A stretch of DNA of 63,078 nucleotides, counting the filler, from Deltaproteobacteria bacterium (lineage in GTDB: Bacteria; JAUYMQ01), in the NCBI GenBank assembly GCA_030698575.1. It is 12 parts of 12 records of this genome, joined end to end, with 100 filler letters (N's around TTAATTAATTAA, not from the genome) between each part and the next. Parts side by side here need not be neighbours in the genome. Positions count along the whole stretch, not along the records: positions 2,648 to 15,246 come from JAUYMQ010000589.1; 11 more parts are not named here. One strand, written 5' to 3'. This document shows positions 1 to 63,078 of the stretch, piece by piece. The translations under genes and the position numbers were made by a program. Numbering within the stretch: the stretch's first letter is position 1; each line of letters begins with the position of its first letter. The notes under the pieces are model-generated. The model was given only the letters and a program-made list of their open reading frames with translations. It searched no databases and was not told where the DNA came from.

Positions 1-231
1 CGGCGGGTGCGGACGTACTTTCAGCGAAGGAGGCTGCGGCGGGATGAACGAAAACGAACTCATCTTGCCGTAGGGGAGAAGGGTTTTCTCCAGAAGGCGT
101 GAAAGCGAGCCTGCTGGATAAGATCCCACGGCGGGTTCCGGCGTCCCTCGTGCCCGGGCTCAAGTTTCCAGTGGTTCTGGTCGAAACCGATGTTGATGGC
201 ACATCCCGGCCCTTCAGCGGGGAAAAGGCGC

Positions 232-642
232 ATGCGAATGAGATTGACCGGAGTGGTGGTCGTTGCCCTGGCTCTGGCATTGACACCCTGGGCGGCCCCC
301 GCACAGGCCGGCCCGGCCTACGAGAAGTCGGGCAAGTACGACGACTATCCGACCTTCGAGGGAAAGGTCGTGACGATGGACGCCGACGCGGGGCGCATCA
401 GTCTCCGGGGCGACGACGGCTTCCGGACCTTCAGCACCGCGCCCAAGAAGCTCGGGGGACTGGAGAAGGGGATGCCGGTGCGCGTGACCTACGAGCAAAC
501 AGGCTCGGGCAATCGCGCCATCCAGATAGTGCGGCTCGTGATCCCGGAGGGAGCTTCGACCGACGCTGAGATTGCCGAGGCGAAGGAGAGACTCGAGAAG
601 GACGGCGTCCTTCAGGCCCAGCCGGAAGACGGGAGCCCCTGA
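232..642 (+). CDS. Hypothetical exported protein (signal peptide, small beta-rich/OB-like domain)
   Basis: ORF 190..642; likely start ATG 232 (MRMRLTGVVVVALALALTPWAAPAQA looks like a Sec signal peptide); GC3-biased codons. Confidence 0.6.
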   Translation: MRMRLTGVVVVALALALTPWAAPAQAGPAYEKSGKYDDYPTFEGKVVTMDADAGRISLRGDDGFRTFSTAPKKLGGLEKGMPVRVTYEQTGSGNRAIQIVRLVIPEGASTDAEIAEAKERLEKDGVLQAQPEDGSP

Positions 643-747
643 GCTCCCGGCGATAACGAAGCCGCGACAGGCCCTCGGGCCGGGCGGCCGGATTGGATCA
701 AACGGCGGGCGCGTCTCCGGGCGCGCCCGCTGTGCTATCTTCCCATC

Positions 748-1515
748 ATGTGCGAACTCCTCGGAATGAGCGCGAACATTCCCACCGACATCGTGTTCAG
801 CTTCAGCGGCTTCCGGAAGCGCGGCGGCGAGCGCGGCCCTCACAAGGACGGCTGGGGGATTGCGTTTTATGAGGGGAAGGGGGTGCGCGTCTTTCGCGAT
901 CCGTCCCCTTCGGCCGAGAGCCGCATGGCGAACTTCGTGCGCAACTACCCCATCAAGAGCAAGTCGGTCATTGCGCACATCCGGCGGGCCAGCACTGGGA
1001 AGACAGCCCTCGAGAATACGCATCCGTTCGTGCGCGAGCTGTGGGGGCGCGAGTGGGTGTTCGCGCACAATGGCCGGGTGCCGAAGGTGAGAAAGCGGCG
1101 GCTGAAGTACAATCGTCCCGTGGGCGGCACCGATTCCGAGCATGCGTTTTGCTGGATTCTGGACAATCTTCGGGAGGCCTTTCCCCGGCCCCCGCGGAAG
1201 CCGGAGGCCTACCAGGCGCTCATTCGCGAGCTTTGCGAGCGGGTGGCGAAGGTCGGCAGCTTCAATGTGCTCCTCTCAGAGGGCGACTACCTCTACGCGC
1301 ACGCGGCGACGCGGCTTCACTGGATCGTGCGGAAGGCGCCTTTTTCGAAAGCCCGCTTGATCGATGAGGATCTTGAGGTAGATTTCTCGGACGAGACGAC
1401 GCCGAATGACCGCGTGGCGGTCATTGCGACAGCGCCGCTCACCGACAACGAGGCCTGGGAGCGCTGCAGGCGCGGCGAGTTCGCGGTCTTTCGGGACGGC
1501 GACCGCATCGTGTAA
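748..1515 (+). CDS. Class II glutamine amidotransferase (YafJ/EgtC-like)
   Basis: N-terminal MCELLG (Ntn Cys), HKDGWG, AHIRRAS, NTHPF, FAHNG and GGTDSE motifs. Confidence 0.92.
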   Translation: MCELLGMSANIPTDIVFSFSGFRKRGGERGPHKDGWGIAFYEGKGVRVFRDPSPSAESRMANFVRNYPIKSKSVIAHIRRASTGKTALENTHPFVRELWGREWVFAHNGRVPKVRKRRLKYNRPVGGTDSEHAFCWILDNLREAFPRPPRKPEAYQALIRELCERVAKVGSFNVLLSEGDYLYAHAATRLHWIVRKAPFSKARLIDEDLEVDFSDETTPNDRVAVIATAPLTDNEAWERCRRGEFAVFRDGDRIV

Positions 1516-1548
1516 TAAGTGGGACAGTCCCTCTTCTGGAAGGCGAAA

Positions 1549-2547
1549 ATGAGCGGCAATACCGAGACTTTCGATGTGGTGATCGTGGGCGGCGGCATCG
1601 TCGGTGCGGCCACGGCTTACTACCTGTCGGCCCGCGAGGGGATGAAAGTGGCGCTGCTCGAGCGTTCCGGAGAGGTCGGCGCCGAGTCGACCAAGGCGGC
1701 CGCCGGCATCCTGAACCCCTTCTACACCGAGGACCGCCCCTCGCCCTTCTTCGACTTCTGCATGGAGGCGCACGCGCTCTACCACACGCTGGTGCCGGAG
1801 CTCCGGTCGCTCTCGGGCATCGATCCGCAGTACCTCGAGTGGGGCGTGCTGGGGCTCCTTCTCGATGCCGACGACGAGAAGGACGCCGTGGCCAAGCTCC
1901 ACTGGCAGCGCGCGCGGGGGCTCTTCATCGAAAAGCTCACGCCGGAGGAAGCGCTGCTCAGGGAGCCCGCCATCACGCCGGACATCCGTGGAGCGCTCTA
2001 CTTCCAGAAGGATTTCCACATTCACAACGGCCTGCTGGTCGACGCGCTGGCCGAGGGGGCGCGCCGGCGCGGGGTGGATGTGCGGCTGGGCGTCACGGTG
2101 ACGGGCTTTTTGCGGGAGGGTGGGCGGATCACGGGCGTCGAGACGGATCGCGGGCGCATCGCGACGGGGACGGTCGTGCTGGCCGCGGGCGCGTGGTCGG
2201 CGCCTCTGGGGGCGATGCTCGGGTTCGAGATTCCGGTCGAGCCGGCGCGCGGGCAGATGCTGGTGCTGGGCGCACGCAAGCCGTTCACCGGCGTGGTGGT
2301 TTACGCGAAGAAGCAGTATGTGGTGCCGCGGCTCGACGGCGAGGTGATCGTGGGGAGCACGCTGGAGTTCGAGGGCTTCGACAAGCGCACGACGGTGGAG
2401 GGAGTTCACTGGATGCTGGATAGCGCCATTCGCATGGTGCCGGGACTGAGGCATCTGGAATTTCTCGACGTGCGCGCGGGGCTGCGCCCGTATTCGGCCG
2501 ACACGATGCCCATTCTCGGCACCGTTCCCGACGTTCCGGGACTGGTG
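1549..2547 (+). CDS. thiO: Glycine oxidase ThiO-like FAD-dependent oxidoreductase (3' truncated by contig end)
   Basis: VGGGIVG FAD motif, STKAAAGIL, LAAGAWS, PARGQ, GST.E..GFD and GLRP motifs. Confidence 0.75.
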
Positions 2548-2647
2548 NNNNNNNNNNNNNNNNNNNNNNNNNNNNNNNNNNNNNNNNNNNNTTAATTAAT
2601 TAANNNNNNNNNNNNNNNNNNNNNNNNNNNNNNNNNNNNNNNNNNNN
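2548..2647. other. Artificial contig linker (first of 11)
   Basis: 44 N + TTAATTAATTAA (stops in all six frames) + 44 N. Identical linkers at 15247-15346, 19459-19558, 22244-22343, 24887-24986, 28636-28735, 43673-43772, 47681-47780, 50846-50945, 53945-54044 and 59699-59798. Confidence 0.99.
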
Positions 2648-2795
2648 GCCGCATTTTCGCCCTATCGGCCGGCTAACAGTGGGCTACTTTGGCATCCCGC
2701 ACGCGGGAGCGCACTGTGAAGCCGATTCTCGTTCCAACCGCCGGCGTCCAGAACTGGCAATCGGAAGTATTTCAAGATGTAGCCGCCGAGGGCCC

Positions 2796-3956
2796 ATGGA
2801 CCAACGGCACCTCCTGACGCTCTGGAACCCGCTCTACGGCCCCAACGCCATGGAGCTGCATCTCGCCGTGTTGCTCGGCAAGATCGCGGAGCATCGCGAA
2901 GGGAAAACAGACGAGAACGATGTCTATGTGTGGTGGGGGAAGGTCAAATCCCAACACCGCGACAAGCCGCTCCCGCATCTCGAGGATATCCGCGCCCTCG
3001 ATAGCGAGCTGGCCGAGAAGGCGAGTGATCCCTCCGAGATCCACCTCTACCTGACAGACTACCGTTCGCTCTACATCGCCGAAGTCGGCGAAATCACGAG
3101 CGATAACATGCTCGCGCAAGATCGTGCGCATGTGCCGGATTACTATGACCGCGGCGATCTGCTGTGCGACTGCTGGTTCCGTCTGTGGGATATCCGGCGA
3201 CTCGTCGGCGACGACCTGGTCTCGGTGGCGTCCGAGCTTCAGCGCCTTCGCAATACGCGACACCACGATCACCCCGTGTCCCTCTACGGAGGCATGGTCG
3301 AGCTCCCCCTCATCGTCACTCGGCCCGATGGCACGCGCTTCTTCGATCTCGAGGCGCGTAATCGGGTCACCGACGGCAAGTACTGGGCGGAATTCGACGC
3401 GGAGCGTGTCGGCATTGGCGCCATGGAGCGCGAGCTGCGCGAGAATCTCTTTGGCGACGAGCAGTGGGCCAATCTCGACCCTGTGGCCCGCACATTCATC
3501 GCCACAGGGGAGAAGATCTTCAGAGACCACCGCGGCGACCCGGGCTTCGACTTTACGCCCGTGATCATCGAGTTCGCGAAGGTCTTTGAGGTCCAGGGCA
3601 ACGCCATCCTCAGCCGCGCGCTCTCGGGCGCCCCGCCCGATCTGCGCCAGGCCAACATTGACGGCAAGACCATTGATTTTGTCAGACAGGGACCCCTGAG
3701 CCTCGGACAGCTCGGCCTACTGCTCGATGGGGATAAACGCCTCGTGGACTATCTCCGCAAGCAGTTGCGTCACGGTGAATGGTTCACCGGGAGTCTTCCG
3801 GCGATCACGACCGCGTTTGCGCAGTTGCGCAACGAGGCTGCCCACACGAAGCGTGTTAGCCGGGAGACCGCGACACAGTGGCGGAACCAGCTACTCGGGA
3901 TCGGGTGCTATGGGGATTTTGGGCATTTGGCGAATGTGAGGAGGGCGGGATGGTGA
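2796..3956 (+). CDS. HP0729-like protein with C-terminal HEPN-type RxxxxH motif (candidate defence RNase)
   Basis: Start MDQRHLLTLWNPLY. WGKVKS, LYLTDY, VPDYY and WF..DIR.LV resemble the HP0729 family as I recall it; C-terminal LRNEAAH. Confidence 0.6.
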   Translation: MDQRHLLTLWNPLYGPNAMELHLAVLLGKIAEHREGKTDENDVYVWWGKVKSQHRDKPLPHLEDIRALDSELAEKASDPSEIHLYLTDYRSLYIAEVGEITSDNMLAQDRAHVPDYYDRGDLLCDCWFRLWDIRRLVGDDLVSVASELQRLRNTRHHDHPVSLYGGMVELPLIVTRPDGTRFFDLEARNRVTDGKYWAEFDAERVGIGAMERELRENLFGDEQWANLDPVARTFIATGEKIFRDHRGDPGFDFTPVIIEFAKVFEVQGNAILSRALSGAPPDLRQANIDGKTIDFVRQGPLSLGQLGLLLDGDKRLVDYLRKQLRHGEWFTGSLPAITTAFAQLRNEAAHTKRVSRETATQWRNQLLGIGCYGDFGHLANVRRAGW

Positions 3957-4065
3957 GACGTGAAATCTCGAGCACAGTTGGCCGCACGCGCTCCTGTCGT
4001 AGGTCAGGGCGTGCTGAGTGGGCATGCTTCGTTCGGATGGCGGATTCTGGCAGGGATGTCTTACC

Positions 4066-4953
4066 ATGACCAAGCTGTGGCGCATTCACCTTCGCCCATC
4101 CTCGGAGACAGGTGTCGATGCGTGTCTATTTTGTACCCGAGAATCCGTTCTTGGTGTGGGCTGGGCCGTTGGCCAAGGTGAACAGGCGCTTGATTGGCAG
4201 ACCTACAGCTCGTTGGCTGCGATCAAGCACGCGGGAGATCGCAGTTGGCGACTTGCGTTAACGCCCCTAAGGACAGGTTTGTCCATAGGAGATCTCTGCT
4301 GGTCGCGCGATCAAAAAGGCATCTACTACCTCGGGCAGGTCACGGGTGACTGGGAATATCGTTCCGGTGAAGCATACCGCCGTGCCGACATAGTAAATGT
4401 TCGTCTCTGTAAATGGGTTGAGGTAGGAACGGTTGAAGAAGTTCCCGGCAAGGTGTTAAGCAGTTTTGTGCCACGGCGAATACTGCAACCCATCAACGAC
4501 GCGACTGCTCTATTCTACTCAGAAATGGTATTCGGACAGAAGACCGGTGCCGAAGTCATTAAGTCGCCCGAGAAGAAGGACGTCTTCGCACTTCTGTCTT
4601 CAGAAGACTGCGAGGATGTCGTCGGGCTTTATCTCCAAAGTCTAGGCTATAGCCTCATCCCGAGTTCCTGCAAACGAAGAGACACCCTGGCGTATGAATA
4701 CGTGTTCAGGCACCGGACCACCGGGCATCGAGCTGTAGCTCAGGTGAAACGGGGCGCGGATGATCTGGTAATTGATGACCTGTTAGGCGTAGCTGATGAC
4801 GTGTTCCTATTCACGACGCATGGCAAGTATCTCGGAGCGCCGACTCCGCGCGTGCATTGTATCGACCGAAGCACGATTGAGGGATTCCTTCGTGCAAACC
4901 CGCAGATTCTCACGCAACGAATCAAGACTTGGGTCCAGGCCGCTGGATTGTAG
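4066..4953 (+). CDS. Putative Mrr-like restriction endonuclease (PD-(D/E)xK, QxK variant)
   Basis: N-terminal GVGW...GDLCW...YYLGQVTGDWEY domain; C-terminal EDVVGLYLQSLGY...YE...AQVK. Visibly AT-richer than neighbours. Confidence 0.6.
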   Translation: MTKLWRIHLRPSSETGVDACLFCTRESVLGVGWAVGQGEQALDWQTYSSLAAIKHAGDRSWRLALTPLRTGLSIGDLCWSRDQKGIYYLGQVTGDWEYRSGEAYRRADIVNVRLCKWVEVGTVEEVPGKVLSSFVPRRILQPINDATALFYSEMVFGQKTGAEVIKSPEKKDVFALLSSEDCEDVVGLYLQSLGYSLIPSSCKRRDTLAYEYVFRHRTTGHRAVAQVKRGADDLVIDDLLGVADDVFLFTTHGKYLGAPTPRVHCIDRSTIEGFLRANPQILTQRIKTWVQAAGL

Positions 4954-6244
4954 ACTCGGGGCTCAGGCACACCTTCACGAATCCGGCCTGCCGTTTCCCA
5001 ACGTTCGAGTCAAGGCTCCGGACCTGCTCGTGTTGCCTCATTACGCGTCTTACTTCCTCTCGGAGGATTCCCACGTAGCGTGCCGGGTCTTCAGCTACAC
5101 TTACCGCTGCTGCGAAGCACGCTTCACGCAGATGGGCACCTGTGAGCCCTTCACACTGGAGGCCAATCTCGGTTAGCTCGCCAGCGTACAACGGCCAAGG
5201 TGAATAGCGCTGAAGAAGGCCAATTCGCTCAGCTTGTCCGGGCCCTGGAAACACGAAGACTCGATCAAATCGCCCCGGTCGATCTAGAAGATTAAGCTCG
5301 AGTTTCGTGGGATCATTCGACGTCGCAATCCACAGCACCGGCTTGCTCGGCTGAAACATCCCGTCGAGCACATTCAAAAAAAACTCGGCCGTTACCACGC
5401 CAGAGTCCAATAGCCGGTCCACGTCCTCCAGCACGACAATCGCGGGCGCGTCAGTCGCCTCGATCTCCTGTACCATCGCCCGAAACGGCGACTCCAGCGC
5501 GCGCGCCGCCGAGCTGCCTTCCACGAGAAACAGAAAACGCCGGCAGTCCGGGTAACGATGCAGCAGGTGCCGCACCATCAACGTCTTGCCGGTCCCCGGC
5601 GCACCCACAAAAAGAACCCCACGCGTCGGCGCGATTCGCAGCTTGGCACACAGCTCGGCACCCCGCCAAAACCGGTCGAGATACGCGAGGAGATCGACCT
5701 TGAATTGATCGGGGAGGATCACGTCGGCCTCCGCAACCGGCGTCAACCCGGTCGGCTTCGCGTCCGCGCCATACACGACCACTTGCTCCCGAAACAGCTC
5801 CGCTCGCTTCGCCTTTAGCAGCGCCGCGAGCCCGAGCGTCGTCGCGAGCGACGAGCCCGCGAGCAATAAGGCCCGCTCAACCTGCCCCGGAAACACCTGC
5901 TCGTTCACGCGCAGGGCGAGGTACTGCTGACCATTTAGTGTCAGCGTGACCATCCCGTGGAAATCATCGATATGCACACCCTCCTCCACGAGTTCGGGAG
6001 CGTGCGCGACGATGGGCTCGGTGCGGCCACCGTTCCGAATCGCCAGGATCCAGCCGAAGAACGGAAGGCCAGGCTCCGCTGTACCGCCGATGCTTCGAAT
6101 GCACGTGATCAGCTCGGCGCCGTTCATCCATCCGCGGATGACCACAGGTTCTTCGGTCCAGCCAAGAGCCGTCGCGGCGGCACGGAGCGTTTCCACCCAG
6201 CGGGGGGCGATATTCGCGTCCCGATACCAGACTCGATGATCCAT
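4922..6244 (-). CDS. AAA+ ATPase (classical AAA clade)
   Basis: Walker A GAPGTGKT, Walker B IVVLEDVD, FLNVLDG, ATSN and second region of homology DRPGRFDR. ATG 6244 chosen because a promoter motif lies just upstream. Confidence 0.9.
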   Translation of the reverse strand: MDHRVWYRDANIAPRWVETLRAAATALGWTEEPVVIRGWMNGAELITCIRSIGGTAEPGLPFFGWILAIRNGGRTEPIVAHAPELVEEGVHIDDFHGMVTLTLNGQQYLALRVNEQVFPGQVERALLLAGSSLATTLGLAALLKAKRAELFREQVVVYGADAKPTGLTPVAEADVILPDQFKVDLLAYLDRFWRGAELCAKLRIAPTRGVLFVGAPGTGKTLMVRHLLHRYPDCRRFLFLVEGSSAARALESPFRAMVQEIEATDAPAIVVLEDVDRLLDSGVVTAEFFLNVLDGMFQPSKPVLWIATSNDPTKLELNLLDRPGRFDRVFVFPGPGQAERIGLLQRYSPWPLYAGELTEIGLQCEGLTGAHLREACFAAAVSVAEDPARYVGILREEVRRVMRQHEQVRSLDSNVGKRQAGFVKVCLSPESTIQRPGPKS

Positions 6245-6255
6245 GAGGAGTCCAT

Positions 6256-6277
6256 AGAATGCCACGAGGATGTGACA
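6256..6277 (-). promoter_or_regulatory. PafBC-type (-26/-10) promoter for the AAA ATPase
   Basis: Minus strand TGTCAC-ATCCTCGTGG-CATTCT, 11 nt before ATG 6244. Confidence 0.6.
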
Positions 6278-6317
6278 GCGCGCGGATTACGCTGCCATCT
6301 AGTGCGCCCTCTAAGGG

Positions 6318-6333
6318 CGCACTCCCGCCGAGC
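6318..6333 (-). repeat. Dispersed intergenic motif (copy A of 3; others at 6760-6776 and 12621-12637)
   Basis: Plus strand cgcactcccgccgagc vs cgcgctctcgccgagc (14/16); adjoins the perfect hairpin AGTGCGCCCT-cta-AGGGCGCACT (6301-6323). Confidence 0.6.
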
Positions 6334-6355
6334 GCGGGCTCTCAGCCCGCGTACA

Positions 6356-6436
6356 AAACACGAAAGCCGGAGAGCATTTGCTCCCCGGCTTCCGATCACG
6401 TAGCGAAACTGGCTACGCGGAGGTCCCTCACGTATG
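6356..6436 (-). ncRNA. Structured element copy 1: anti-tRNA segment + hairpin + terminator-like hairpin
   Basis: Minus strand TGAGGGACCTCCG-CGTAGC-cagtttc-GCTACG-tgatcg-GAAGCCGGGGAGC-aaat-GCTCTCCGGCTTTC-GTGTTTT. G.U pairs form only on the minus strand; near-identical copy at 11199-11280. Confidence 0.6.
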
Positions 6437-6480
6437 GAAACATCGGCTCTTGATTCAGCCGAGTCAATGGGAAGCAGGGG

Positions 6481-6564
6481 TGCTGGTGGTGGGATTCGAA
6501 CCCACAAGGGCTTTCGCCCAGAGATTTGAGGGACCTCTGCGTTTACCGATTTCGCCACACCAGC
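6481..6564 (-). tRNA. tRNA-like gene with Leu body but CUC (Glu) anticodon and C33; CCA not encoded
   Basis: GCTGGTG TG GCG-AAATCGGTAAA-CGC A GAGGT-CCCTCAA-ATCTC T GGGC-GAAA-GCCC TT GTGGG-TTCGAAT-CCCAC CACCAGC A. All stems pair; A73, A15:U48, A20a and the long variable arm are Leu-type. Anticodon at 6530-6528. Confidence 0.9.
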
Positions 6565-6728
6565 ACCTCATGGCTGCGAACCCCGGTAATCCCGAAGGCC
6601 AAGACGCGAGACCCCACACGTGCTGCCGCCCGCCCGAGCACGATGCGAGAACAATGTGAGTGGGAGTGCATCAAACCAACGCTGGAAGAATCACTTCAAC
6701 GCGAAGATTTATCCGTCGGCTGACGCCG

Positions 6729-6777
6729 CGGCTCGGCCACTACACTCGCCCTCAAGGGGCGCGCTCTCGCCGAGCCG
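6729..6777. repeat. Intergenic hairpin containing motif copy B
   Basis: CGGCTCGGC (6729-6737)...GCCGAGCCG (6769-6777) encloses CGCCC-tcaag-GGGCG; 6760-6776 is identical to 12621-12637 (17 nt). Confidence 0.6.
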
Positions 6778-6848
6778 GCCCTGCAGCGCACGGGAAGACG
6801 CCTTTTCGCCGCCCGTCCGTAGTGCTAGGCTAGAGGAGCCGCACCGGC

Positions 6849-6870
6849 TGTCACACCCATCCGCAATGCT
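6849..6870 (+). promoter_or_regulatory. PafBC-type promoter, leaderless-like
   Basis: TGTCAC-ACCCATCCGC-AATGCT, 6 nt before ATG 6877. Confidence 0.6.
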
Positions 6871-6876
6871 TCATCC

Positions 6877-6996
6877 ATGGACATCGGCCCCGTCATCCGC
6901 ATCATCGAAAACGTCCCCGCCACGCTCCCCATGGAGCGTGTGGCGCATCCCTCTCCAGCGCCGCCTCGCCCCGCGAACGAGCCGGCGCCCAAATGA
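6877..6996 (+). CDS. 39-aa Pro-rich peptide MDIGPVIRIIENVPATLPMERVAHPSPAPPRPANEPAPK (not in ORF track)
   Basis: Directly after the promoter motif; GC3-rich codons; ATGA overlap with the next gene. Confidence 0.65.
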   Translation: MDIGPVIRIIENVPATLPMERVAHPSPAPPRPANEPAPK

Positions 6997-7664
6997 GCGC
7001 GCTGTTTCGCCGATTCCTGGGATTCATGAATCCTCCCCCGCCGCAGCCGGTGCTCGGGCTGCCGGCCGCGGGAGTGCCCGCCCCCGCACTGCCACCACCG
7101 CCTCGCCCGTCCATCCCGTGGCCGCCCGTGGTGGAGTGGCAGAGCGCCGAGGAGCTGGTTGCCTGGCGCGCCTGGCGGTTGCTCACAGTCATGAGCCCGT
7201 CGGGCCCCGAGATCGGGCTGCGGCTCGTGTCCATTTCGGTGCCACGAATCTGGATGGGCCCGGTCGCGCAGACCGATCCACCAACCGTCGAGAGCGAGAC
7301 GCCCAGCGGTATTCATGTATTGAAGGAAGCGATCTGGCGCCAGTGCCGCTGGTCGTTCCTCGAAGACTGCTGGGTGAGCGGTACCGTCGCCCTATCCGGA
7401 CGCGTGATCGAGCACGCTGCCGGCTATCGCGCCGAGCGGGCCGTCATCCGTGACCTGCGCCTGTCCGTCGGCACCCACTTGGCGGTCCGATCTCTCGAAG
7501 AGCTGAGCCGGCTCATTGGTTCCCTGGAACAGCGCTATCAGGTGGCTGTGGACGTAGGCCAGGCTGAACGCGAAGCCGCCGACAAGATGCTCACAAAGGG
7601 CACGACTCCAAAGTTTCCCCGGACTCCGTGGGTCAAACTGGTGCCACCATGGGCGCTGATCTAG
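6993..7664 (+). CDS. Hypothetical protein (AWRAW...SGIH...GTVALSGRVIEH..GYRA family; possible ADP-ribosyltransferase-like fold)
   Basis: 223-aa ORF coupled to the upstream peptide; the fold is an inference from motif spacing only. Confidence 0.65.
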   Translation: MSALFRRFLGFMNPPPPQPVLGLPAAGVPAPALPPPPRPSIPWPPVVEWQSAEELVAWRAWRLLTVMSPSGPEIGLRLVSISVPRIWMGPVAQTDPPTVESETPSGIHVLKEAIWRQCRWSFLEDCWVSGTVALSGRVIEHAAGYRAERAVIRDLRLSVGTHLAVRSLEELSRLIGSLEQRYQVAVDVGQAEREAADKMLTKGTTPKFPRTPWVKLVPPWALI

Positions 7665-7667
7665 CAG

Positions 7668-7689
7668 AGTCACACCCGGGCCTTAGTGT
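7668..7689 (+). promoter_or_regulatory. PafBC-type promoter of the WYL operon (possible autoregulation)
   Basis: AGTCAC-ACCCGGGCCT-TAGTGT, 8 nt before ATG 7698. Confidence 0.65.
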
Positions 7690-7697
7690 TGGTGCTG

Positions 7698-8795
7698 ATG
7701 ACCAAGACCGAGCGCTGGCTCAACCTCCTCGCCTTCCTCCTCGACCACCGCCGGCCCGTGCCGCGCGAGGAGATCCTGAGCCAGGTCGAAGACTACAAGA
7801 CCGACTGGATTGAAGGCTCGGAGCGCAGCCGCGAATCGGTGCGCCGCAAGTTCGAGCGCGACAAGGCCGAGCTCAAAGAACTCGGCGTCGTGATCGAGCC
7901 CCTCAAGGAAAAGATCGTCGCGAATCACTCTGATCAGGAAGTCGAAGCCTATCAACTGAAGCCGCGCGAGTTCTATTTACCATACCTGAAGGTCGTCCCC
8001 CCTCTCCGCTCGCGGAGAGGGGGTCAGGGGGTGAGGCCGGAGGCACGACCCTACTTCCTGAACGAGGTCGCGCTCGCGAGCGACGAGCTGCCCATCCTCC
8101 GCCGCGCCGCCGAGCGCATCGCGGCTCTCACCGAAACGCCCCTCGGCAGCGCGGCTCGCGCAGTCATCCGCAAGCTTTCCTTCGATCTCCCGGAAGCGAA
8201 CGTCGGCGCCGAAGAGCGGGCGTTCCCGGCGCCATCGACGGTGGATCAGCAGTTCGCAATCCTCAGGCAGGCGGTCGAGCAGCGCCGCGCCGTGCAGTGC
8301 CGCTACTACACGATCCGCCGCGACTCCGAAGAGAAGCGCGTGATCGAGCCGTATGGCCTCATGCTCTCATGGGGACACTGGTACTGCGTCGCCCGCGCGC
8401 GCGAACGCGACGCGCTCAGGGTCTTTCGGCTCGACCGAATGAAGAACTGCGCATTGATCGAAGGCGAGAAGGGGGAGTTCGCGGTCCCCAAGAACTTCAG
8501 GATCAGCAGCTACCTGAACCGCGCACCGTGGGAGCTGTCGGACGACAAGCCGGTCACCGCGCGCGTCCGGATCAACTTCCCCCAGTCCCGCTGGGTCATC
8601 GGCGAGCGCCTCGGCAAGGTCGTCAAAGCCGTGACCGACGACGCGGGCAGCGAGTTCGAATTCGAAGTACGTGCCGTGGATGCTTTCGTGCGCTGGCTCC
8701 TGCCGCTCGGCAACCAGGTCGAAGTGCTGTCACCGCCGTCAATCAAGAACCGACTGGAAGAAGCACGGGCGCAGCTCCGCGCCGTCTATCCCTGA
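7698..8795 (+). CDS. WYL-domain transcriptional regulator, PafB-like (HTH-WYL-WCX)
   Basis: TERWLNLLAFLL, RRKFERDKAELKELG, IEPYGL....HWY and RVFRLDR motifs; C-terminal VEVLSP. Confidence 0.9.
   Translation: MTKTERWLNLLAFLLDHRRPVPREEILSQVEDYKTDWIEGSERSRESVRRKFERDKAELKELGVVIEPLKEKIVANHSDQEVEAYQLKPREFYLPYLKVVPPLRSRRGGQGVRPEARPYFLNEVALASDELPILRRAAERIAALTETPLGSAARAVIRKLSFDLPEANVGAEERAFPAPSTVDQQFAILRQAVEQRRAVQCRYYTIRRDSEEKRVIEPYGLMLSWGHWYCVARARERDALRVFRLDRMKNCALIEGEKGEFAVPKNFRISSYLNRAPWELSDDKPVTARVRINFPQSRWVIGERLGKVVKAVTDDAGSEFEFEVRAVDAFVRWLLPLGNQVEVLSPPSIKNRLEEARAQLRAVYP
7996..8036 (+). repeat. REP-like palindrome inserted in frame in the PafB-like gene
   Basis: CCCCCTCTCCGC-tc-GCGGAGAGGGGG-tcAGGGGGTGAGG; translates as PPLRSRRGGQGVR. 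Confidence 0.8.
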
Positions 8796-9731
8796 ATGCC
8801 TCAAACCGCCCAGGCCCAAGCGCCGCGCCTGATCGAGCTGATCGCCTGGCTGTCACAGAGCGACAGCCCGAAAACCATCACGTATAAGGCAGCGGCCAAG
8901 CAGCTCGGTGTTTCGGAGAAGATGCTGCGAGAAGACCTCGAGGTGCTGCTCGAGCTGACGGCCGAGCATAAAGACTGGCTCGCGAGTCTGCGCGTGGCGC
9001 TCGTGGCCGAGGAATTCACGGTGCTGAGCCGCGGCGCATTCCTCCGGCCGATCCACCTCACCGAAGAAGAAGGCCTCGCCCTGCTCCTCGGCCTCACCGG
9101 CGTGCGCGGCGGCAGCGCGGTCGCCGCCAAGTTCACGAACCACGGGCGAGGGAAGCGCTCGCCCGAATCGGTGGAGTCGGCCTTCGCCATCGGCGCCGCG
9201 CCGAGCGCCGAGCTCGATGGCCTCTTGGCCGTGGCGCGGCGGGCGCGCGACGAGAAGCGGAAACTCGAGATTCTCTACTGCGGCTCGGCGGGCGAGCCCT
9301 CTCGGCGCACGATTCACGTGCACCAGATCGTGGAGCACGCCGGCCGCTGGTACGTCATCGCCTGGTGTGAGACCTGCTGCGACATGCGTCACTTCCGCGC
9401 CGATCGGCTTCTCGAGGCTCGGCTGCTGGTCCAGGACTTCCGGCCGCAGGTGCTGTTTCGGCCCATCGGCAATCCACAGGAGCTGCTGCAGACCGACGAG
9501 ACCGTCACTGCGCAGGTCGCGTTCAGCAAAAAGATCGCGCGCTGGCTCGAAGAGAAGTACCCGAATGGTCGGACGAGCCCTGATGGGCGGTACGTGGTGA
9601 AGTTTCAGGTCGCCGATCCCGCCTGGTTCGTGCGCGAGATCTTGCAGTACGGCGCGCAGGCTGAGGTATTGTCCCCGGACAGTTTCCGTGAGGCCGTGCG
9701 GAAGATGGTCAGCGTTGGTGAGGTGAATTGA
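8796..9731 (+). CDS. WYL-domain transcriptional regulator, PafC-like
   Basis: RLIELIAWL, AAKQLGVS..LREDL, RPIHLTEEEGLALL, GRWYVIAWC...RHFRADR and LQYGAQAEVLSP motifs. Confidence 0.9.
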   Translation: MPQTAQAQAPRLIELIAWLSQSDSPKTITYKAAAKQLGVSEKMLREDLEVLLELTAEHKDWLASLRVALVAEEFTVLSRGAFLRPIHLTEEEGLALLLGLTGVRGGSAVAAKFTNHGRGKRSPESVESAFAIGAAPSAELDGLLAVARRARDEKRKLEILYCGSAGEPSRRTIHVHQIVEHAGRWYVIAWCETCCDMRHFRADRLLEARLLVQDFRPQVLFRPIGNPQELLQTDETVTAQVAFSKKIARWLEEKYPNGRTSPDGRYVVKFQVADPAWFVREILQYGAQAEVLSPDSFREAVRKMVSVGEVN

Positions 9732-11191
9732 TGACCCTCCGCCTCTCGAAATCCAAGTTCGTCGCCGGCACGCAGTGCCACAAGCTGCTCTGGTGGAAAG
9801 TCCACGACCCTGATGCTGAAGAGCTGCAACCCGACAAGGTGCTCCAGGACCGTTTCGATCAGGGAGCCCAGGTCGGCGAGCTCGCGCGTGGCCGCTTCCC
9901 TGGTGGAACGTTGATCGATCTGCCGTACTACGCGACTGACGAGCGGATCAGACTCACCCAACAAGCCATCAAGGCCGGATCCCCGGCGATCTTCGAGGCG
10001 AGTTTTGTCGCCGATAACACCTACGTCGCCGTGGATATTCTCGCCCGCGAGCACGACGCCTTCCGTCTCATCGAAGTGAAATCGTCCTCGTCGCAGAAAG
10101 ACGAGCACATCCTCGACGCCGCCGTCCAGGTGCACGTGGTCAAGCAGAGCGGTATCGACGTGCGTGCCGCGGAGATCATGCACCTCAGCAAGGAGTTCCG
10201 GCACCCCGATGAGGGCGACCTGTTCGCGCGTAGCGATGTGACCGAAAGCGCCTTCGGGCTGCTGCACACCATCCCGGGGGAGATCAAGGCGCAGCTCGCG
10301 ATGCTCAGCGGGCCGCTCCCCGACGCGCCGATCGGCATGCACTGCCACGAGCCGCGGGCCTGCCCGTTCATGGAGCGCTGCTGGCCGCAGTCGCGCGACC
10401 ACATCATGCGGCTGTACAACGTCGGGCCCAAGCGCGGCTGCGACTACATGACGACCGGCGTCCACACGATTCCCGACATCCCGCCGACGCAGAAGCTGCC
10501 CGACGCCGCCAAGCGGCAGATCCGCGCGATGAAAGAGCAGCGGATCATCGTCGAGGCCGGTCTCAAGAAAGCGCTGGAGCCGTTCAGCGGCCGCCTCGGC
10601 TTCCTCGACTTCGAGACCATCTCGCGCGCGGTCCCGGTCTGGCCGGGTATGGCCCCCTGGGAGCAGGCCGCGGCGCAATTCAGCTATCACGAAGCCCAGC
10701 CCGACGGGTCCTACACCCACGCCGCCTTTCTCGCCGAAGGCTCGCATGACGCGCGTCCCGAGCTTGCCAAGGCGATGATCGCAGCCACCGCGGGCGCCGA
10801 GCGGGTCGTGACGTACACGGCGTTCGAGAAGACGCGCATCCGGGGGCTACAGAAGTGCGTGCCAGCGCTCGAGACTGAGCTGAAGCAGCTCGAGGGCAAG
10901 CTCATCGACCTGCATCCCATTATGCGGGACTACGTATACCACCCCGACTTCCTGGGGAGCTTCAGCCTGAAGTACGTCCTCACGCCGATGGTGCCGGAGC
11001 TGACGTACAGCGACCTCGTCATCGTGGACGGCCTGGTCGCGAGCGTCGAAATCGCCCGGCTGCTGTTCGTGGCTCAGAAGATCTCGCCGGAAGAGAGGGA
11101 TCGTGTGAGGCAGGATCTGTTGAACTACTGCGAGCGGGATACGTGGGCGATGGTGAAGCTGTTGGAGCGGCTGCGGGAGTTGGCCAACTAG
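9731..11191 (+). CDS. DUF2779-type protein: Cas4/RecB-like PD-(D/E)xK nuclease fused to an RNase H/DnaQ-like domain
   Basis: LSKSKF...QC, DIL..LIEVKSS, CHEPRACPFMERC, FLDFET, FSLKYVL and YCERD motifs; TGATG coupling to the PafC-like gene. Confidence 0.85.
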   Translation: MTLRLSKSKFVAGTQCHKLLWWKVHDPDAEELQPDKVLQDRFDQGAQVGELARGRFPGGTLIDLPYYATDERIRLTQQAIKAGSPAIFEASFVADNTYVAVDILAREHDAFRLIEVKSSSSQKDEHILDAAVQVHVVKQSGIDVRAAEIMHLSKEFRHPDEGDLFARSDVTESAFGLLHTIPGEIKAQLAMLSGPLPDAPIGMHCHEPRACPFMERCWPQSRDHIMRLYNVGPKRGCDYMTTGVHTIPDIPPTQKLPDAAKRQIRAMKEQRIIVEAGLKKALEPFSGRLGFLDFETISRAVPVWPGMAPWEQAAAQFSYHEAQPDGSYTHAAFLAEGSHDARPELAKAMIAATAGAERVVTYTAFEKTRIRGLQKCVPALETELKQLEGKLIDLHPIMRDYVYHPDFLGSFSLKYVLTPMVPELTYSDLVIVDGLVASVEIARLLFVAQKISPEERDRVRQDLLNYCERDTWAMVKLLERLRELAN

Positions 11192-11198
11192 GGTGGGG

Positions 11199-11280
11199 AA
11201 ACACGAAAGCCGGAGAGCTTTGCTCCCCGGCTTTCGTTTTGGCGTAGCGAAACTGGCTACGCGGAGACCTGTCAAGTATC
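11199..11280 (-). ncRNA. Structured element copy 2 (may also act as plus-strand terminator of the WYL operon)
   Basis: Blocks of 20, 15 and 24 nt are identical to 6356-6422; the variable segment reads GAGAC-CTGTCAA instead of GAGGT-CCCTCAC on the plus strand. Confidence 0.6.
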
Positions 11281-11333
11281 GTCGCGGACTGGACCCTATC
11301 GGACGACGGCGGGAGCTATATCGTCAAGCTGCG

Positions 11334-12323
11334 ATGAAACTCTTCCTGAGCCTGTGGCTCCTCGCCGGGCAGCTGGCAGCCCAACATCTCGAAATCCGCT
11401 TCCTCAACGTCGGCCAGGGCGACGCTGCACTCATCCGCGAGAGCGGCAAGACCGCCCTGATCGACGCCGGCGGCAGCGGTACGGTCGTCTCCTATCTCAA
11501 AGCCTTCCGTCTCGACACGCTCGACGTCGTCGTCGCCAGCCACAACCACGCCGACCACATCGGTGGGATGAGCACCGTCCTGAGCTCGGCGGTCGTTCGG
11601 TTCTATATGGATAACGGCGTACCGCACACCACCGCGACGTACGCTCGGACGATCCAAGCCGTCCGCGCGAGCGGCGCGCAGTACCTCAGCGCCACTAGCC
11701 GCACGATCACGCTCGGGGCAGCCAAGCTGCAGGTGCTCGAACCGCCACCCGCGCACCGCGTACCGCGCACCCATAATAACAGCTCGGTGGGCATCCTCTT
11801 GGAGTACGGCCAGTTTCGCGCGCTCTTTACGGGTGATTCCGAGCGTGCCGAGCTCGGCTATTGGCTGAGTACGGGTACGATCGGCCGAGTGCATGTGCTG
11901 AAAGTGGCGCATCACGGGAGCTGGAACGGAACGAGCCGCGACTGGGTCGATGCCACCCGACCACAGGCCGCCGTCATCTCGGTAGGGCGCAACAGCTACG
12001 GGCACCCATCGCCACAAGTCGTGGCCCAGTGGCAGGCGGCCGGCGCGCGGGTGTACCGCACTGACCTCGACGGCAGCATCCTGATCCTCGCCAATACCGA
12101 CGGCAGCTTTGTCGTCACGACCGATCAATCAGATCCCAGTGGCGTCGTGCAGCTCCGTCCGTTTGTCCAGGACACGAGCCCACGAGCCGGTGCCGCGGCG
12201 GCCCAGCCCGCACGCGCGTGCTGCCGCATCTGCACCCGCGGCAAAGCCTGCGGCAACTCCTGCATCAATCGCGCCTATCAGTGCCGCCGGCCGCCCGGCT
12301 GCGCCTGCGACGCCCAACCATGA
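11334..12323 (+). CDS. Exported ComEC/Rec2-type metallo-beta-lactamase-fold hydrolase with 8-Cys C-terminal domain
   Basis: Signal peptide; NVGQGDA, SHNHADHIGG, NNSS, FTGD, KVAHHGS, YGHP and YRTD motifs; tail CCRICTRGKACGNSCINRAYQCRRPPGCAC. Confidence 0.9.
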   Translation: MKLFLSLWLLAGQLAAQHLEIRFLNVGQGDAALIRESGKTALIDAGGSGTVVSYLKAFRLDTLDVVVASHNHADHIGGMSTVLSSAVVRFYMDNGVPHTTATYARTIQAVRASGAQYLSATSRTITLGAAKLQVLEPPPAHRVPRTHNNSSVGILLEYGQFRALFTGDSERAELGYWLSTGTIGRVHVLKVAHHGSWNGTSRDWVDATRPQAAVISVGRNSYGHPSPQVVAQWQAAGARVYRTDLDGSILILANTDGSFVVTTDQSDPSGVVQLRPFVQDTSPRAGAAAAQPARACCRICTRGKACGNSCINRAYQCRRPPGCACDAQP

Positions 12324-12589
12324 TCACCGCCTTCTACGCCGTGGACCGCCTCGAGGGCAAGATCGCCGTGCTCGTCGCCGACGACGGCACGACCGTCGAG
12401 GTCGATCGCTCACGCGTGCCGGCACGCGTGCGCGAAGGGACGGTGCTTCGTGTGCCAGTTGCAGGGAGCGAGCCGGACTGGGCCGGCGCCGAGATCGATC
12501 AGAACGAGCAGCAGCGCCGGATGAAGCAGATGCGGTGGACGCTGGACGAGATGAAGCGGACCGATCCGGGCGGAGGTATCGAGCTGTGA
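12320..12589 (+). CDS. DUF3006-like protein
   Basis: AVDRLEGKIAVL...P..VREG.VL; ATGA overlap with the ComEC-like gene, a usual neighbour. Confidence 0.8.
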   Translation: MITAFYAVDRLEGKIAVLVADDGTTVEVDRSRVPARVREGTVLRVPVAGSEPDWAGAEIDQNEQQRRMKQMRWTLDEMKRTDPGGGIEL

Positions 12590-12620
12590 GAACGTGGCCC
12601 GAGTAGGTTGACCCCGGGCA

Positions 12621-12637
12621 CGCGCTCTCGCCGAGCC
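12621..12637 (-). repeat. Intergenic motif copy C
   Basis: cgcgctctcgccgagcc identical to 6760-6776, between two convergent genes. Confidence 0.6.
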
Positions 12638-12652
12638 TCGCAATCCTCGGTC

Positions 12653-14563
12653 CTAGTGCGTCACCACCCGATCGGGCTCGGAGGCAGCGCACGTGACGCA
12701 ACGGCCGGACTCCGGCACGAAATGCTGAGCACAGGCGGTCTTGCCGCACACGGAACAGGCGCTCACCTCGTCCGCTGCGAAGACCGCCTCCGGCTCTGCC
12801 ACGCACGTCGCGCGGTGTTGTTCGCAGACCAGGCGGCCCGAACCGTCGGCCCGGCGCAAATGCCTGGAGCACTGAATCTGTTCGTCCACGGCGCACACGG
12901 CCTGGTGCGCGGTGCAGACCGATCGGCCGCAGCTCGCGCACTCCACCACCTCGTCCACGCCCACGGGCTCGTTGGTGCCCCCTTCGCAATAGCGCAGACA
13001 CGCCGAGCACAATCGTCGGCTCCCCTTGGGCGCGTCGGCCTTGCTCCGCTCCGCATGACGGTTGCAGACGATCCGGCCGCAACTGCCGCACGCTTCGAGA
13101 CACGCGGTACACGCCGGATGCTCGCCCTCCCCGTCCGCGCAGACGCCTTCGTGCGCCGTGCAGTGCGCCATGCGGCACGACGAGCACACGCGCGCGTGCT
13201 GCTCGCAGGCGGGCTGATCGTCCACGCGGCAGTAGGCGATACCGTGATCGGCGCAGAAGTCCGAGGCGCACACCGAGCAGCGGGCGGAGCACGCGTCACA
13301 GACGCAATGTCCGTCCCTTCGTTCCCCCTCTCCCGAAGGGAGAGGGGGAGAGGGGGTGAGGACGCAGACCACCAGCTCGGCCGGCGAACGGCCGCACTTC
13401 GGGCATGCGAGAATCCACGCCGCCGATCCAGCGATCGGCCGCTGCGCCGCAAACCGGGCGCGAAGCCCTCGCTTCGAGCGGATTTCCCACTCGACACGCT
13501 GCATCAGGACCTGCGCCTGGACGATCTGGAGCGGATGCACGATCGCCATCACCTGATGGCGACGCATCTCCTCCGCCCGCCGCCGCTCGTGCAACGCGGT
13601 GATGGTGCGCACGTCGTCGGGATCGGTCTTGTCCGCCAGGACTGACGCGAAGTAGCGATCGAGCCGCTCCAGCTCCACGGCGACTCCCTGCTCCGCGCCC
13701 ACCTGCCGCGCGGCCACCCGCTCGGCGCTCTGTTCTCGCAGATCGCTGAGCAGCAGCTGGAGCATTTCCGCGGGTGGGCGCGCGGGAACCGCAACGGCAT
13801 CGGGAACGTCATCCGAATCGGCCGGCTTGCTGCGCCGCGCCTCCAGATCTGCGAACTGCGCGGTCACCTGGTCGTCCGCGCGGGCGCCGGTGGCGAGATC
13901 GATGACGGCGCTCTCGATCACGGTTTCCTCGACCACCGCGCCGGCGCGCAGCACGACGCGCGCGAGCAGCCGCCCCACCGTATGCGTCGCCAGTTGGGAT
14001 TTGCGGCGCCGGACAGTGGCGTCGCGGACGGGGACGGGCAGGTCGAGATCGTGCGTCGTGCGTCGTACGTCGTGCGTGGTGCTCTTGGCTGACCCCCGGC
14101 GCCTGGCTGCCTTGGCTGACTTGGCTGACCCCGGGCGCAAGCCCGGGGTTTTCGGGAGGGTGATCATGCCGAGTGACAGCCGGCCCGCCCGGGTGCGGAT
14201 GGCCTCGAGCAGGTGCCCTAGGAACGGGCTGCCGAGCACCGCCATTTCGGCGTCGGGATCGCGCTCCAGGGCCTCGAGCGACAGGGCCACGCGCACCGTC
14301 GCGCGCCCCGAGAAGTGCGCGCGCTCTGAGAGCGGCAGCTTCATGTCGTACAGATCGGCGCCGCGCGGCATCAGCTTCACTTTGGCGAGCTTGCAGTACC
14401 GCTCCAACAGCGGCCAGATACGCGCGTCGGTCTTCACCTCCTGGACGGTTTTGCGCGCCCGTTTGGTCCTCACCCCCTGACCCGCTCGGCCTTGGGTCCT
14501 CACCCCCTTTCCCCCTCTCCCTCCGGGAGAGGGGGGACGATGGACCTTGCGTCGGGCCGTCAC
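12653..14563 (-). CDS. Helicase-partner protein (YqhG-like coiled region) with tandem CxxC/CxxH Zn-finger repeats
   Basis: GTG 14563 overlaps the helicase stop (GTGA); ELERLDRYF coiled segment; about 230 C-terminal residues of repeated CxxC...CxxH. Confidence 0.75.
   Translation of the reverse strand: MTARRKVHRPPSPGGRGGKGVRTQGRAGQGVRTKRARKTVQEVKTDARIWPLLERYCKLAKVKLMPRGADLYDMKLPLSERAHFSGRATVRVALSLEALERDPDAEMAVLGSPFLGHLLEAIRTRAGRLSLGMITLPKTPGLRPGSAKSAKAARRRGSAKSTTHDVRRTTHDLDLPVPVRDATVRRRKSQLATHTVGRLLARVVLRAGAVVEETVIESAVIDLATGARADDQVTAQFADLEARRSKPADSDDVPDAVAVPARPPAEMLQLLLSDLREQSAERVAARQVGAEQGVAVELERLDRYFASVLADKTDPDDVRTITALHERRRAEEMRRHQVMAIVHPLQIVQAQVLMQRVEWEIRSKRGLRARFAAQRPIAGSAAWILACPKCGRSPAELVVCVLTPSPPLPSGEGERRDGHCVCDACSARCSVCASDFCADHGIAYCRVDDQPACEQHARVCSSCRMAHCTAHEGVCADGEGEHPACTACLEACGSCGRIVCNRHAERSKADAPKGSRRLCSACLRYCEGGTNEPVGVDEVVECASCGRSVCTAHQAVCAVDEQIQCSRHLRRADGSGRLVCEQHRATCVAEPEAVFAADEVSACSVCGKTACAQHFVPESGRCVTCAASEPDRVVTH
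13323..13363 (+). repeat. REP-like palindrome in frame within the Cys-rich gene
   Basis: TCCCCCTCTCCC-gaa-GGGAGAGGGGGA-gAGGGGGTGAGGAC. Confidence 0.8.
14049..14149. repeat. Heptamer array, 9-mer repeats and GC palindrome inside a CDS
   Basis: TCGTRCG x4 (14049-14076), CTTGGCTGA-like repeats, ACCCCGGGC-gcaa-GCCCGGGGT (14128-14149). Confidence 0.75.
14466..14536 (-). repeat. One full and one partial REP-like copy at the 5' end of the Cys-rich gene
   Basis: GTCCTCACCCCCT at 14466 and 14496, then CCCCCTCTCCC-tcc-GGGAGAGGGGG. Confidence 0.8.
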
Positions 14564-15246
14564 GCGGACTCCACGGAGATGTCGACCAGTGCCAGCGGGA
14601 GGCGCTCGACCTGCGCGACGAGCGTGATCGCGCGGCCCGCGCTGGTCAAACCGGTGAGCCGCACGAGGGCGCCGTATTCGGAATGACTGCCCGCGGAGGG
14701 GGGCTGCGTGGTGGTGACGCCGCCGATAGGCTCGATCGATTCGAGCGCTTCGAGCAGCTCGGTGACCGTGATGCGGACGCGCTGCCGCTTGGCCTCCCAT
14801 CCCGCGGCCTTCACGACGTGGCTCGTGCCCAGACCGAGCCGCAGCCGCGCGGGAACAGAGAGCGTATCGAACCGCCGCTCGAGCCGTGTGGCGTTGTCGT
14901 CCGGCGCGATCGCCGAGTTCAGCTGCTCCTGTTCCCGGCCGGCCGCACTGCTCCGCTCGAGATCGAGGCCCAACGTTTCCACGCGGCGCTCGAAGTCTTC
15001 GTCGTTCTCCGCCGCCAGCCACTCGTCCGCGAGCCGCACCTCGAACTTCTGCGCGCCGCCGAACTCGCCCAGGATCATGTCCAGCTCGCCCACGACCAGC
15101 TCGAACAGTTTGATCTTCTTGTCGAGCAATTGGAGGATGTACGACTCGATGGTGCCGGCCGCGGCCAGGTTCACGATGTGGACCTCGCGCTTTTGCCCGA
15201 TGCGGTGCACCCTCCCGATGCGCTGCTCGATCACCATCGGATTCCA
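14560..15246 (-). CDS. SNF2-family helicase, YqhH-like (C-terminal fragment)
   Basis: WNPMVIEQRIGRVHRIGQ (motif VI) and TIESYIL..L.KKI.LFE.VVGELD.IL. Confidence 0.88.
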   Translation of the reverse strand, partial: WNPMVIEQRIGRVHRIGQKREVHIVNLAAAGTIESYILQLLDKKIKLFELVVGELDMILGEFGGAQKFEVRLADEWLAAENDEDFERRVETLGLDLERSSAAGREQEQLNSAIAPDDNATRLERRFDTLSVPARLRLGLGTSHVVKAAGWEAKRQRVRITVTELLEALESIEPIGGVTTTQPPSAGSHSEYGALVRLTGLTSAGRAITLVAQVERLPLALVDISVESA

Positions 15247-15381
15247 NNNNNNNNNNNNNNNNNNNNNNNNNNNNNNNNNNNNNNNNNNNNTTAATTAATT
15301 AANNNNNNNNNNNNNNNNNNNNNNNNNNNNNNNNNNNNNNNNNNNNGGCCCTCCTCGCAATGACATAGCCCCGCCGGCTAT

Positions 15382-15494
15382 TTCTTGAGTCCATAGCTGT
15401 TAATTAATTTCCCCAGAAATACCTATATTTTTGGCCTTGACAGCCTATCCCGCCTTCGTTTATCTATTATTCTTGACCTTATAGCTGGAAATTA
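15382..15494 (+). promoter_or_regulatory. AT-rich promoter with two 25-bp direct repeats (candidate Rrf2 operators) around TTGACA
   Basis: TTCTTGA-N4-ATAGCTG-N2-AATTA at 15382-15406 and 15470-15494; TTGACA at 15437-15442. Confidence 0.55.
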
Positions 15495-15557
15495 GCCACC
15501 CACCTCTGGACCGAAAACCGGGCCACGCCGGAGGCGTGAGGCCCGGCGGGATTACCC

Positions 15558-16019
15558 ATGCGGCTTACATCCCAGGTGCGTTACGCCGTGCTCGCCGTGC
15601 TCGACATGGCATACCACGAGACCGGCGCGCCGCACCAAGCCAAAACCATTTCGAGCCGTCAGGAAATACCGCCGCGCTACCTCGAGCAGATTTTTCAGCG
15701 CCTCGTGCGCGGCGGGATCCTCCGCAGCAAGCGCGGCCCTCGCGGGGGCTACACCCTCTCGCGGCCGCCCGCGCGGGTGACGATCGGCGACATCGTGCGC
15801 GCGACGGAAGGCTCGGTCGAGGCGCTCGTAGGGGGATCCAACGGCGGGCCGCCGCGCGGCGCCGCAGCGGGGCCCGCGCGCGGGAACGAGGAGATCTGGG
15901 GGGTGGTCGTCGCGCGCGTCGCGGACGCGCTCGAATCGCTCACCATCGAGGAACTGGTTCACGTGGCGGAACGGCTCGGCATCGAGCGTGAGGCCGCCGG
16001 AAACATGTACTTCATCTGA
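15558..16019 (+). CDS. Rrf2-family regulator (Cys-free, CymR-like)
   Basis: RYAVLAVLDMA, YLEQIF..L, SKRGPRGGY and TIGDIVRA.EG motifs; no Cys, so no IscR-type Fe-S ligands. Confidence 0.9.
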   Translation: MRLTSQVRYAVLAVLDMAYHETGAPHQAKTISSRQEIPPRYLEQIFQRLVRGGILRSKRGPRGGYTLSRPPARVTIGDIVRATEGSVEALVGGSNGGPPRGAAAGPARGNEEIWGVVVARVADALESLTIEELVHVAERLGIEREAAGNMYFI

Positions 16020-16047
16020 AACAGGGCAGCATGGAGGATCCTGAGGT

Positions 16048-16341
16048 ATGGGGCAGCCATCGATTACGGTCCGCATTCCCCCGCCCTTGCGCAAGCTGAC
16101 GGGCGGGCAGGAGGAGGTCTCGGGAACAGGCGGCACGGTCTCGGCGCTCATCGCCGATCTGGAGAGCCGGCACGCAGGGCTCCGCGACCGCCTGCTCGAC
16201 GAGCAGGGGCGGCTTCGCAAGTTCGTCAACGTGTACGTGAACGATGAAGACGTACGGTTCTTGAAGGATCTCGAGACTGAGCTTCGGGAAGGCATGACCG
16301 TGACCGTGGTGCCGGCGATCGCGGGAGGCTCCGCGACGTGA
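16048..16341 (+). CDS. MoaD/ThiS/CysO ubiquitin-like sulfur carrier
   Basis: VRIP..LR, FVNVYVNDEDVRFL and C-terminal PAIAGG-SAT. Confidence 0.92.
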   Translation: MGQPSITVRIPPPLRKLTGGQEEVSGTGGTVSALIADLESRHAGLRDRLLDEQGRLRKFVNVYVNDEDVRFLKDLETELREGMTVTVVPAIAGGSAT

Positions 16342-16802
16342 AGCTCCCGATCCCCCTGCCCATACTGCGCGCCATGGTGGCCCACGCGCGGGAGTCCTAC
16401 CCCGCCGAGGCCTGCGGCATCATCATCGGCACGACGGAACGCCTCACGCGCCTCACGCGCTGCCGGAACGTGCAGGACGATCTGCACGCGGAGGATCCGG
16501 CGGCCCATCCGCGCACCACGCGCGACGGCTACAGCATTCACCCGCAGGACATGTTCGCGATCATGAAAGAGGCCCGCGAGCGAGGCGAGGCTTTTCGCGT
16601 CATCTACCACAGCCACATCGACGCGGGCGCCTACTTCTCCGACGAGGACAAGCGCGTGGCGATCTGGGAAGGGGAGGCGACCTACCCGGAGGCGGCCCAC
16701 GTTGTGATCTCGGTTGTCGGGGGCGAGCCGAAAGAGGCAAACATCTTCCGCTGGAACCCCGGACGCAGGGAGTTCGACGGGGAGGCCCTGGAGCTTCCGT
16801 GA
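16338..16802 (+). CDS. JAMM/MPN+ (M67) metallopeptidase, Mec-like
   Basis: PAEACG and HSH-x7-S-x2-D (YHSHIDAGAYFSDED). Confidence 0.92.
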   Translation: MKLPIPLPILRAMVAHARESYPAEACGIIIGTTERLTRLTRCRNVQDDLHAEDPAAHPRTTRDGYSIHPQDMFAIMKEARERGEAFRVIYHSHIDAGAYFSDEDKRVAIWEGEATYPEAAHVVISVVGGEPKEANIFRWNPGRREFDGEALELP

Positions 16803-17866
16803 GACTCTCCCGGTCGGGCGCTGCGATCGCGGTGCTACTCCTGGCGATCTCCCCTGGGTCCGGGTGCCGGCCGGAGCGCGACCCGCACGTACTCCGGCTG
16901 GGGTACGCACCGAATCTGACCCACGCGCAGGCCCTGGTGGGTCTCGCCCGGGGCGAGTTCGATCGAGCGCTGCCCGCGCCCTACCGCCTCGAGCCGATGC
17001 CCTTCAACGCCGGGCCGGCCATCATCGAGGCGCTGTTCGCCGGCGAGCTGGACATGGCCTACGTGGGGCCGGTGCCGGCGATCAACGGTTTCGTCCAGTC
17101 GCGGGGGCGGGCTCTGCATATCGTCTCCGGGAGCGCCAGCGGCGGCTCGGGCCTGGCCGTCCGCGAGGGCGCTGGAATCGAGAGCGAGAAGGATCTGGAG
17201 GGGCGCGGGATCGCGGTGCCCCAGTTCGGCGGCACGCAGGATGTGGCGCTTCGCAGCTTCCTGGCCGAGCGGGGGTTCAAGACCTACGAGCACGGCGGCA
17301 GCGTCCGCGTGCTGTCGGTCCCGAACCCCGAGACGATCACGCTGTTCAAGCAGGGGCAGCTCGATGCCGCCATGGTGCCCGAGCCCTGGCTCTCGCGGCT
17401 GATCCTGCAGGCCGGCGCCCGCCTGCTGGTCGATGAACGCTCGCTCTGGCCTGGCGGCCGCTATGCCACGACCGTTATCGTGGCGCGGCAGGGTTTCATG
17501 AAAGATCACCCGGCGGTGGTCCGGGCGCTGCTCGAGGCGCATGTGGGGGTGACGGATTGGATCGGGGCGAACCCCGAGCAGGCCGTCGCGTCAATTCGGG
17601 CGCAGGTCGCGAGTGTTTTCGGCAAGGCGCTCCCCGAGGAGATAGTCAGCGCGGGACTCTCGCGCGTCGAGCCGCTCGTGGACCCGCTCTGGAAGTCCAT
17701 CGAGAAAGACGCGCAGAACGCACGCGCTCTCGGATACCTGAAGCGCCCCCCGGAACTTGCGGGGCTGATCGATCTCGCGATCCTGAACGGTTTGCTGGAC
17801 GGGATGGGCCGGCCGCGGGTGTCGGCCGGGCCGCTCGGGACGGCGGCGGTGGCGGGCGGAGGCTGA
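16799..17866 (+). CDS. ssuA: ABC substrate-binding protein, SsuA/TauA family
   Basis: PNLTHAQALVG, FNAGP..IEAL..G.LD..YVGP.PA, TQDVALR and VPEPW motifs. Confidence 0.75.
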   Translation: MRLSRSGAAIAVLLLAISPGSGCRPERDPHVLRLGYAPNLTHAQALVGLARGEFDRALPAPYRLEPMPFNAGPAIIEALFAGELDMAYVGPVPAINGFVQSRGRALHIVSGSASGGSGLAVREGAGIESEKDLEGRGIAVPQFGGTQDVALRSFLAERGFKTYEHGGSVRVLSVPNPETITLFKQGQLDAAMVPEPWLSRLILQAGARLLVDERSLWPGGRYATTVIVARQGFMKDHPAVVRALLEAHVGVTDWIGANPEQAVASIRAQVASVFGKALPEEIVSAGLSRVEPLVDPLWKSIEKDAQNARALGYLKRPPELAGLIDLAILNGLLDGMGRPRVSAGPLGTAAVAGGG

Positions 17867-17917
17867 GGGGCGAATGGACGGACGGATGGACGGAAGGATG
17901 GACGGAAGGAAGGTCGG

Positions 17918-18757
17918 ATGAAGATCCGGATGAAGGACGTCTCAAAGAGCTTCCGGCAGAACGGAGTCGTGCTGGAGGCCCTCATTGACGTGTCCCTCGA
18001 GGTGCAGCCCGGCGAATTCGTCTGCCTCGTGGGGGCGTCGGGCTGCGGGAAGAGCACGCTCCTCAATCTTGTCGCGGGGCTCGAGATGCCCACCTCCGGC
18101 GACATCGTGGTCGATGGCAGGCCCGTGGAGGGGCCGGGCCTGGATCGCATCATGATCTTCCAGGAGTCGGCGCTCTTCCCCTGGCTCGACGTGGTGCGCA
18201 ATGTCGAGTTCGGCCTGAAGGGGCTCGGCCTCACCGCGAAGGAGCAGCGGGAGCGGGCCACCTACTACCTGAACATGGTGCATCTCTCGAAGTTCCACGA
18301 CAGCTTCGTGCACCAGCTCTCTGGCGGCATGAAGCAGCGAGTGGCCATCGCCCGGGCCCTCTCGATTGAGCCCAAGGTGCTGCTGATGGACGAGCCCTTC
18401 GCCGCGCTCGATGCCCAGACCCGCGACGTGCTCCACCAGGAGCTACAGCAGATCTGGGGCCGGACCAAGAAAACAGTGCTGTTCGTCACACATAACGTGC
18501 GCGAGGCGGCTTGCCTCGCCACGCGGGTCGTCCTGCTCTCGTCCCGGCCCGGACGCGTACTGAAGGAGTTCAGGCTGGACTACTCTTACCCCCGCCATAT
18601 CGAGGATCCGCACATCGCGGAGGCGGCGGGGCAGATCAACAACGACCTCAAGTCCGAGGTCGAGAAGGCCATGCGAGAGGAGATGGGTGTTGAGTGGCGC
18701 CTTGCGAAAGATCGGGTTCTACCTGGTTCTGATTTCGATATGGGCGGCGGCATCTAG
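17918..18757 (+). CDS. ssuB: ABC ATP-binding protein, SsuB/TauB family
   Basis: GASGCGKST, LSGGMKQR, LLMDEPFAALD and FVTH motifs. Confidence 0.8.
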   Translation: MKIRMKDVSKSFRQNGVVLEALIDVSLEVQPGEFVCLVGASGCGKSTLLNLVAGLEMPTSGDIVVDGRPVEGPGLDRIMIFQESALFPWLDVVRNVEFGLKGLGLTAKEQRERATYYLNMVHLSKFHDSFVHQLSGGMKQRVAIARALSIEPKVLLMDEPFAALDAQTRDVLHQELQQIWGRTKKTVLFVTHNVREAACLATRVVLLSSRPGRVLKEFRLDYSYPRHIEDPHIAEAAGQINNDLKSEVEKAMREEMGVEWRLAKDRVLPGSDFDMGGGI

Positions 18758-19445
18758 CGCGGGAATCTGGGAATCCTACGAGTTTCCATCCCCCTGGGCC
18801 GTGCTCGATACGCTCTGGAACGGGCTCACCGACGGATCATTCCTGATCGGAATGAGCGTGAGCCTGAAGCGCATCGCCATCGGCTACGGCCTGTCCGTGA
18901 TCCTGGGCACTCTCCTCGGCATGGTCATCGGCAGCGTGAAGCTCCTCGACGAGACGCTGGGCTCGTTCATCCAGGGGCTCCAGGCGCTCCCCAGCATCTG
19001 CTGGCTGCCGCTGGCGGTGGTGTGGTTCGGGCTGAACGAGGGGGCGATCCTCTTCGTGGTGATCATGGGCGCGGTCCTGGCCGTTGCGATCGCGACGGAC
19101 GCGGGTATCAAGAACGTCTCGCCGATCTACATCCGCGCCGCGCGCAACATGGGGGTTCACGGCGTCAATCTGTATCGCCGCGTGATCCTCCCCGCGGCCT
19201 TCCCGTCGATCGTCACGGGGATGAAGCTCGGGTGGTCCTTCGCCTGGCGCGCGTTGATGGCCGGCGAACTGCTTTTCGTGGGACTCGGTCTCGGACATCT
19301 GCTGATGGTGGGCCGGGATCTGAACGACATGAGCCAGGTGGTCGCGGTCATGCTGATCATCGTGGCCATCGGCATGCTGGCCGACCGGCTCCTTTTCGCG
19401 CGCCTCGAAACGAGAATCCGTGCGCGCTGGGGGCTGGCGGTCTGA
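18687..19445 (+). CDS. ssuC: ABC permease, SsuC/TauC family
   Basis: Six TM segments; LQALPSICWLPLA, RAARNMG and FAWRALMAGE motifs. Confidence 0.8.
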   Translation: MLSGALRKIGFYLVLISIWAAASSAGIWESYEFPSPWAVLDTLWNGLTDGSFLIGMSVSLKRIAIGYGLSVILGTLLGMVIGSVKLLDETLGSFIQGLQALPSICWLPLAVVWFGLNEGAILFVVIMGAVLAVAIATDAGIKNVSPIYIRAARNMGVHGVNLYRRVILPAAFPSIVTGMKLGWSFAWRALMAGELLFVGLGLGHLLMVGRDLNDMSQVVAVMLIIVAIGMLADRLLFARLETRIRARWGLAV

Positions 19446-19628
19446 GGGTCTGTTCAATNNNNNNNNNNNNNNNNNNNNNNNNNNNNNNNNNNNNNNNNNN
19501 NNTTAATTAATTAANNNNNNNNNNNNNNNNNNNNNNNNNNNNNNNNNNNNNNNNNNNNGTCGCCCGCTTGTCTTCCGGCATAGTTGATCACATCTGCCAC
19601 GGCACGGCCGCCTTCGCGACCGGCGTTT

Positions 19629-20252
19629 TCAGTGTCGGCCCGTCTCTCCTGCCGTCACTGTGAGATTCACAACCGGGGCGCTCCCCGGCTCGACCAGCAC
19701 CCGCTTGACAAGCTCCGGGAGCATCGCGCTCCAGGTTTTGGCCAGGTATTTCCCCGGCGGTACACCCGCTATCTCGAAGCTTCCCGAAGGTTTGACCTTG
19801 GCAAAGTAGGGCGAGGGCGAAACGAAGATAAGGCCGTTCATCGATTCATGTATCGAGCAGTAAATCCTGACGACGCCCGGGTGGCGCAGCTTCACTTTCC
19901 GCGAATTTCCACGCGGATACAGGCCGAGGTCGAACTCGTTCCCCTTCGAGAACGAGAACACGTTGTGAATGATCACGTCATTGTTCGGCATCCTGACCGT
20001 CTGGCCGGCCGCCACGAGCAGGAAATCAGGGGTGAAGCGCGCATCTTTCTGCTGGATTACAGGCACTTCCGGAGGGATCGGGTGGCTTCCCTGCCCTTCC
20101 AGGGGGCTGAGATACACGACGAGGGGAGAGACATCGGCGATGCTCGTTTCGCCGAGATCGAGGCTCACCTTGCCCGATACGTTCTCCGCCCCCGCGGCCA
20201 AAGGCAGCAGGAGCGGCGATGTGGCCAGCAGCGCGAGCGAGACCGCTCGCAT
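19629..20252 (-). CDS. Exported cupredoxin-like + carboxypeptidase-regulatory-like domain protein
   Basis: Signal peptide; Q...F.P, HNVFS, FDLGLY and YCSIHESM motifs. Confidence 0.8.
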   Translation of the reverse strand: MRAVSLALLATSPLLLPLAAGAENVSGKVSLDLGETSIADVSPLVVYLSPLEGQGSHPIPPEVPVIQQKDARFTPDFLLVAAGQTVRMPNNDVIIHNVFSFSKGNEFDLGLYPRGNSRKVKLRHPGVVRIYCSIHESMNGLIFVSPSPYFAKVKPSGSFEIAGVPPGKYLAKTWSAMLPELVKRVLVEPGSAPVVNLTVTAGETGRH

Positions 20253-20319
20253 GAACGCACGCCGGCACAGCCGGGAAACGTCTCCTTGTGATCCGGACAA
20301 TGGCAAACTCACGGGCGCC

Positions 20320-21729
20320 TCAGAAGAAGAATCCAAGTTCAAACGCGAAATAGTTCGCGCGTCCCGCCGCGCTGGTCATCGCGGGCGCGACACCCCTGAC
20401 CAGGTCGATATCCTGAATCGTGTACTCCGCCTTGAGCGTCGTCTTCTCGGTCAGGTGCCAGCCGAGCACGAGAGAGTAGGCGTTCAGGCTCTTCATGTTG
20501 TAGCCGAGGGTGCCTGCACGGTTGAGATCCAGCAGGTAGCCTTCGTTGTCGTCGTAGGTTCCGTAGCCGTTGGCGCGAACGCCCAGGTAGAGCGGCGTGA
20601 GCGCGGGCGACGCCAGCCTTCCCTGAAGAATCAGTTCCGCGATCCAGTAGCTGAGATTCCTGTCGTAGATGTCCGGTCCTTCCGAATCGACGCCCACGAT
20701 GCCGTAGGCGAGCCAGAGCCGAACCTTGTCCTCGAAAGAGAGAATGGCGTCCGCGCCGTAGAGCGAAACGTTCTCGAGCTGGAACGGGCCGTCCGGCACC
20801 GCGACGCCGTGATCGAAGTTCGGCACACCGGTCCCGGAACCGAAAGCCCGGGGAAAGGATTCCCCGAGCCAGAGCGACGCGAGGCCGGGTACCGAATTGG
20901 ATCCCAGCTTCCCTGATCGGAGGGCGCTGGCGCTGAGGTGAAGCCACCTGGTCGGATTGGTGAACAGCTTCAGGGTCAGTTGCTTGTTCTCGTCCCGGGA
21001 CGAGTTGAACGGGGTCTCACCGTTCGTCACGGACGCCACATAGCCGAGCTTTCCGTTGTAGCCGGCGCCGTAAACCTTCAGCCCCTCGTCCCACCACCAC
21101 GGCCCTCCCACGGTGTTCGAGATGAAAGGATTGTCACGGTATCCCTGGCCGAATCGAAGGTAGTTCTCCCCGACCGGAATCTGGAATCTCCCGAACTGGA
21201 GGTTCACCCAGTCGGTGTCGAAGACGCCGTGAAAGTCGACATAGAGTTCGCCGACCTGGTTCGAAAGCTCGCCCAGTCTCACCAGGTCCCACTCGAAGAG
21301 AAAGCTTATGTCCCGGATGACCCGCTTCTCCCCGAATGAAATGTCTCTCCCCAGATCACCCTCCACGAACAGCCGCGAATCCCACACCTGGAAAGACCCG
21401 TCGGGGAACCAGCTGTTATCGCCCCCCTCGAAGTAGCCGAGATTGGCGCCTCCCGAAATCCGGAGATCACGGACCCAGCGAGGCACGCCCGTGGAGGATT
21501 CCTGCACGGCGACCTCGAGATCATCCAGTCGCCCCGTCAGGGCGTCGAACCGCTGCAGATCGCCCTCCAACCGCCGGTTCGTCTCCAGATCCTTCAGCCG
21601 GCTCTCGAGCTCCTTCACCCGCTGCGCGAGATCCTCCGTCGCCGGCTCGGCGAGCGCCGGGCGCCACTCGAGGGCCGGGGCCAGGAGCGCCGTCGCAATC
21701 AGGATTAACGGTCCGATCCGATGTTTCAT
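20320..21729 (-). CDS. Outer-membrane beta-barrel (porin-like) with N-terminal coiled coil
   Basis: Signal peptide, coiled coil, GRFQIPVG, amphipathic strands, C-terminal ELGFFF. Confidence 0.75.
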   Translation of the reverse strand: MKHRIGPLILIATALLAPALEWRPALAEPATEDLAQRVKELESRLKDLETNRRLEGDLQRFDALTGRLDDLEVAVQESSTGVPRWVRDLRISGGANLGYFEGGDNSWFPDGSFQVWDSRLFVEGDLGRDISFGEKRVIRDISFLFEWDLVRLGELSNQVGELYVDFHGVFDTDWVNLQFGRFQIPVGENYLRFGQGYRDNPFISNTVGGPWWWDEGLKVYGAGYNGKLGYVASVTNGETPFNSSRDENKQLTLKLFTNPTRWLHLSASALRSGKLGSNSVPGLASLWLGESFPRAFGSGTGVPNFDHGVAVPDGPFQLENVSLYGADAILSFEDKVRLWLAYGIVGVDSEGPDIYDRNLSYWIAELILQGRLASPALTPLYLGVRANGYGTYDDNEGYLLDLNRAGTLGYNMKSLNAYSLVLGWHLTEKTTLKAEYTIQDIDLVRGVAPAMTSAAGRANYFAFELGFFF

Positions 21730-21742
21730 GCACCCATCCGGG

Positions 21743-22243
21743 CTACAAGCTTGCCGGCTCGTCGACGGCCAGTTCGAGGTTCACCTCAATGACTTTGCTC
21801 CCGGGTGCTTCCACCTCCCTGAGGGACGGCGGAAATCGGGGGTGCCAGGCGCGGAGCTTCTTTACGCCGGGGTTGACGCCTTCGATCTGCCACCGCCCAT
21901 CCGACCCGACAACCGTAAAGGGCCCCGGCGCGACAAAGAACGTTGCGCTCACGGCTGGAGCGTCGAGCATGAAGACCCTGTGGCTGCCTTGCTCGACCGT
22001 GTCGATCGAAGCTTCGTCCCCGGGCGATACGCGCTTCAGGAAATTGAGTTCCGGGCAGGAAACGATATGCGGCTCGCTGGTCTCGTTTCTGACAATGACC
22101 TTGCCGCCGAGGCCCACGGCACCGTTCATCGGCTCCATGCGCGGACCCAAGCGAGAGGCATCAAGATTGATCCGGAGCGTTCCGGCCGGCGGCGGTTCGC
22201 CCTCGAGGTAGACGACCGCAAATCCGGGGCGCGTATAGTCGAC
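21743..22243 (-). CDS. Paralogous carboxypeptidase-regulatory-like protein (5' truncated)
   Basis: Frame open to contig end (VDYTRPGFAVVYLEG...); DGRWQIEGV.PG...AWHPR. Confidence 0.7.
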   Translation of the reverse strand, partial: VDYTRPGFAVVYLEGEPPPAGTLRINLDASRLGPRMEPMNGAVGLGGKVIVRNETSEPHIVSCPELNFLKRVSPGDEASIDTVEQGSHRVFMLDAPAVSATFFVAPGPFTVVGSDGRWQIEGVNPGVKKLRAWHPRFPPSLREVEAPGSKVIEVNLELAVDEPASL

Positions 22244-22343
22244 NNNNNNNNNNNNNNNNNNNNNNNNNNNNNNNNNNNNNNNNNNNNTTAATTAATTAAN
22301 NNNNNNNNNNNNNNNNNNNNNNNNNNNNNNNNNNNNNNNNNNN

Positions 22344-22917
22344 CGCCCGTGCGCGCGAGCTGAAGCGCCGCGTCGAAGGCCGAGCGCATCTCCGGCTGGA
22401 ACTCGAGGTGGAAGACCGACTTGCTGATGATGGGCTTCTCGCACTCGGGGAGCGGGGCTGCGTCCTCTTCAGGTCCAACGGCGCCGCCCTCGGCGGCGTT
22501 GGCCGGAGCGCCGGCGCCGGCCGGGCTTGCCGGGGATCCACCGAGCGTGTGCCGGAAGAGTGCGTCCAGGCCCGACCCCTCTCCCGTTTCGTCGACATAC
22601 GCCCCATCCGCTCCTCCGGCAACGACCTCGCCTTCGGCCTCGGCGCGCGCTTTCCGGGAGGCCTCGGCGACGGCTTCGCTCCCGGGCGTCGACCCCGGCG
22701 GTTTCTCCTCCGGCCGGTCGCCCTTCTTTGCGGTGATCGCCCGCCCGTTCGCCGCGTCAAGCGGCGGGGCGGACGCAGCGCCTTCGGTGGTCCGGGCGAT
22801 GGAGGGCGTCGAGGGAGGCGGCACGGGGGAACTTTCACGGCCAAGGACGTAGAAGGCCAGGAACGCGACAAGACCCGCGAGTACCAACAGAAGGGGACCC
22901 CTGTCCGGGGTGCTCAT
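22344..22917 (-). CDS. Hypothetical membrane-anchored protein (3' truncated)
   Basis: N-terminal TM helix followed by a low-complexity linker. Confidence 0.55.
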
Positions 22918-22975
22918 CGGGGGGCGCTCCGTTCACCTGCGGCTGCCCAGGGGAAGGCAGGAGATGGGGACGTCT

Positions 22976-24157
22976 CTATTCGAAATCGGGCGGGACGGCG
23001 TCATCCGAGCGGTTTCCCCGCCCGGCGTTGTCGGTGCCGACGCGAGCGAACCCGGGCCCGCCGTCGTCGCGCGCTGTGTTTCGCTCCAGGAAAACGCCAT
23101 CCCGCGCCAGGAAGCCGCCGCCGCCGTTTTCTCTCGAAATGTTTCGCTCCGCAAAGGTGCCCGCCAGATCGTAACCCAGCCCATCGCAATTCGAGACGTT
23201 GTTCGCCTGAAGCCACATCCCGAGCGGGGTGGGCCCGATCCGGATGCCGGTAGCGGGACAATCGGAGATGACGTTCCGGGACAGCCATCCGCTCGCGCCG
23301 ACGTTGATCCCCATGCCGTAGAGACTCGCGCGTGTGACCTCGAGGTACCGTCCGCTGCCGGTGATGCCCATTGCCCCCGGCTGCGGCGTGGTGCCGCGGG
23401 CGCCGAAGGTCGAGCGAGTGACTGCGACGTTGTCGAGTCCGGCGCCGGCACCATGGGTGATGCCCACGGCTTGCTCCGGCCCTGAATAGAGGTTGATGAA
23501 CCAGGCGTTGATGCCGCGCCCGCCCGAGACGCCCTCGAACTGGATTCCCGCGTCGCCGTTCCGGTCGGTATGGACATTGTCGAAATAGAAGCCGTTTCCG
23601 TTCAGGCAGAATCCGCCGCCGGGATTGTCGGTGAAAATCGAATCCTCCACGTAGGTGGCCAGGGTGGAAAGAGTTGTGCGGAGCCCGCAGTCCGCGAATC
23701 CCGAGGCCACCACCCCTATTAATCGAACGTCCCCCGAGTGATCGACGAAGAAACCCGTGCCCGCCGGGTTGCCCATGAGCTCGATGTTCTTGATGTAGAT
23801 GTGCCGGCTCAGAGAGATGCTGAAGGCCGGCTGCGAGGCGGGGCAGGCACCGGTGCCGTCGATGACGACCTTGGTCTTACCCTTGCTTCCCCTGAACTCG
23901 ACGTCGAAGCGTCCGACGACGTCGATGCACTCGTTGTAGGGATTCCCGTTCGAGCTGATCGAAATGACGTCGAATCGCCTCGCCGCGGCAACCGCCTGCC
24001 CGATGGTCTGGAAGGCCCGCGGGTCGGTGGGGTCGACCTTCAGAACGAGGCCGTTTCGCGGAGGGGGCGGCACGATCTGCGCCATGCTGCAGAGCGCGGC
24101 AACAAATATGATCGCAACCGAGAGGAGGCGGCCTGCTGGCCGCGTGGCAGAGTTCAT
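22976..24157 (-). CDS. Exported right-handed parallel beta-helix (pectin-lyase fold) protein
   Basis: Signal peptide; FQTIGQAVAAA...D.I....Y.E motif; repeated N..GG/N..GF units. Confidence 0.75.
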   Translation of the reverse strand: MNSATRPAGRLLSVAIIFVAALCSMAQIVPPPPRNGLVLKVDPTDPRAFQTIGQAVAAARRFDVISISSNGNPYNECIDVVGRFDVEFRGSKGKTKVVIDGTGACPASQPAFSISLSRHIYIKNIELMGNPAGTGFFVDHSGDVRLIGVVASGFADCGLRTTLSTLATYVEDSIFTDNPGGGFCLNGNGFYFDNVHTDRNGDAGIQFEGVSGGRGINAWFINLYSGPEQAVGITHGAGAGLDNVAVTRSTFGARGTTPQPGAMGITGSGRYLEVTRASLYGMGINVGASGWLSRNVISDCPATGIRIGPTPLGMWLQANNVSNCDGLGYDLAGTFAERNISRENGGGGFLARDGVFLERNTARDDGGPGFARVGTDNAGRGNRSDDAVPPDFE

Positions 24158-24886
24158 TGGAGATCCAGGGGCAACGCGATATCGTCGAGACTGACGTTCT
24201 CAATGCCGATGTTATCCGCCGGATTGGTCGCGTTCCGCCGCTCGGAGAGGACGGAGTCGACGATGAATCCGGCCGAGTTACCGCTGGCGAAGTTCCGGAC
24301 GAAGGCGTTGCGGCTGGAGTTCACCAGAAAACCGGGGTCGTTCCCCAGAGCGATGTTCTGCTCCAGCACCCATCCGTCGAAGCTCAGCTCGACGAGAAAT
24401 CCCTCATCCTTGCAATTCTGCGCCACGTTCGAACCCACATAGCCGCCGCCGGGGGAGGTCAGCGGCGTCTGGAGGTTCTGTGTGAGGGCGTAGCAGGTCC
24501 CGTCGCAGCTCGTGACCATGTTCTCGACGATCGTGAACATGCCGGAGGCCCTCACGACGACGCCGGCAATGCCGGGCGGTCGTGGGGGCAGAGGAAATTT
24601 TGGCTGGGTGGACCGCGAGACACAGTCGATGGTGTTGTCCCTCACCGAGGCGCTCTTGCAACTGTCGCGCAGGATCACGCCCGAGCCGCGGTTCCCAACG
24701 AAGGTTCCTGCCTGCACGAGCAGGTTCGAGCCGCCCGTGCAAGAGACCCCGTCCGACTCGCTGTCCTCAACTGCCGCGCGAACGATGCGCGTGTTGTCTC
24801 CCGCGCTCCGGATGCCGGTCCCGCAGAAGCGCGCCTTGGTGCGGTCGACAAATGCCGCGTTCCCCCCGGAGATGTCGACGCCGATG
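24154..24886 (-). CDS. Right-handed beta-helix protein (5' truncated)
   Basis: NxA.GN..GF repeats; ATGA overlap with the downstream paralog. Confidence 0.65.
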
Positions 24887-24986
24887 NNNNNNNNNNNNNN
24901 NNNNNNNNNNNNNNNNNNNNNNNNNNNNNNTTAATTAATTAANNNNNNNNNNNNNNNNNNNNNNNNNNNNNNNNNNNNNNNNNNNN

Positions 24987-25585
24987 CCGAAGATGAGCTG
25001 GGAGGTGCGGGAGGCCTGGACCCGCGTGCCGTTCAGCCAGGTCTCGATGGCCAGATCCGACGGATCGACCGCGGCCGCGATGGCCGGACCCACGCAAGCG
25101 AAGGTATCGAAACCCTTCGCCCGCGACCACTGGCCGTCTTTGGCCTGCAGGTCCCGCGCCGTGACGTCGTTCAGGCACGTGTAGCCGAAGATGTGCCTGC
25201 GCGCATCCTCCGGCGAAACGCGGCTGGCCCGCCGCCCGATCACGATGGCCAGTTCTCCCTCGTAATCGATCCTTGCCGAAGCCTGCGGTAGGAGGATTTC
25301 CGCCTCAGGCCCGACGATGGCCGAGGGAGGCTTCAGGAAGAGAAGCGGCTCGGAGGGAAGATCGGCGCCCATCTCGGCGGCGTGGTCGCGGTAGTTGAGG
25401 CCGATGGCGACGATCTTGGTGGGGCAGGCGGGCGCGAGCAGCGTCACGTGGTCGAGGTGCGATTCATCGCCTGTCGGCTGGCGCCCCTCCCAGGGGGGTG
25501 CCGGTCCGAGGCAGTGTACCCGGTTGTCGCGCACTTCACCCCAGACCGCTTGGTCCCGGGCAACCTGGTAGCGAACGAAGTGCAT
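24987..25585 (-). CDS. Fumarylacetoacetate hydrolase family protein (3' truncated)
   Basis: KIVAIGLNY.DHA.E, DYEGEL, NDVTARDLQ and AKGFDTF motifs. Confidence 0.93.
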
Positions 25586-25645
25586 GGGAAAGGAACCTCG
25601 CGGCCTCGTGCTCCGGCGAAAACGGACTACTCAGGCCCGGCCGCC

Positions 25646-26449
25646 TTAAGGGTGCGCGGCCGTGCCGGAGCTCCGGGCAGCGCGCGCCCGGTAGCCGAGA
25701 AAGAGCATCAGCGCGACGCCCACGAGGAGCACCGGCACGCCGGTGGCCACCGACACGCTGATTCCCTCCACCGCCGCTCCGCGCTCACCACCACGGAAAG
25801 GCTCCTCGATCGCGTAGCGGAGAATAGCGTATCCGATCAGGAAAGCGCTGAAGACCTGGCCATGGAAACGCTTGTAGCGCTGCAGAATCACGAGGGCGAC
25901 AAAGAGCACGAGCCCGTCAAGCGAAGCGTAGATCTGCGTGGGGTGGATCGGGATTCCGCGCGTGGCGATGCCGTCCGGATTGTTGAAGACAACGGCCCAG
26001 GGCACATCCGTCGGGCGGCCGTAGCAGCAACCCGCGGCGAAGCACCCCAGGCGCCCGAAAACGATTCCGAGCGGCACCGCGGGCGCCATGAGATCGCAGG
26101 TGCGCCACACGGGCATCTTCCAGCGCCGCATGAAAAAGATCGACGTCAGAATGGCGCCGATGGCGCCGCCGTAGAAGACGAGCCCGCCGCGCGTGAAGTT
26201 CAGGATCTGGAGCGGATAGCGCGCGTAGTAATCCCATTCGATGAGCACGTAGTAGAGCCGCGAGCCGAGGATGGCGGCGATCAGAATGTAGAAGCTGAGA
26301 TCAAGGAGCTGCTGGGGGTTCTCGCCGTAACGCCGGGCCTGGTGCACGCAAAACGTCGCGCCGGCCAGAAAGCCCACGGCCAGCAGGACGCCGTAGGTGT
26401 GCACGGTCAACCCGCCGAGGAAAGGTATTTCGAAGAGATTCGGATGCAT
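25646..26449 (-). CDS. lgt: Prolipoprotein diacylglyceryl transferase
   Basis: GSRLYYV, GGLVFYGG, GRLGCF.AGCCYG and HPTQIY motifs. Confidence 0.95.
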   Translation of the reverse strand: MHPNLFEIPFLGGLTVHTYGVLLAVGFLAGATFCVHQARRYGENPQQLLDLSFYILIAAILGSRLYYVLIEWDYYARYPLQILNFTRGGLVFYGGAIGAILTSIFFMRRWKMPVWRTCDLMAPAVPLGIVFGRLGCFAAGCCYGRPTDVPWAVVFNNPDGIATRGIPIHPTQIYASLDGLVLFVALVILQRYKRFHGQVFSAFLIGYAILRYAIEEPFRGGERGAAVEGISVSVATGVPVLLVGVALMLFLGYRARAARSSGTAAHP

Positions 26450-26470
26450 GCCCGCTCCCGCGTCCCTCGC

Positions 26471-26977
26471 TCAGTCTGCCGGCGCCGATTCGCCGACCAG
26501 CTCCTGCCGCTTGTGCGACTCGGTGGTCAGAAGCTCAACAACGAGCAGGACGACCCCCACGGTGATCGCCGCGTCGGCCACGTTAAAGGCCGGCCAGCGA
26601 AGCGAGTGCCAGTGAACGTCGATAAAATCCACCACCGATCCGAGCCGCACGCGATCGGCGAGGTTGCCCACCGCCCCGCCCAGGATGAGCGAAAGGGCGG
26701 TGGCGGGAAGGCGCTGGTCGCGCCCCAGGCTCCAGAAGAAGATGAACACGACGCCGATCGCGAGCCCGGCAATGACGACGAAGAAATTCGGACCCACCCA
26801 GGAGAGAACCCCGAAGGCGCCGCCCGGGTTTCGCACATGAGAGAGGTGGATGAAATTCTCGACCACCGTGATGGAAGCGTATGGCGCGAGGTGCGTGTTC
26901 ACCAGGTACTTGGTGAACTGGTCCAGCAGGACCACGAGCGGCGTGACCAGGAGAAAGATCTTCAACTTCGGCGTCAT
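26471..26977 (-). CDS. lspA: Lipoprotein signal peptidase II
   Basis: DQFTK, N.G.AF, GNLADR, VVDFI and FNVAD motifs; ATGA overlap with ileS. Confidence 0.95.
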   Translation of the reverse strand: MTPKLKIFLLVTPLVVLLDQFTKYLVNTHLAPYASITVVENFIHLSHVRNPGGAFGVLSWVGPNFFVVIAGLAIGVVFIFFWSLGRDQRLPATALSLILGGAVGNLADRVRLGSVVDFIDVHWHSLRWPAFNVADAAITVGVVLLVVELLTTESHKRQELVGESAPAD

Positions 26978-28635
26978 GCCGCCGCCCCGCGCCCCGCGAG
27001 CACCTTCCGGCAACGTCCGCAGGCCCCGGCGTAGTCGCCGTCCATAGTTACGTCGCTGCGATAGACCCAGCACCTGGCACACTTGCTCCAATCTTCGTCG
27101 ACTGCTCCCACCCTGACCCTCATTCCCTTGACGAGATCGCTGACGAAGATTTGATCTCGCCCTTCGGTAACCATTTTCGGAGGTAGTGGTCGGAAAACAA
27201 TATTCGCCACCAAAAAGAAGTCGAACAATTCTCTTCGCTTCTTTTCTTCTGCGCTCAACCATTTCTCCAGAAACTCTCGATCTTCATCTGAGACGTCGAG
27301 TTCTACCTTAGCTTCTGTCGAGCTTCCGATCAGCTTTTGCTGGCGCGCGGCTTCGATAGCTTTGCCCGCCTCACCGCGAATCTTCAGCAGCCGGTCGTAT
27401 TCCTCAGCCAGCGCGTCGTTCTTCCAGGCCGGATCGACTCCGGGAAAGCCACCCAGGTGCACCGAGGGCCTCTTCTCGCCCGGAATGTGGCCGGCGATCT
27501 CCTCCGCCGTGAAGGAGAGCACCGGGGCCATGAGGGAAGTCAGCGCCTGCAGCGTCTCGTAGAGTACGGTCTGCCCCGACCGCCGCTCGGGGCTCCGCTC
27601 ACCGTCGCAGTAAAGGCGGTCTTTCAGAATGTCGAGATAGAGAGACGAGAGATCCACGGTGCAGAACTGGTTGAGCGCGTGGAAGACCACGTGGAGCTCG
27701 TACTTCTCGTAGCCGCGGACCACGCGCTCTATGAGCTTCGCAAGCCGGTGGAGCGCCCAGCGATCGATGCCCAGCATGCGAGCGGCCGGCACGCGGTCCC
27801 GCGCAGGGTCGAAGTCCGCCAGGTTCCCCAGAAGGAAGCGGCAGGTGTTGCGAATCTTCCGGTAGGCCTCGTTCAGCTGTTTCAGGATGTCGTCCGAGAA
27901 GCTGATCTCGCGGCTGTAGTCCTCGGCGCTCACCCAGAGGCGCAGGATCTCGGCGCCCTGATTCTTGATGATCTTCTCGGGGGGCACGAAGTTCGGCGTG
28001 GACTTCGAGTACTTCCGTCCGTCCTCGTCGACGACGAAACCGTGTGTGAGCACCGTGCGGTAGGGGGCGGCGTCACGCGTCGCCACCGAGACGAGAAGCG
28101 ACGACTGGAACCAGCCCCGGTGCTGATCGCTCCCCTCGAGATACATGTCGGCCGGAGGCCCCTCGCCAGGGGGGCGCCTCAGGTTCTCGCGGCGCTCCAG
28201 CACGCCCGCCCAGCTCGCCCCCGAGTCGAACCACACGTCCAGGATGCTCGTATCGCGGACGAGCTTCGCGTCCCCGCACTTAGGACAGGTTGCCCCCGGG
28301 GGGAGCAGCGGATCGAGATCGCCCGGCGCCCAGGGGCCGTCTTCGGCGAACCAGACGTCCGATCCCTCCCGCTCAAAGATGTCCGCCACATTGTTCATCG
28401 CATCGGCGCTGATGAGAAATTCCCGCTCGGGGCCACACTCCTTGTTCGCGCAACGCCACACCGGGATCGGCACGCCCCACTTGCGCTGGCGGCTGATGCA
28501 CCAGTCGGGACGGTTCTCCACCATGCCCTTTATCCGCTCGCGTCCCCAGCGCGGAATCCATTCGACTTTCTCGACCTCCCTGAGGGCGCGCTCCCGCAGA
28601 TCGTTCACCGACATGCTCACGAACCACTGCTCGGT
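26974..28635 (-). CDS. ileS: Isoleucine--tRNA ligase (5' truncated)
   Basis: DWCISRQR.WG, DVWFDSG, EGSDQHRGWF, KYSKS and C-terminal CARC...CGRC; ileS-lspA synteny. Confidence 0.96.
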   Translation of the reverse strand, partial: TEQWFVSMSVNDLRERALREVEKVEWIPRWGRERIKGMVENRPDWCISRQRKWGVPIPVWRCANKECGPEREFLISADAMNNVADIFEREGSDVWFAEDGPWAPGDLDPLLPPGATCPKCGDAKLVRDTSILDVWFDSGASWAGVLERRENLRRPPGEGPPADMYLEGSDQHRGWFQSSLLVSVATRDAAPYRTVLTHGFVVDEDGRKYSKSTPNFVPPEKIIKNQGAEILRLWVSAEDYSREISFSDDILKQLNEAYRKIRNTCRFLLGNLADFDPARDRVPAARMLGIDRWALHRLAKLIERVVRGYEKYELHVVFHALNQFCTVDLSSLYLDILKDRLYCDGERSPERRSGQTVLYETLQALTSLMAPVLSFTAEEIAGHIPGEKRPSVHLGGFPGVDPAWKNDALAEEYDRLLKIRGEAGKAIEAARQQKLIGSSTEAKVELDVSDEDREFLEKWLSAEEKKRRELFDFFLVANIVFRPLPPKMVTEGRDQIFVSDLVKGMRVRVGAVDEDWSKCARCWVYRSDVTMDGDYAGACGRCRKVLAGRGAAA

Positions 28636-28735
28636 NNNNNNNNNNNNNNNNNNNNNNNNNNNNNNNNNNNNNNNNNNNNTTAATTAATTAANNNNNNNNN
28701 NNNNNNNNNNNNNNNNNNNNNNNNNNNNNNNNNNN

Positions 28736-28904
28736 CGTAGGCTGACGACATGCCGTTCTTGTTCTTGTAGAGCCAGTTTCCGCCCACCTCGTCGCTCTTC
28801 TCGAAGCAGTCGAAGGGGATGCCCCGATCCTTGAGCGCCTTGATGATCGTGATTCCGGACGAGCCCGCCCCTATCACGCAGACCTTGGGATAGTTCGGTG
28901 CCAT
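28736..28904 (-). CDS. Flavin-containing monooxygenase (3' truncated)
   Basis: VIGAGSSG and FEKSD.VGGNW...SSAY motifs. Confidence 0.8.
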
Positions 28905-28934
28905 GTCGATCTCCACCTGTAACGGGCGCCGCCG

Positions 28935-30176
28935 TCAGGAAAGAGCTTTAGAGGAGTAGTCGAGCAGGCGGCGTGCAACGATGAGCAGGTTGATCTGCTG
29001 CGTTCCCTCGTAGAGATCGGTGATCTTCGCGTCCCGCATCCATTTCTCGAAGAGGTGCTTCTGCGAGTAGCCGAGCGGGCCGAGAATCTCGACCGCCTTC
29101 TGGGTCACCTTCGTGGTGACCGAGCCGGCCTTGGCCTTGGCCATCGAGGCCTCGAGGGCGTTATGACGCCGCTCGTCCATCATCCACGCCGAGCGGTAAG
29201 TTAGCAAGCGGGCCGCCTGGACCTGGGCCTCCATGTCGATCACGTCCCGCTCGATGGCGGTCAGCTCGTGATCCGGGGCGTCGTATCGGATCTCGATCCC
29301 CTCTTTCTCCAGGATCTCCTTCAGGCCGTCGAGGGCCGCCTGCGCCACGCCCACGCCGCTCGCGGCAACAGCCGGACGCGATGCGTCGAAGGTCGCCATG
29401 GCGCCCTTGAAGCCCGCCGTCCCGCTGCTCTGCACGACCTCCGCCGAGCCCAGGATGTTCTCGATGGGAATGCGGCAGTTGTCGAAAACGATCGGGGCCG
29501 TGTCGTTGGCCCGGATGCCGAGCTTGTCCTCGACCCCGAGGACCTTCATGCCGGGCGTGCCCGCCTCGACCACGAAGCTCTTGATCCCCGCGCGGCCGGC
29601 GTTCTTGTCCAGCGTGGCCCAGACGACGAGGATGCCCGGCGACTCCTGCGCCGCCATGAGCCCGCTCGTGACGAAAATCTTCGTGCCGTTCAGCACCCAT
29701 TCGTCGCCGTCGCGCACTGCCGTGGTGGCCACCTGTGAGGTATCGGATCCGAAGTGCGGCTCGGTGATCGCCATCGCGCCCCACTTGGGCTCTCCCTCGG
29801 TGAAGCGCTTCAGAAAACGCTCCTTCTGCTCCGGGGTGCCCACGGCCTCGATGGCGAAGCCCGCCAGCCCCGCGTTCGGCGTGCAGAGGTAGATGCCCGC
29901 GTCGCCCCAGGCCAGCTCCTCGATGATGGTCACCATCTGCATGTTGCCTTCGCGGGGCCCGTCGGCCTTCTTTTCTTTCTTTTCCTTCTTGGCCGCGGCG
30001 GCGGACTCCGTGCCCCGGGCCTTCACCGATTCCCACATGAAGTTGATGTGGTCCCACGGCTTCTCGGCATCGTGGTGATCGCACTGCCGGGCAACGGGGC
30101 GGATCTGGTTCTCGGCAACCATGTGCAGCAGGTTGCGCATATTCTCGAGGGCAGCGCTCGGCTTGAAGCTGATCAT
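28935..30176 (-). CDS. Acyl-CoA dehydrogenase (FadE23-like)
   Basis: AMAITEP.FGSD, LNGTKIFVT and RDAKITDLYEGTQQI motifs. Confidence 0.92.
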   Translation of the reverse strand: MISFKPSAALENMRNLLHMVAENQIRPVARQCDHHDAEKPWDHINFMWESVKARGTESAAAAKKEKKEKKADGPREGNMQMVTIIEELAWGDAGIYLCTPNAGLAGFAIEAVGTPEQKERFLKRFTEGEPKWGAMAITEPHFGSDTSQVATTAVRDGDEWVLNGTKIFVTSGLMAAQESPGILVVWATLDKNAGRAGIKSFVVEAGTPGMKVLGVEDKLGIRANDTAPIVFDNCRIPIENILGSAEVVQSSGTAGFKGAMATFDASRPAVAASGVGVAQAALDGLKEILEKEGIEIRYDAPDHELTAIERDVIDMEAQVQAARLLTYRSAWMMDERRHNALEASMAKAKAGSVTTKVTQKAVEILGPLGYSQKHLFEKWMRDAKITDLYEGTQQINLLIVARRLLDYSSKALS

Positions 30177-30244
30177 GTCAGTCTCCTGCTTTTTGAAGTT
30201 GCGACTGGCGCCGGGTTCCGGACCCGGCCGCCGCGCCGGCCATG

Positions 30245-31339
30245 TCAGACGAAAGTCATGAGATCGAGCGTCGACAACCCCCGCGCGTTGCGAAGGTGCT
30301 GCTCGACCAGGTGCTCGCGGATGTAGCCGTGGCCGCCGAGGACCTGAACGGCGCAGTCGGTCACCCGGAGCGCCGTGTCGGCCACGGTGCGGCGCGCCAG
30401 CGTCACCTCACGCGAGGCGTCCAGTCCCTCGTCAATCCGCCAGGCGGCTTCCCAGACGAGCAGGCGCGCGGCATCGACGTCGATCGCCATCTCGGCGAGC
30501 ATGAAGGCAATGGCCTGCTTGGTCGCGATGGGAACCCCGAAGGCGGTGCGCTCCTTCGCGTACTCCTTCGAGTAGTCCAGCGCCGCGCGGGCCACGCCGA
30601 CACCCATGGCCGCCAGCCCCACGCGCGAGCGGTCGAGCAGGAGCCGGAAGTCGCACCCCTTCTCGCCCCCCAGGCGGTCGGCGGCGCTCACCCGGACGCC
30701 GGCGAGCGCGATCTCGGCGGTCGGAAGCGCGAGCAAGCCCATATTTCGTTCACCCGCTTCGATCGTCAGTCCCGCGGCGTCGCGGGGAACGAAGAATCCC
30801 TGCACGCCATCACCCTCGCTTGCGAAGACGAGGATCGGGGTCTCGCCCGCGAGCACCGGCACGAAGCACTTGCGCCCTTCGAGAACGTACCCGTCACCTT
30901 CACGCTTGGCGGTCGTGGCGGGACGGCGCGGATCGAACCGGAAGCTCGGCTCGACGAAAGCTGCCGACCCCGGCGCGAAGCGCTCCTCCACGAAGGGGGC
31001 GAGGTGCTTCGTCTTCTGCGCGTCGGTTCCCGCCAGAACGAGCGGCGTCGCGTGCAGGCCGGGGGAGAGGATGGCTATTGCCAGCGCCAGATCGCCGTAG
31101 GCGAGTTCCTCGGCGACCAGCGCACCCGTGACGGCCGAAGCGTTCTCGCCGCCGCCCCCGTACTGCTCGGGGATATTGGTCATGACGAGCCCCAGTGAGT
31201 TGGCGGAATCGAGGATCGCCTGGGGTATGGCGCCCGCTTGATCGCAAGGGCGCGCCTGGGGGCGCACTTCCTTTTCGACCAGGCGGCTTACCGCCTCGAC
31301 GATGGCCTTTTGCTCGTCGCTTGGCTCAAAAGAAATCAT
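30245..31339 (-). CDS. Acyl-CoA dehydrogenase family subunit (FadE24-like, lacks the YEGT catalytic motif)
   Basis: EELAYGD, R.AFG.PI..KQA and QVLGGHGYIREH motifs. Confidence 0.88.
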   Translation of the reverse strand: MISFEPSDEQKAIVEAVSRLVEKEVRPQARPCDQAGAIPQAILDSANSLGLVMTNIPEQYGGGGENASAVTGALVAEELAYGDLALAIAILSPGLHATPLVLAGTDAQKTKHLAPFVEERFAPGSAAFVEPSFRFDPRRPATTAKREGDGYVLEGRKCFVPVLAGETPILVFASEGDGVQGFFVPRDAAGLTIEAGERNMGLLALPTAEIALAGVRVSAADRLGGEKGCDFRLLLDRSRVGLAAMGVGVARAALDYSKEYAKERTAFGVPIATKQAIAFMLAEMAIDVDAARLLVWEAAWRIDEGLDASREVTLARRTVADTALRVTDCAVQVLGGHGYIREHLVEQHLRNARGLSTLDLMTFV

Positions 31340-32022
31340 CTGACCGCTCCTTCTGCGGATGGGGGAACACGCTTTCCGCCGCGCGCCATGTTGATGGGGC
31401 GACGGATGAGTCCCTGGAGTGACGTGAGCTGAACGCGGTAGATCCATTCGGCCGGCCGGCCGAAGACCTTCGCTTGCGCGAGGGAACTGTAGTTTCCCAC
31501 GTAGATCCAGGCCGCGATCTCGGCATCGACCTCGGCCCGGATTGAACCCTCGGTGATGCCCCGGCGGATCGTCTTCTCGACGCGCTGGGCCATCTCGGTG
31601 ACATTCGATTCGATGACTTGCCGGAGGGACGGATCGAGCAGCGCCGCGCCCTGATCGAGGAGGAGCCGCGCATACTCGGGGTGTCGCTCGAGCTCGGCGG
31701 CGAAGGCGACGGCGTAGTCGACGAGAACATCGAGCGCTTCCTTCCGGGCCTTTTCGATGCGATCGAAAATGGAGCGGAAGTGCGCCCCGAGCCGCTCGAT
31801 GACCGCAAGATTGAGCGCGCGCTTGTCGGGGAAGTACTTGAAGACGGTGGCTTCGGAAACGCCGGCCTCTTCGGCCACCGTAGCCGCCGAGGCGGCCTGC
31901 GCGCCCGCTTTGGCGATCACGTGGAAGGCGCAGTCGAGAAGCTGCGCGCGGCGCTTGTCCGGTTCCAGGCGCGCGGCCCGGCGGCGCAGGGTGCCGCCGC
32001 GCCGGTTGTTCGCTCGGGCCAT
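31336..32022 (-). CDS. TetR/AcrR-family regulator
   Basis: VAEEAGVSEATVFKYFPDK helix-turn-helix. Confidence 0.9.
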   Translation of the reverse strand: MARANNRRGGTLRRRAARLEPDKRRAQLLDCAFHVIAKAGAQAASAATVAEEAGVSEATVFKYFPDKRALNLAVIERLGAHFRSIFDRIEKARKEALDVLVDYAVAFAAELERHPEYARLLLDQGAALLDPSLRQVIESNVTEMAQRVEKTIRRGITEGSIRAEVDAEIAAWIYVGNYSSLAQAKVFGRPAEWIYRVQLTSLQGLIRRPINMARGGKRVPPSAEGAVR

Positions 32023-32045
32023 GGTGCCCTCCTGGAGGATTAGCT

Positions 32046-32197
32046 TAGTAAGGCATTCCTTATTTGGCAAGGGGCAAGCTTTGGGCCTTTAATCGGCCGA
32101 ATAAGCCATGTAATTACATGTGTTTACGTGTATAGACGGACCTCTCGGAAACGACGTGACGCTCAGAGACGCCGCGTTAATAGTAATACGCTTACTA
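32046..32197. promoter_or_regulatory. Palindromic operator candidates upstream of the TetR gene
   Basis: TAGTAA-N5-TTACTA (32181-32197), related half-site TAGTAA at 32046, perfect palindrome CATGTAATTACATG (32107-32120). Confidence 0.45.
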
Positions 32198-32268
32198 GGC
32201 TGGGAAGGCGTCCGCCAACGCGAAGGGCCCGCCGGATAGCGGGCCCCCGGGAATCCTGAGGGGTGTGA

Positions 32269-32622
32269 TCAGCCGATGTTCGCGAGAGCGAAAACGGTAA
32301 GGCCCGTTCCGAGGAACGCGACGCCGTAGAAGATGAAGGCCACCAGGCCCGGGGCCTCGAGCCCCAGATCGGAAACGACGTGCTTGAGCCGGTGCCCCGC
32401 GTGGAATAGCGAGAGCGAAATGAGCGCCAGGAGGTAGAGCTTCGCGATCGGGTGAGAGAGCAGCTCGACCATGCGCCCGTAGCTCGTGGCGCTTTCCGGC
32501 AGCCAGCCCAGCTGCATGGCCAGCCCCTGGAAGAACACGTGCCCCGGCAGGAAGATCGCGGACATCATCCCGCCTGCCGAGAACAGAAGCCACCAGAAAG
32601 ATTCAGTCTTCTGTGCAGCCAT
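32269..32622 (-). CDS. frdD: Fumarate reductase subunit D
   Basis: E..WW.LFSAGG..SA...P and FHA.HR..H motifs; three TM segments. Confidence 0.88.
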   Translation of the reverse strand: MAAQKTESFWWLLFSAGGMMSAIFLPGHVFFQGLAMQLGWLPESATSYGRMVELLSHPIAKLYLLALISLSLFHAGHRLKHVVSDLGLEAPGLVAFIFYGVAFLGTGLTVFALANIG

Positions 32623-32628
32623 TTTCGT

Positions 32629-33051
32629 TCACCCTCCGAGCGAGAAGTAGCCGATCACCGCCGCCACGGCGACGACAAGTCCCATGTTGCCCAGCACGAA
32701 CATGGACGGCGGGACCTCGAATTTTCCAATGCGCATGGGCGACACGACGGCGCCGGCCTGGAACCATGTAATCGAGTGAAAAAGCACGAAGAAGAGGGCG
32801 AAGAGCGAGCCGATGGCAAGCGCGACCGAATTCGTGGCGCCCGCCAGCCAGGCGTTCCAGGCCGCCTCGCCCTTCGAAATCGCGATGAGCCCCTGCAGTA
32901 GCCTCATGGCGAACAGCAGGACGAAGAGGGCCGTGAATTCGCGCACCATGAAGAGCAGGTAGGGGCGCTTCTTGGTCCACCAGAGCTCGGGGTAGGGCTT
33001 GATGTAGTCCTTGTAACCGGGCTCGGGAACGCGGTAGTCCTTTGCGCTCAT
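32629..33051 (-). CDS. frdC: Fumarate reductase subunit C
   Basis: WW....Y..FM.RE.TA and HSITWF motifs. Confidence 0.88.
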   Translation of the reverse strand: MSAKDYRVPEPGYKDYIKPYPELWWTKKRPYLLFMVREFTALFVLLFAMRLLQGLIAISKGEAAWNAWLAGATNSVALAIGSLFALFFVLFHSITWFQAGAVVSPMRIGKFEVPPSMFVLGNMGLVVAVAAVIGYFSLGG

Positions 33052-33064
33052 TGCTTCTCCCCTC

Positions 33065-33811
33065 TCATCGGGACGACCCTCGCGGAAGAATGAAAGACTT
33101 GATCTTGTCGAGGACGTTCGCGAGCTTCTCGCGCTGAATGGCCGCCGCGGGATCCACGTGCTTCGGGCAGACCTCGCTGCACTCGCCAACGAAGGTGCAT
33201 TCCCACACGCCCTCGCCGCTGCCGATGATCTTGTTGCGCTCGGCCCGCGCGCCGTCGCGGCTGTCCTCATTGTAGCGATGGCCGAGGGCGATAGCCGCCG
33301 GGCCGAGGAAGTCTTGGTGCTTGCCGTAAACCGGGCAGGCGGCATAGCAGAGCATGCAGTTGATGCACATGGAGAACTGCCGGTAGGCCTCGAGCTGGCG
33401 CGGCGTCTGAAGGTACTCGCCCTCGTCGATCGACTTCTCTTCCTTGGGGATGAGCCAGGGCTTCACCCGCTTCAGCTTCTCCATGAAGTCGCTCATGTTG
33501 ACGACGAGATCCCGCATGATGGGGAAGTTCGCCAGAGGCTCAACGGTGATGTCGCCCTCGAAGTCGCGAAGGAACGTGGCGCAGGTGAGCTTGGGCACGC
33601 CGTTCACGTTCATTCCGCAGCTACCGCAAACCCCCATCCGGCAGGACCAGCGGTAGGTGAGTGTTCCGTCCTGCTGGTCCTTGATGTGGTTCAGGGCGTC
33701 GAGAACGACGGTGTCGTCGTCATAGGGGACCTCGTAGGTCTGCGTCCGCGGCGCCGAATCGGTTTCGGGGTTGTAACGCGTGACGGTCAGCTTCTTCATC
33801 TTATCGCTCAT
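33065..33811 (-). CDS. frdB: Fumarate reductase Fe-S subunit
   Basis: SCRMGVCGSCG, CINCMLCYAACP and CTFVGECSEVCP motifs. Confidence 0.93.
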   Translation of the reverse strand: MSDKMKKLTVTRYNPETDSAPRTQTYEVPYDDDTVVLDALNHIKDQQDGTLTYRWSCRMGVCGSCGMNVNGVPKLTCATFLRDFEGDITVEPLANFPIMRDLVVNMSDFMEKLKRVKPWLIPKEEKSIDEGEYLQTPRQLEAYRQFSMCINCMLCYAACPVYGKHQDFLGPAAIALGHRYNEDSRDGARAERNKIIGSGEGVWECTFVGECSEVCPKHVDPAAAIQREKLANVLDKIKSFILPRGSSR

Positions 33812-35532
33812 CAGTACTTGCGCTCCTCGGGCTGCCAGCGGGTGATCGTGGCCGGGCGGTATTCGAGGCGCGGCCCGTCCTCCGTCCGGTGGGCGATCGT
33901 GTGTGTCAGGAACTGCTGATCGTTCCGCCCCTTGTGGTCCCTGCGCTGGTGCGCCCCGCGGGATTCCGTTCGCCTGAGCGCACCCTCGGCCATGGCCAGC
34001 GCGATGTCGAGCATGAAGTCCAGCTCGATAGCCGCCGTGAGGTCGGTGTTGAAGACCCGATTGCGGTCGTCGATGCTGATCCTGCCATAGCGCTCGCGAA
34101 GCGTCAGAAGCTTGTCGCGCGCGGCCTGGATCGTCTCGCCGTTCCGGTAGACGCCGCAGCCTTTCTCCATGGCGTCCTGCATTTCATGGCGGATGGTCGC
34201 GATGCGCTCGCCGTTCTTGTGATCCTGGAGGTAGGTCCGCTCGATGCGGGCCCACTCGTCGCGAGCAATCGATTCCGGCGCAGGGCTGCTGTCCGAGCCT
34301 CCCTGCCTCACGTACTGCGCCGCATGCTTGCCGGCCCAGGCGCCGAAGACGAGGCACTCGGTGAGGGAGTTCGATCCGAGCCGGTTGGCGCCGTTGATCG
34401 AGACGCAGGCAACCTCGCCGGCGGCATAGAGCCCCCGCAGGGGCGTTGCGCCGTTTATGTCGGTATCGATGCCGCCCATGCAGTAGTGGACCACGGGGCG
34501 GATGGGGATCGGCTGCTTCACAGGATCGATACCGACGTATTTCGTGGCCAGCTCGCGCACGAACGGGAGCCGCTCGTTGATCTTCTTTTCGCCCAGATGG
34601 GTGAGGTCCAGATGCACGTACTGGCCGTGCTTGCCTTCGAAGGCGCGTCCCGCTTCCATTTCCTCGATGATCGCGCGAGAGAGGAGATCGCGCGGCCCCA
34701 GCTCCATCTTTGTAGGCACGTAGTTGCTGAGGAACCGGTCTCCCTCCTTGTTGAAGAGGTAGCCGCCCTCGGCGCGCGATGCTTCGGTGATGAGGATGCC
34801 GGTGCCCGGCAATCCCGTCGGATGATACTGAACAAACTCCATGTCCTTCAACGGCACACCGGCGCGGTAGGCCATCGCCATTCCGTCGCCGGTCTTGATG
34901 GAGGCGTTCGTGGTGAAGGGGAACACCTTGCCTGCGCCCCCCGTGCAGATGATGACCGCGCGGCCGTAGATGGGCAGAAGCTTGCCGCTGTGCAGATCGA
35001 TCGCCGTGACGCCCCGGACGGCTCCGTCGTGCACGATCAGCGAAGTTACGAACTGCTCGTCGTAGCGCACGATGCGATCGTACTTGAGGGAGGTCTGGAA
35101 CAGGGCGTGGAGCATGTGAAAGCCGGTTTTGTCGGCGGCGAAGAGCGTGCGCGGCGTGCTCATCCCTCCGAACGTGCGGGTGGCCACCCGCCCGTCGGGA
35201 TCGCGGCTCCAGGGACAGCCCCAGTGCTCCAGCTGGAGAAGCTCACGGGGAGCTTCCTTCACGAAGGCCTCGACCGCGTCCTGGTCGGAGATGAAATCGC
35301 TTCCCTTGATTGTGTCGAAGGCGTGCAGATCGAAGCTGTCGTTCTCCGTCTTGACCACGCCCGCCGCGCCGCCCTCGGCGGAGACGGTGTGGCTGCGCAT
35401 GGGGTAGACCTTCGAAACCATTGCGACGGTGAGCTTCGGGTCGGCCTCGACCGCGGCGATGGCGGCGCGAATGCCGGCGCCGCCGCCCCCTACCAGCACA
35501 ATGTCGTGTACGACGGGATCGGTCAGGGACAT
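33811..35532 (-). CDS. frdA: Fumarate reductase flavoprotein subunit
   Basis: [32 protein letters not shown] and ESRGAH motifs. Confidence 0.93.
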
Positions 35533-35816
35533 GTTTTCACCTCCGGGGAGACAAGAAGCTACCGCGCCGCCCGATGGAGTTCAAGCGCCGGCGCGCGGGA
35601 GGCGGGTGGGAGAGCGCGGTCCCGCCCCGCGGGCCGGGAGTGCACGGAGGCACATCGGAGGTGCAACGGGAGCGAAAGGGGCGTCCCCGTATGGACGTTC
35701 GAAGTGCAGCGAAGATGCAAGAAGGCCCGGAAAGGGAATCCCGGGCCTTAAGGGCTGGCGGTTCGCCGCCCGGTTCGCGGCCCGATCCGGGCAGGCGCGG
35801 GCCGGCGGCTACCCAA

Positions 35817-36653
35817 TCAAGGGCAGCCGGTGTCGTTGCCGCAGAGGTTCTTGCCGAGCTGATCCGGATCGCCGACGCCCTGAGAACTCACGTTGGTATT
35901 GTTGTCGGTCACGATGTTCTCCAGGTAGCCGGAGTTGTCGGCGATGAAGAGGCCGATGATGTTTCCCGTGAGCACATTCCCGGCCACGAAGCATTGCTCT
36001 CCAGCCGAAGTTCCCGGGCCGCCGTTGCCAGAGGCGGTGTTGTGGGTGAGGCGGCTGGAATCCCCGCCGGCGATTCCGAAGTCGTCGTTCCGGATGGCCT
36101 GGCAATAGGTAACCGCGCTGTTCCCGCCCACCCCGATGCCGCCCTCGCCGTTCTCCTCCGCCCTGATCCGCTCCACGCGCGCTGCATCGCCGAGCCGGAG
36201 GCCATGGCCCGGCATGCCCCGGATGGTTCCGTCCACCACGGTCGTGTTCTTCACGCACCCCTCGCCGGCGCAGGCGTCGACGCCGCTCCCCCCCTCCACC
36301 TCACCGGACGGATCGCAATCGTCGACGGGGCTTCCCGTGCAGCTTCCCGGGCCGATGATGCTGAAGCCGTTCATGTTGAGGCTGACGTTGTCGGCGGCGA
36401 TCTGGATGGCGTCGGTGTCCGCCGTCGCCAGGGGATCGATCGTGAGGTCGAGGTTCGTGACGAGCACGTAGGCGCCCGGCTCGAGGATGACAATCGGGAA
36501 GAGGGACTCCGAGGTTTTCTTGTTCTTCTGGAGATCCTGCCCGATCTGGACCGGGCCGTCGTTTTTCTTGCCGGCGAGCGCGGGCGAGGTCGTGAGTATG
36601 AGTGCCGCGAGGGTCGCCAGGGCGATCTTCGTTATTCGCTGAAACTTCCGCAT
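35817..36653 (-). CDS. Exported beta-helix protein
   Basis: Signal peptide; FPIVI.EPG.Y.L..NL and V.LN.NGF.I.G motifs; Asn-ladder repeats. Confidence 0.75.
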   Translation of the reverse strand: MRKFQRITKIALATLAALILTTSPALAGKKNDGPVQIGQDLQKNKKTSESLFPIVILEPGAYVLVTNLDLTIDPLATADTDAIQIAADNVSLNMNGFSIIGPGSCTGSPVDDCDPSGEVEGGSGVDACAGEGCVKNTTVVDGTIRGMPGHGLRLGDAARVERIRAEENGEGGIGVGGNSAVTYCQAIRNDDFGIAGGDSSRLTHNTASGNGGPGTSAGEQCFVAGNVLTGNIIGLFIADNSGYLENIVTDNNTNVSSQGVGDPDQLGKNLCGNDTGCP

Positions 36654-36977
36654 GCCTTCCACCTCCGAAATCTCTGATCGGTCTTCTCTCGCGCGGAGCG
36701 AGGAGCAGAGTGCTGGATTGTCGGGGGGGGATTTATTTACGGGGTATTTCGAGTTGCCGGACGCCGAGACTCCCACGCGGAGTCCGGAGTGTCAATGACG
36801 GGAACGCCCCGGATCAACCTGCCACAACGCCTCGTGGCATCCAGGGGGCAGGGCACAACATCTTCCACAGGGCCTCAAGGCGGGATCCTTCATGGCGGGA
36901 ACAGTCTAAAAATGCTTGACTCGGCGCGTCGGCGCGGCATGATGGCCCGACCAAGCTTCCCCCCCGAGAGGGAAGCC

Positions 36978-37127
36978 ATGCGTACACCAAGCATTGTCAG
37001 ACGCGTCACACTGCCCCTCATCATCCTGTTCTTCGCAGCCTTGTTCATCATCTTCAGCGCCAACATGGGTGAGTGGGTGCGCTCCAACGCCAGTAGCCCG
37101 CTGATCGAGGCCTTCGTATCGCACTAG
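36978..37127 (+). CDS. 49-aa single-TM peptide (paralog 1)
   Basis: MRTPSIVRRVTLPLIILFFAALFIIFSANMGEWVRSNASSPLIEAFVSH; RBS gaggg; TTGACT-N16-CATGAT at 36916-36943. Confidence 0.7.
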   Translation: MRTPSIVRRVTLPLIILFFAALFIIFSANMGEWVRSNASSPLIEAFVSH

Positions 37128-37241
37128 GATCGGGGAGCTTCCGGCCCGCTCGGCCGCGAGGAACCCCGAAAACACCCCTACTTGACGCGGCCCGGGGATC
37201 AGCCATACTGACAGGGTCCCACCGCCGGTCGGATCGGAACC

Positions 37242-37391
37242 ATGAAACGACCCTCTCTCGTCAGACGCCTCTCGGTGCCGCTCATCATCCTTCTGCTCGC
37301 AGCCCTTTACCTGCTCTTCACCACCAATGTGGGTGAGTGGGTAAGTTCGCTCGAAGGGAGCCACCTGACCGACGTGCTCGTGACGCGGTAA
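37242..37391 (+). CDS. 49-aa single-TM peptide (paralog 2, not in ORF track)
   Basis: MKRPSLVRRLSVPLIILLLAALYLLFTTNVGEWVSSLEGSHLTDVLVTR; TTGACG-N16-CATACT at 37182-37209. Confidence 0.7.
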   Translation: MKRPSLVRRLSVPLIILLLAALYLLFTTNVGEWVSSLEGSHLTDVLVTR

Positions 37392-37500
37392 CGGCGGAAG
37401 CGGAAAAATATTTCAGAGCCTCAAAATACGTGCCCGGGGGGAGCTGTCCCCCCGGGTTCGCGTTTCAGGGCGTGCACGACCTTCCTATCGAGGCCCGTGC

Positions 37501-37998
37501 TCAAACGGATTCAAGCAGCTCGTCTGCGGCTGATTCGACGTCGGCATCGTCCGTGATGCTCTTCACGCGGCGAAGGGCCTTGGCCAGCGCATCGCGGTCG
37601 ACGCTTCCGGCGCGGGCCATCGGCGCGAGCGCGTCGAGCGCGCGAAGAACGATCTCGGCGTTCTCGTGGTCGAGGAATAGCAGGAGCAGATCACCCGAGG
37701 CGGGGAAACCGCTTTTCTCGATGTAAGCGTCGCAAGCCTCCGAGAAGCCCCGGGTGCCGCGCGCGTCGCGCACAGCGCTCTCGGCCGCGCCGCCGGACCT
37801 CTTCTTCGAGCCGCCGAAGAGCTTCTGGTCGAGCTTCTTGAGATAGGCATCCTTGGCCGCCTTCGAGGTCTCCCGCTCCTTCTCCGTCCGGGGCTCGCGC
37901 GGCCCCTCACGGGCGCCATGGGCGCTCCTGTCCCGCTTCTTGTCCATCTCCCGCCAGCTCGGGCGGTCGTGGCGATCCATGTCTTCACGTTTGGGCAT
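37501..37998 (-). CDS. Hypothetical helical protein
   Basis: 165-aa ORF with coding-like codon bias; SWREMDKKRDRS motif. Confidence 0.7.
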   Translation of the reverse strand: MPKREDMDRHDRPSWREMDKKRDRSAHGAREGPREPRTEKERETSKAAKDAYLKKLDQKLFGGSKKRSGGAAESAVRDARGTRGFSEACDAYIEKSGFPASGDLLLLFLDHENAEIVLRALDALAPMARAGSVDRDALAKALRRVKSITDDADVESAADELLESV

Positions 37999-38057
37999 GG
38001 CTGGAGATCCGGCTGGAGAAGGCGCGGCCAGGGGGGCGCCCAGGGGTGCGGGATGCC

Positions 38058-40229
38058 TCAGGCGGGCCGCACCTCGACAGGGACGCCGTTCATGATCGAG
38101 GCCGAGGCGAGAGGCTCGGCCACTTTCTCATCGATGAGATCGTTGATGTTCACGCCGGGGTTCGCTGACGCGACGCTGAGATCCGCCCCCTCCCGGTCGT
38201 GCCCCCAGCCGTGGGGAAGGCTCACCACGCCGGGCATGACCGCGTCGGTCACGCGCACGCGTGTGCGCAGCGAGCCCACGCGGCTGGAGATGACGGCGTT
38301 CGCGCCGTCAGCGATGCCGAGGCTCTCGGCATCGCCGGGATGCACGAAGAGATCGCAGCTGCGCCCCCCCTTCATGAGCGAGGGGGCGTTGTGCATCCAG
38401 GAGTTGTTCGTGCGGATCTCGCGGCGCCCTATGAGGCGAAGCCAGCCGTCGTCCTACTCGTGCAGCGCCTCGCGCATTCGCGCGACGTCGCCCACGAGCA
38501 CCTCGTGCGCCACCCGGATGCGGTTGTCGGGGAGCCGCACCTTCCGCGCCCGGCCCCCGGGGCGCATGGGACCCAGATCGATGCCGTGGGGCGACTGCTT
38601 GATCTTGTCCAGGGTGAGTCCGTCCGGGTTGGCCCCGAACTGCTCGCCGTAGGTTCCCGTCCGCACGAGAACGTCCACCATCCGCTCCGGCGTGATCGGC
38701 TCATCCCCGGCGGAAGAGCCGTTGATCAGATCCCTGAGGCCGTGCGGCACGAGCTCGAGACCCATCGCGCGGCAAAGATCGTCGAAAATCACCCATTCCT
38801 CGCGCTGCTCCGGGCCCGGCTCGAAGACCTTGGGCGACCACTGGACGTAGTTGCGGACGCTCAGGTTCCCGAAGATGATATCCATGTGATTGCGCTCGAA
38901 GGCGAACACACCCGGCAGGATGATGTCGGCGTGACGCGTGGTCTCGTTCCGGTAGATGTCGATCGAGACCATGAAATCGAGCTTCTCGAAGGCCTCCGAC
39001 AGGCGCTTTCCGTTCGGCGCCGAGAGGATCGGATTGCCCGCGATCGTGATGAGCGCGTGGTGCTGCCCTTCGCCCGGCGTCTCGATCTCGTCGGCGAGCG
39101 TCGAGCAGGGAAGCTCGCCGGAGACCTTCGGGAGCCCGTTGATGCGGCTCCGCCACTTCCCGTAGTTCGGCGAGCTGAGCCCGCCCAGCTGCGTGCCGGG
39201 ATCAATCGGATACTCCGGGAACATCAGCCCGCCTTCCCGATCGAAGTTCCCCGTCACGATGTTCATCAGCTCAACAAACCAGTGCGTCAGCGTGGCGAAG
39301 GGGACGAGGCTGATCCCGACGCGTCCGTAGGCGACCGCCGAGGGGGCGGCTGCGTATTCGCGCGCGATGCGGCGGATGGTGTCCGCGTCGATGCCGACCT
39401 TCGGCGCGACGGCCTCGGGCGTGAAGGGCTCCAGCAGCTCGGGGATGACGTGCCAGCCGCCGTCGGTGATCTCGTCGAGAAGTTCGGTCTTCCAGGCGCC
39501 GTCCTTCCAGAGCGTCCGCAACATGGCGGCCACAAGCCAGCCGTCGCCGCCCGGGCGGACGAAGTGGTGCTCGCCGCCCCGCTTCAGGACCTCCATGGCG
39601 GTTTCGGTGCGGCGAGGGTCGATCACCACCACCTTGCCGCCCCGCTCGCTGACCTCGCGGAGCCTTCGATGCAGATCCGGCGCCGTCATGATGCTGCCGT
39701 TCGATGCAGCCGGGTTGGCGCCGAGCATCAGGAAATAGTCAGTTCGATCGACGTCGGGAACGGGGAGGGCGCCGTAAGCGCCGTAGAGCAGGAAGGAGGT
39801 CAGTAGCCGCGCGTTCGTGTCCTGGGAATTGGCGCTGTAGATCGACCGGGTGCCGAGCGCCTTCAGGAACAGCGCACCGAAGAGCGACATGCCGAGCGCG
39901 TGCACATTTGGATTGCCGAGGTAGACGCCGATGGCGCTGGGCCCGAATTTCTCCCGAACCGCGCCAAGCCGATCGGCCGTCTCGCGGATGGCCTCCTCGT
40001 AGGAAATCTCGCTCCAGCCGCCGCCCCGGGTCCGGCGGAGCGGCTTGCGGAGCCGGTCCGGGTCGTGGTGAATGTCGCGCATGGCGGCGCCCTTCACGCA
40101 CATGTAGCCCCGCGAGAAGGGGTTCTGCGGATCCGATCGGATGGCCTTGATGGTCTGGCCCTCGGTCTCGACCTCGAGGCCGCAGATCGCCTCGCACATG
40201 GAGCATGCGCGGTGGTGGATGTCGGGCAT
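38058..40229 (-). pseudogene. Molybdopterin-dependent oxidoreductase interrupted by one in-frame TAG
   Basis: CSMCEAICG..C Fe-S motif; TAG at 38456-38454; the same frame continues DDGWLRLIGRREIRTNNSWMHN...PHGWGH. Confidence 0.85.
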
Positions 40230-40323
40230 GAACGGTCTCCTCCGGAAGGATCAGCACGCGGGATATCCATCATCGGGGATCGAGCCCCTTTTGTCGAGCC
40301 GGATGCATCCGGGGCACTAACCC

Positions 40324-40420
40324 TGTCATTGCGAGGAGCGAAGCGACGAAGCAATCCCCTTGTTTGAGGCGCTTCCCGGGGGATTGCTTCGTCGGGCCTG
40401 TGGCCCTCCTCGCAATGACA
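40324..40420. repeat. REP/REPIN-type nested inverted repeat (GTCATTGCGAG class)
   Basis: 15-bp IR 40324-40338/40406-40420 and 16-bp IR 40344-40359/40379-40394. Confidence 0.85.
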
Positions 40421-40517
40421 TGCGGGAGGCGCTATCATGCCCCCCATCGGACCGCCCGGCGCCCCTGTTTTCCGGGCGGGACCTTCCCGTTCATCCTTCC
40501 AGCCGCGGGTTCAGAGA

Positions 40518-42563
40518 ATGACGAGACGCTCCGCCGCGCCGGAACCGTCCCGGTCGCCGGCCTTCAGCCAGCTCGACGAACTGTGCGTCAATACCCTCCG
40601 CACGCTCGCCATGGACATGGTCCAGAAGGCGAACAGCGGGCATCCCGGCGCGCCCATGGGGCTGGCGCCGCTTGCCTACGTGCTCTGGACCCGACACCTG
40701 CGCTTCGATCCCCGTGACCCGGCCTGGCCCGGGAGAGATCGCTTCGTGCTCTCGGCCGGCCACGCCTGCGCGCTCCACTACATCCTGCTGCATCTCACCG
40801 GCTTCGACGTCTCGATGGAAGATCTTCGAAACTTTCGGCAGTGGGAGAGCCTGACCCCCGGCCACCCCGAGCGGGATCACACGCCGGGCATCGAGATCAC
40901 GACAGGCCCGCTGGGGCAGGGCATCAGTTCGGCGGTGGGCATGGCCATCGCTGCGCGTTTCCTCGCCGCCCGGTTCAACCGGCCCGGCCATCCGGTGATC
41001 GATCACCAGGTGTATGTCATCGCAAGCGATGGCGATCTGATGGAAGGGGTGGCATCCGAGGCCGCGTCGATCGCCGGCTTCCAGCGCCTGGGCAACCTGA
41101 ACGTCTACTACGATGACAACCACATCACGATCGACGGCAGCACCGATCTGGCCTTCAGGGAAGACGTGGGGAAGCGGTTCGAGGCTTACGGATGGCGGGT
41201 GCTGCGTGTCGAGGACGGCAACCGCGATCTCGCGGCGCTCGACGCGGCGATCGCCACGGCGCGCGACGAGCATTCGCGCCCGACGCTCGTCATCGTTCGG
41301 ACGAGCATCGGTTACGGAAGCCCCGGAAAGCAGGACACGGCGGCGGCCCACGGCTCCCCGCTCGGCGAGGACGAGGTGCGCCTCACGAAGCAGAAGCTCG
41401 GCTGGCCTGAGTCGCCCGCCTTTCTCGTTCCGGACGACGCGCTCAAGCGGTTTCGCGAGGCGGTCCCGCGGGGCGAGGTGGCCCGGAAGTCCTGGACGGC
41501 AATGCTGGAGTCCTACCGGAAGGCCCATCCCGACCTGGCCGCGATTTTCGAGCAGGCGCTGCGAGGCGAGCTTCCGAAGGGGTGGTCTTCGGATCTGCCG
41601 CGCTACGAGGCGAGCCAGGGCGCCATGGCGACCCGGACGGCGTCAGGCAAGGCGCTGAACGCCATTGCGAAGAAGGTCCCCGTCTTTCTGGGCGGCTCGG
41701 CCGACCTTGCGCCATCGAACAATACGCTGATCGACGGCGAGGAAAGTCTCTCGGCCGACAATCCCGGTGGGCGGAACATCCACTTCGGCGTCAGGGAGCA
41801 CGCGATGGGCGCCGTCCTGAACGGAATGGCAGCGCACGGCGGTGTCGTTCCCTACGGCGGCACGTTCCTCGTCTTCGCCGACTACATGCGGCCTTCGATT
41901 CGCCTGGCCGCCATGCAGAAGCTCCACACCATCTACGTCTTCACGCACGACAGCATCGGGCTCGGCGAGGACGGCCCCACGCATCAGCCGATCGAGCACC
42001 TGGCGATGCTGCGCGCGACACCGGGCCTCGCCGTCATCCGGCCGGGCGACGCGAACGAAACGACGGCGGCCTGGCGCGAGGTGATGGAGCGGAGCGACGC
42101 GCCCGCGGCGCTGATCCTGACGCGCCAGAAACTGCCCATCCTCGACGGCACGGCCGATCTGGCGGAGAAGGGTGTGGCTCGCGGCGCCTACGTGCTGGCG
42201 GACGCGGTCGACATCGACGCCATCGTGATCGCGTCGGGCTCGGAGGTGCAGCTGGCCATGGGCGCGCGCGAGGCGGTCGCGCGAGAGGGCGTCGGCGTGC
42301 GCGTGGTGAGCTTCCCGTGCTGGGAGTGGTTTGCACGGCAGGACGCGGCCTACCGCGAGGCCGTTCTGCCCGCGTCGGTCACGCGCCGCCTCGTCGTAGA
42401 GGCGGCCTCTCCCTTCGGCTGGGAGCGGTGGGCGGGTTCGGCGGGATCGATCCTCGGCATCGATCGGTTCGGCGCGTCGGCTCCCGAGCAGGTGAACCTC
42501 GAGAAATTCGGCTACACCGTCGAGAACGTCACGGCGCGCCTGCGCGCGCTCCTCTCCCGCTAG
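40518..42563 (+). CDS. tkt: Transketolase
   Basis: [29 protein letters not shown] and GEDGPTHQP motifs. Confidence 0.97.
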
Positions 42564-43114
42564 CCTGCGCCGGGCCCGTCGGGATCGTCCGGCGGCAGCA
42601 GGAGATCCTCCAGAAAGAACGCCGACAGCTCAGCCCTTCCGGAAAGCCCCGACTTTCGATAGACCGCCACGGCGTGCTGGCGCACCGTTCGTTCGCTCCT
42701 GCCCAGCAGCGCCGCTACCTCCTTGTGCCCGTAGCCCTTCAGCAAGAACATCGCGACATCCCGCTCGGCCGGGGTCAGGCCCCACGCCTCGAGCTGGCGG
42801 CTGATCTCCTCGCCCAGTCCGCGGAGCAGCTTTCCCGACTTCCGGCGCCAGGCGTCGCGGTCGGCGCCTTGCTCCGAGAGGGCCTGCTCGACACGCGCCA
42901 GCGAACGCCGGGTCTGCATCCACCCCGCCCACAGGTAGGCCACCGTTCCCAGGCAGCCCAGGACGAATATCGTTTCGAAGATGAAGTGAAAGGGGTCGCG
43001 CGACCATGCGCGGTCGAGAACGATGTCCGTCAACCCGGCCGCCGCCGTCGCGCCGAGTAGCGCTGTGAGCAGCATCCGGAAGCGGAGGTCTCCGTCATTT
43101 GTCGGAAGCGGCAC
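42560..43114 (-). CDS. Membrane-anchored LuxR-type HTH regulator
   Basis: Two TM helices, then WGLTPAE..VA..LLKG...KE.A....SERTVRQ....YRK; start uncertain (43114 or 43075). Confidence 0.85.
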
Positions 43115-43250
43115 GAGGATTACCCTGAGGGAAGGGGGGATCCGGCATCGGGCAAGTGCCGGATGGCAGGAAACGCGGCGGGCGCGAATATTCCCCTGCG
43201 TAACCTGACAGTCAACCCGAACATACCAACCATAACATGGAGGACATACC

Positions 43251-43672
43251 ATGCTTCCGGACCCGCTTCATCCGGCGGTCGTTCACCTGCCGCTGGCCCT
43301 CGCGGCGCTCCTGCCTGTTTTCGCGCTGCTGGCGGTTGCCGCCATTCACGCCCGGCGCCTGCCCGTCCGCGCCTGGGCCGCCATCCCGATTCTCGCGGCC
43401 CTCATGGCGGGGGGCGGCTGGCTGGCCCTTGAGACGGGCGAGCACGAGGAGGATCGCGTGGAGGACGTCGTGGCCGAGCGATACATCGAGGAACACGAGG
43501 AGCACGCCGAGGTCTTCACCGTCCTGGCTGCAGCTCTTGCCGCCATCTCCCTGGGCGGCTTGATCCCCGGCCGTCCGGGAAACCTGGGGCGCGTGGCCGC
43601 GGCGGCGCTGTCAGTCGTCACGCTCGGCTTCGCGCTCGCCGTCGGGCACTCCGGCGGTGAGCTGGTCTACCG
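43251..43672 (+). CDS. DUF2231-like membrane protein (3' truncated)
   Basis: PLHPAVVHLP, HEEHAE and GHSGGELVY motifs. Confidence 0.75.
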
Positions 43673-43904
43673 NNNNNNNNNNNNNNNNNNNNNNNNNNNN
43701 NNNNNNNNNNNNNNNNTTAATTAATTAANNNNNNNNNNNNNNNNNNNNNNNNNNNNNNNNNNNNNNNNNNNNCGGTCCGAAAGGGCTGATCGCAATTACC
43801 CCCTGCGCCCGCAGATTTCCTATCGGAAAGGCCGGGTGCGCCCTTGAGGGACTGCGAGGGACTGCAACCGGAGGGTTCCGGCCGGGGGGTTCAGGGCAGC
43901 GGGA

Positions 43905-44195
43905 TCAGGAAGAATCGCGGTGCAGCAGCATCGCGAACAGAACGGGGACGACCAGCATGGTCAGCATGGTGGCGAAGAGGAGCCCGAATATGATCGTAAC
44001 CGCCATGGCGGAGAAGAAGGGGTCCAGCAGCAACGGGATCATGCCGAGCGCGGTCGTTGAAGCCGCCATGCCGACGGGACGGAGCCGGCTGACGCCCGCT
44101 TCCACAATGGCGGCGGACAGTTCCCCGCCGTCGCTCCACTGCAGGTTGATTTCATCGATGAGGACGATGGCGTTCTTGATGAGCATGCCCGAGAG
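43905..44195 (-). pseudogene. C-terminal remnant of an AcrB/RND efflux permease
   Basis: LSGMLIKNAIVLID, RLRPV.M...TT.LG..PL and GL.FAT.LT..VVP; no room upstream for the rest of the gene. Confidence 0.8.
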
Positions 44196-44342
44196 GTTCG
44201 ATCGCGGGGGGAGCCTATTCGATGCGCGGGCCCGACACAAGCGCGCGGCGATAGGCGGGAAGCGCCTTAACGGCACGGCTCAAATGATCCATAATCGGCC
44301 GAGGTGCGGGCGGGACGCTTCACCGCCCGCAAGGAGGGGCAC

Positions 44343-45158
44343 ATGCTGAAAGCCGGATCGGTCTTCTTCATCACGGGGGCGGCCAGCGGCATCGGGGCCG
44401 CCACGGCGGAACTCGTCGCATCGAAGGGGCACCGGGTGGCGGTCTGCGATCTGAATCTCGAAGCGGCTTCCGTGCTCGCGAAGCGGCTCGGTGAGAACGC
44501 CCATCCGATTGCGATCGAGGTGCGCGAAGCAGGCGCCTGGGAGAGCGCGCTGGACGAAGCCTGGAAGCGGTTCGGCGGCATAGACGTGCTGGTGAACAAC
44601 GCCGGCGTGATTCACACGGGGTGGGTTCGGGAACAACCATTTGACAAGCTGCAGCACATGATTGACGTCAACTTGATCGGCCTCATGCGGGGAGTGCTGG
44701 CGACGGTGCCGCGGTTCCAGGATCAGGGCCACGGGCACGTGATCAACGTGGGTAGCCTCGCCTCCTTCGTTCCCCTGCCCGGACAGACGGTCTACGCGGC
44801 GACGAAGCACGCGGTTCGCGCCTTTCATCACGGTTTCGCCATGGAGCAGCGAGATCGCCGGGTGACCTTCACGCTGGTTTGCCCCGGCGTCGTCGACACG
44901 CCGATGCTTCGTCAACAGTACGGCATCGACGCGTCGGCGCTCTCATTTTCCTCCCCCGCCATGCAGCCCGGGGAGGTTGCGGAGGCCATCCTCCGCGCCG
45001 CCCGCGAGCGCCCGCTCGAGATACTGATTCCGGCCTTCCAGGGGGCGCAGCTGCGGTTAGCCGGGATCTTTCCGCGCATCGTCCGCCTGATGAAGGCGGG
45101 CGCCGAGGCCAGAGGGCGGAAAGCCATGTCGAAGCTCCCTGGGGGGACGCGCGAGTGA
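44343..45158 (+). CDS. SDR-family oxidoreductase
   Basis: TGAASGIG, NNAG and YAATK motifs. Confidence 0.93.
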   Translation: MLKAGSVFFITGAASGIGAATAELVASKGHRVAVCDLNLEAASVLAKRLGENAHPIAIEVREAGAWESALDEAWKRFGGIDVLVNNAGVIHTGWVREQPFDKLQHMIDVNLIGLMRGVLATVPRFQDQGHGHVINVGSLASFVPLPGQTVYAATKHAVRAFHHGFAMEQRDRRVTFTLVCPGVVDTPMLRQQYGIDASALSFSSPAMQPGEVAEAILRAARERPLEILIPAFQGAQLRLAGIFPRIVRLMKAGAEARGRKAMSKLPGGTRE

Positions 45159-45913
45159 GCGTTTTGCAACGGGACGGCACCAAGATTCAGTACGAGGTGC
45201 ACGGGGAAGGGCCCTGCGTTCTCCTGACTCACGGGTACGCTGCGTCGGCAAGGATGTGGGACGCCCAGCGCGTCGCGCTGTCGGCGGAGTATCGCCCCGT
45301 CCTGTGGAACATGCGGGGGCACGGCGAGAGCGATGCCCCCGGCGACGTGTCGGCCTATTCGGCGGAAGCAACGGTGGCCGACATGGCGGCGATCCTCGAT
45401 GCCTGCGGCGAGGCGCAGGCGGTGATTGCCGGTATGTCACTCGGCGGCTACATGTCGCTGGATTTTCACAGGGCGCACCCGGCGCGAGTGAGGGCGCTCG
45501 TCCTCGTCGACACCGGGCCTGGTTTCCGCAACGCGGATGCGCGAACCGCCTGGAACGGCTACGCCCTCGCGACGGCGGAGCGCTACGCGCGGGACGGCCT
45601 GCGCGCCCTTCCGAGCTCCCCCGAAGTTGCCTCAGCCTCCCATCGCTCGGCCCGCGGGCTCGAGCTGGCTGCCCGCGGGATGCTGGTCCAGCACGACGCG
45701 CGGGTGATCGAGTCGCTCAGGCGCATTGTAGTTCCCACGCTCATTGTCGTGGGGGCCGAGGACAAGCTTTTCCTCGATGCCGCGGACTACATGGCGCGGG
45801 TGATCCCCGGCGCGATCAAGCGTGTGATCGCCAAGGCGGGGCACGCCCCGAACGTCGAGCGGCCGGAAGCATTCAACGATGTTCTCCTCGATTTCCTGAA
45901 GAGCCTCAGCTGA
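45155..45913 (+). CDS. Alpha/beta-fold hydrolase
   Basis: LTHG, RGHG.S, GMSLGG and AGH motifs. Confidence 0.92.
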   Translation: MSVLQRDGTKIQYEVHGEGPCVLLTHGYAASARMWDAQRVALSAEYRPVLWNMRGHGESDAPGDVSAYSAEATVADMAAILDACGEAQAVIAGMSLGGYMSLDFHRAHPARVRALVLVDTGPGFRNADARTAWNGYALATAERYARDGLRALPSSPEVASASHRSARGLELAARGMLVQHDARVIESLRRIVVPTLIVVGAEDKLFLDAADYMARVIPGAIKRVIAKAGHAPNVERPEAFNDVLLDFLKSLS

Positions 45914-45952
45914 CGCCGGGACGCCGCGCCCTGGAGAAGGTGACGTGATGAC

Positions 45953-47104
45953 ATGAAGGCATTCCACTTCGAGCCCTGCCGGCTGCCGGAGGAAACGCGC
46001 CCGCTTCGCGAGGAGGTGCGGCAGTTTCTCGATGAGCATCTGCGCGACTATCCGCTCCAGCTTCGGGCCTACACCTGGACGGGGTATGATCCGGAATTCA
46101 GCCGGAAGGTGGGAGAACGTGGCTGGATCGGAATGACCTGGCCGAAGACCTACGGCGGCTCGGAACGGTCCGCTCTCGAGCGGTACGTCGTTCTGGAGGA
46201 AATGCTTGCCGCTGGCGCGCCGGTGGGGGCCCACTGGGTTGGCGACCGGCAGAGCGGGCCGCTTCTCCTTCGTTATGGCACCGAGGAGCAGCGCCGCCGG
46301 CTGCTACCCGCGATCTGCCGGGGGGAGATCTTCTTCTGCATCGGCATGAGCGAGCCGGACTCGGGCTCCGATCTCGCGTCGATCCGGGCCCGCGCGGAGC
46401 GAGCCGACGGGGGGTGGCGGATCAACGGCACAAAGCTGTGGACCAGCGGCGCGCAGCGTTGCGGCTTCATGATCGCACTCTTCCGGACGGGCACGGATCC
46501 CGAAGACCGGCATGCGGGCCTGTCGCAGTTCATCGTCCCGCTGGACGGCCCCGGCATCACCATCCGTCCCATCCGGGATCTCTCGGGGAACGATCACTTC
46601 TGCGAAGTTGTTTTCGAGGACGCGCCCGTGCCTGAGGATGCGATCGTGGGCAACGAGGGCGACGGATGGATGCAGGTAATCACAGAGCTTGCCTTCGAGC
46701 GAAGTGGCCCCGAGCGTTATCTCTCCTGCTACCCGCTGCTGTCGGCGCTTTTGGGAGAGCTTGGAGACAAGCCGGGCGAGCGCTCGCTCATTGGCGTGGG
46801 GCGGCAGCTGGCGCATCTCGCCACGCTCAGAAACATGTCCATCAGCGTGGCCGGTCTTATCGAGGCGGGTGAGAGCCCGGCGCTCGAGGCGTGCGTTGTG
46901 AAGGATCTGGGAGGAGTGTTCGAGCAGGCCCTGCCGGGATTCGCGCGGTCGCTCCTCGATGTCGAGCCACGGGCCGATGAGGGCGGCAGCGAGTATCAGC
47001 AGGCGCTGGCACTGCTCACGCAGATCGCGCCCTCGTTCTCACTCCGCGGCGGAACGCGGGAGATACTCCGCGGCATCATCGCGCGCGGGCTGGGGCTCCG
47101 ATGA
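45953..47104 (+). CDS. Acyl-CoA dehydrogenase
   Basis: MSEPDSGSDLAS, NGTKLWTS, ERSGPER and LRGGTREILR motifs. Confidence 0.93.
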   Translation: MKAFHFEPCRLPEETRPLREEVRQFLDEHLRDYPLQLRAYTWTGYDPEFSRKVGERGWIGMTWPKTYGGSERSALERYVVLEEMLAAGAPVGAHWVGDRQSGPLLLRYGTEEQRRRLLPAICRGEIFFCIGMSEPDSGSDLASIRARAERADGGWRINGTKLWTSGAQRCGFMIALFRTGTDPEDRHAGLSQFIVPLDGPGITIRPIRDLSGNDHFCEVVFEDAPVPEDAIVGNEGDGWMQVITELAFERSGPERYLSCYPLLSALLGELGDKPGERSLIGVGRQLAHLATLRNMSISVAGLIEAGESPALEACVVKDLGGVFEQALPGFARSLLDVEPRADEGGSEYQQALALLTQIAPSFSLRGGTREILRGIIARGLGLR

Positions 47105-47680
47105 ACGAGATGCGGCCGATTCTGGAGAATTCCGTCGAGCGAATCTTCAGCGAGATGCTGACCCGGGAACTGCGCGAGCAGGCGGAGGCCGGCGCGTGGC
47201 CCGGCAAGCTCTGGCGCGCCGTCGAGGATGGCGGATTGACGCGCACGCACGTTCCTGAGGCGCTCGGCGGCGCGGGATGCGGTTGGCGCGAGGCGTTCGT
47301 CGTTCTGTCGGCTGCGGGGCGACATGCGGTCCCGCTTCCGCTCGGCGAGACCATGCTGGCTGCGTGGCTTCTCGCACAGGCCGGACGGGAAGCGCCCTCC
47401 GGGCCGCTGACGATCCTTCCGGATCCTCTCCCGGCGAATGCGATGGCCGGTAGCCGGCTCACCTGCAGGGCCCTGCGCGTTCCCTGGGGCAGTGCGGCCG
47501 GCCAGGCGGTGTTCATTCTGACAGATGGGGGCGCGACGCGGGTCGGCCTGGTCGAGACCGCGGCCGCACGCGTGGTCCGGGGAGAGAATCTCGCCCGGGA
47601 ACCGCGCGACGATCTCGGCTTCGACGGCATAGCGGCTGAAACGTTTCCGCTTCCGCTTCCCGCCGAGTCGTTGTGGCGAC
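47101..47680 (+). CDS. Acyl-CoA dehydrogenase family partner (3' truncated)
   Basis: VPE..GG.G, P.P..ET and NLA.EPRD motifs; coupled to the upstream ACAD. Confidence 0.8.
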
Positions 47681-47780
47681 NNNNNNNNNNNNNNNNNNNN
47701 NNNNNNNNNNNNNNNNNNNNNNNNTTAATTAATTAANNNNNNNNNNNNNNNNNNNNNNNNNNNNNNNNNNNNNNNNNNNN

Positions 47781-49271
47781 AAGCCCCCCGCGCGCGCCCC
47801 CCGAGGGCGCGTTGAAGAACGCGATGTAGTCCGGAAAGGCGGCGAAGGTTTCGAGGGCGAGCAATCCGGCCAGAAGGCCGGCGCCAATTCGCGCGCGCCG
47901 GTCCGCCCACAGCGCTTTCACCGCCAGGCCGGTCGCGATGAAGAGGAACGGATAAATGGGGAAGATGTGGCGGACGCCGTAGTTCACGCGCATGCCGGCG
48001 GCGGTTGCGCCATAGAGAAGCACGGGAAGCGCGAGGCAGGCCGCGGCCCATCGGGCGCCCGGCGGCATGTCCCGCAGGACGCGGCGTCCTGGCCCGGCAA
48101 GAACCGCGAGCGCGCACAGCATCGCCAGCAGGGTCGCGACCGGTGTCTTGAAGAGCATCGCGCGCGGGTAGTAGGACACCCAGCCGTTCATGCTGTAGCG
48201 CCCCTGGAGGAACGATGCGCCCATGCGCGTGGCCGACCAGGTGTAGAGGAGCCCCGCCACGTAAGGCTGCGGGAGAAGCCTGTGCTCCTCCACCAGCCGC
48301 AGCCCGCGAACGAGCGCGCCCGGCCGCCAGGCCTCGGCCTCCGCGCGCGAGGGCTTGCGGTCGGGATGGCGGGCATAGATGTCGAAGTACCGGCCGCGCG
48401 CGACGTATCGCTCGGTTTCCATCCGAACCGCCGGATCCGGCGCGACCCCGAAGCGAAAGCCGTAGGCCGCCCAGATAGTGGCGTAGCTTACCAGGGCGCA
48501 CAGCACGCACGCGGTCGCCGCCAGCAGAAGCTTCGCGGGCACGCCGTGACGCGCGCGCCCGAACGCCTCCCACGCTTCAGGAAGGAGCGCGCGGAGGAGC
48601 AGGAGCAGCACCACCACCGGCCCGAGCAGGAGGGCGGAGAACTTCACGTTCACCGCGATACCGCAGACGAGCGCCAGGGCGCCCATGCGCGCCCAGGTGA
48701 GGCGCCGCCCCGCCTGCCACGCCGTATAAGCCCCCGCCAGCGTGACGAGCGTCGCCGCCACGTCGTTCTTGACCAGCGGGCCGTGCCCGATGAAGTTCGG
48801 ATCGAGGGAGTAAAGCGTCGTGGCCGCGACGGCCGCAACGGCTCCGCCCAGCCGCCAGGACCAGATGGCAATCAGGGCGCCGAGCAGGAGGGCGAAGCCG
48901 AGCATCATCACCCGTGATCTGGCGATGAGCCCGTGCCCGTCGACGCCCGGCGTGTTGAAGAGAACTTTCTTTGTCCAGGACCACTCGTACTTGACGGCTT
49001 CGGGAACCTTGTTCCACTCGGGGGCCGCCCCGTCAGGGCGCAAGTCGCCGGGACGGTGGAGGAGCGATACCCAGTACTTCCAGAGGGGCGGGTTCTCGGC
49101 GTCGATCCGGTAGTCGTGGAGGTAACGGCCGGCCCAGGCGGAGGCCGTATGGAGAGTCTCGTCGTAAACGGCGCTCTTGCCGGAGACGGCAAGCCAGGCG
49201 ACGGCCGCGAAAAGGATCAAGAGCGCCACGCAGAGCCAGCCCGCCCGCCGTCCCTCTCCGCGCATCAGCAT
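47781..49271 (-). CDS. GT-C fold membrane glycosyltransferase (GT39/PMT-like; 3' truncated)
   Basis: S..YDE..H, ENPPL.K, P....HG.L..ND, KFSAL and N.GVRH..P motifs. Confidence 0.82.
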
Positions 49272-49299
49272 CGCCCCATGCGACCGGTCGTCCCGTGCC

Positions 49300-50845
49300 T
49301 CAGCAGCCCGTCACCGCGATTCCCCGATCGGTGAACGCCTGGCAGATCGCGCCCGCGTTCGCCCCCGAAAAGAGCAGCGCGTCGGCGTCGAGGATCGCCG
49401 CCGCCCCTTCGCTGAAGTCGGGATTGAAGGGGACCAGGAAGTGGCTCTGCAGGACGAGGGTGTCCGCCGTGCCTTTCCCCAGCGTGTTGAAGAGATCCCA
49501 GAGCGCGGATGACCAGATCTCGCCATCTGCGTGAACCTGCCCCTCGAGATCCTCGGGATAGTGCTTCGTGCCGTCCACTCGCCGGAGGCAGGGCGGATTC
49601 TCGTTTCTGTATGAAGTTGAATCCCACTCGCCCACGCACGCCGGATCGAAACCGTTGGCGAGGCTCGTCGCATGGGTGCTGCTGGCCGCCCAGTAGTCGG
49701 CAAACCCCTCTCCTTGCGCGCCCGTCTCGATGGTCAGGCTGAGATACTTGCCGGTGGACTGGTTGTCCTGGATGGCGTGCCCGTACTCGTGAATGATCAC
49801 GTCGGCGTCCTCGCCGTCATCCACGCCACCGTCGCCGAGCGCGATGTACCCCGCCCCGATGGGAAAGCCGAGATAGTGCGCGTTGTCCGCTCCCCGGAGG
49901 CCGTGTGGGTCGATCATCATGCTCCGGTTGTTCACGTCGGTGAAGCCGAGCGACTGGATGTAGCGCTGGTTGGCGTCGATGTGGTGGTAGCACACGACGT
50001 GCTCGAAGCGCATGTCGTTTCGCCGGAAGTCGAAATCGGGCGAGCTCGAGGGCATGTAGCCGAGCAGGAAGATGTAGTTCCGGGGCGCCTCGATGATGTC
50101 GGTCACGCGGGCGTAGGGCCCGACCAGGAAGTAGATCCCCAGAAATCGCGTAATCTCGGGCAGCGGCCGGTCGAGGTAGGCGCCGGCCAGCGCCGGGTAG
50201 TCGGCGTCGGCGTTGTCCTCGAGTGTTCCGTCGTTCAGCGTGTTGACGGGATTGGGGTCGAAGACGTCGCCCGATCCCGCCGCAACCGCCTCGGCCCGTC
50301 CGAAGGCTTCCTGCGGCGACGGCGCAAAGGCCGTCTGCTCGAGGCTTTGATGCCGGAGGACCTTGCCGTTTCGCGCGTCGATGAGATAGTCCTGCGCCGC
50401 GGGCGGATCGTCCACGACGAGGGTCAGGCGGTAGGCCAGGCGCGGTCCTTTCGCGGTGGGATAAACTCCCAGCGACGGTTCGGGCTCCTCGAGCAGCCGG
50501 ACGACGCCGGCCGGCTTCGACAGGAAGGCGTCCCGCGTGTTTTTCCGGAAGCGGTAGGTCTTCGCGAAATGGCGCTCCGCGACGCGCGCCGCGGCCGCGG
50601 CCGTAAGGCGGGGGCTCGTTGAAAACCCCTCGACCGGCGCGCAATCGTCCTGCACGAGAACCACGCGGTTGTCGTGATCGAGGCTCACTTCCAGGCCCCC
50701 GTTGAAGACGGGAAGGCCTTCGTACTGCTGGGCGAAGCGGACGTGATGGCCCGCTGGGCTTTGACGGACGGCCGCGGTCTCGAGCGACGCAAGCGATGGC
50801 GTAAGGCCGAAAACCGCGGCGTTCGCCTCGACGAACGCCCGGGCG
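49300..50845 (-). CDS. M36/M4-type secreted zinc metallopeptidase with FTP propeptide (5' truncated)
   Basis: HVRFAQ..EG.PV propeptide; HEYGH, GEGFADY and H.DGEIWS.ALW motifs. Confidence 0.88.
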
Positions 50846-50945
50846 NNNNNNNNNNNNNNNNNNNNNNNNNNNNNNNNNNNNNNNNNNNNTTAATTAATTA
50901 ANNNNNNNNNNNNNNNNNNNNNNNNNNNNNNNNNNNNNNNNNNNN

Positions 50946-51239
50946 CGCCCGGGCGAGCCGCCCCCGCCGGGCACGCGCCTTTCCACGCCGAACCGCTTCT
51001 ACGACGGGCTGCTGAACGACAGGAATGTTGCGCGCCTTGCCAAGCTGGAAGCGTTCGCGCGCGAGCGCGACCGCTCGATCCTCGAGCTGGCGATCGGCTG
51101 GCAGGCGAGCCAGCCGGTCATCTCGAGCGTGATCTGCGGCGCGATTAAACCCGAGCAGGTGGAGATGAACGTGCGCTCGAGCGGCTGGCGCCTGACGGCC
51201 GAAGAGATGAAGCAGATCGACACCCTGCTGGGCGCGTAG
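50946..51239 (+). CDS. Aldo/keto reductase, C-terminal fragment (not in ORF track)
   Basis: ELAIGWQASQPVISSVICGAIKPEQVEMNV...WRLTAEE...ID. Confidence 0.88.
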   Translation, partial: RPGEPPPPGTRLSTPNRFYDGLLNDRNVARLAKLEAFARERDRSILELAIGWQASQPVISSVICGAIKPEQVEMNVRSSGWRLTAEEMKQIDTLLGA

Positions 51240-51264
51240 TCGGATTGCAGTGCAATCCGACTAC
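51236..51264. repeat. GTAG-type palindrome (REP or terminator)
   Basis: GTAGTCGGATTGC-agt-GCAATCCGACTAC, overlapping the stop codon. Confidence 0.7.
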
Positions 51265-51420
51265 GCCGCGAATGTCGGCACCCGCCGGTTCTTACGGCTT
51301 GGCGTCAATAGAACATCGGTTCGCTAACGAATGAAAGGGACTTCCCCTGCTTCTCGGTCGGCATCGGTTGTGCCAGAGTGGAAGTGCGTTATTTCCAACT
51401 CAACAGAGAGAGGGGAAGTC

Positions 51421-52452
51421 ATGGGACAGATTACAACGGTCGGGATCGATCTGGCAAAGCGGGTGTTTTCTCTGCATGGCGTGGACGAGACAGGCCGTGT
51501 GGTGCTGCGCAAGACGGTGCGCCGGGATCAGCTCGTCGAACTGGTGGCGAGCCTGCCGCCCTGCGTGATCGGCATGGAAGCATGCTCGGGAGCACACGAA
51601 TGGGCGCGAACCTTCGAGCCCCACGGGCACACGGTAAAGCTGATGGCCCCCAAGTTCGTCCTGCCCTACCGCAAGAGCGGCAAGAACGACGGCAACGACG
51701 CGGAGGCGATCTGCGAGGCGGTCACGCGCCCGAACATGCGCTTCGTGCCTGTGAAGTCCCTGGAGCAGCAGGCGCTGCTCGCGCTGCACCGGGTGCGCAG
51801 CGGATTCATCTGGGAGCGCACCGCGACGATCAACCGCATCCGCGGCCTGCTCTCGGAGTTCGGGGTCGTGCTGGCCCTGCGTGCCCCGACGGTGCGCCGC
51901 CAGGCGCGCGCGGCGGCCGAGAGCCTACCTGTGCTGGCCCGCCGGGCGATCGAGGACCTGCTCGAGCACCTGAGTACCCTGGATGCCCGCATCGACGCCT
52001 ACGATCGGGAGATCGAGGCCCAGGCGCGAGCCTGCGAGCCCGCCCAGCGCCTGATGAAGATCCGCGGCATCGGGCCGATCACGGCGCTCGCCATCGTGGC
52101 CACCGTCGGAAACGCCCGCGAGTTCCACAACGGCAGGCAGTTCGCCGCCTGGATCGGGCTCGTGCCCCGGCAGTACTCCACCGGCGGCAAGCCTCGCCTC
52201 GGGCACATCAGCAAGCAAGGCGACGCCTACCTGCGCTCGCTCCTTGTGCAGGGGGCACGCTCAGTGCTGCAGAGCGCTCCCGCACACGCCGATCGGGTCT
52301 CGCGCTGGTCGCTCGGTATCGAGCAACGCCGCGGCTACTACCGGGCGCTGGTCGCGATCGCCGCCAAGAATGCGCGCATCGCCTGGGCGCTGCTCGCGAA
52401 AGATCAGACGCTGCGCACGGGCTTGAACGCTCTGGAGCATGCTTCGACATGA
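51421..52452 (+). CDS. IS110-family DEDD transposase/recombinase
   Basis: GIDLAK, MEAC, KNDGNDAEAI, GIGP.TA, GLVP.QYSTGG and AKNAR motifs. Confidence 0.97.
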   Translation: MGQITTVGIDLAKRVFSLHGVDETGRVVLRKTVRRDQLVELVASLPPCVIGMEACSGAHEWARTFEPHGHTVKLMAPKFVLPYRKSGKNDGNDAEAICEAVTRPNMRFVPVKSLEQQALLALHRVRSGFIWERTATINRIRGLLSEFGVVLALRAPTVRRQARAAAESLPVLARRAIEDLLEHLSTLDARIDAYDREIEAQARACEPAQRLMKIRGIGPITALAIVATVGNAREFHNGRQFAAWIGLVPRQYSTGGKPRLGHISKQGDAYLRSLLVQGARSVLQSAPAHADRVSRWSLGIEQRRGYYRALVAIAAKNARIAWALLAKDQTLRTGLNALEHAST

Positions 52453-52629
52453 GGCACGGAAACCGAGTTTCCCACCGCGGCGCACGCTTGCGTGCTGGTT
52501 GGGGCCGCGCGCGCGCCACCGTGGAAAACTCTCGCAGCGTAGCTCTCCACCCATTCCGGGCAGGAGGGTCTGCAACCAAAGGAGATCAGATTCAGCTTCC
52601 ACACGAGACGGCAATCGTTTGACGAGATG

Positions 52630-52770
52630 ACGGTCAGACCGGCGCCCGGAGAACCTGAACACCAAAAAGGCGGCTATCGATGCCGACTAACGATCGAGGT
52701 CCGGGCGTGCGGCTTTCATCAGGGCCAGAGCAACCATTGCTCACAAACAGGCCGGTTATAGTGACGCAGT
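52630..52770 (+). ncRNA. Bridge RNA / seekRNA core (target- and donor-binding loops)
   Basis: Stem 52643-52650/52700-52707 encloses GAAC and CTAACG; stem TGCG/CGCA (52708-52768) encloses CTTTCAT and TTATAG. Boundaries are approximate. Confidence 0.7.
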
Positions 52771-52899
52771 CCGACCTTCCTTTCTCTGAAACGCCCTTGC
52801 CGTGCCGGGGAAGTCCTTATAGTTCGCGGTGAGGCTGCTGTACGTTGTCGCTCTCGCCGACCCGCGCTATCTGGCCGAGATCCCTTGAGGGCAACAGAC

Positions 52900-53039
52900 T
52901 TCACCCGGCTGACGATTTCCGTGGGTCCGCCGGGTGGAAATCCGTTCAACAGCTTGATGGGCTTGGTCGGGTACTGCGCGGGCGCATGAAACGGAGCGAG
53001 GGCAAACAGCGCTGCCGCGGCGAACATGGACATCTTCAT
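52900..53039 (-). pseudogene. Truncated TctC/Bug tripartite tricarboxylate transporter binding protein
   Basis: Signal peptide + AQYPTKPIKLLNGFPPGGPTEIVSR, after which similarity is lost. Confidence 0.8.
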
Positions 53040-53944
53040 GACTTGGCCCTTTCCAATCGTTGGTTCCAATCATCCGGCAGCCGGATTTCCCGGGAAACGT
53101 CCCCGCCTTGGTGACCGAGCTGGCCCGCGATGAAGCTGCGGTTGCGGGTCGCCGCACCGCACACCACGATCTGAAGCTCTTCGGGCTTGCGCAGCACGGG
53201 AACGAGCCGCTCCGGATCGTCGCTCAAGGCGAAGCGTTTCGCCAGCGAGCCGCGCTGGACCGCTTCGTGAAGATCGTAGCCGGCCTCGATGCGTGCGAGC
53301 TGTTCATCGAACTGTTTGGCGGGGATGAGCGCGCGCTCGTACACCCAGCGTTTCACGTCGTCTTTCGAGTAGCCCGCCTGCGCAAGGATGCCGGCCACCA
53401 GCGGGGTCAGTCCCAGAACCGGCGAAACGTGCCCGCCGAAGTGCTCCATGGCCACGAGCAGGTTCCCGCCCAGCTCGCGCGCCACTTCCCGGGCAATGAC
53501 GCGCAGATGGCTTTCCGCCGGGCCTTCGGTCAGAAAGCTGTGGCTGACGGTGTCAGCCGACTGGACCGTGACGACGTTGGCGCCGCGCGCAAATCCCCGG
53601 TCCACGCTCAGCGGCGGCCACGGGCTTTCTTCTTCCGATTCGGCAATGACCGGATAGTAGTTGCGGCCGAACGTCGCCATGTCGGTTTCCCCCAGCCGGT
53701 ATCCGGCAACGTTCACCATGAGCAGCCGCAGGAAACGGCTGACGGTGATGTTCGCTTGCGCCTGCGGGCGCAGCACACCCTGCCCGGAATGAAAGGCGAG
53801 CTCCCTGATGATCGGACCATTCAGGATGATGAGCGGCGTGAAGCCGACCGTGCTGCCGGCGTGCTCCAGTCCGAAGCGCGGATCGGCCACCGCTTCGGCG
53901 ATGGCGAGCAGCACCGGCATGTATCCCGGGCGGCACCCCGCCAT
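53036..53944 (-). CDS. Conserved hypothetical protein (MAGC.P...NGP...RAN-type family, often near UGSC thioredoxin-like genes; 5' truncated)
   Basis: MAGCRPGYMPVLLA, ILNGPI, ANITV.RF.RL and E.EE.SPW.P motifs; family recalled from memory. Confidence 0.6.
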   Translation of the reverse strand: MAGCRPGYMPVLLAIAEAVADPRFGLEHAGSTVGFTPLIILNGPIIRELAFHSGQGVLRPQAQANITVSRFLRLLMVNVAGYRLGETDMATFGRNYYPVIAESEEESPWPPLSVDRGFARGANVVTVQSADTVSHSFLTEGPAESHLRVIAREVARELGGNLLVAMEHFGGHVSPVLGLTPLVAGILAQAGYSKDDVKRWVYERALIPAKQFDEQLARIEAGYDLHEAVQRGSLAKRFALSDDPERLVPVLRKPEELQIVVCGAATRNRSFIAGQLGHQGGDVSREIRLPDDWNQRLERAKS

Positions 53945-54044
53945 NNNNNNNNNNNNNNNNNNNNNNNNNNNNNNNNNNNNNNNNNNNNTTAATTAATTAA
54001 NNNNNNNNNNNNNNNNNNNNNNNNNNNNNNNNNNNNNNNNNNNN

Positions 54045-54404
54045 CCGGCCGCGCGTCGGAGGAAGCCGGCACGATCAGCACGAGGCTGTTCGTCGCGAAG
54101 CGCCGAACCCCGGTGAAGCGCTTTTCCAGGCAGGCTCGTCGAACATCTCCACGCGCGCCGTCAGGAAGAGGTCGATCGGCGCACCCCCCTCAATCTGCGC
54201 CATGAGCTGGCCGGAACCCGCATAGGTCACCCTGGCCTTCGCGCCGTGGGCTTGCTCGAAGGCATGAAGGATCGGATCGAGGGCGTCCTGCAGGCTCGAC
54301 GCGGCCGCGATGGTCAGCTCGTCGGCCGCGCGAGCACTCACGGGAGAAAGCGCGCCGAGAATTGCGGCGACGGCGATGATCAACCCCGTTCGGATGGTTC
54401 GCAT
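54045..54404 (-). pseudogene. modA: Molybdate-binding protein with apparent frameshift (also cut by contig end)
   Basis: AAASSL, GSG.L..QIE.GAP.DLF; the expected FATNSLVLIVP is in another frame after the A4 run at 54125-54122. Confidence 0.8.
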
Positions 54405-54424
54405 GCTTGTTCCTCGTTGAACTG

Positions 54425-55465
54425 TCAGGCGCCGATGCGCAGGCTCGTGGCCTTCACGATGGCCCATAGTTCGGCGCCCGCGGCAATGGCGAGTTCGCTC
54501 GCGGCGGCGGCTGTCACCTCGACGACGAGCGGAACGCCGCCGATATCGAGGTGCACCAGCGCGACGCCGGACGAGCCCGTGACACCGGCCACGCGCGCCG
54601 GAAAGACGTTGCGCGCCGACAGCGTCTCCGGCCGGTTGCGCGCCAGGATGACGTCCGATGCGCGAAGCGTGACCACGATGGTGGCGCCGGCGGCGAGATC
54701 CTGCCGTCCGGTCCGCCAGATCTCACGGCCCGCCCGGATCCCTTCGGCCTCGACCCTGCCGGTGAAGCTGTTCTCGAACCCCTCGTCCCGCCAGAGCGCC
54801 AGGACCGCCCCCGACGTGAGCACGTTCATCGGCGGCCCCTCCGCCACCACGCGCCCCTGGTCCATCGCGATCACGTGATCGGTGAGGGCCGCGACTTCCG
54901 CCGGCGAGTGCGACACGTACAGGATCGTCTTTTCCCAGCGGCCCATCGCCAGTTGCAGGAGGCCGATGGCGCGGGTCCGCAGCGCCGCGTCGAGCCCGGC
55001 CATCGGCTCGTCGAGAAGAAGCAGCGGCGCCGGCGACACCAGCGCCCGGCCGAGCGAAACTCGGGAGCACTCGCCGCCCGACAGATCCCCCGGCCGCCTG
55101 TTCATGAGCGGGCCCAGCCCCAGCGCGCCGCAAACGACTTCCAACCGTTCGCCGTCGTCCCCGTCGGGCGCGAAGGTAAGGTTGTCGCGAACCGGCAGGT
55201 GCGGAAACAAGCGGTGATCCTGGAAGGCCACCGCGACGCCGCGCTGATGCGCCCCCCGATCGACGCCGCGCGCGCTGTCGAAGAGCAGGCGGCCGCCCAC
55301 GGTGATCTGCCCACGATCAGGACGCACGAGCCCTGCGATGCAGGCGAGCGCCGTGGACTTGCCGGCGCCCGAAGGCCCGAAGAGCGCGAGCGAGCCCTCG
55401 TGGTCAATGGCCAGATCGAGCGCGAGGCTCCCCACAGTCTTGGTGATGCTCGCCTCGATCTTCAC
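54425..55465 (-). CDS. modC: Molybdate ABC ATP-binding protein
   Basis: GPSGAGKST, LSGGE, LLDEP and TOBE domain LSARN...AIVKA. Confidence 0.9.
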   Translation of the reverse strand: MKIEASITKTVGSLALDLAIDHEGSLALFGPSGAGKSTALACIAGLVRPDRGQITVGGRLLFDSARGVDRGAHQRGVAVAFQDHRLFPHLPVRDNLTFAPDGDDGERLEVVCGALGLGPLMNRRPGDLSGGECSRVSLGRALVSPAPLLLLDEPMAGLDAALRTRAIGLLQLAMGRWEKTILYVSHSPAEVAALTDHVIAMDQGRVVAEGPPMNVLTSGAVLALWRDEGFENSFTGRVEAEGIRAGREIWRTGRQDLAAGATIVVTLRASDVILARNRPETLSARNVFPARVAGVTGSSGVALVHLDIGGVPLVVEVTAAAASELAIAAGAELWAIVKATSLRIGA

Positions 55466-55514
55466 GCCCTACCTCCGGAGACTCCGGCCCGTGAACCCAT
55501 CCTGCCCGCGGCGC

Positions 55515-56186
55515 TCAAGGGGCCGCTCGCGCGCGCAACCGTTCGACGCCCCAGGTGCTCGCGAGACCGATGGCTACTGCGATCAGCACCAGCGCGCCGG
55601 CCTGCGCGTCGTGGCCCAGTTCGGCCTGCTGGTGGATGGCGAGTGCAAGGGTCTGCGTCTTGCCCGGAATGTTTCCGGCGACCATGAGCGTGGCGCCGAA
55701 CTCGCCCACGCATCTCCCGAGTCCGAGCGCCAGCGCGCCGATGAGGCCGCGGGCGGCAAGCGGGAGCGTCACGCGCATGAAGACGCCGCCGGGAGATTCG
55801 CCCAGCGAGCGCGCTGCGTCTTCCAGGCGCCGGTCCACGCCTTCGAACGCGATGCGCATCCCGCCGAGGATGAGTGGAAAGGCGATGACCGCTGCCGCGA
55901 CTGCCGCGGCCACCCAGGTGAAGATCACCCGCGCCCCGAAGGCCCCCACGAGGGCGCTTCCGAGCCAGCCCTGCCGCGAGAGGAGAACGAGCAGGAGAAA
56001 ACCGACGACCACGGGAGGCAGGACGAGCGGGAGGTTCAGAAGCCCCAGCAGGAAGGAGCGACCGCGAAAGTCATGACGCGCGATCCAGAGCGCAAGCGGG
56101 AGCGCCGGAAGCGCGGCGAGGAACGTGGCGGCGAGCGCGATGCGCGCGGAAACCGCCAGGATTGAGAGGAGATCGAGATCCATCAT
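55515..56186 (-). CDS. modB: Molybdate ABC permease
   Basis: LPLVLPPVVVG and GEFGAT.M.AGNIPGKTQT motifs. Confidence 0.92.
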   Translation of the reverse strand: MMDLDLLSILAVSARIALAATFLAALPALPLALWIARHDFRGRSFLLGLLNLPLVLPPVVVGFLLLVLLSRQGWLGSALVGAFGARVIFTWVAAAVAAAVIAFPLILGGMRIAFEGVDRRLEDAARSLGESPGGVFMRVTLPLAARGLIGALALGLGRCVGEFGATLMVAGNIPGKTQTLALAIHQQAELGHDAQAGALVLIAVAIGLASTWGVERLRARAAP

Positions 56187-57556
56187 CGAAGGCCGCTGAA
56201 GAGTTCCTCGACGGCCGCGGGCTCTTTCGGAATGTCGGCCGTCAGCACTTCGTGCCCCGTTTCCGTCACGAGCACGTCGTCCTCGATGCGCACGCCGATG
56301 CCGCGGAACGCCTCGGGCGCTTCGGCCCGGGGCGAAACGTAGAGACCCGGCTCGACCGTGAGCACCATCCCGGCCTCGAGCTTCCGCGACGCATCGCCCG
56401 TCCGGTAGGCGCCCACGTCGTGCACGTCCATGCCGAGCCAGTGGCTCGTCCGGTGCATGTAGTACGGGCGGTAGGCTTCCTTCGCCAGGATTTCCTCGGA
56501 ATCGCCCGAGAGGATCCCGAGATCAAGAAGCCCCGCCACGAGCGAGCGCAGTGCTGCCTGGTGAACGTCGTCGAAAGCGACCCCGGGCTTCACCAGATCG
56601 ATCGCGGCACGCTGCGCGGCGATGACGGCCTCGACGAGGTCGCGCCCGGGCGGCGCATAGCGGCCGTCGACCGGATAGGTGCGCGTCACGTCGGCGTTGT
56701 AGAAGTCGAACTCGGCACCGGCATCGATGAGCACCAGCTCGCCCGCCTGCATCTGCCGGTCGTTCTGGATGTAGTGAAGTATCGTTGCGTTCGGGCCCGA
56801 GCCCACGATGGTGGGATAGCCGGGCCCTGAAGCACCTTGCCGCCGGAAGGCGCCGTCCACCGCCGCCTCTACTTCATATTCGAACGCGCCCGGGCGGATT
56901 GCGCCGGCCGCAGCGAGATGCCCCTCGCGGGTGATCGCCGCCGCGCGGCGCATGAGTGCAGCCTCTTCCGGCGCTTTGAACAGCCGCATCTCGGAGGTGA
57001 TCCGGCGCGAATCGACGATGCTTCCGGGAGCGGAAACGCCGGCGCGAACGCGGGTGCGCAAATCGTTCAGGCAGGAAGTGATGCGCTTGTCGAAGGTCTC
57101 GTTGCGGCCCAGCGCGTAGTAAAGGGTTTCGTGGCCGCGAAGAAGTTCGGGGAGCATGCGAGCGAGATCGCCGATGGGGTAGGCCTTGTCGGCGCCGAAG
57201 CGCGCCTCGGCGCCATCAACGCCCGCGCGCCGTCCCGTCCAGGTCTCGGCATCGGGATCCCGGGGCCGAACGAAGAGGACGAACGAGCCGTCCTCGCGGC
57301 CGGGTGCGAAAACCGCCACCGCGTCGGGCTCCTCGAAGCCCGTCAGGTAGAGAAGATCCGAGTCCTGGCGGAACGGGTAGTGGACGTCGCCCGAGCGCAG
57401 CGTCTCGCCCGTCCCGGGCATGACGCACACGCCGCCCGCGATCTGCGCCGCGAAGCGACGACGCCGCTCGGCCAGAACGGCGCCATCGAGGCGCGGCGCG
57501 GGCGGCGCCATGTCCTCGCCTGGAAAGACTTTGCCTGGAATGACCGTGCTCGGCAT
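56183..57556 (-). CDS. pepP: Xaa-Pro aminopeptidase
   Basis: FRQDSD..YLTGF.EP, LHY, DAG.E, HWLGMDVHD, TVEPG and GVRIEDD motifs. Confidence 0.94.
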   Translation of the reverse strand: MPSTVIPGKVFPGEDMAPPAPRLDGAVLAERRRRFAAQIAGGVCVMPGTGETLRSGDVHYPFRQDSDLLYLTGFEEPDAVAVFAPGREDGSFVLFVRPRDPDAETWTGRRAGVDGAEARFGADKAYPIGDLARMLPELLRGHETLYYALGRNETFDKRITSCLNDLRTRVRAGVSAPGSIVDSRRITSEMRLFKAPEEAALMRRAAAITREGHLAAAGAIRPGAFEYEVEAAVDGAFRRQGASGPGYPTIVGSGPNATILHYIQNDRQMQAGELVLIDAGAEFDFYNADVTRTYPVDGRYAPPGRDLVEAVIAAQRAAIDLVKPGVAFDDVHQAALRSLVAGLLDLGILSGDSEEILAKEAYRPYYMHRTSHWLGMDVHDVGAYRTGDASRKLEAGMVLTVEPGLYVSPRAEAPEAFRGIGVRIEDDVLVTETGHEVLTADIPKEPAAVEELFSGLR

Positions 57557-57738
57557 GCGTTTCTCTCCCTGATGCGCCGGGCGCGCTGATTGATGCAAGT
57601 CGGCGCGGCCGGTGGACAGCCGGGCGCGCATCACTTATACCCTATCGGGCGCCTCCGATGCACCTCGGGTTACAGGCGCCCTTCACGGCGGCGCGGACCC
57701 CAGCCGCCACCCGGCCTCCGCCCTGCGTCACGGACAGA

Positions 57739-58581
57739 ATGCCTCCCATGCCCGAATACCGAGCGGTCTTCACCGACCTGGACGGCACACTACTGAACGA
57801 GCAGGGGAAGATCACGCCCGAGACGCTCGACGTCCTCGCGCGACTTCAGGCGCGGGGCATCCCGCTTTTCGTCGCCACCGGCCGCTCGGTTTGCGCCACG
57901 AAGGCGGCGCTTCAGCAGATCGATCTCCGAACGCCATTCGTCTGCTACAACGGCGCGGTCGTCTACGATCCCGTATCGGACGAGTGGCTGCGGCACGAGA
58001 AGATCGACGACCACGTGACCGAAGAGCTTCTGGCGATCTGCGAGTCGCATGCGCTCTTCTATCTGGTCTTCCACGAAGACGCCAAGCACACGCTCCCGCC
58101 GCGCTACGATTACCAAACCGCATTCTATGACAGGCTGGAGAATATCCGGCACGTCGAGGCGTTCGATGAGCTTCCGCGCCGCTCGGTGACCAAGTTCTCC
58201 ATCTTCACCGCCGACGGCGACGGTGACCGGGCGATTCTCGGCTACCTCGAGCAGCGAGAGGACGAGCACTACGTCGAGCGCTTCCACATCAGCACGATAC
58301 CCGGCTTCCGCGAATTCAGCTTCCATTCCACCGACGTGCACGCCCGCGCCGGCGGGAAGGGGGCCGGCGTTCGGTTTGTGATGGAGCGGCACGGGTTCGC
58401 CCGCGAGGAGATCGTCGCCATCGGCGATCACCGCAACGACGTGAGCATGCTCGAAGTTGCGGGCCTGGGCGTCGCGATGAACGATGCCCCTCCCGAGCTG
58501 CTCGCGCACGCCGACGAGATCATCGATCACGAAGCGGGAAACGGCGTCGCCCGCCTGCTCACCCGTCTCTTCGACCTCTGA
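57739..58581 (+). CDS. Cof-type HAD hydrolase
   Basis: DLDGTLL, ATGR, YNGA and GD..ND..M motifs. Confidence 0.92.
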   Translation: MPPMPEYRAVFTDLDGTLLNEQGKITPETLDVLARLQARGIPLFVATGRSVCATKAALQQIDLRTPFVCYNGAVVYDPVSDEWLRHEKIDDHVTEELLAICESHALFYLVFHEDAKHTLPPRYDYQTAFYDRLENIRHVEAFDELPRRSVTKFSIFTADGDGDRAILGYLEQREDEHYVERFHISTIPGFREFSFHSTDVHARAGGKGAGVRFVMERHGFAREEIVAIGDHRNDVSMLEVAGLGVAMNDAPPELLAHADEIIDHEAGNGVARLLTRLFDL

Positions 58582-58601
58582 CCGCCAATCCGGACCTCTC
58601 C

Positions 58602-59492
58602 ATGGCCGAGCGCATCGACATGCACGTGCACGTCTATGAAGACGAGGTCGCACGGCGCGCGATCGCGAATATCCGCGCCTTCCGCGTCCGCGCGGGGATC
58701 CTCGGGGTCGAGATCGCAGAGGACGGCAGCCCCGCATACCTGCAGGACGAGATGGCGCGCCTGGGCATCGGTCGCTCGGTCATCCAGGCCGTCGTGCCCC
58801 GCCCGGAAATCATGGAGAAGATCAACGCCTGGACCAGCGAGCAGGTGGAATCATCGGGCGGCCGCCTCATGGCCTTCGGCGGACTCCATCCGATGGCGCC
58901 GGCGGAGGCGCTTGCGGCGGAGATCAAGCGGTTCATGTCGGAGTACGGCTTCAGGGGCGTGAAGCTCCACCCCACGCTGCAGGGCTACGATCCGGTCTCG
59001 ACGGAGGCCATGCGGCTGTACGAGCGCATCGCGGCCGCCGGCCTGCCGCTTCTCATCCATCCCGATCGCCGCGTGCACCTCGACGCGACGCCGGAAGCCG
59101 CGGAGCAGGACCTCGATGATCATTTCCTCCTGGCCGACGCCGGTCACGTGCTCACGAACGAAAGGCTCTGCCACATCATCGAGTCGTTCCCGGAACTGAC
59201 TATTGTGGCGTCGCATCTGGGCGGCTCGCACTCCGAGCGGCTCGAGGCGCTGGTCAAGGGCTCGCCAAAGGTCTGGCTCGACTTCGCGATCGTGAGGGTC
59301 TTCTTCCCGGAAGGGCCTTCCCACGTGGCTGAGCTGGTGCGCCGCTACGGCGCAGAGAACGTCCTGTTCGGCTCCGACTTCCCGTTCTGGCCCCAGGAGG
59401 CCGCGCTCACCTACCTCGACCAGACGGGCCTCACGGCCGGGGAGCGCCGCCTCATGGAGATCGAGAACCCCCGCCGCCTGCTCGGCCTCTGA
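58602..59492 (+). CDS. Amidohydrolase-2 family protein
   Basis: IDMHVH, GVKLHP, SHLGG and LFGSDFP motifs. Confidence 0.92.
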   Translation: MAERIDMHVHVYEDEVARRAIANIRAFRVRAGILGVEIAEDGSPAYLQDEMARLGIGRSVIQAVVPRPEIMEKINAWTSEQVESSGGRLMAFGGLHPMAPAEALAAEIKRFMSEYGFRGVKLHPTLQGYDPVSTEAMRLYERIAAAGLPLLIHPDRRVHLDATPEAAEQDLDDHFLLADAGHVLTNERLCHIIESFPELTIVASHLGGSHSERLEALVKGSPKVWLDFAIVRVFFPEGPSHVAELVRRYGAENVLFGSDFPFWPQEAALTYLDQTGLTAGERRLMEIENPRRLLGL

Positions 59493-59597
59493 GCCGGCTG
59501 CCCGTTCCACGAAGCGCTCCGCAGGGCGTCCAACCCTCTCCACACCCTTGTCCACAGCTATTTCACAGCCTCGCGACGGCAGGGTGCGGCCCGGCGT

Positions 59598-59698
59598 TCA
59601 GGCTTTGCGGATCCGGATGTAGACCTCCTCGCAGCGGAACGAGCAGAAGTAGACGTCGGTGTCGGTGGGATCGCCGTAGCCGGTGGCGGCGCCGGGCG
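59598..59698 (-). CDS. 3' end of a YHS/TRASH-like protein
   Basis: ...DVYFCSFRCEEVYIRIRKA-stop. Confidence 0.45.
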
Positions 59699-59798
59699 NN
59701 NNNNNNNNNNNNNNNNNNNNNNNNNNNNNNNNNNNNNNNNNNTTAATTAATTAANNNNNNNNNNNNNNNNNNNNNNNNNNNNNNNNNNNNNNNNNNNN

Positions 59799-60858
59799 CC
59801 ACCGTGAAGATCTCCTGCACCTGGTCGAGGATCGGCGCCGTGGCAAGCACGCCGGCCGAGGTCCGCAGGTCGTGCAGCGCGGCGGTGCCCTCGCGGGCGA
59901 GGCGCCCGGAGTAGAGGCGATGGAAACTATCCGCTACCCGGTCGGTGCTCACGCGCACGTCCTGGCCGCGGATGCGCTGTTCTACTCCGAACGCGGAATC
60001 TTGGATGAGGCCGACGAGGCCGCCGAACGACACGCCAACCCCGAACAGCGCATCCGTGGTCTGGAAGACTTCCATCAAGTTGTAGATTGACGGCTTCCAC
60101 CCGCGGACGGTGCGCGAGCGGGACACGCGCGCGCGCCGGCCGAAGGGGTTGAGCCGTGCCAGGCCTCCCGCCCGCAGTTTCAGGGCGCGGCCCATGACGA
60201 CGGCGGGGACGCCGGCGGCGAGCGCGTGCCGCGCACCGCCGCAGAGGAAGGCGTAGGCCGGGAACGCCATCATGCCGAACGTCTGCAAGAGCTTGAGCAG
60301 ATCGGCGCCGAGCAGCACCCACCCGAGGATCGGGATGGCCCGTGACAGGGCTTTCGCCCCCACCTTGCCGGTGAGCGCAAACAGGGGTTCAGAAATGCCC
60401 GCGAGGGCCTCGAGGCCGCGGATCGCGGGGATGAGGGCGAGGCGCCCGACCGTGACGACGGTGGTCAGGAGGTCTTGCACGTTGTCGATCGCGGTCATCA
60501 CCTGGCCGTAGGCCTTCGCGTACTCGGGGCTCGCGGCGTTGTTCATCAGGCGGGCGCGCCGGCCACGCGCGGCGATATTGTCTTGCAGGTCGGTCGAGAG
60601 CGGCGAGGGGACGCCCGCGCGGATCGCGCTGTAGTGCGCTTCGCGCATCGCGGGCGTGATCTGCGGCTGGGGAACGACATGGATCACGTCATCCCAGGCC
60701 GGGATGGTGATTTGCCGGGGGGCCGGGTCGTCGTAGCGCCGCCGGGCGGCGGTGGCGCGCGCCATTCTGGCGCCGCCGTCGCTGAGGGCGTCGAGGCCGG
60801 TACGGAAGCGGTCTACCTCATCGGCCAGAAGAGCAGAGACGCCGAGGTCGAGGGGCAC
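59799..60858 (-). CDS. Hypothetical viral protein with hydrophobic segments (3' truncated)
   Basis: Long ORF in a tightly packed viral-type operon; no recognised motif. Confidence 0.6.
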
Positions 60859-60861
60859 CCC

Positions 60862-61122
60862 TCACGGGGCTTTCTGGAGGCCCTTGGTCTCCACGGTGGT
60901 GGTGCAGTCGTCCTTGATGGTGATGACGGCCGCGATGGACTTGTCCACGAGAGTGTAGCTGACCACCCCTTTCCCCCACGGGCTGGTGGCCGTGACACAG
61001 ACCGTCCCCGCGTCCTTGAGCTTACTCATTGCGGCCATCTGGGCGGCCGACATGCCCCCCGGAGCCAGGGCGCAACCGCCCAGCCCCACCGCCAGGAGCC
61101 CGAGAATGGCGAAATGGACCAT
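60862..61122 (-). CDS. Small lipoprotein
   Basis: RBS GGAGG; MVHFAILGLLAVGLGG-C lipobox. Confidence 0.65.
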   Translation of the reverse strand: MVHFAILGLLAVGLGGCALAPGGMSAAQMAAMSKLKDAGTVCVTATSPWGKGVVSYTLVDKSIAAVITIKDDCTTTVETKGLQKAP

Positions 61123-61151
61123 GAGTTTCCCTCCGGGCGCGCTGGGCGCCA

Positions 61152-61334
61152 TCAGGCGGGGCTTTCCGGGGGGGGGTCTGTACTTCGGAACGGCTTTCGG
61201 CCGATCAGGGCGTGGCGAAGCTCCTGGACGGCCGTGGTCAGTTCCCGGAGGCGGGTCTCCAGGCGCACCAGGACGAAGATGGTCACCGCGGCCGGGAAGC
61301 CGATCGTGCTGATGAGCTTGACCAGGTCGTCCAT
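61152..61334 (-). CDS. YvrJ-family / holin-like single-TM protein
   Basis: ISTIGFPAAVTIFVLVRLETRLRELTTAVQEL; TGATG-coupled. Confidence 0.75.
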   Translation of the reverse strand: MDDLVKLISTIGFPAAVTIFVLVRLETRLRELTTAVQELRHALIGRKPFRSTDPPPESPA

Positions 61335-61603
61335 CAGGGCACCCGGAGCGAGAGCGGCTCGAGGTGGTCGTGGTCGGACTCGACCAGCACCCACAGCCCG
61401 AGGCTGTGGCCGTAGCGCCGCCGGCGTTCCGCGGTGAAGCCCGCGCCGGGCACCACGTCGGCGGCCAGGTCGTAGAGGTGGCGCGAGTTCGGCACCCCGT
61501 CCACGGCCTTGTTGTCGCCGGCGTTGCGGCCCCAGCTCGTGACGGTGCCGTTCAGGCCGCGGCGGTACGCGACGACAGCCAGCGCGAAGGCGGCGAGGTC
61601 CAT
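61334..61603 (-). CDS. Minimal peptidase M15 (endolysin-like), 89 aa
   Basis: TSWGR....N.AV.GV.NSRH....AAD and E.DHDH (Zn-ligand pattern). Confidence 0.85.
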   Translation of the reverse strand: MDLAAFALAVVAYRRGLNGTVTSWGRNAGDNKAVDGVPNSRHLYDLAADVVPGAGFTAERRRRYGHSLGLWVLVESDHDHLEPLSLRVP

Positions 61604-62049
61604 CAGGGGCTCCCTACTTCGATGAGGGTGACGCCGAGGGCTTGCGCGCAGTACGCAATGTCCGGGCTCGCGCGGTCGGTGACGACCGCGGGGACGAGCG
61701 GAAAGGGCGACAGCTCGTCCTGCTCGGCCATGACGTGGTAGCAGAGCGCCCCGCCGATCGCGGACACGCTCGCGGACGGTTTCACTTCGACGATCCAGAC
61801 TTCTCCCTCGCGGCGCAGCACGGCGTCAACCTTGAGCGCGGTGCTGTACTGGTACCCGGTGCGGGTCGGCAGATCGCCCTGGTTCTCGTCAGGTAAAAAA
61901 CCGCCGAGGGCGACGTCGTAGGCGACTTCCTGGTAGTTGTCCGCGTACTTGTCGAGGAACCGTTCCCAGATCGCGGCGTCGAGCTTCGCCATGTGGGGAT
62001 AGTTGCCGCTCTTGACGAGCGGGGTCCAGACGAGGGGATAGACCGGCAT
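61603..62049 (-). CDS. PD-(D/E)xK-fold nuclease-like protein
   Basis: KVDAV......WIVEVKP......IG.AL.Y motif. Confidence 0.7.
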   Translation of the reverse strand: MPVYPLVWTPLVKSGNYPHMAKLDAAIWERFLDKYADNYQEVAYDVALGGFLPDENQGDLPTRTGYQYSTALKVDAVLRREGEVWIVEVKPSASVSAIGGALCYHVMAEQDELSPFPLVPAVVTDRASPDIAYCAQALGVTLIEVGSP

Positions 62050-62054
62050 GGCCG

Positions 62055-63078
62055 TCAGACCCCGCCGAAGCAGCCCGGAACAGGAACACCGTAAGGTGTG
62101 GGGCCGCGCCAGCCCGCGGGGCTGCCCTGCCGCAGATACTCGGGGACGGGCATCCAGCCGCCGGGCCAGCTCTCGCGGCACATCCACAGATCCGCCGGCG
62201 GCGCCGGCGCCGCCACGGGCGTCCCCTCGGGCGTGGGCACGAGGGCCTGCCAGATCCGCGCGAGCGGCTGGGCGATTGCGCTCGGCGCCGCGCCGACCGT
62301 CTTGATGATCCAGCGGCCGACGGTCTCGACCGGATCGTACTTGTGCCCGAAGCAGCCCGGGAGGAACACACCGTAAGGTGTCGGCCCGTGCCACGGTCCG
62401 GTGCCGGCGCCGACGCGGGGATCATCGAACGCCAGCCACCCGCCGGGCCAGCGCTCGAAGCACGCCCACGGGCCGGGGCGCTTGCGGCAGGCATCGGCGA
62501 CTTCGCGCAGCGAGAGCGCCCCCAGCAGGTCGAAGCGCGTGCCCTTCGCGGCCTTCCTCGCGGCGATGTCCGCCGCGGTGAGCGGTTGGATGCGCTCGCC
62601 GGCCTGGGCCGCGGCCATGCTGGGCGTCATGAGCCCGCCGATGAGCGCGCCGGCGCGGCCTTCGGTGATCTTGCCGGCGGCCATCGCCCGGGTGATGCCG
62701 TTGATGGCGCGCGCGATGGCCTCCGGGTTTTCATGGCCGAGCGTCGCCGCGCGGCGCGCGCCGGCAAACGTTCCGTCATTCGCGGTGTCCTGGTGCTGCT
62801 GGCCTCGCGGTGGGTAGCACTTCGGGTTTGTGGGGCCCTGGGCGTCAAAGCCGGTCCACAGCCAGCCGGGGGGCTTCGCGGTGAAGGTGCGGGTTCCCGG
62901 GATGAACACGCGCTTCCCCGCCTGGGTCTCGAAGCGCCAGGGCGTGTACCGCCACCCGAAGAAGTTGTAGCCGCCGGGCCAGTCGGGCCGACACGCATTG
63001 GGTGGGCGGCCCTTGGTGGGCGGCGGCAACTTGCCGGGCGTGTAGCGCCGCGCGCGGCGCGTGCGCGTCCGCGCGAGC
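62055..63078 (-). CDS. Hypothetical viral protein with duplicated Trp/Gly/Cys module (5' end beyond window)
   Basis: Frame open to window end; two 41-aa repeats at 62468-62346 and 62186-62064. Confidence 0.7.
   Translation of the reverse strand, partial: LARTRTRRARRYTPGKLPPPTKGRPPNACRPDWPGGYNFFGWRYTPWRFETQAGKRVFIPGTRTFTAKPPGWLWTGFDAQGPTNPKCYPPRGQQHQDTANDGTFAGARRAATLGHENPEAIARAINGITRAMAAGKITEGRAGALIGGLMTPSMAAAQAGERIQPLTAADIAARKAAKGTRFDLLGALSLREVADACRKRPGPWACFERWPGGWLAFDDPRVGAGTGPWHGPTPYGVFLPGCFGHKYDPVETVGRWIIKTVGAAPSAIAQPLARIWQALVPTPEGTPVAAPAPPADLWMCRESWPGGWMPVPEYLRQGSPAGWRGPTPYGVPVPGCFGGV

What the first reader, a model, noticed from the sequence alone, without database searches (positions are those of the whole stretch)
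11199..11280. Second copy of the anti-tRNA/terminator element with a different address predicts another guide tRNA
Seen: a direct repeat of 6356-6436 lying 4843 bp away, with identical blocks of 20, 15 and 24 nt. Apart from a short linker and one loop base, the main difference is the anticodon-matching segment: plus strand GAG-GTCCC-TCA vs GAG-ACCTG-TCA. A G.U in the terminator stem of both copies, and a G.U/G-C change at the base of the small hairpin, point to minus-strand RNA structure. Inference: a constant scaffold with a variable specificity segment. The cognate partner would be a Leu-bodied tRNA with an anticodon arm like GAGAC-CUGUCAA-GUCUC (GUC, Asp), which is not in this window. The two copies also bracket the tRNA, peptide/enzyme pair, WYL pair and DUF2779 gene.
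Basis: partly seen in the sequence, partly recalled or inferred. Interest (0 to 1): 0.78.

Follow-up and report, generated by a model that had tools for sequence, protein, structure and literature searches.

The report
Orphan antisense partner of anticodon-swapped tRNA
The repeat is a stray copy of a roughly 90-base RNA element that, in soil Gemmatimonadales, normally follows an odd leucine-type tRNA and is the co-varying mirror image of that tRNA's front half, an arrangement my searches did not find described.

Summary
11192-11286 is a second copy of 6349-6442, and the window holds only these two. It is not a REP or generic terminator.

One scan of reference genomes, followed by a covariance model, gave 19 more copies in 14 Gemmatimonadales MAGs. 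Ten of the 21 copies lie about 45 nt downstream of a class II, Leu-like tRNA on the same strand. Its anticodon differs between genomes: CUC, CAC, CGC, UUC or GUC.

The element's variable segment tracks the tRNA's anticodon arm. Of 18 long-range pairs, 9 show changes on both sides and 93% of cells pair. The whole element is antisense to tRNA nt ~3-40. In 10 of 10 modules the predicted lowest-energy fold pairs the two.

Copy 2 has a GUC address. A tRNA of that type exists in another MAG (L009), but none is in this window. Copy 2 also lacks the promoter-like trailer, so it is most likely an orphan, as are 11 of the 21 copies.

Best reading: an RNA antisense "safety catch" on a potentially mistranslating tRNA, which may work like a toxin-antitoxin pair. 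The pairing is shown by comparison. The function is inferred.

The parts
11192..11286 (-). Element copy 2 (the finding): an orphan antisense element, GUC-type
   Evidence: cmsearch with R1 gives 90.6 bits. No tRNA or tRNA remnant is adjacent.
11260..11277 (-). Copy 2 address. The plus strand reads CGCGGAGACCTGTCAAGT, the mirror of an anticodon arm GAGAC-CUGUCAA (anticodon GUC).
   Evidence: Its best duplex among the 10 known tRNAs is with the L009 GUC tRNA (-25.2 kcal/mol), against -10.0 with the window's own tRNA.
11243..11263 (-). Copy 2 small hairpin (GCGUAGC-CAGUUUC-GCUACGC), the antisense of the tRNA D-arm region
11204..11236 (.). Copy 2 terminator-type hairpin. It starts 13 nt after the DUF2779 stop and can fold on both strands.
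   Evidence: It was not called a terminator on either strand by the consensus scan.
6349..6442 (-). Element copy 1, the cognate partner of the adjacent tRNA
   Evidence: cmsearch gives 91.8 bits. Its address 6416-6433 is complementary to the tRNA's anticodon arm.
6361..6394 (-). Copy 1 intrinsic terminator: 15-pair stem followed by UGUUUUGU
6439..6467 (-). tRNA trailer: TTGACT, then 17 nt holding a hairpin, then GATGTT. Possibly the element's own promoter.
   Evidence: Present in 14 of 21 copies with 17-18 nt spacing. The hairpin shows compensatory changes (helix 4). A promoter role is inferred; the consensus scan did not call it.
6478..6565 (-). Class II (long variable arm) tRNA, 7/5 cloverleaf, A73, anticodon loop CCCUCAA (anticodon CUC, C33)
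   Evidence: ARAGORN. Rfam RF00005 at 55.9 bits. Cloverleaf pairs are 97% kept across 10 homologues.
6566..6750 (-). Conserved leader of about 170 nt upstream of the tRNA
   Evidence: Alignment of 10 leaders.
9728..11191 (+). DUF2779 / RecB-like nuclease gene whose stop abuts copy 2
   Evidence: Pfam PF11074, E 4e-29. The same gene-to-element junction occurs in L011 and L014.

Best explanation
Copy 2 belongs to a Gemmatimonadales family of roughly 90-nt minus-strand RNA elements. Each is the antisense image of the 5' half (nt ~3-40: acceptor 5' strand, D-arm, anticodon stem 5' strand and anticodon loop) of a Leu-type class II tRNA, and each ends in an intrinsic terminator.

In complete modules the element lies about 45 nt downstream of that tRNA on the same strand. 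The tRNA keeps a full cloverleaf but carries a non-Leu anticodon that differs between genomes. All the anticodons are NNC followed by A37, so they read GNN codons: Glu, Asp, Val or Ala. The element's address changes with the anticodon arm.

The most likely mechanism is RNA-RNA pairing that unfolds or masks the tRNA. This could happen in cis, in a read-through precursor, or in trans, as a short RNA made from a promoter in the tRNA trailer. Either way it would hold in check a tRNA that would otherwise put leucine at very common codons. The element would then be a safety catch, or an antitoxin-like partner.

Copy 2 carries a GUC (Asp-codon) address but has no tRNA and no trailer. It is most probably the surviving antisense half of a second, decayed module. 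It now also supplies the hairpin at the end of the DUF2779 gene.

Shown by comparison: family membership, the association with the tRNA, the covariation and the strand. Inferred: Leu charging, toxicity, how the element is expressed, and the biological role.
For: (1) One genome-contig scan with a 21-mer found 14 loci in 14 different Gemmatimonadales/Gemmatimonadota MAGs, one exact match each. Model R1 added 5 more copies in those loci. With the window's two, the total is 21.
(2) Ten of the 21 copies follow a class II tRNA on the same strand. ARAGORN called 9 of these; the L010 tRNA carries a 38-nt T-loop insertion.
(3) In the long-range helix between tRNA positions 22-40 and the element, 9 of 18 pairs change on both sides and 93.3% of cells pair. 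For four of the five whole-structure measures no shuffle out of 500 reached the observed value; for further pair types, 12 of 500 did. Sliding the partner gives only 40-47% paired.
(4) The anticodon stem is 100% paired, with 3 of its 5 pairs covarying. Both the cloverleaf and the long-range duplex are therefore conserved.
(5) In L002, L011 and L003 the tRNA and element differ at one internal position, and each time the result is tRNA-U opposite element-G. The G.U pairs in the small hairpin and the terminator also fit only the tRNA-sense strand.
(6) In 10 of 10 modules the minimum-energy fold of tRNA-through-terminator pairs 25-40 tRNA nucleotides with the element. This is 12-34 kcal/mol better than folding the tRNA and the rest separately.
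(7) The body is Leu-like: A73, a long variable arm, and 20 of the 25 best phage-record matches annotated tRNA-Leu, with the other 5 unannotated.
(8) The targeted codons are common. In 7 genes of this contig GAG ranks 2nd, GCG 4th, GTG 9th and GAC 11th.
(9) Eleven of the 21 copies lack an intact tRNA. In 4 only the tRNA's 5' half is deleted (L004b, L007, L009b, L013) and in 7 there is no tRNA.
(10) Gene neighbourhoods differ between loci, so the module is self-contained.
Against: There are no expression, charging or toxicity data.

Leu identity rests on resemblance. Individual phage blastn E-values were weak (best 3e-5, most 0.06-0.8), and no genuine tRNA-Leu from this clade was available for comparison.

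Four of the 10 tRNAs, including the window's, have C33 instead of U33, which may make them poor decoders.

The proposed -10 element (GATGTT) is weak, and the consensus scan found no promoter there.

Two internal cells of the duplex are true mismatches (L001, L009a), so the wobble argument is 3 against 2.

A 40-bp inverted repeat could be kept matched by DNA-level template switching. Loss of one arm, as in the four 5'-half deletions, is also what palindrome instability would produce.

The 14 loci were found by an exact match inside the small hairpin, so that block's invariance is partly by construction.

For copy 2 specifically, its terminator was not called on either strand. Nothing shows that it is transcribed on the minus strand, where it would be antisense to the 5' region of the MBL gene.
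Confidence: 0.6

Rival explanations
1. Copy 2 is active rather than a relic. It is made as a trans-acting antisense RNA against a GUC-type class II tRNA encoded elsewhere in the same genome.
For: The address, small hairpin and terminator hairpin are all intact. The address differs by one base from the element that sits beside the L009 GUC tRNA. It is orthogonal to the window's own tRNA, at -10.0 against -25.0 kcal/mol for copy 1. Only 63 kb of a fragmented MAG could be searched.
Against: The trailer motif TTGACT-17-GATGTT, present in 14 of 21 copies, is missing. The MBL gene start lies where the tRNA would be. Five of the six GUC-type elements seen lack a tRNA. No second class II tRNA or D-arm motif is in the window.
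Confidence: 0.3
2. The tRNA 5' half and the element form a DNA-level quasi-palindrome, for example a recombination or replication structure. It is kept matched by template-switch gene conversion, and the element has no RNA function beyond termination.
For: There is a 38-40 bp inverted repeat about 110 bp apart. One arm, the tRNA 5' half, has been deleted repeatedly in 4 loci. Weak reverse-strand hits of the element model fall on the tRNAs themselves.
Against: Where the arms differ internally, 3 of 5 cells are U.G in the tRNA-sense RNA. In L002 and L011 the tRNA made a compensated C-G to U-A change within its own stem while the element kept G. That is not what homogenisation gives. The third partner, the anticodon stem's 3' strand, covaries as well, which only an RNA cloverleaf explains. 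The terminator and its U-tract follow in the same strand.
Confidence: 0.08
3. The long tRNA-element hairpin is a processing cassette. A double-strand-specific RNase cuts it to release tRNA halves or a small anticodon-derived RNA, which acts as a guide for some effector. This is the 'guide tRNA' idea.
For: The predicted near-perfect duplex of 25-40 bp in 10 of 10 modules is long enough for RNase III (the RNase III length requirement is recalled). In the window the locus lies among defence-type genes: PDC-S02 at E 2e-93, WYL regulators and a RecB-like nuclease.
Against: No protein partner is conserved next to the module. The full cloverleaf, with canonical T-loop, D-loop GG and A73, is conserved. 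That argues for an intact tRNA as the product.
Confidence: 0.1
4. It is a generic REP-like or bidirectional terminator repeat whose variable segment drifts at random.
For: Copy 2 sits exactly at a gene end, and its hairpin folds on both strands. A true REP-like family does flank the module.
Against: There are only 2 copies in 63 kb and 1-3 per related locus. The variable segment matches the adjacent tRNA in 10 of 10 modules.
Confidence: 0.02

Closest known systems
T-box riboswitch (specifier-anticodon pairing)
   Same: An RNA that reads a tRNA by base-pairing with its anticodon. The pairing segment changes with tRNA specificity while the rest of the RNA stays constant.
   Different: A T-box is a 5' leader of an aminoacyl-tRNA synthetase or amino-acid gene. 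It pairs with only 3-4 anticodon bases plus the NCCA end, and it switches a terminator. This element lies 3' of the tRNA's own gene, pairs with about 18-40 nt including stem strands, has no antiterminator alternative, and has no conserved downstream gene. There was no Rfam T-box hit. T-box features are recalled.
RNA-antitoxin systems: type I (antisense RNA) and type VIII (RNA toxin plus RNA antitoxin, such as CreTA)
   Same: A short, terminator-ended RNA encoded beside a potentially harmful gene product and complementary to it. Orphan antitoxin-like copies occur. Some loci lie in a variable or defence-island context. Type VIII has an RNA toxin (abstracts of PMC10097628 and PMC9458426, seen in the listing).
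   Different: No known system of these types has a tRNA as the toxin. Here the target is a structured, stable RNA rather than an mRNA. CreA works through Cascade, not by direct antisense pairing. Toxicity was not tested here.
Natural anticodon-mismatched tRNAs: allo-tRNAs (PMC5389517) and tRNAProX-type mistranslating tRNAs (PMC10404621, PMC11415595)
   Same: Class II or otherwise recognisable bodies carry anticodons for other amino acids. They occur in soil bacteria, sometimes near toxin-antitoxin genes, and show many decayed copies. A non-U33 is also reported for natural mistranslators (passages in PMC11415595; PMC5389517).
   Different: Allo-tRNAs have 8/4 or 9/3 acceptor/T stems; these tRNAs are 7/5. 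In the allo-tRNA paper the words 'antisense' and 'complementary' occur 0 times. 'Antisense' occurs 0 times in the two reviews. No dedicated antisense partner is described.
tRNA 3' external transcribed spacer acting as an RNA sponge (3'ETS-leuZ of E. coli; recalled, not retrieved)
   Same: A functional RNA segment encoded in a tRNA trailer that acts by base pairing.
   Different: 3'ETS-leuZ pairs with other small RNAs, not with its own tRNA, and does not covary with an anticodon.
Bacterial Y RNA / YrlA (tRNA-like domain on a long stem)
   Same: The predicted precursor fold is a long stem closing a multiloop that carries a T-arm. There is a weak Rfam similarity to Deinococcus Y RNA over the variable arm and T-arm (23.9 bits, E 0.05).
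   Different: The score is far below the gathering threshold of 80 bits. A complete cloverleaf with acceptor stem and anticodon stem is conserved. No Ro/TROVE gene was seen among the neighbours scanned.

Membership tests
The new tRNA-antisense element family (model R1) | About 90 nt on the tRNA-sense strand: a 5' address, a small hairpin GCGUAGC/GCUACGY, an A-rich linker, and a terminator hairpin GCCGGGGAGC/GCUCUCCGGC | tested here: met
   Copy 2 scores 90.6 bits over model positions 1-93. It was one of the 16 sequences used to build the model, so the match is partly by construction. The independent support is the pairwise alignment.
The new tRNA-antisense element family (model R1) | The address is complementary to the anticodon arm of a class II tRNA about 45 nt upstream on the same strand | tested here: not met
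   Copy 2 has no adjacent tRNA. The feature is met for copy 1 and for 9 other copies. Copy 2 is therefore filed as an orphan member.
Canonical tRNA (Rfam RF00005), for the partner gene 6478-6565 | A cloverleaf scoring above the gathering threshold, with 7-bp acceptor and 5-bp T stems | tested here: met
   55.9 bits against a gathering score of 29. The 7 acceptor pairs are all paired and the 5 T-stem pairs are 98% paired across 10 homologues.
tRNA-Leu identity | A73 discriminator, a class II long variable arm, a Leu-type D-arm, and charging by LeuRS independent of the anticodon | tested here: inconclusive
   A73 and the long arm are present in 10 of 10. Of the 25 best phage matches, 20 are annotated tRNA-Leu. 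Charging cannot be tested here, and the identity rules are recalled from E. coli.
Allo-tRNA | An 8/4 or 9/3 acceptor/T-stem configuration | tested here: not met
   The configuration is 7/5. The definition comes from the abstract of PMC5389517.
T-box riboswitch (RF00230) | A stem I specifier loop plus the T-box antiterminator, in a 5' leader | tested here: not met
   No Rfam hit at the gathering threshold or at E<=10 over either copy.
Intrinsic (Rho-independent) terminator | A G+C-rich hairpin followed by a U-tract | tested here: inconclusive
   Copy 1 is called on the minus strand. Copy 2 is not called on either strand, although strong hairpins fold on both.
REP / high-copy intergenic repeat | Many dispersed copies per genome, independent of neighbouring genes | tested here: not met
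   There are 2 copies in the 63-kb window and one exact match in each of 14 genomes. Whole genomes were not available, so per-genome totals are lower bounds.
Toxin-antitoxin module (type I / VIII-like) | A toxic product neutralised by the adjacent RNA | not testable with these tools
   Only circumstantial: the antisense anatomy, orphan antisense copies, and repeated loss of the tRNA's 5' half.

The most novel reading that the evidence does not exclude
These modules are a new class of RNA-RNA toxin-antitoxin or abortive-infection element. The toxin is a leucine-accepting tRNA re-aimed at one of the cell's commonest GNN codons. The antitoxin is an antisense RNA that unzips it. Anticodon and address diversify together into mutually orthogonal pairs, much like immunity specificities. 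Orphan antisense copies such as copy 2 would then act as standing immunity against modules of another specificity.
Probability: 0.3. Interest if true: 0.95.

Novelty: categorically new. Interest (0 to 1): 0.85.

Why it matters
If the reading is right, some bacteria keep tRNAs that are built to mistranslate very common codons. They would control these tRNAs not through a protein but through a dedicated RNA that pairs with the tRNA's own anticodon arm and 5' half.

That would add a third natural way of reading a tRNA by base pairing, after codons and T-boxes. It would be a natural example of direct antisense control of a tRNA. It might also make a tRNA the toxic partner of an addiction or defence module.

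The co-varying anticodon and address pairs are a ready-made set of orthogonal tRNA switches. They also make the long-standing question of why cells keep anticodon-mismatched tRNAs directly testable.

For annotation, these genes are currently named tRNA-Glu, Val, Ala or Asp from the anticodon alone. That naming is probably wrong.

Tried and rejected
- Rfam, at gathering thresholds over the whole window and at E<=10 over both copies, found nothing but the tRNA.
- blastn of the tRNA against E. coli genomes and of the 421-nt module against plasmids gave no match.
- The att-site or genomic-island reading of the two direct repeats was rejected. There is no integrase between them. The repeat mirrors the tRNA's 5' half in antisense rather than duplicating its 3' end. 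The two copies are not each other's closest relatives: 0.81 identity, against 0.92 for copy 2 with L003 and 0.87 for copy 1 with L004b.
- The REP reading was rejected.
- The T-box-like attenuator reading was rejected. Downstream genes are not conserved and there is no Rfam hit.
- A dedicated protein partner was rejected. Of the 11 window proteins tried by tblastn against the 14 loci, only the DUF2779 gene and two ORFs at 12324-15022 had hits. Pfam content of the loci is heterogeneous.
- The candidate third copy at 50540-50655 (14 bits) was read and dismissed.
- A conserved small ORF in the leader was not examined systematically.
- Nine literature searches and passages from three papers turned up no description of a tRNA with a co-varying antisense partner.

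Full report
**Observation.** 11199-11280 is a direct repeat of 6356-6436, with identical blocks of 20, 15 and 24 nt. The differences are one loop base, the short linker, and the segment GAG-GTCCC-TCA versus GAG-ACCTG-TCA.

The 23-nt core occurs exactly twice in the window at up to 3 mismatches, and no match appeared in 100 shuffles. The window itself is a string of contigs joined by N runs and TTAATTAATTAA linkers. Both copies lie in one contig, about 2665-15242.

Copy 1 lies 45 nt downstream, on the minus strand, of the window's only tRNA (6478-6565). This is a class II tRNA with a long variable arm and the anticodon loop CCCUCAA. The 11 nt GAGGUCCCUCA of its anticodon arm are the reverse complement of the copy-1 segment as read on the minus strand.

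**Relatives.** One scan of the reference-genome collection with a 21-mer from the small hairpin found 14 loci. Each is in a different Gemmatimonadales/Gemmatimonadota MAG and has one exact match. A covariance model built from the 16 copies found 5 further copies in those loci and no third copy in the window. That makes 21 copies in all.

Ten copies follow a class II tRNA on the same strand. ARAGORN called nine of these. The L010 tRNA carries a 38-nt insertion in its T-loop.

ARAGORN's names for these tRNAs (Glu, Val, Ala, Asp) differ from genome to genome. The anticodons are CUC in 4, CAC in 2, CGC in 2, UUC in 1 and GUC in 1. The rest of the tRNA is nearly constant.

**Covariation.** I aligned the 10 modules (A3) and counted a long-range helix between tRNA positions 22-40 and the element's 5' segment.
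- Of its 18 pairs, 9 change on both sides and 93.3% of cells pair.
- For four of the five whole-structure measures no shuffle out of 500 reached the observed value; for further pair types, 12 of 500 did.
- Sliding the partner by 1-3 columns drops pairing to 40-47%.
- The cloverleaf is conserved at the same time. The anticodon stem is 100% paired, with 3 of its 5 pairs covarying.

The 5' strand of the anticodon stem therefore has two conserved partners.

Where tRNA and element differ inside the duplex, three cells are tRNA-U opposite element-G (L002, L011, L003) and two are true mismatches (L001, L009a). In L002 and L011 the tRNA changed C31-G39 to U-A within its own stem while the element kept its G. 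RNA-level tolerance allows that; DNA homogenisation would not produce it.

Across 16 copies, the base pair of the small hairpin is G.U in 8 and G-C in 8, and one terminator pair is G.U in 11. On the other strand these would be A-C mismatches.

**What the scaffold is.** Folding tRNA-through-terminator shows that complementarity is not limited to the anticodon arm. In 10 of 10 modules the minimum-energy structure pairs 25-40 nt of the tRNA, from about nt 3 to position 40, with the element. This is 12-34 kcal/mol better than folding the tRNA and the remainder separately. For the window module the values are -105.2 against -93.2 kcal/mol, with a z-score of -8.1.

The constant scaffold is thus the antisense of the constant acceptor and D-arm part of the tRNA. 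The variable address is the antisense of the variable anticodon arm. L014b, a divergent module, lacks the small hairpin. It still has a perfect 17-nt complement to its own tRNA plus the terminator.

**Trailer and leader.** Between the tRNA and the element, 14 of 21 copies carry TTGACT, then 17-18 nt containing a hairpin with compensatory changes, then GAT(G/A/T)TT, ending 2-6 nt before the address. This looks like a promoter for a separate RNA of about 80 nt. That is an inference, because the consensus scan did not call it. About 170 nt upstream of the tRNA are also conserved.

**Identity and targets of the tRNA.**
- All 10 have A73, a long variable arm and canonical D- and T-loops.
- Of the 25 best matches in phage records, 20 are annotated tRNA-Leu and 5 are unannotated. 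Individual E-values are weak.
- LeuRS does not read the anticodon. This is a recalled rule, echoed in the passage from PMC11415595 seen.
- All 21 addresses imply anticodons NNC: GUC in 6, CAC in 6, CUC in 4, CGC in 3, UUC in 1 and UGC in 1. A37 follows in 20; L012 has U at that position.
- In 7 genes of this contig, GAG is the 2nd most used codon, GCG the 4th, GTG the 9th and GAC the 11th.
- Four of the 10 tRNAs have C33. A non-U33 is reported for other natural mistranslating tRNAs (passage in PMC11415595).

**Copy 2.** Its address, the mirror of GAGAC-CUGUCAA, is of the GUC type.
- Its best partner among the 10 known tRNAs is the L009 tRNA, with arm GUGAC-CUGUCAC-GUCAC, at -25.2 kcal/mol.
- With the window's own tRNA it reaches only -10.0, against -25.0 for copy 1.
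- It differs by one base from the address of L009's own element.
- It has no tRNA, no tRNA remnant and no TTGACT-17-GATGTT trailer. The MBL gene start occupies that space.
- No second class II tRNA or matching arm is in the window.

Eleven of the 21 copies are similarly bereft. In four only the tRNA's 5' half is deleted (L004b, L007, L009b, L013). Seven have no tRNA at all, among them three GUC-type copies in a row in L008. Five of the six GUC-type elements are orphans.

Copy 2 begins right after the DUF2779 stop codon. The same junction occurs in L011 and L014, and short C-terminal remnants of DUF2779 lie near elements in L012 and L008. The copy-2 hairpin folds on both strands, so it can also serve as that gene's terminator.

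The two window copies share 0.81 scaffold identity. Copy 2 is closer to L003 (0.92) and copy 1 to L004b (0.87). They are therefore not a fresh duplication bracketing a mobile 4.8 kb.

**Context.** In the window the neighbours look like a defence island:
- a PDC-S02 homologue (E 2e-93);
- an AAA ATPase;
- an HP0729-like Pua/HEPN protein;
- two WYL/WCX regulators;
- a RecB-like DUF2779 nuclease;
- an MBL-fold protein.

Around the other 14 loci the genes are unrelated to these and to each other. The module is therefore self-contained. A separate REP-like repeat flanks it on both sides.

**Mechanism.** Shown by comparison: a conserved tRNA fold, a conserved alternative duplex with a same-strand downstream RNA, and co-evolution of the two.

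Inferred: the tRNA is charged with leucine and would misread abundant GNN codons. The element, in cis or in trans, pairs first with the open anticodon loop, then unzips the anticodon stem and D-arm, inactivating the tRNA or exposing it to double-strand RNases. The pair would then behave like an RNA toxin with an RNA antitoxin. Orphan elements such as copy 2 would be left-over or stand-alone antidotes.

The rivals are DNA-level palindrome maintenance, a processing cassette for tRNA halves or guide RNAs, an active trans role for copy 2, and a generic terminator repeat. They are weighed in the Rival explanations section.

**Comparison and novelty.**
- The element is not a T-box: no Rfam hit, a 3' location, and 18-40 paired nucleotides.
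- The tRNA is not an allo-tRNA, because its stems are 7/5 rather than 8/4 or 9/3.
- The module resembles type I and type VIII RNA-antitoxin systems in layout, but none of those has a tRNA as the controlled RNA (abstracts seen).
- Nine literature searches and passages from PMC5389517, PMC11415595 and PMC7609411 gave no description of a tRNA with a co-varying antisense partner. Rfam 15 has no such family.

I rate the module as categorically new in anatomy. Its function is still open.

**Limits.**
- Only one genome scan was allowed, and it required an exact 21-mer inside the element. Divergent relatives are missed, and that block's invariance is partly by construction.
- The rest of the source MAG and the metagenome and viral collections could not be searched.
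- No expression or biochemical data exist.

Noticed in passing
window 2544-2664, 15243-15363, 19455-19575, 22240-22360, 24883-25003, 28632-28752, 43669-43789, 47677-47797, 50842-50962, 53941-54061, ~59690-59800: The largest 'repeat family' in the window is artificial. It consists of N runs around TTAATTAATTAA linkers that join separate contigs, so the window is a concatenated MAG and distances across these joins mean nothing.
   Followed up: partly
window 6300-6348 and 6751-6790; also 12612-12639, 36171-36198; L012 1880-1950, L003, L009: A REP-like family (hairpin GCGCCCTnTAAGGGCGC, invariant GCCGAG, hairpin GCGGGCTCTCAGCCCGC) flanks the tRNA-element module on both sides as direct repeats. It recurs next to elements in other MAGs.
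   Followed up: partly
L010 about 1880-1920 (within the tRNA): The CUC-type tRNA of this MAG carries a structured 38-nt insertion in its T-loop. It could be an intron-like insert or a disruption; ARAGORN does not call this tRNA.
   Followed up: no
window 6590-6610 (minus strand); same position in L001, L004, L009: The conserved leader holds CGCGUGUGGGGUCUCGCG, which looks like a frozen anti-address of the CAC type. It does not covary with the tRNA, except in L003, where the leader carries an exact 11-nt complement of its own anticodon arm.
   Followed up: partly
L004 644-900, L007, L009 2450-2706, L013: Four independent copies have lost exactly the 5' half of the tRNA (leader joined to the 3' strand of the anticodon stem) while keeping the 3' half, the trailer and the element.
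   Followed up: partly
window 4018-4953 (+), 4922-6265 (-), 2679-3956 (+): A strong PADLOC PDC-S02 homologue (E 2e-93) overlaps tail to tail with an AAA ATPase gene and lies next to an HP0729-like Pua/HEPN protein. This is a candidate defence cluster just downstream of copy 1.
   Followed up: partly
window 6877-6996 and 6993-7664 (+): A 39-aa ORF overlaps (ATGA) a 223-aa proline-rich ORF. Neither has a Pfam, NCBIfam or PADLOC family. They sit upstream of the WYL pair, and tblastn found no homologue in the 14 related loci.
   Followed up: partly
window 7686-9731 (+): Two adjacent WYL/WCX proteins, the second with a PafC-type HTH, form a PafBC-like pair in one operon with the DUF2779 RecB-like nuclease.
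   Followed up: no
L008 1791-2926: Three GUC-type elements lie in the same orientation within 1.1 kb with no tRNA, forming an array of orphan copies.
   Followed up: partly
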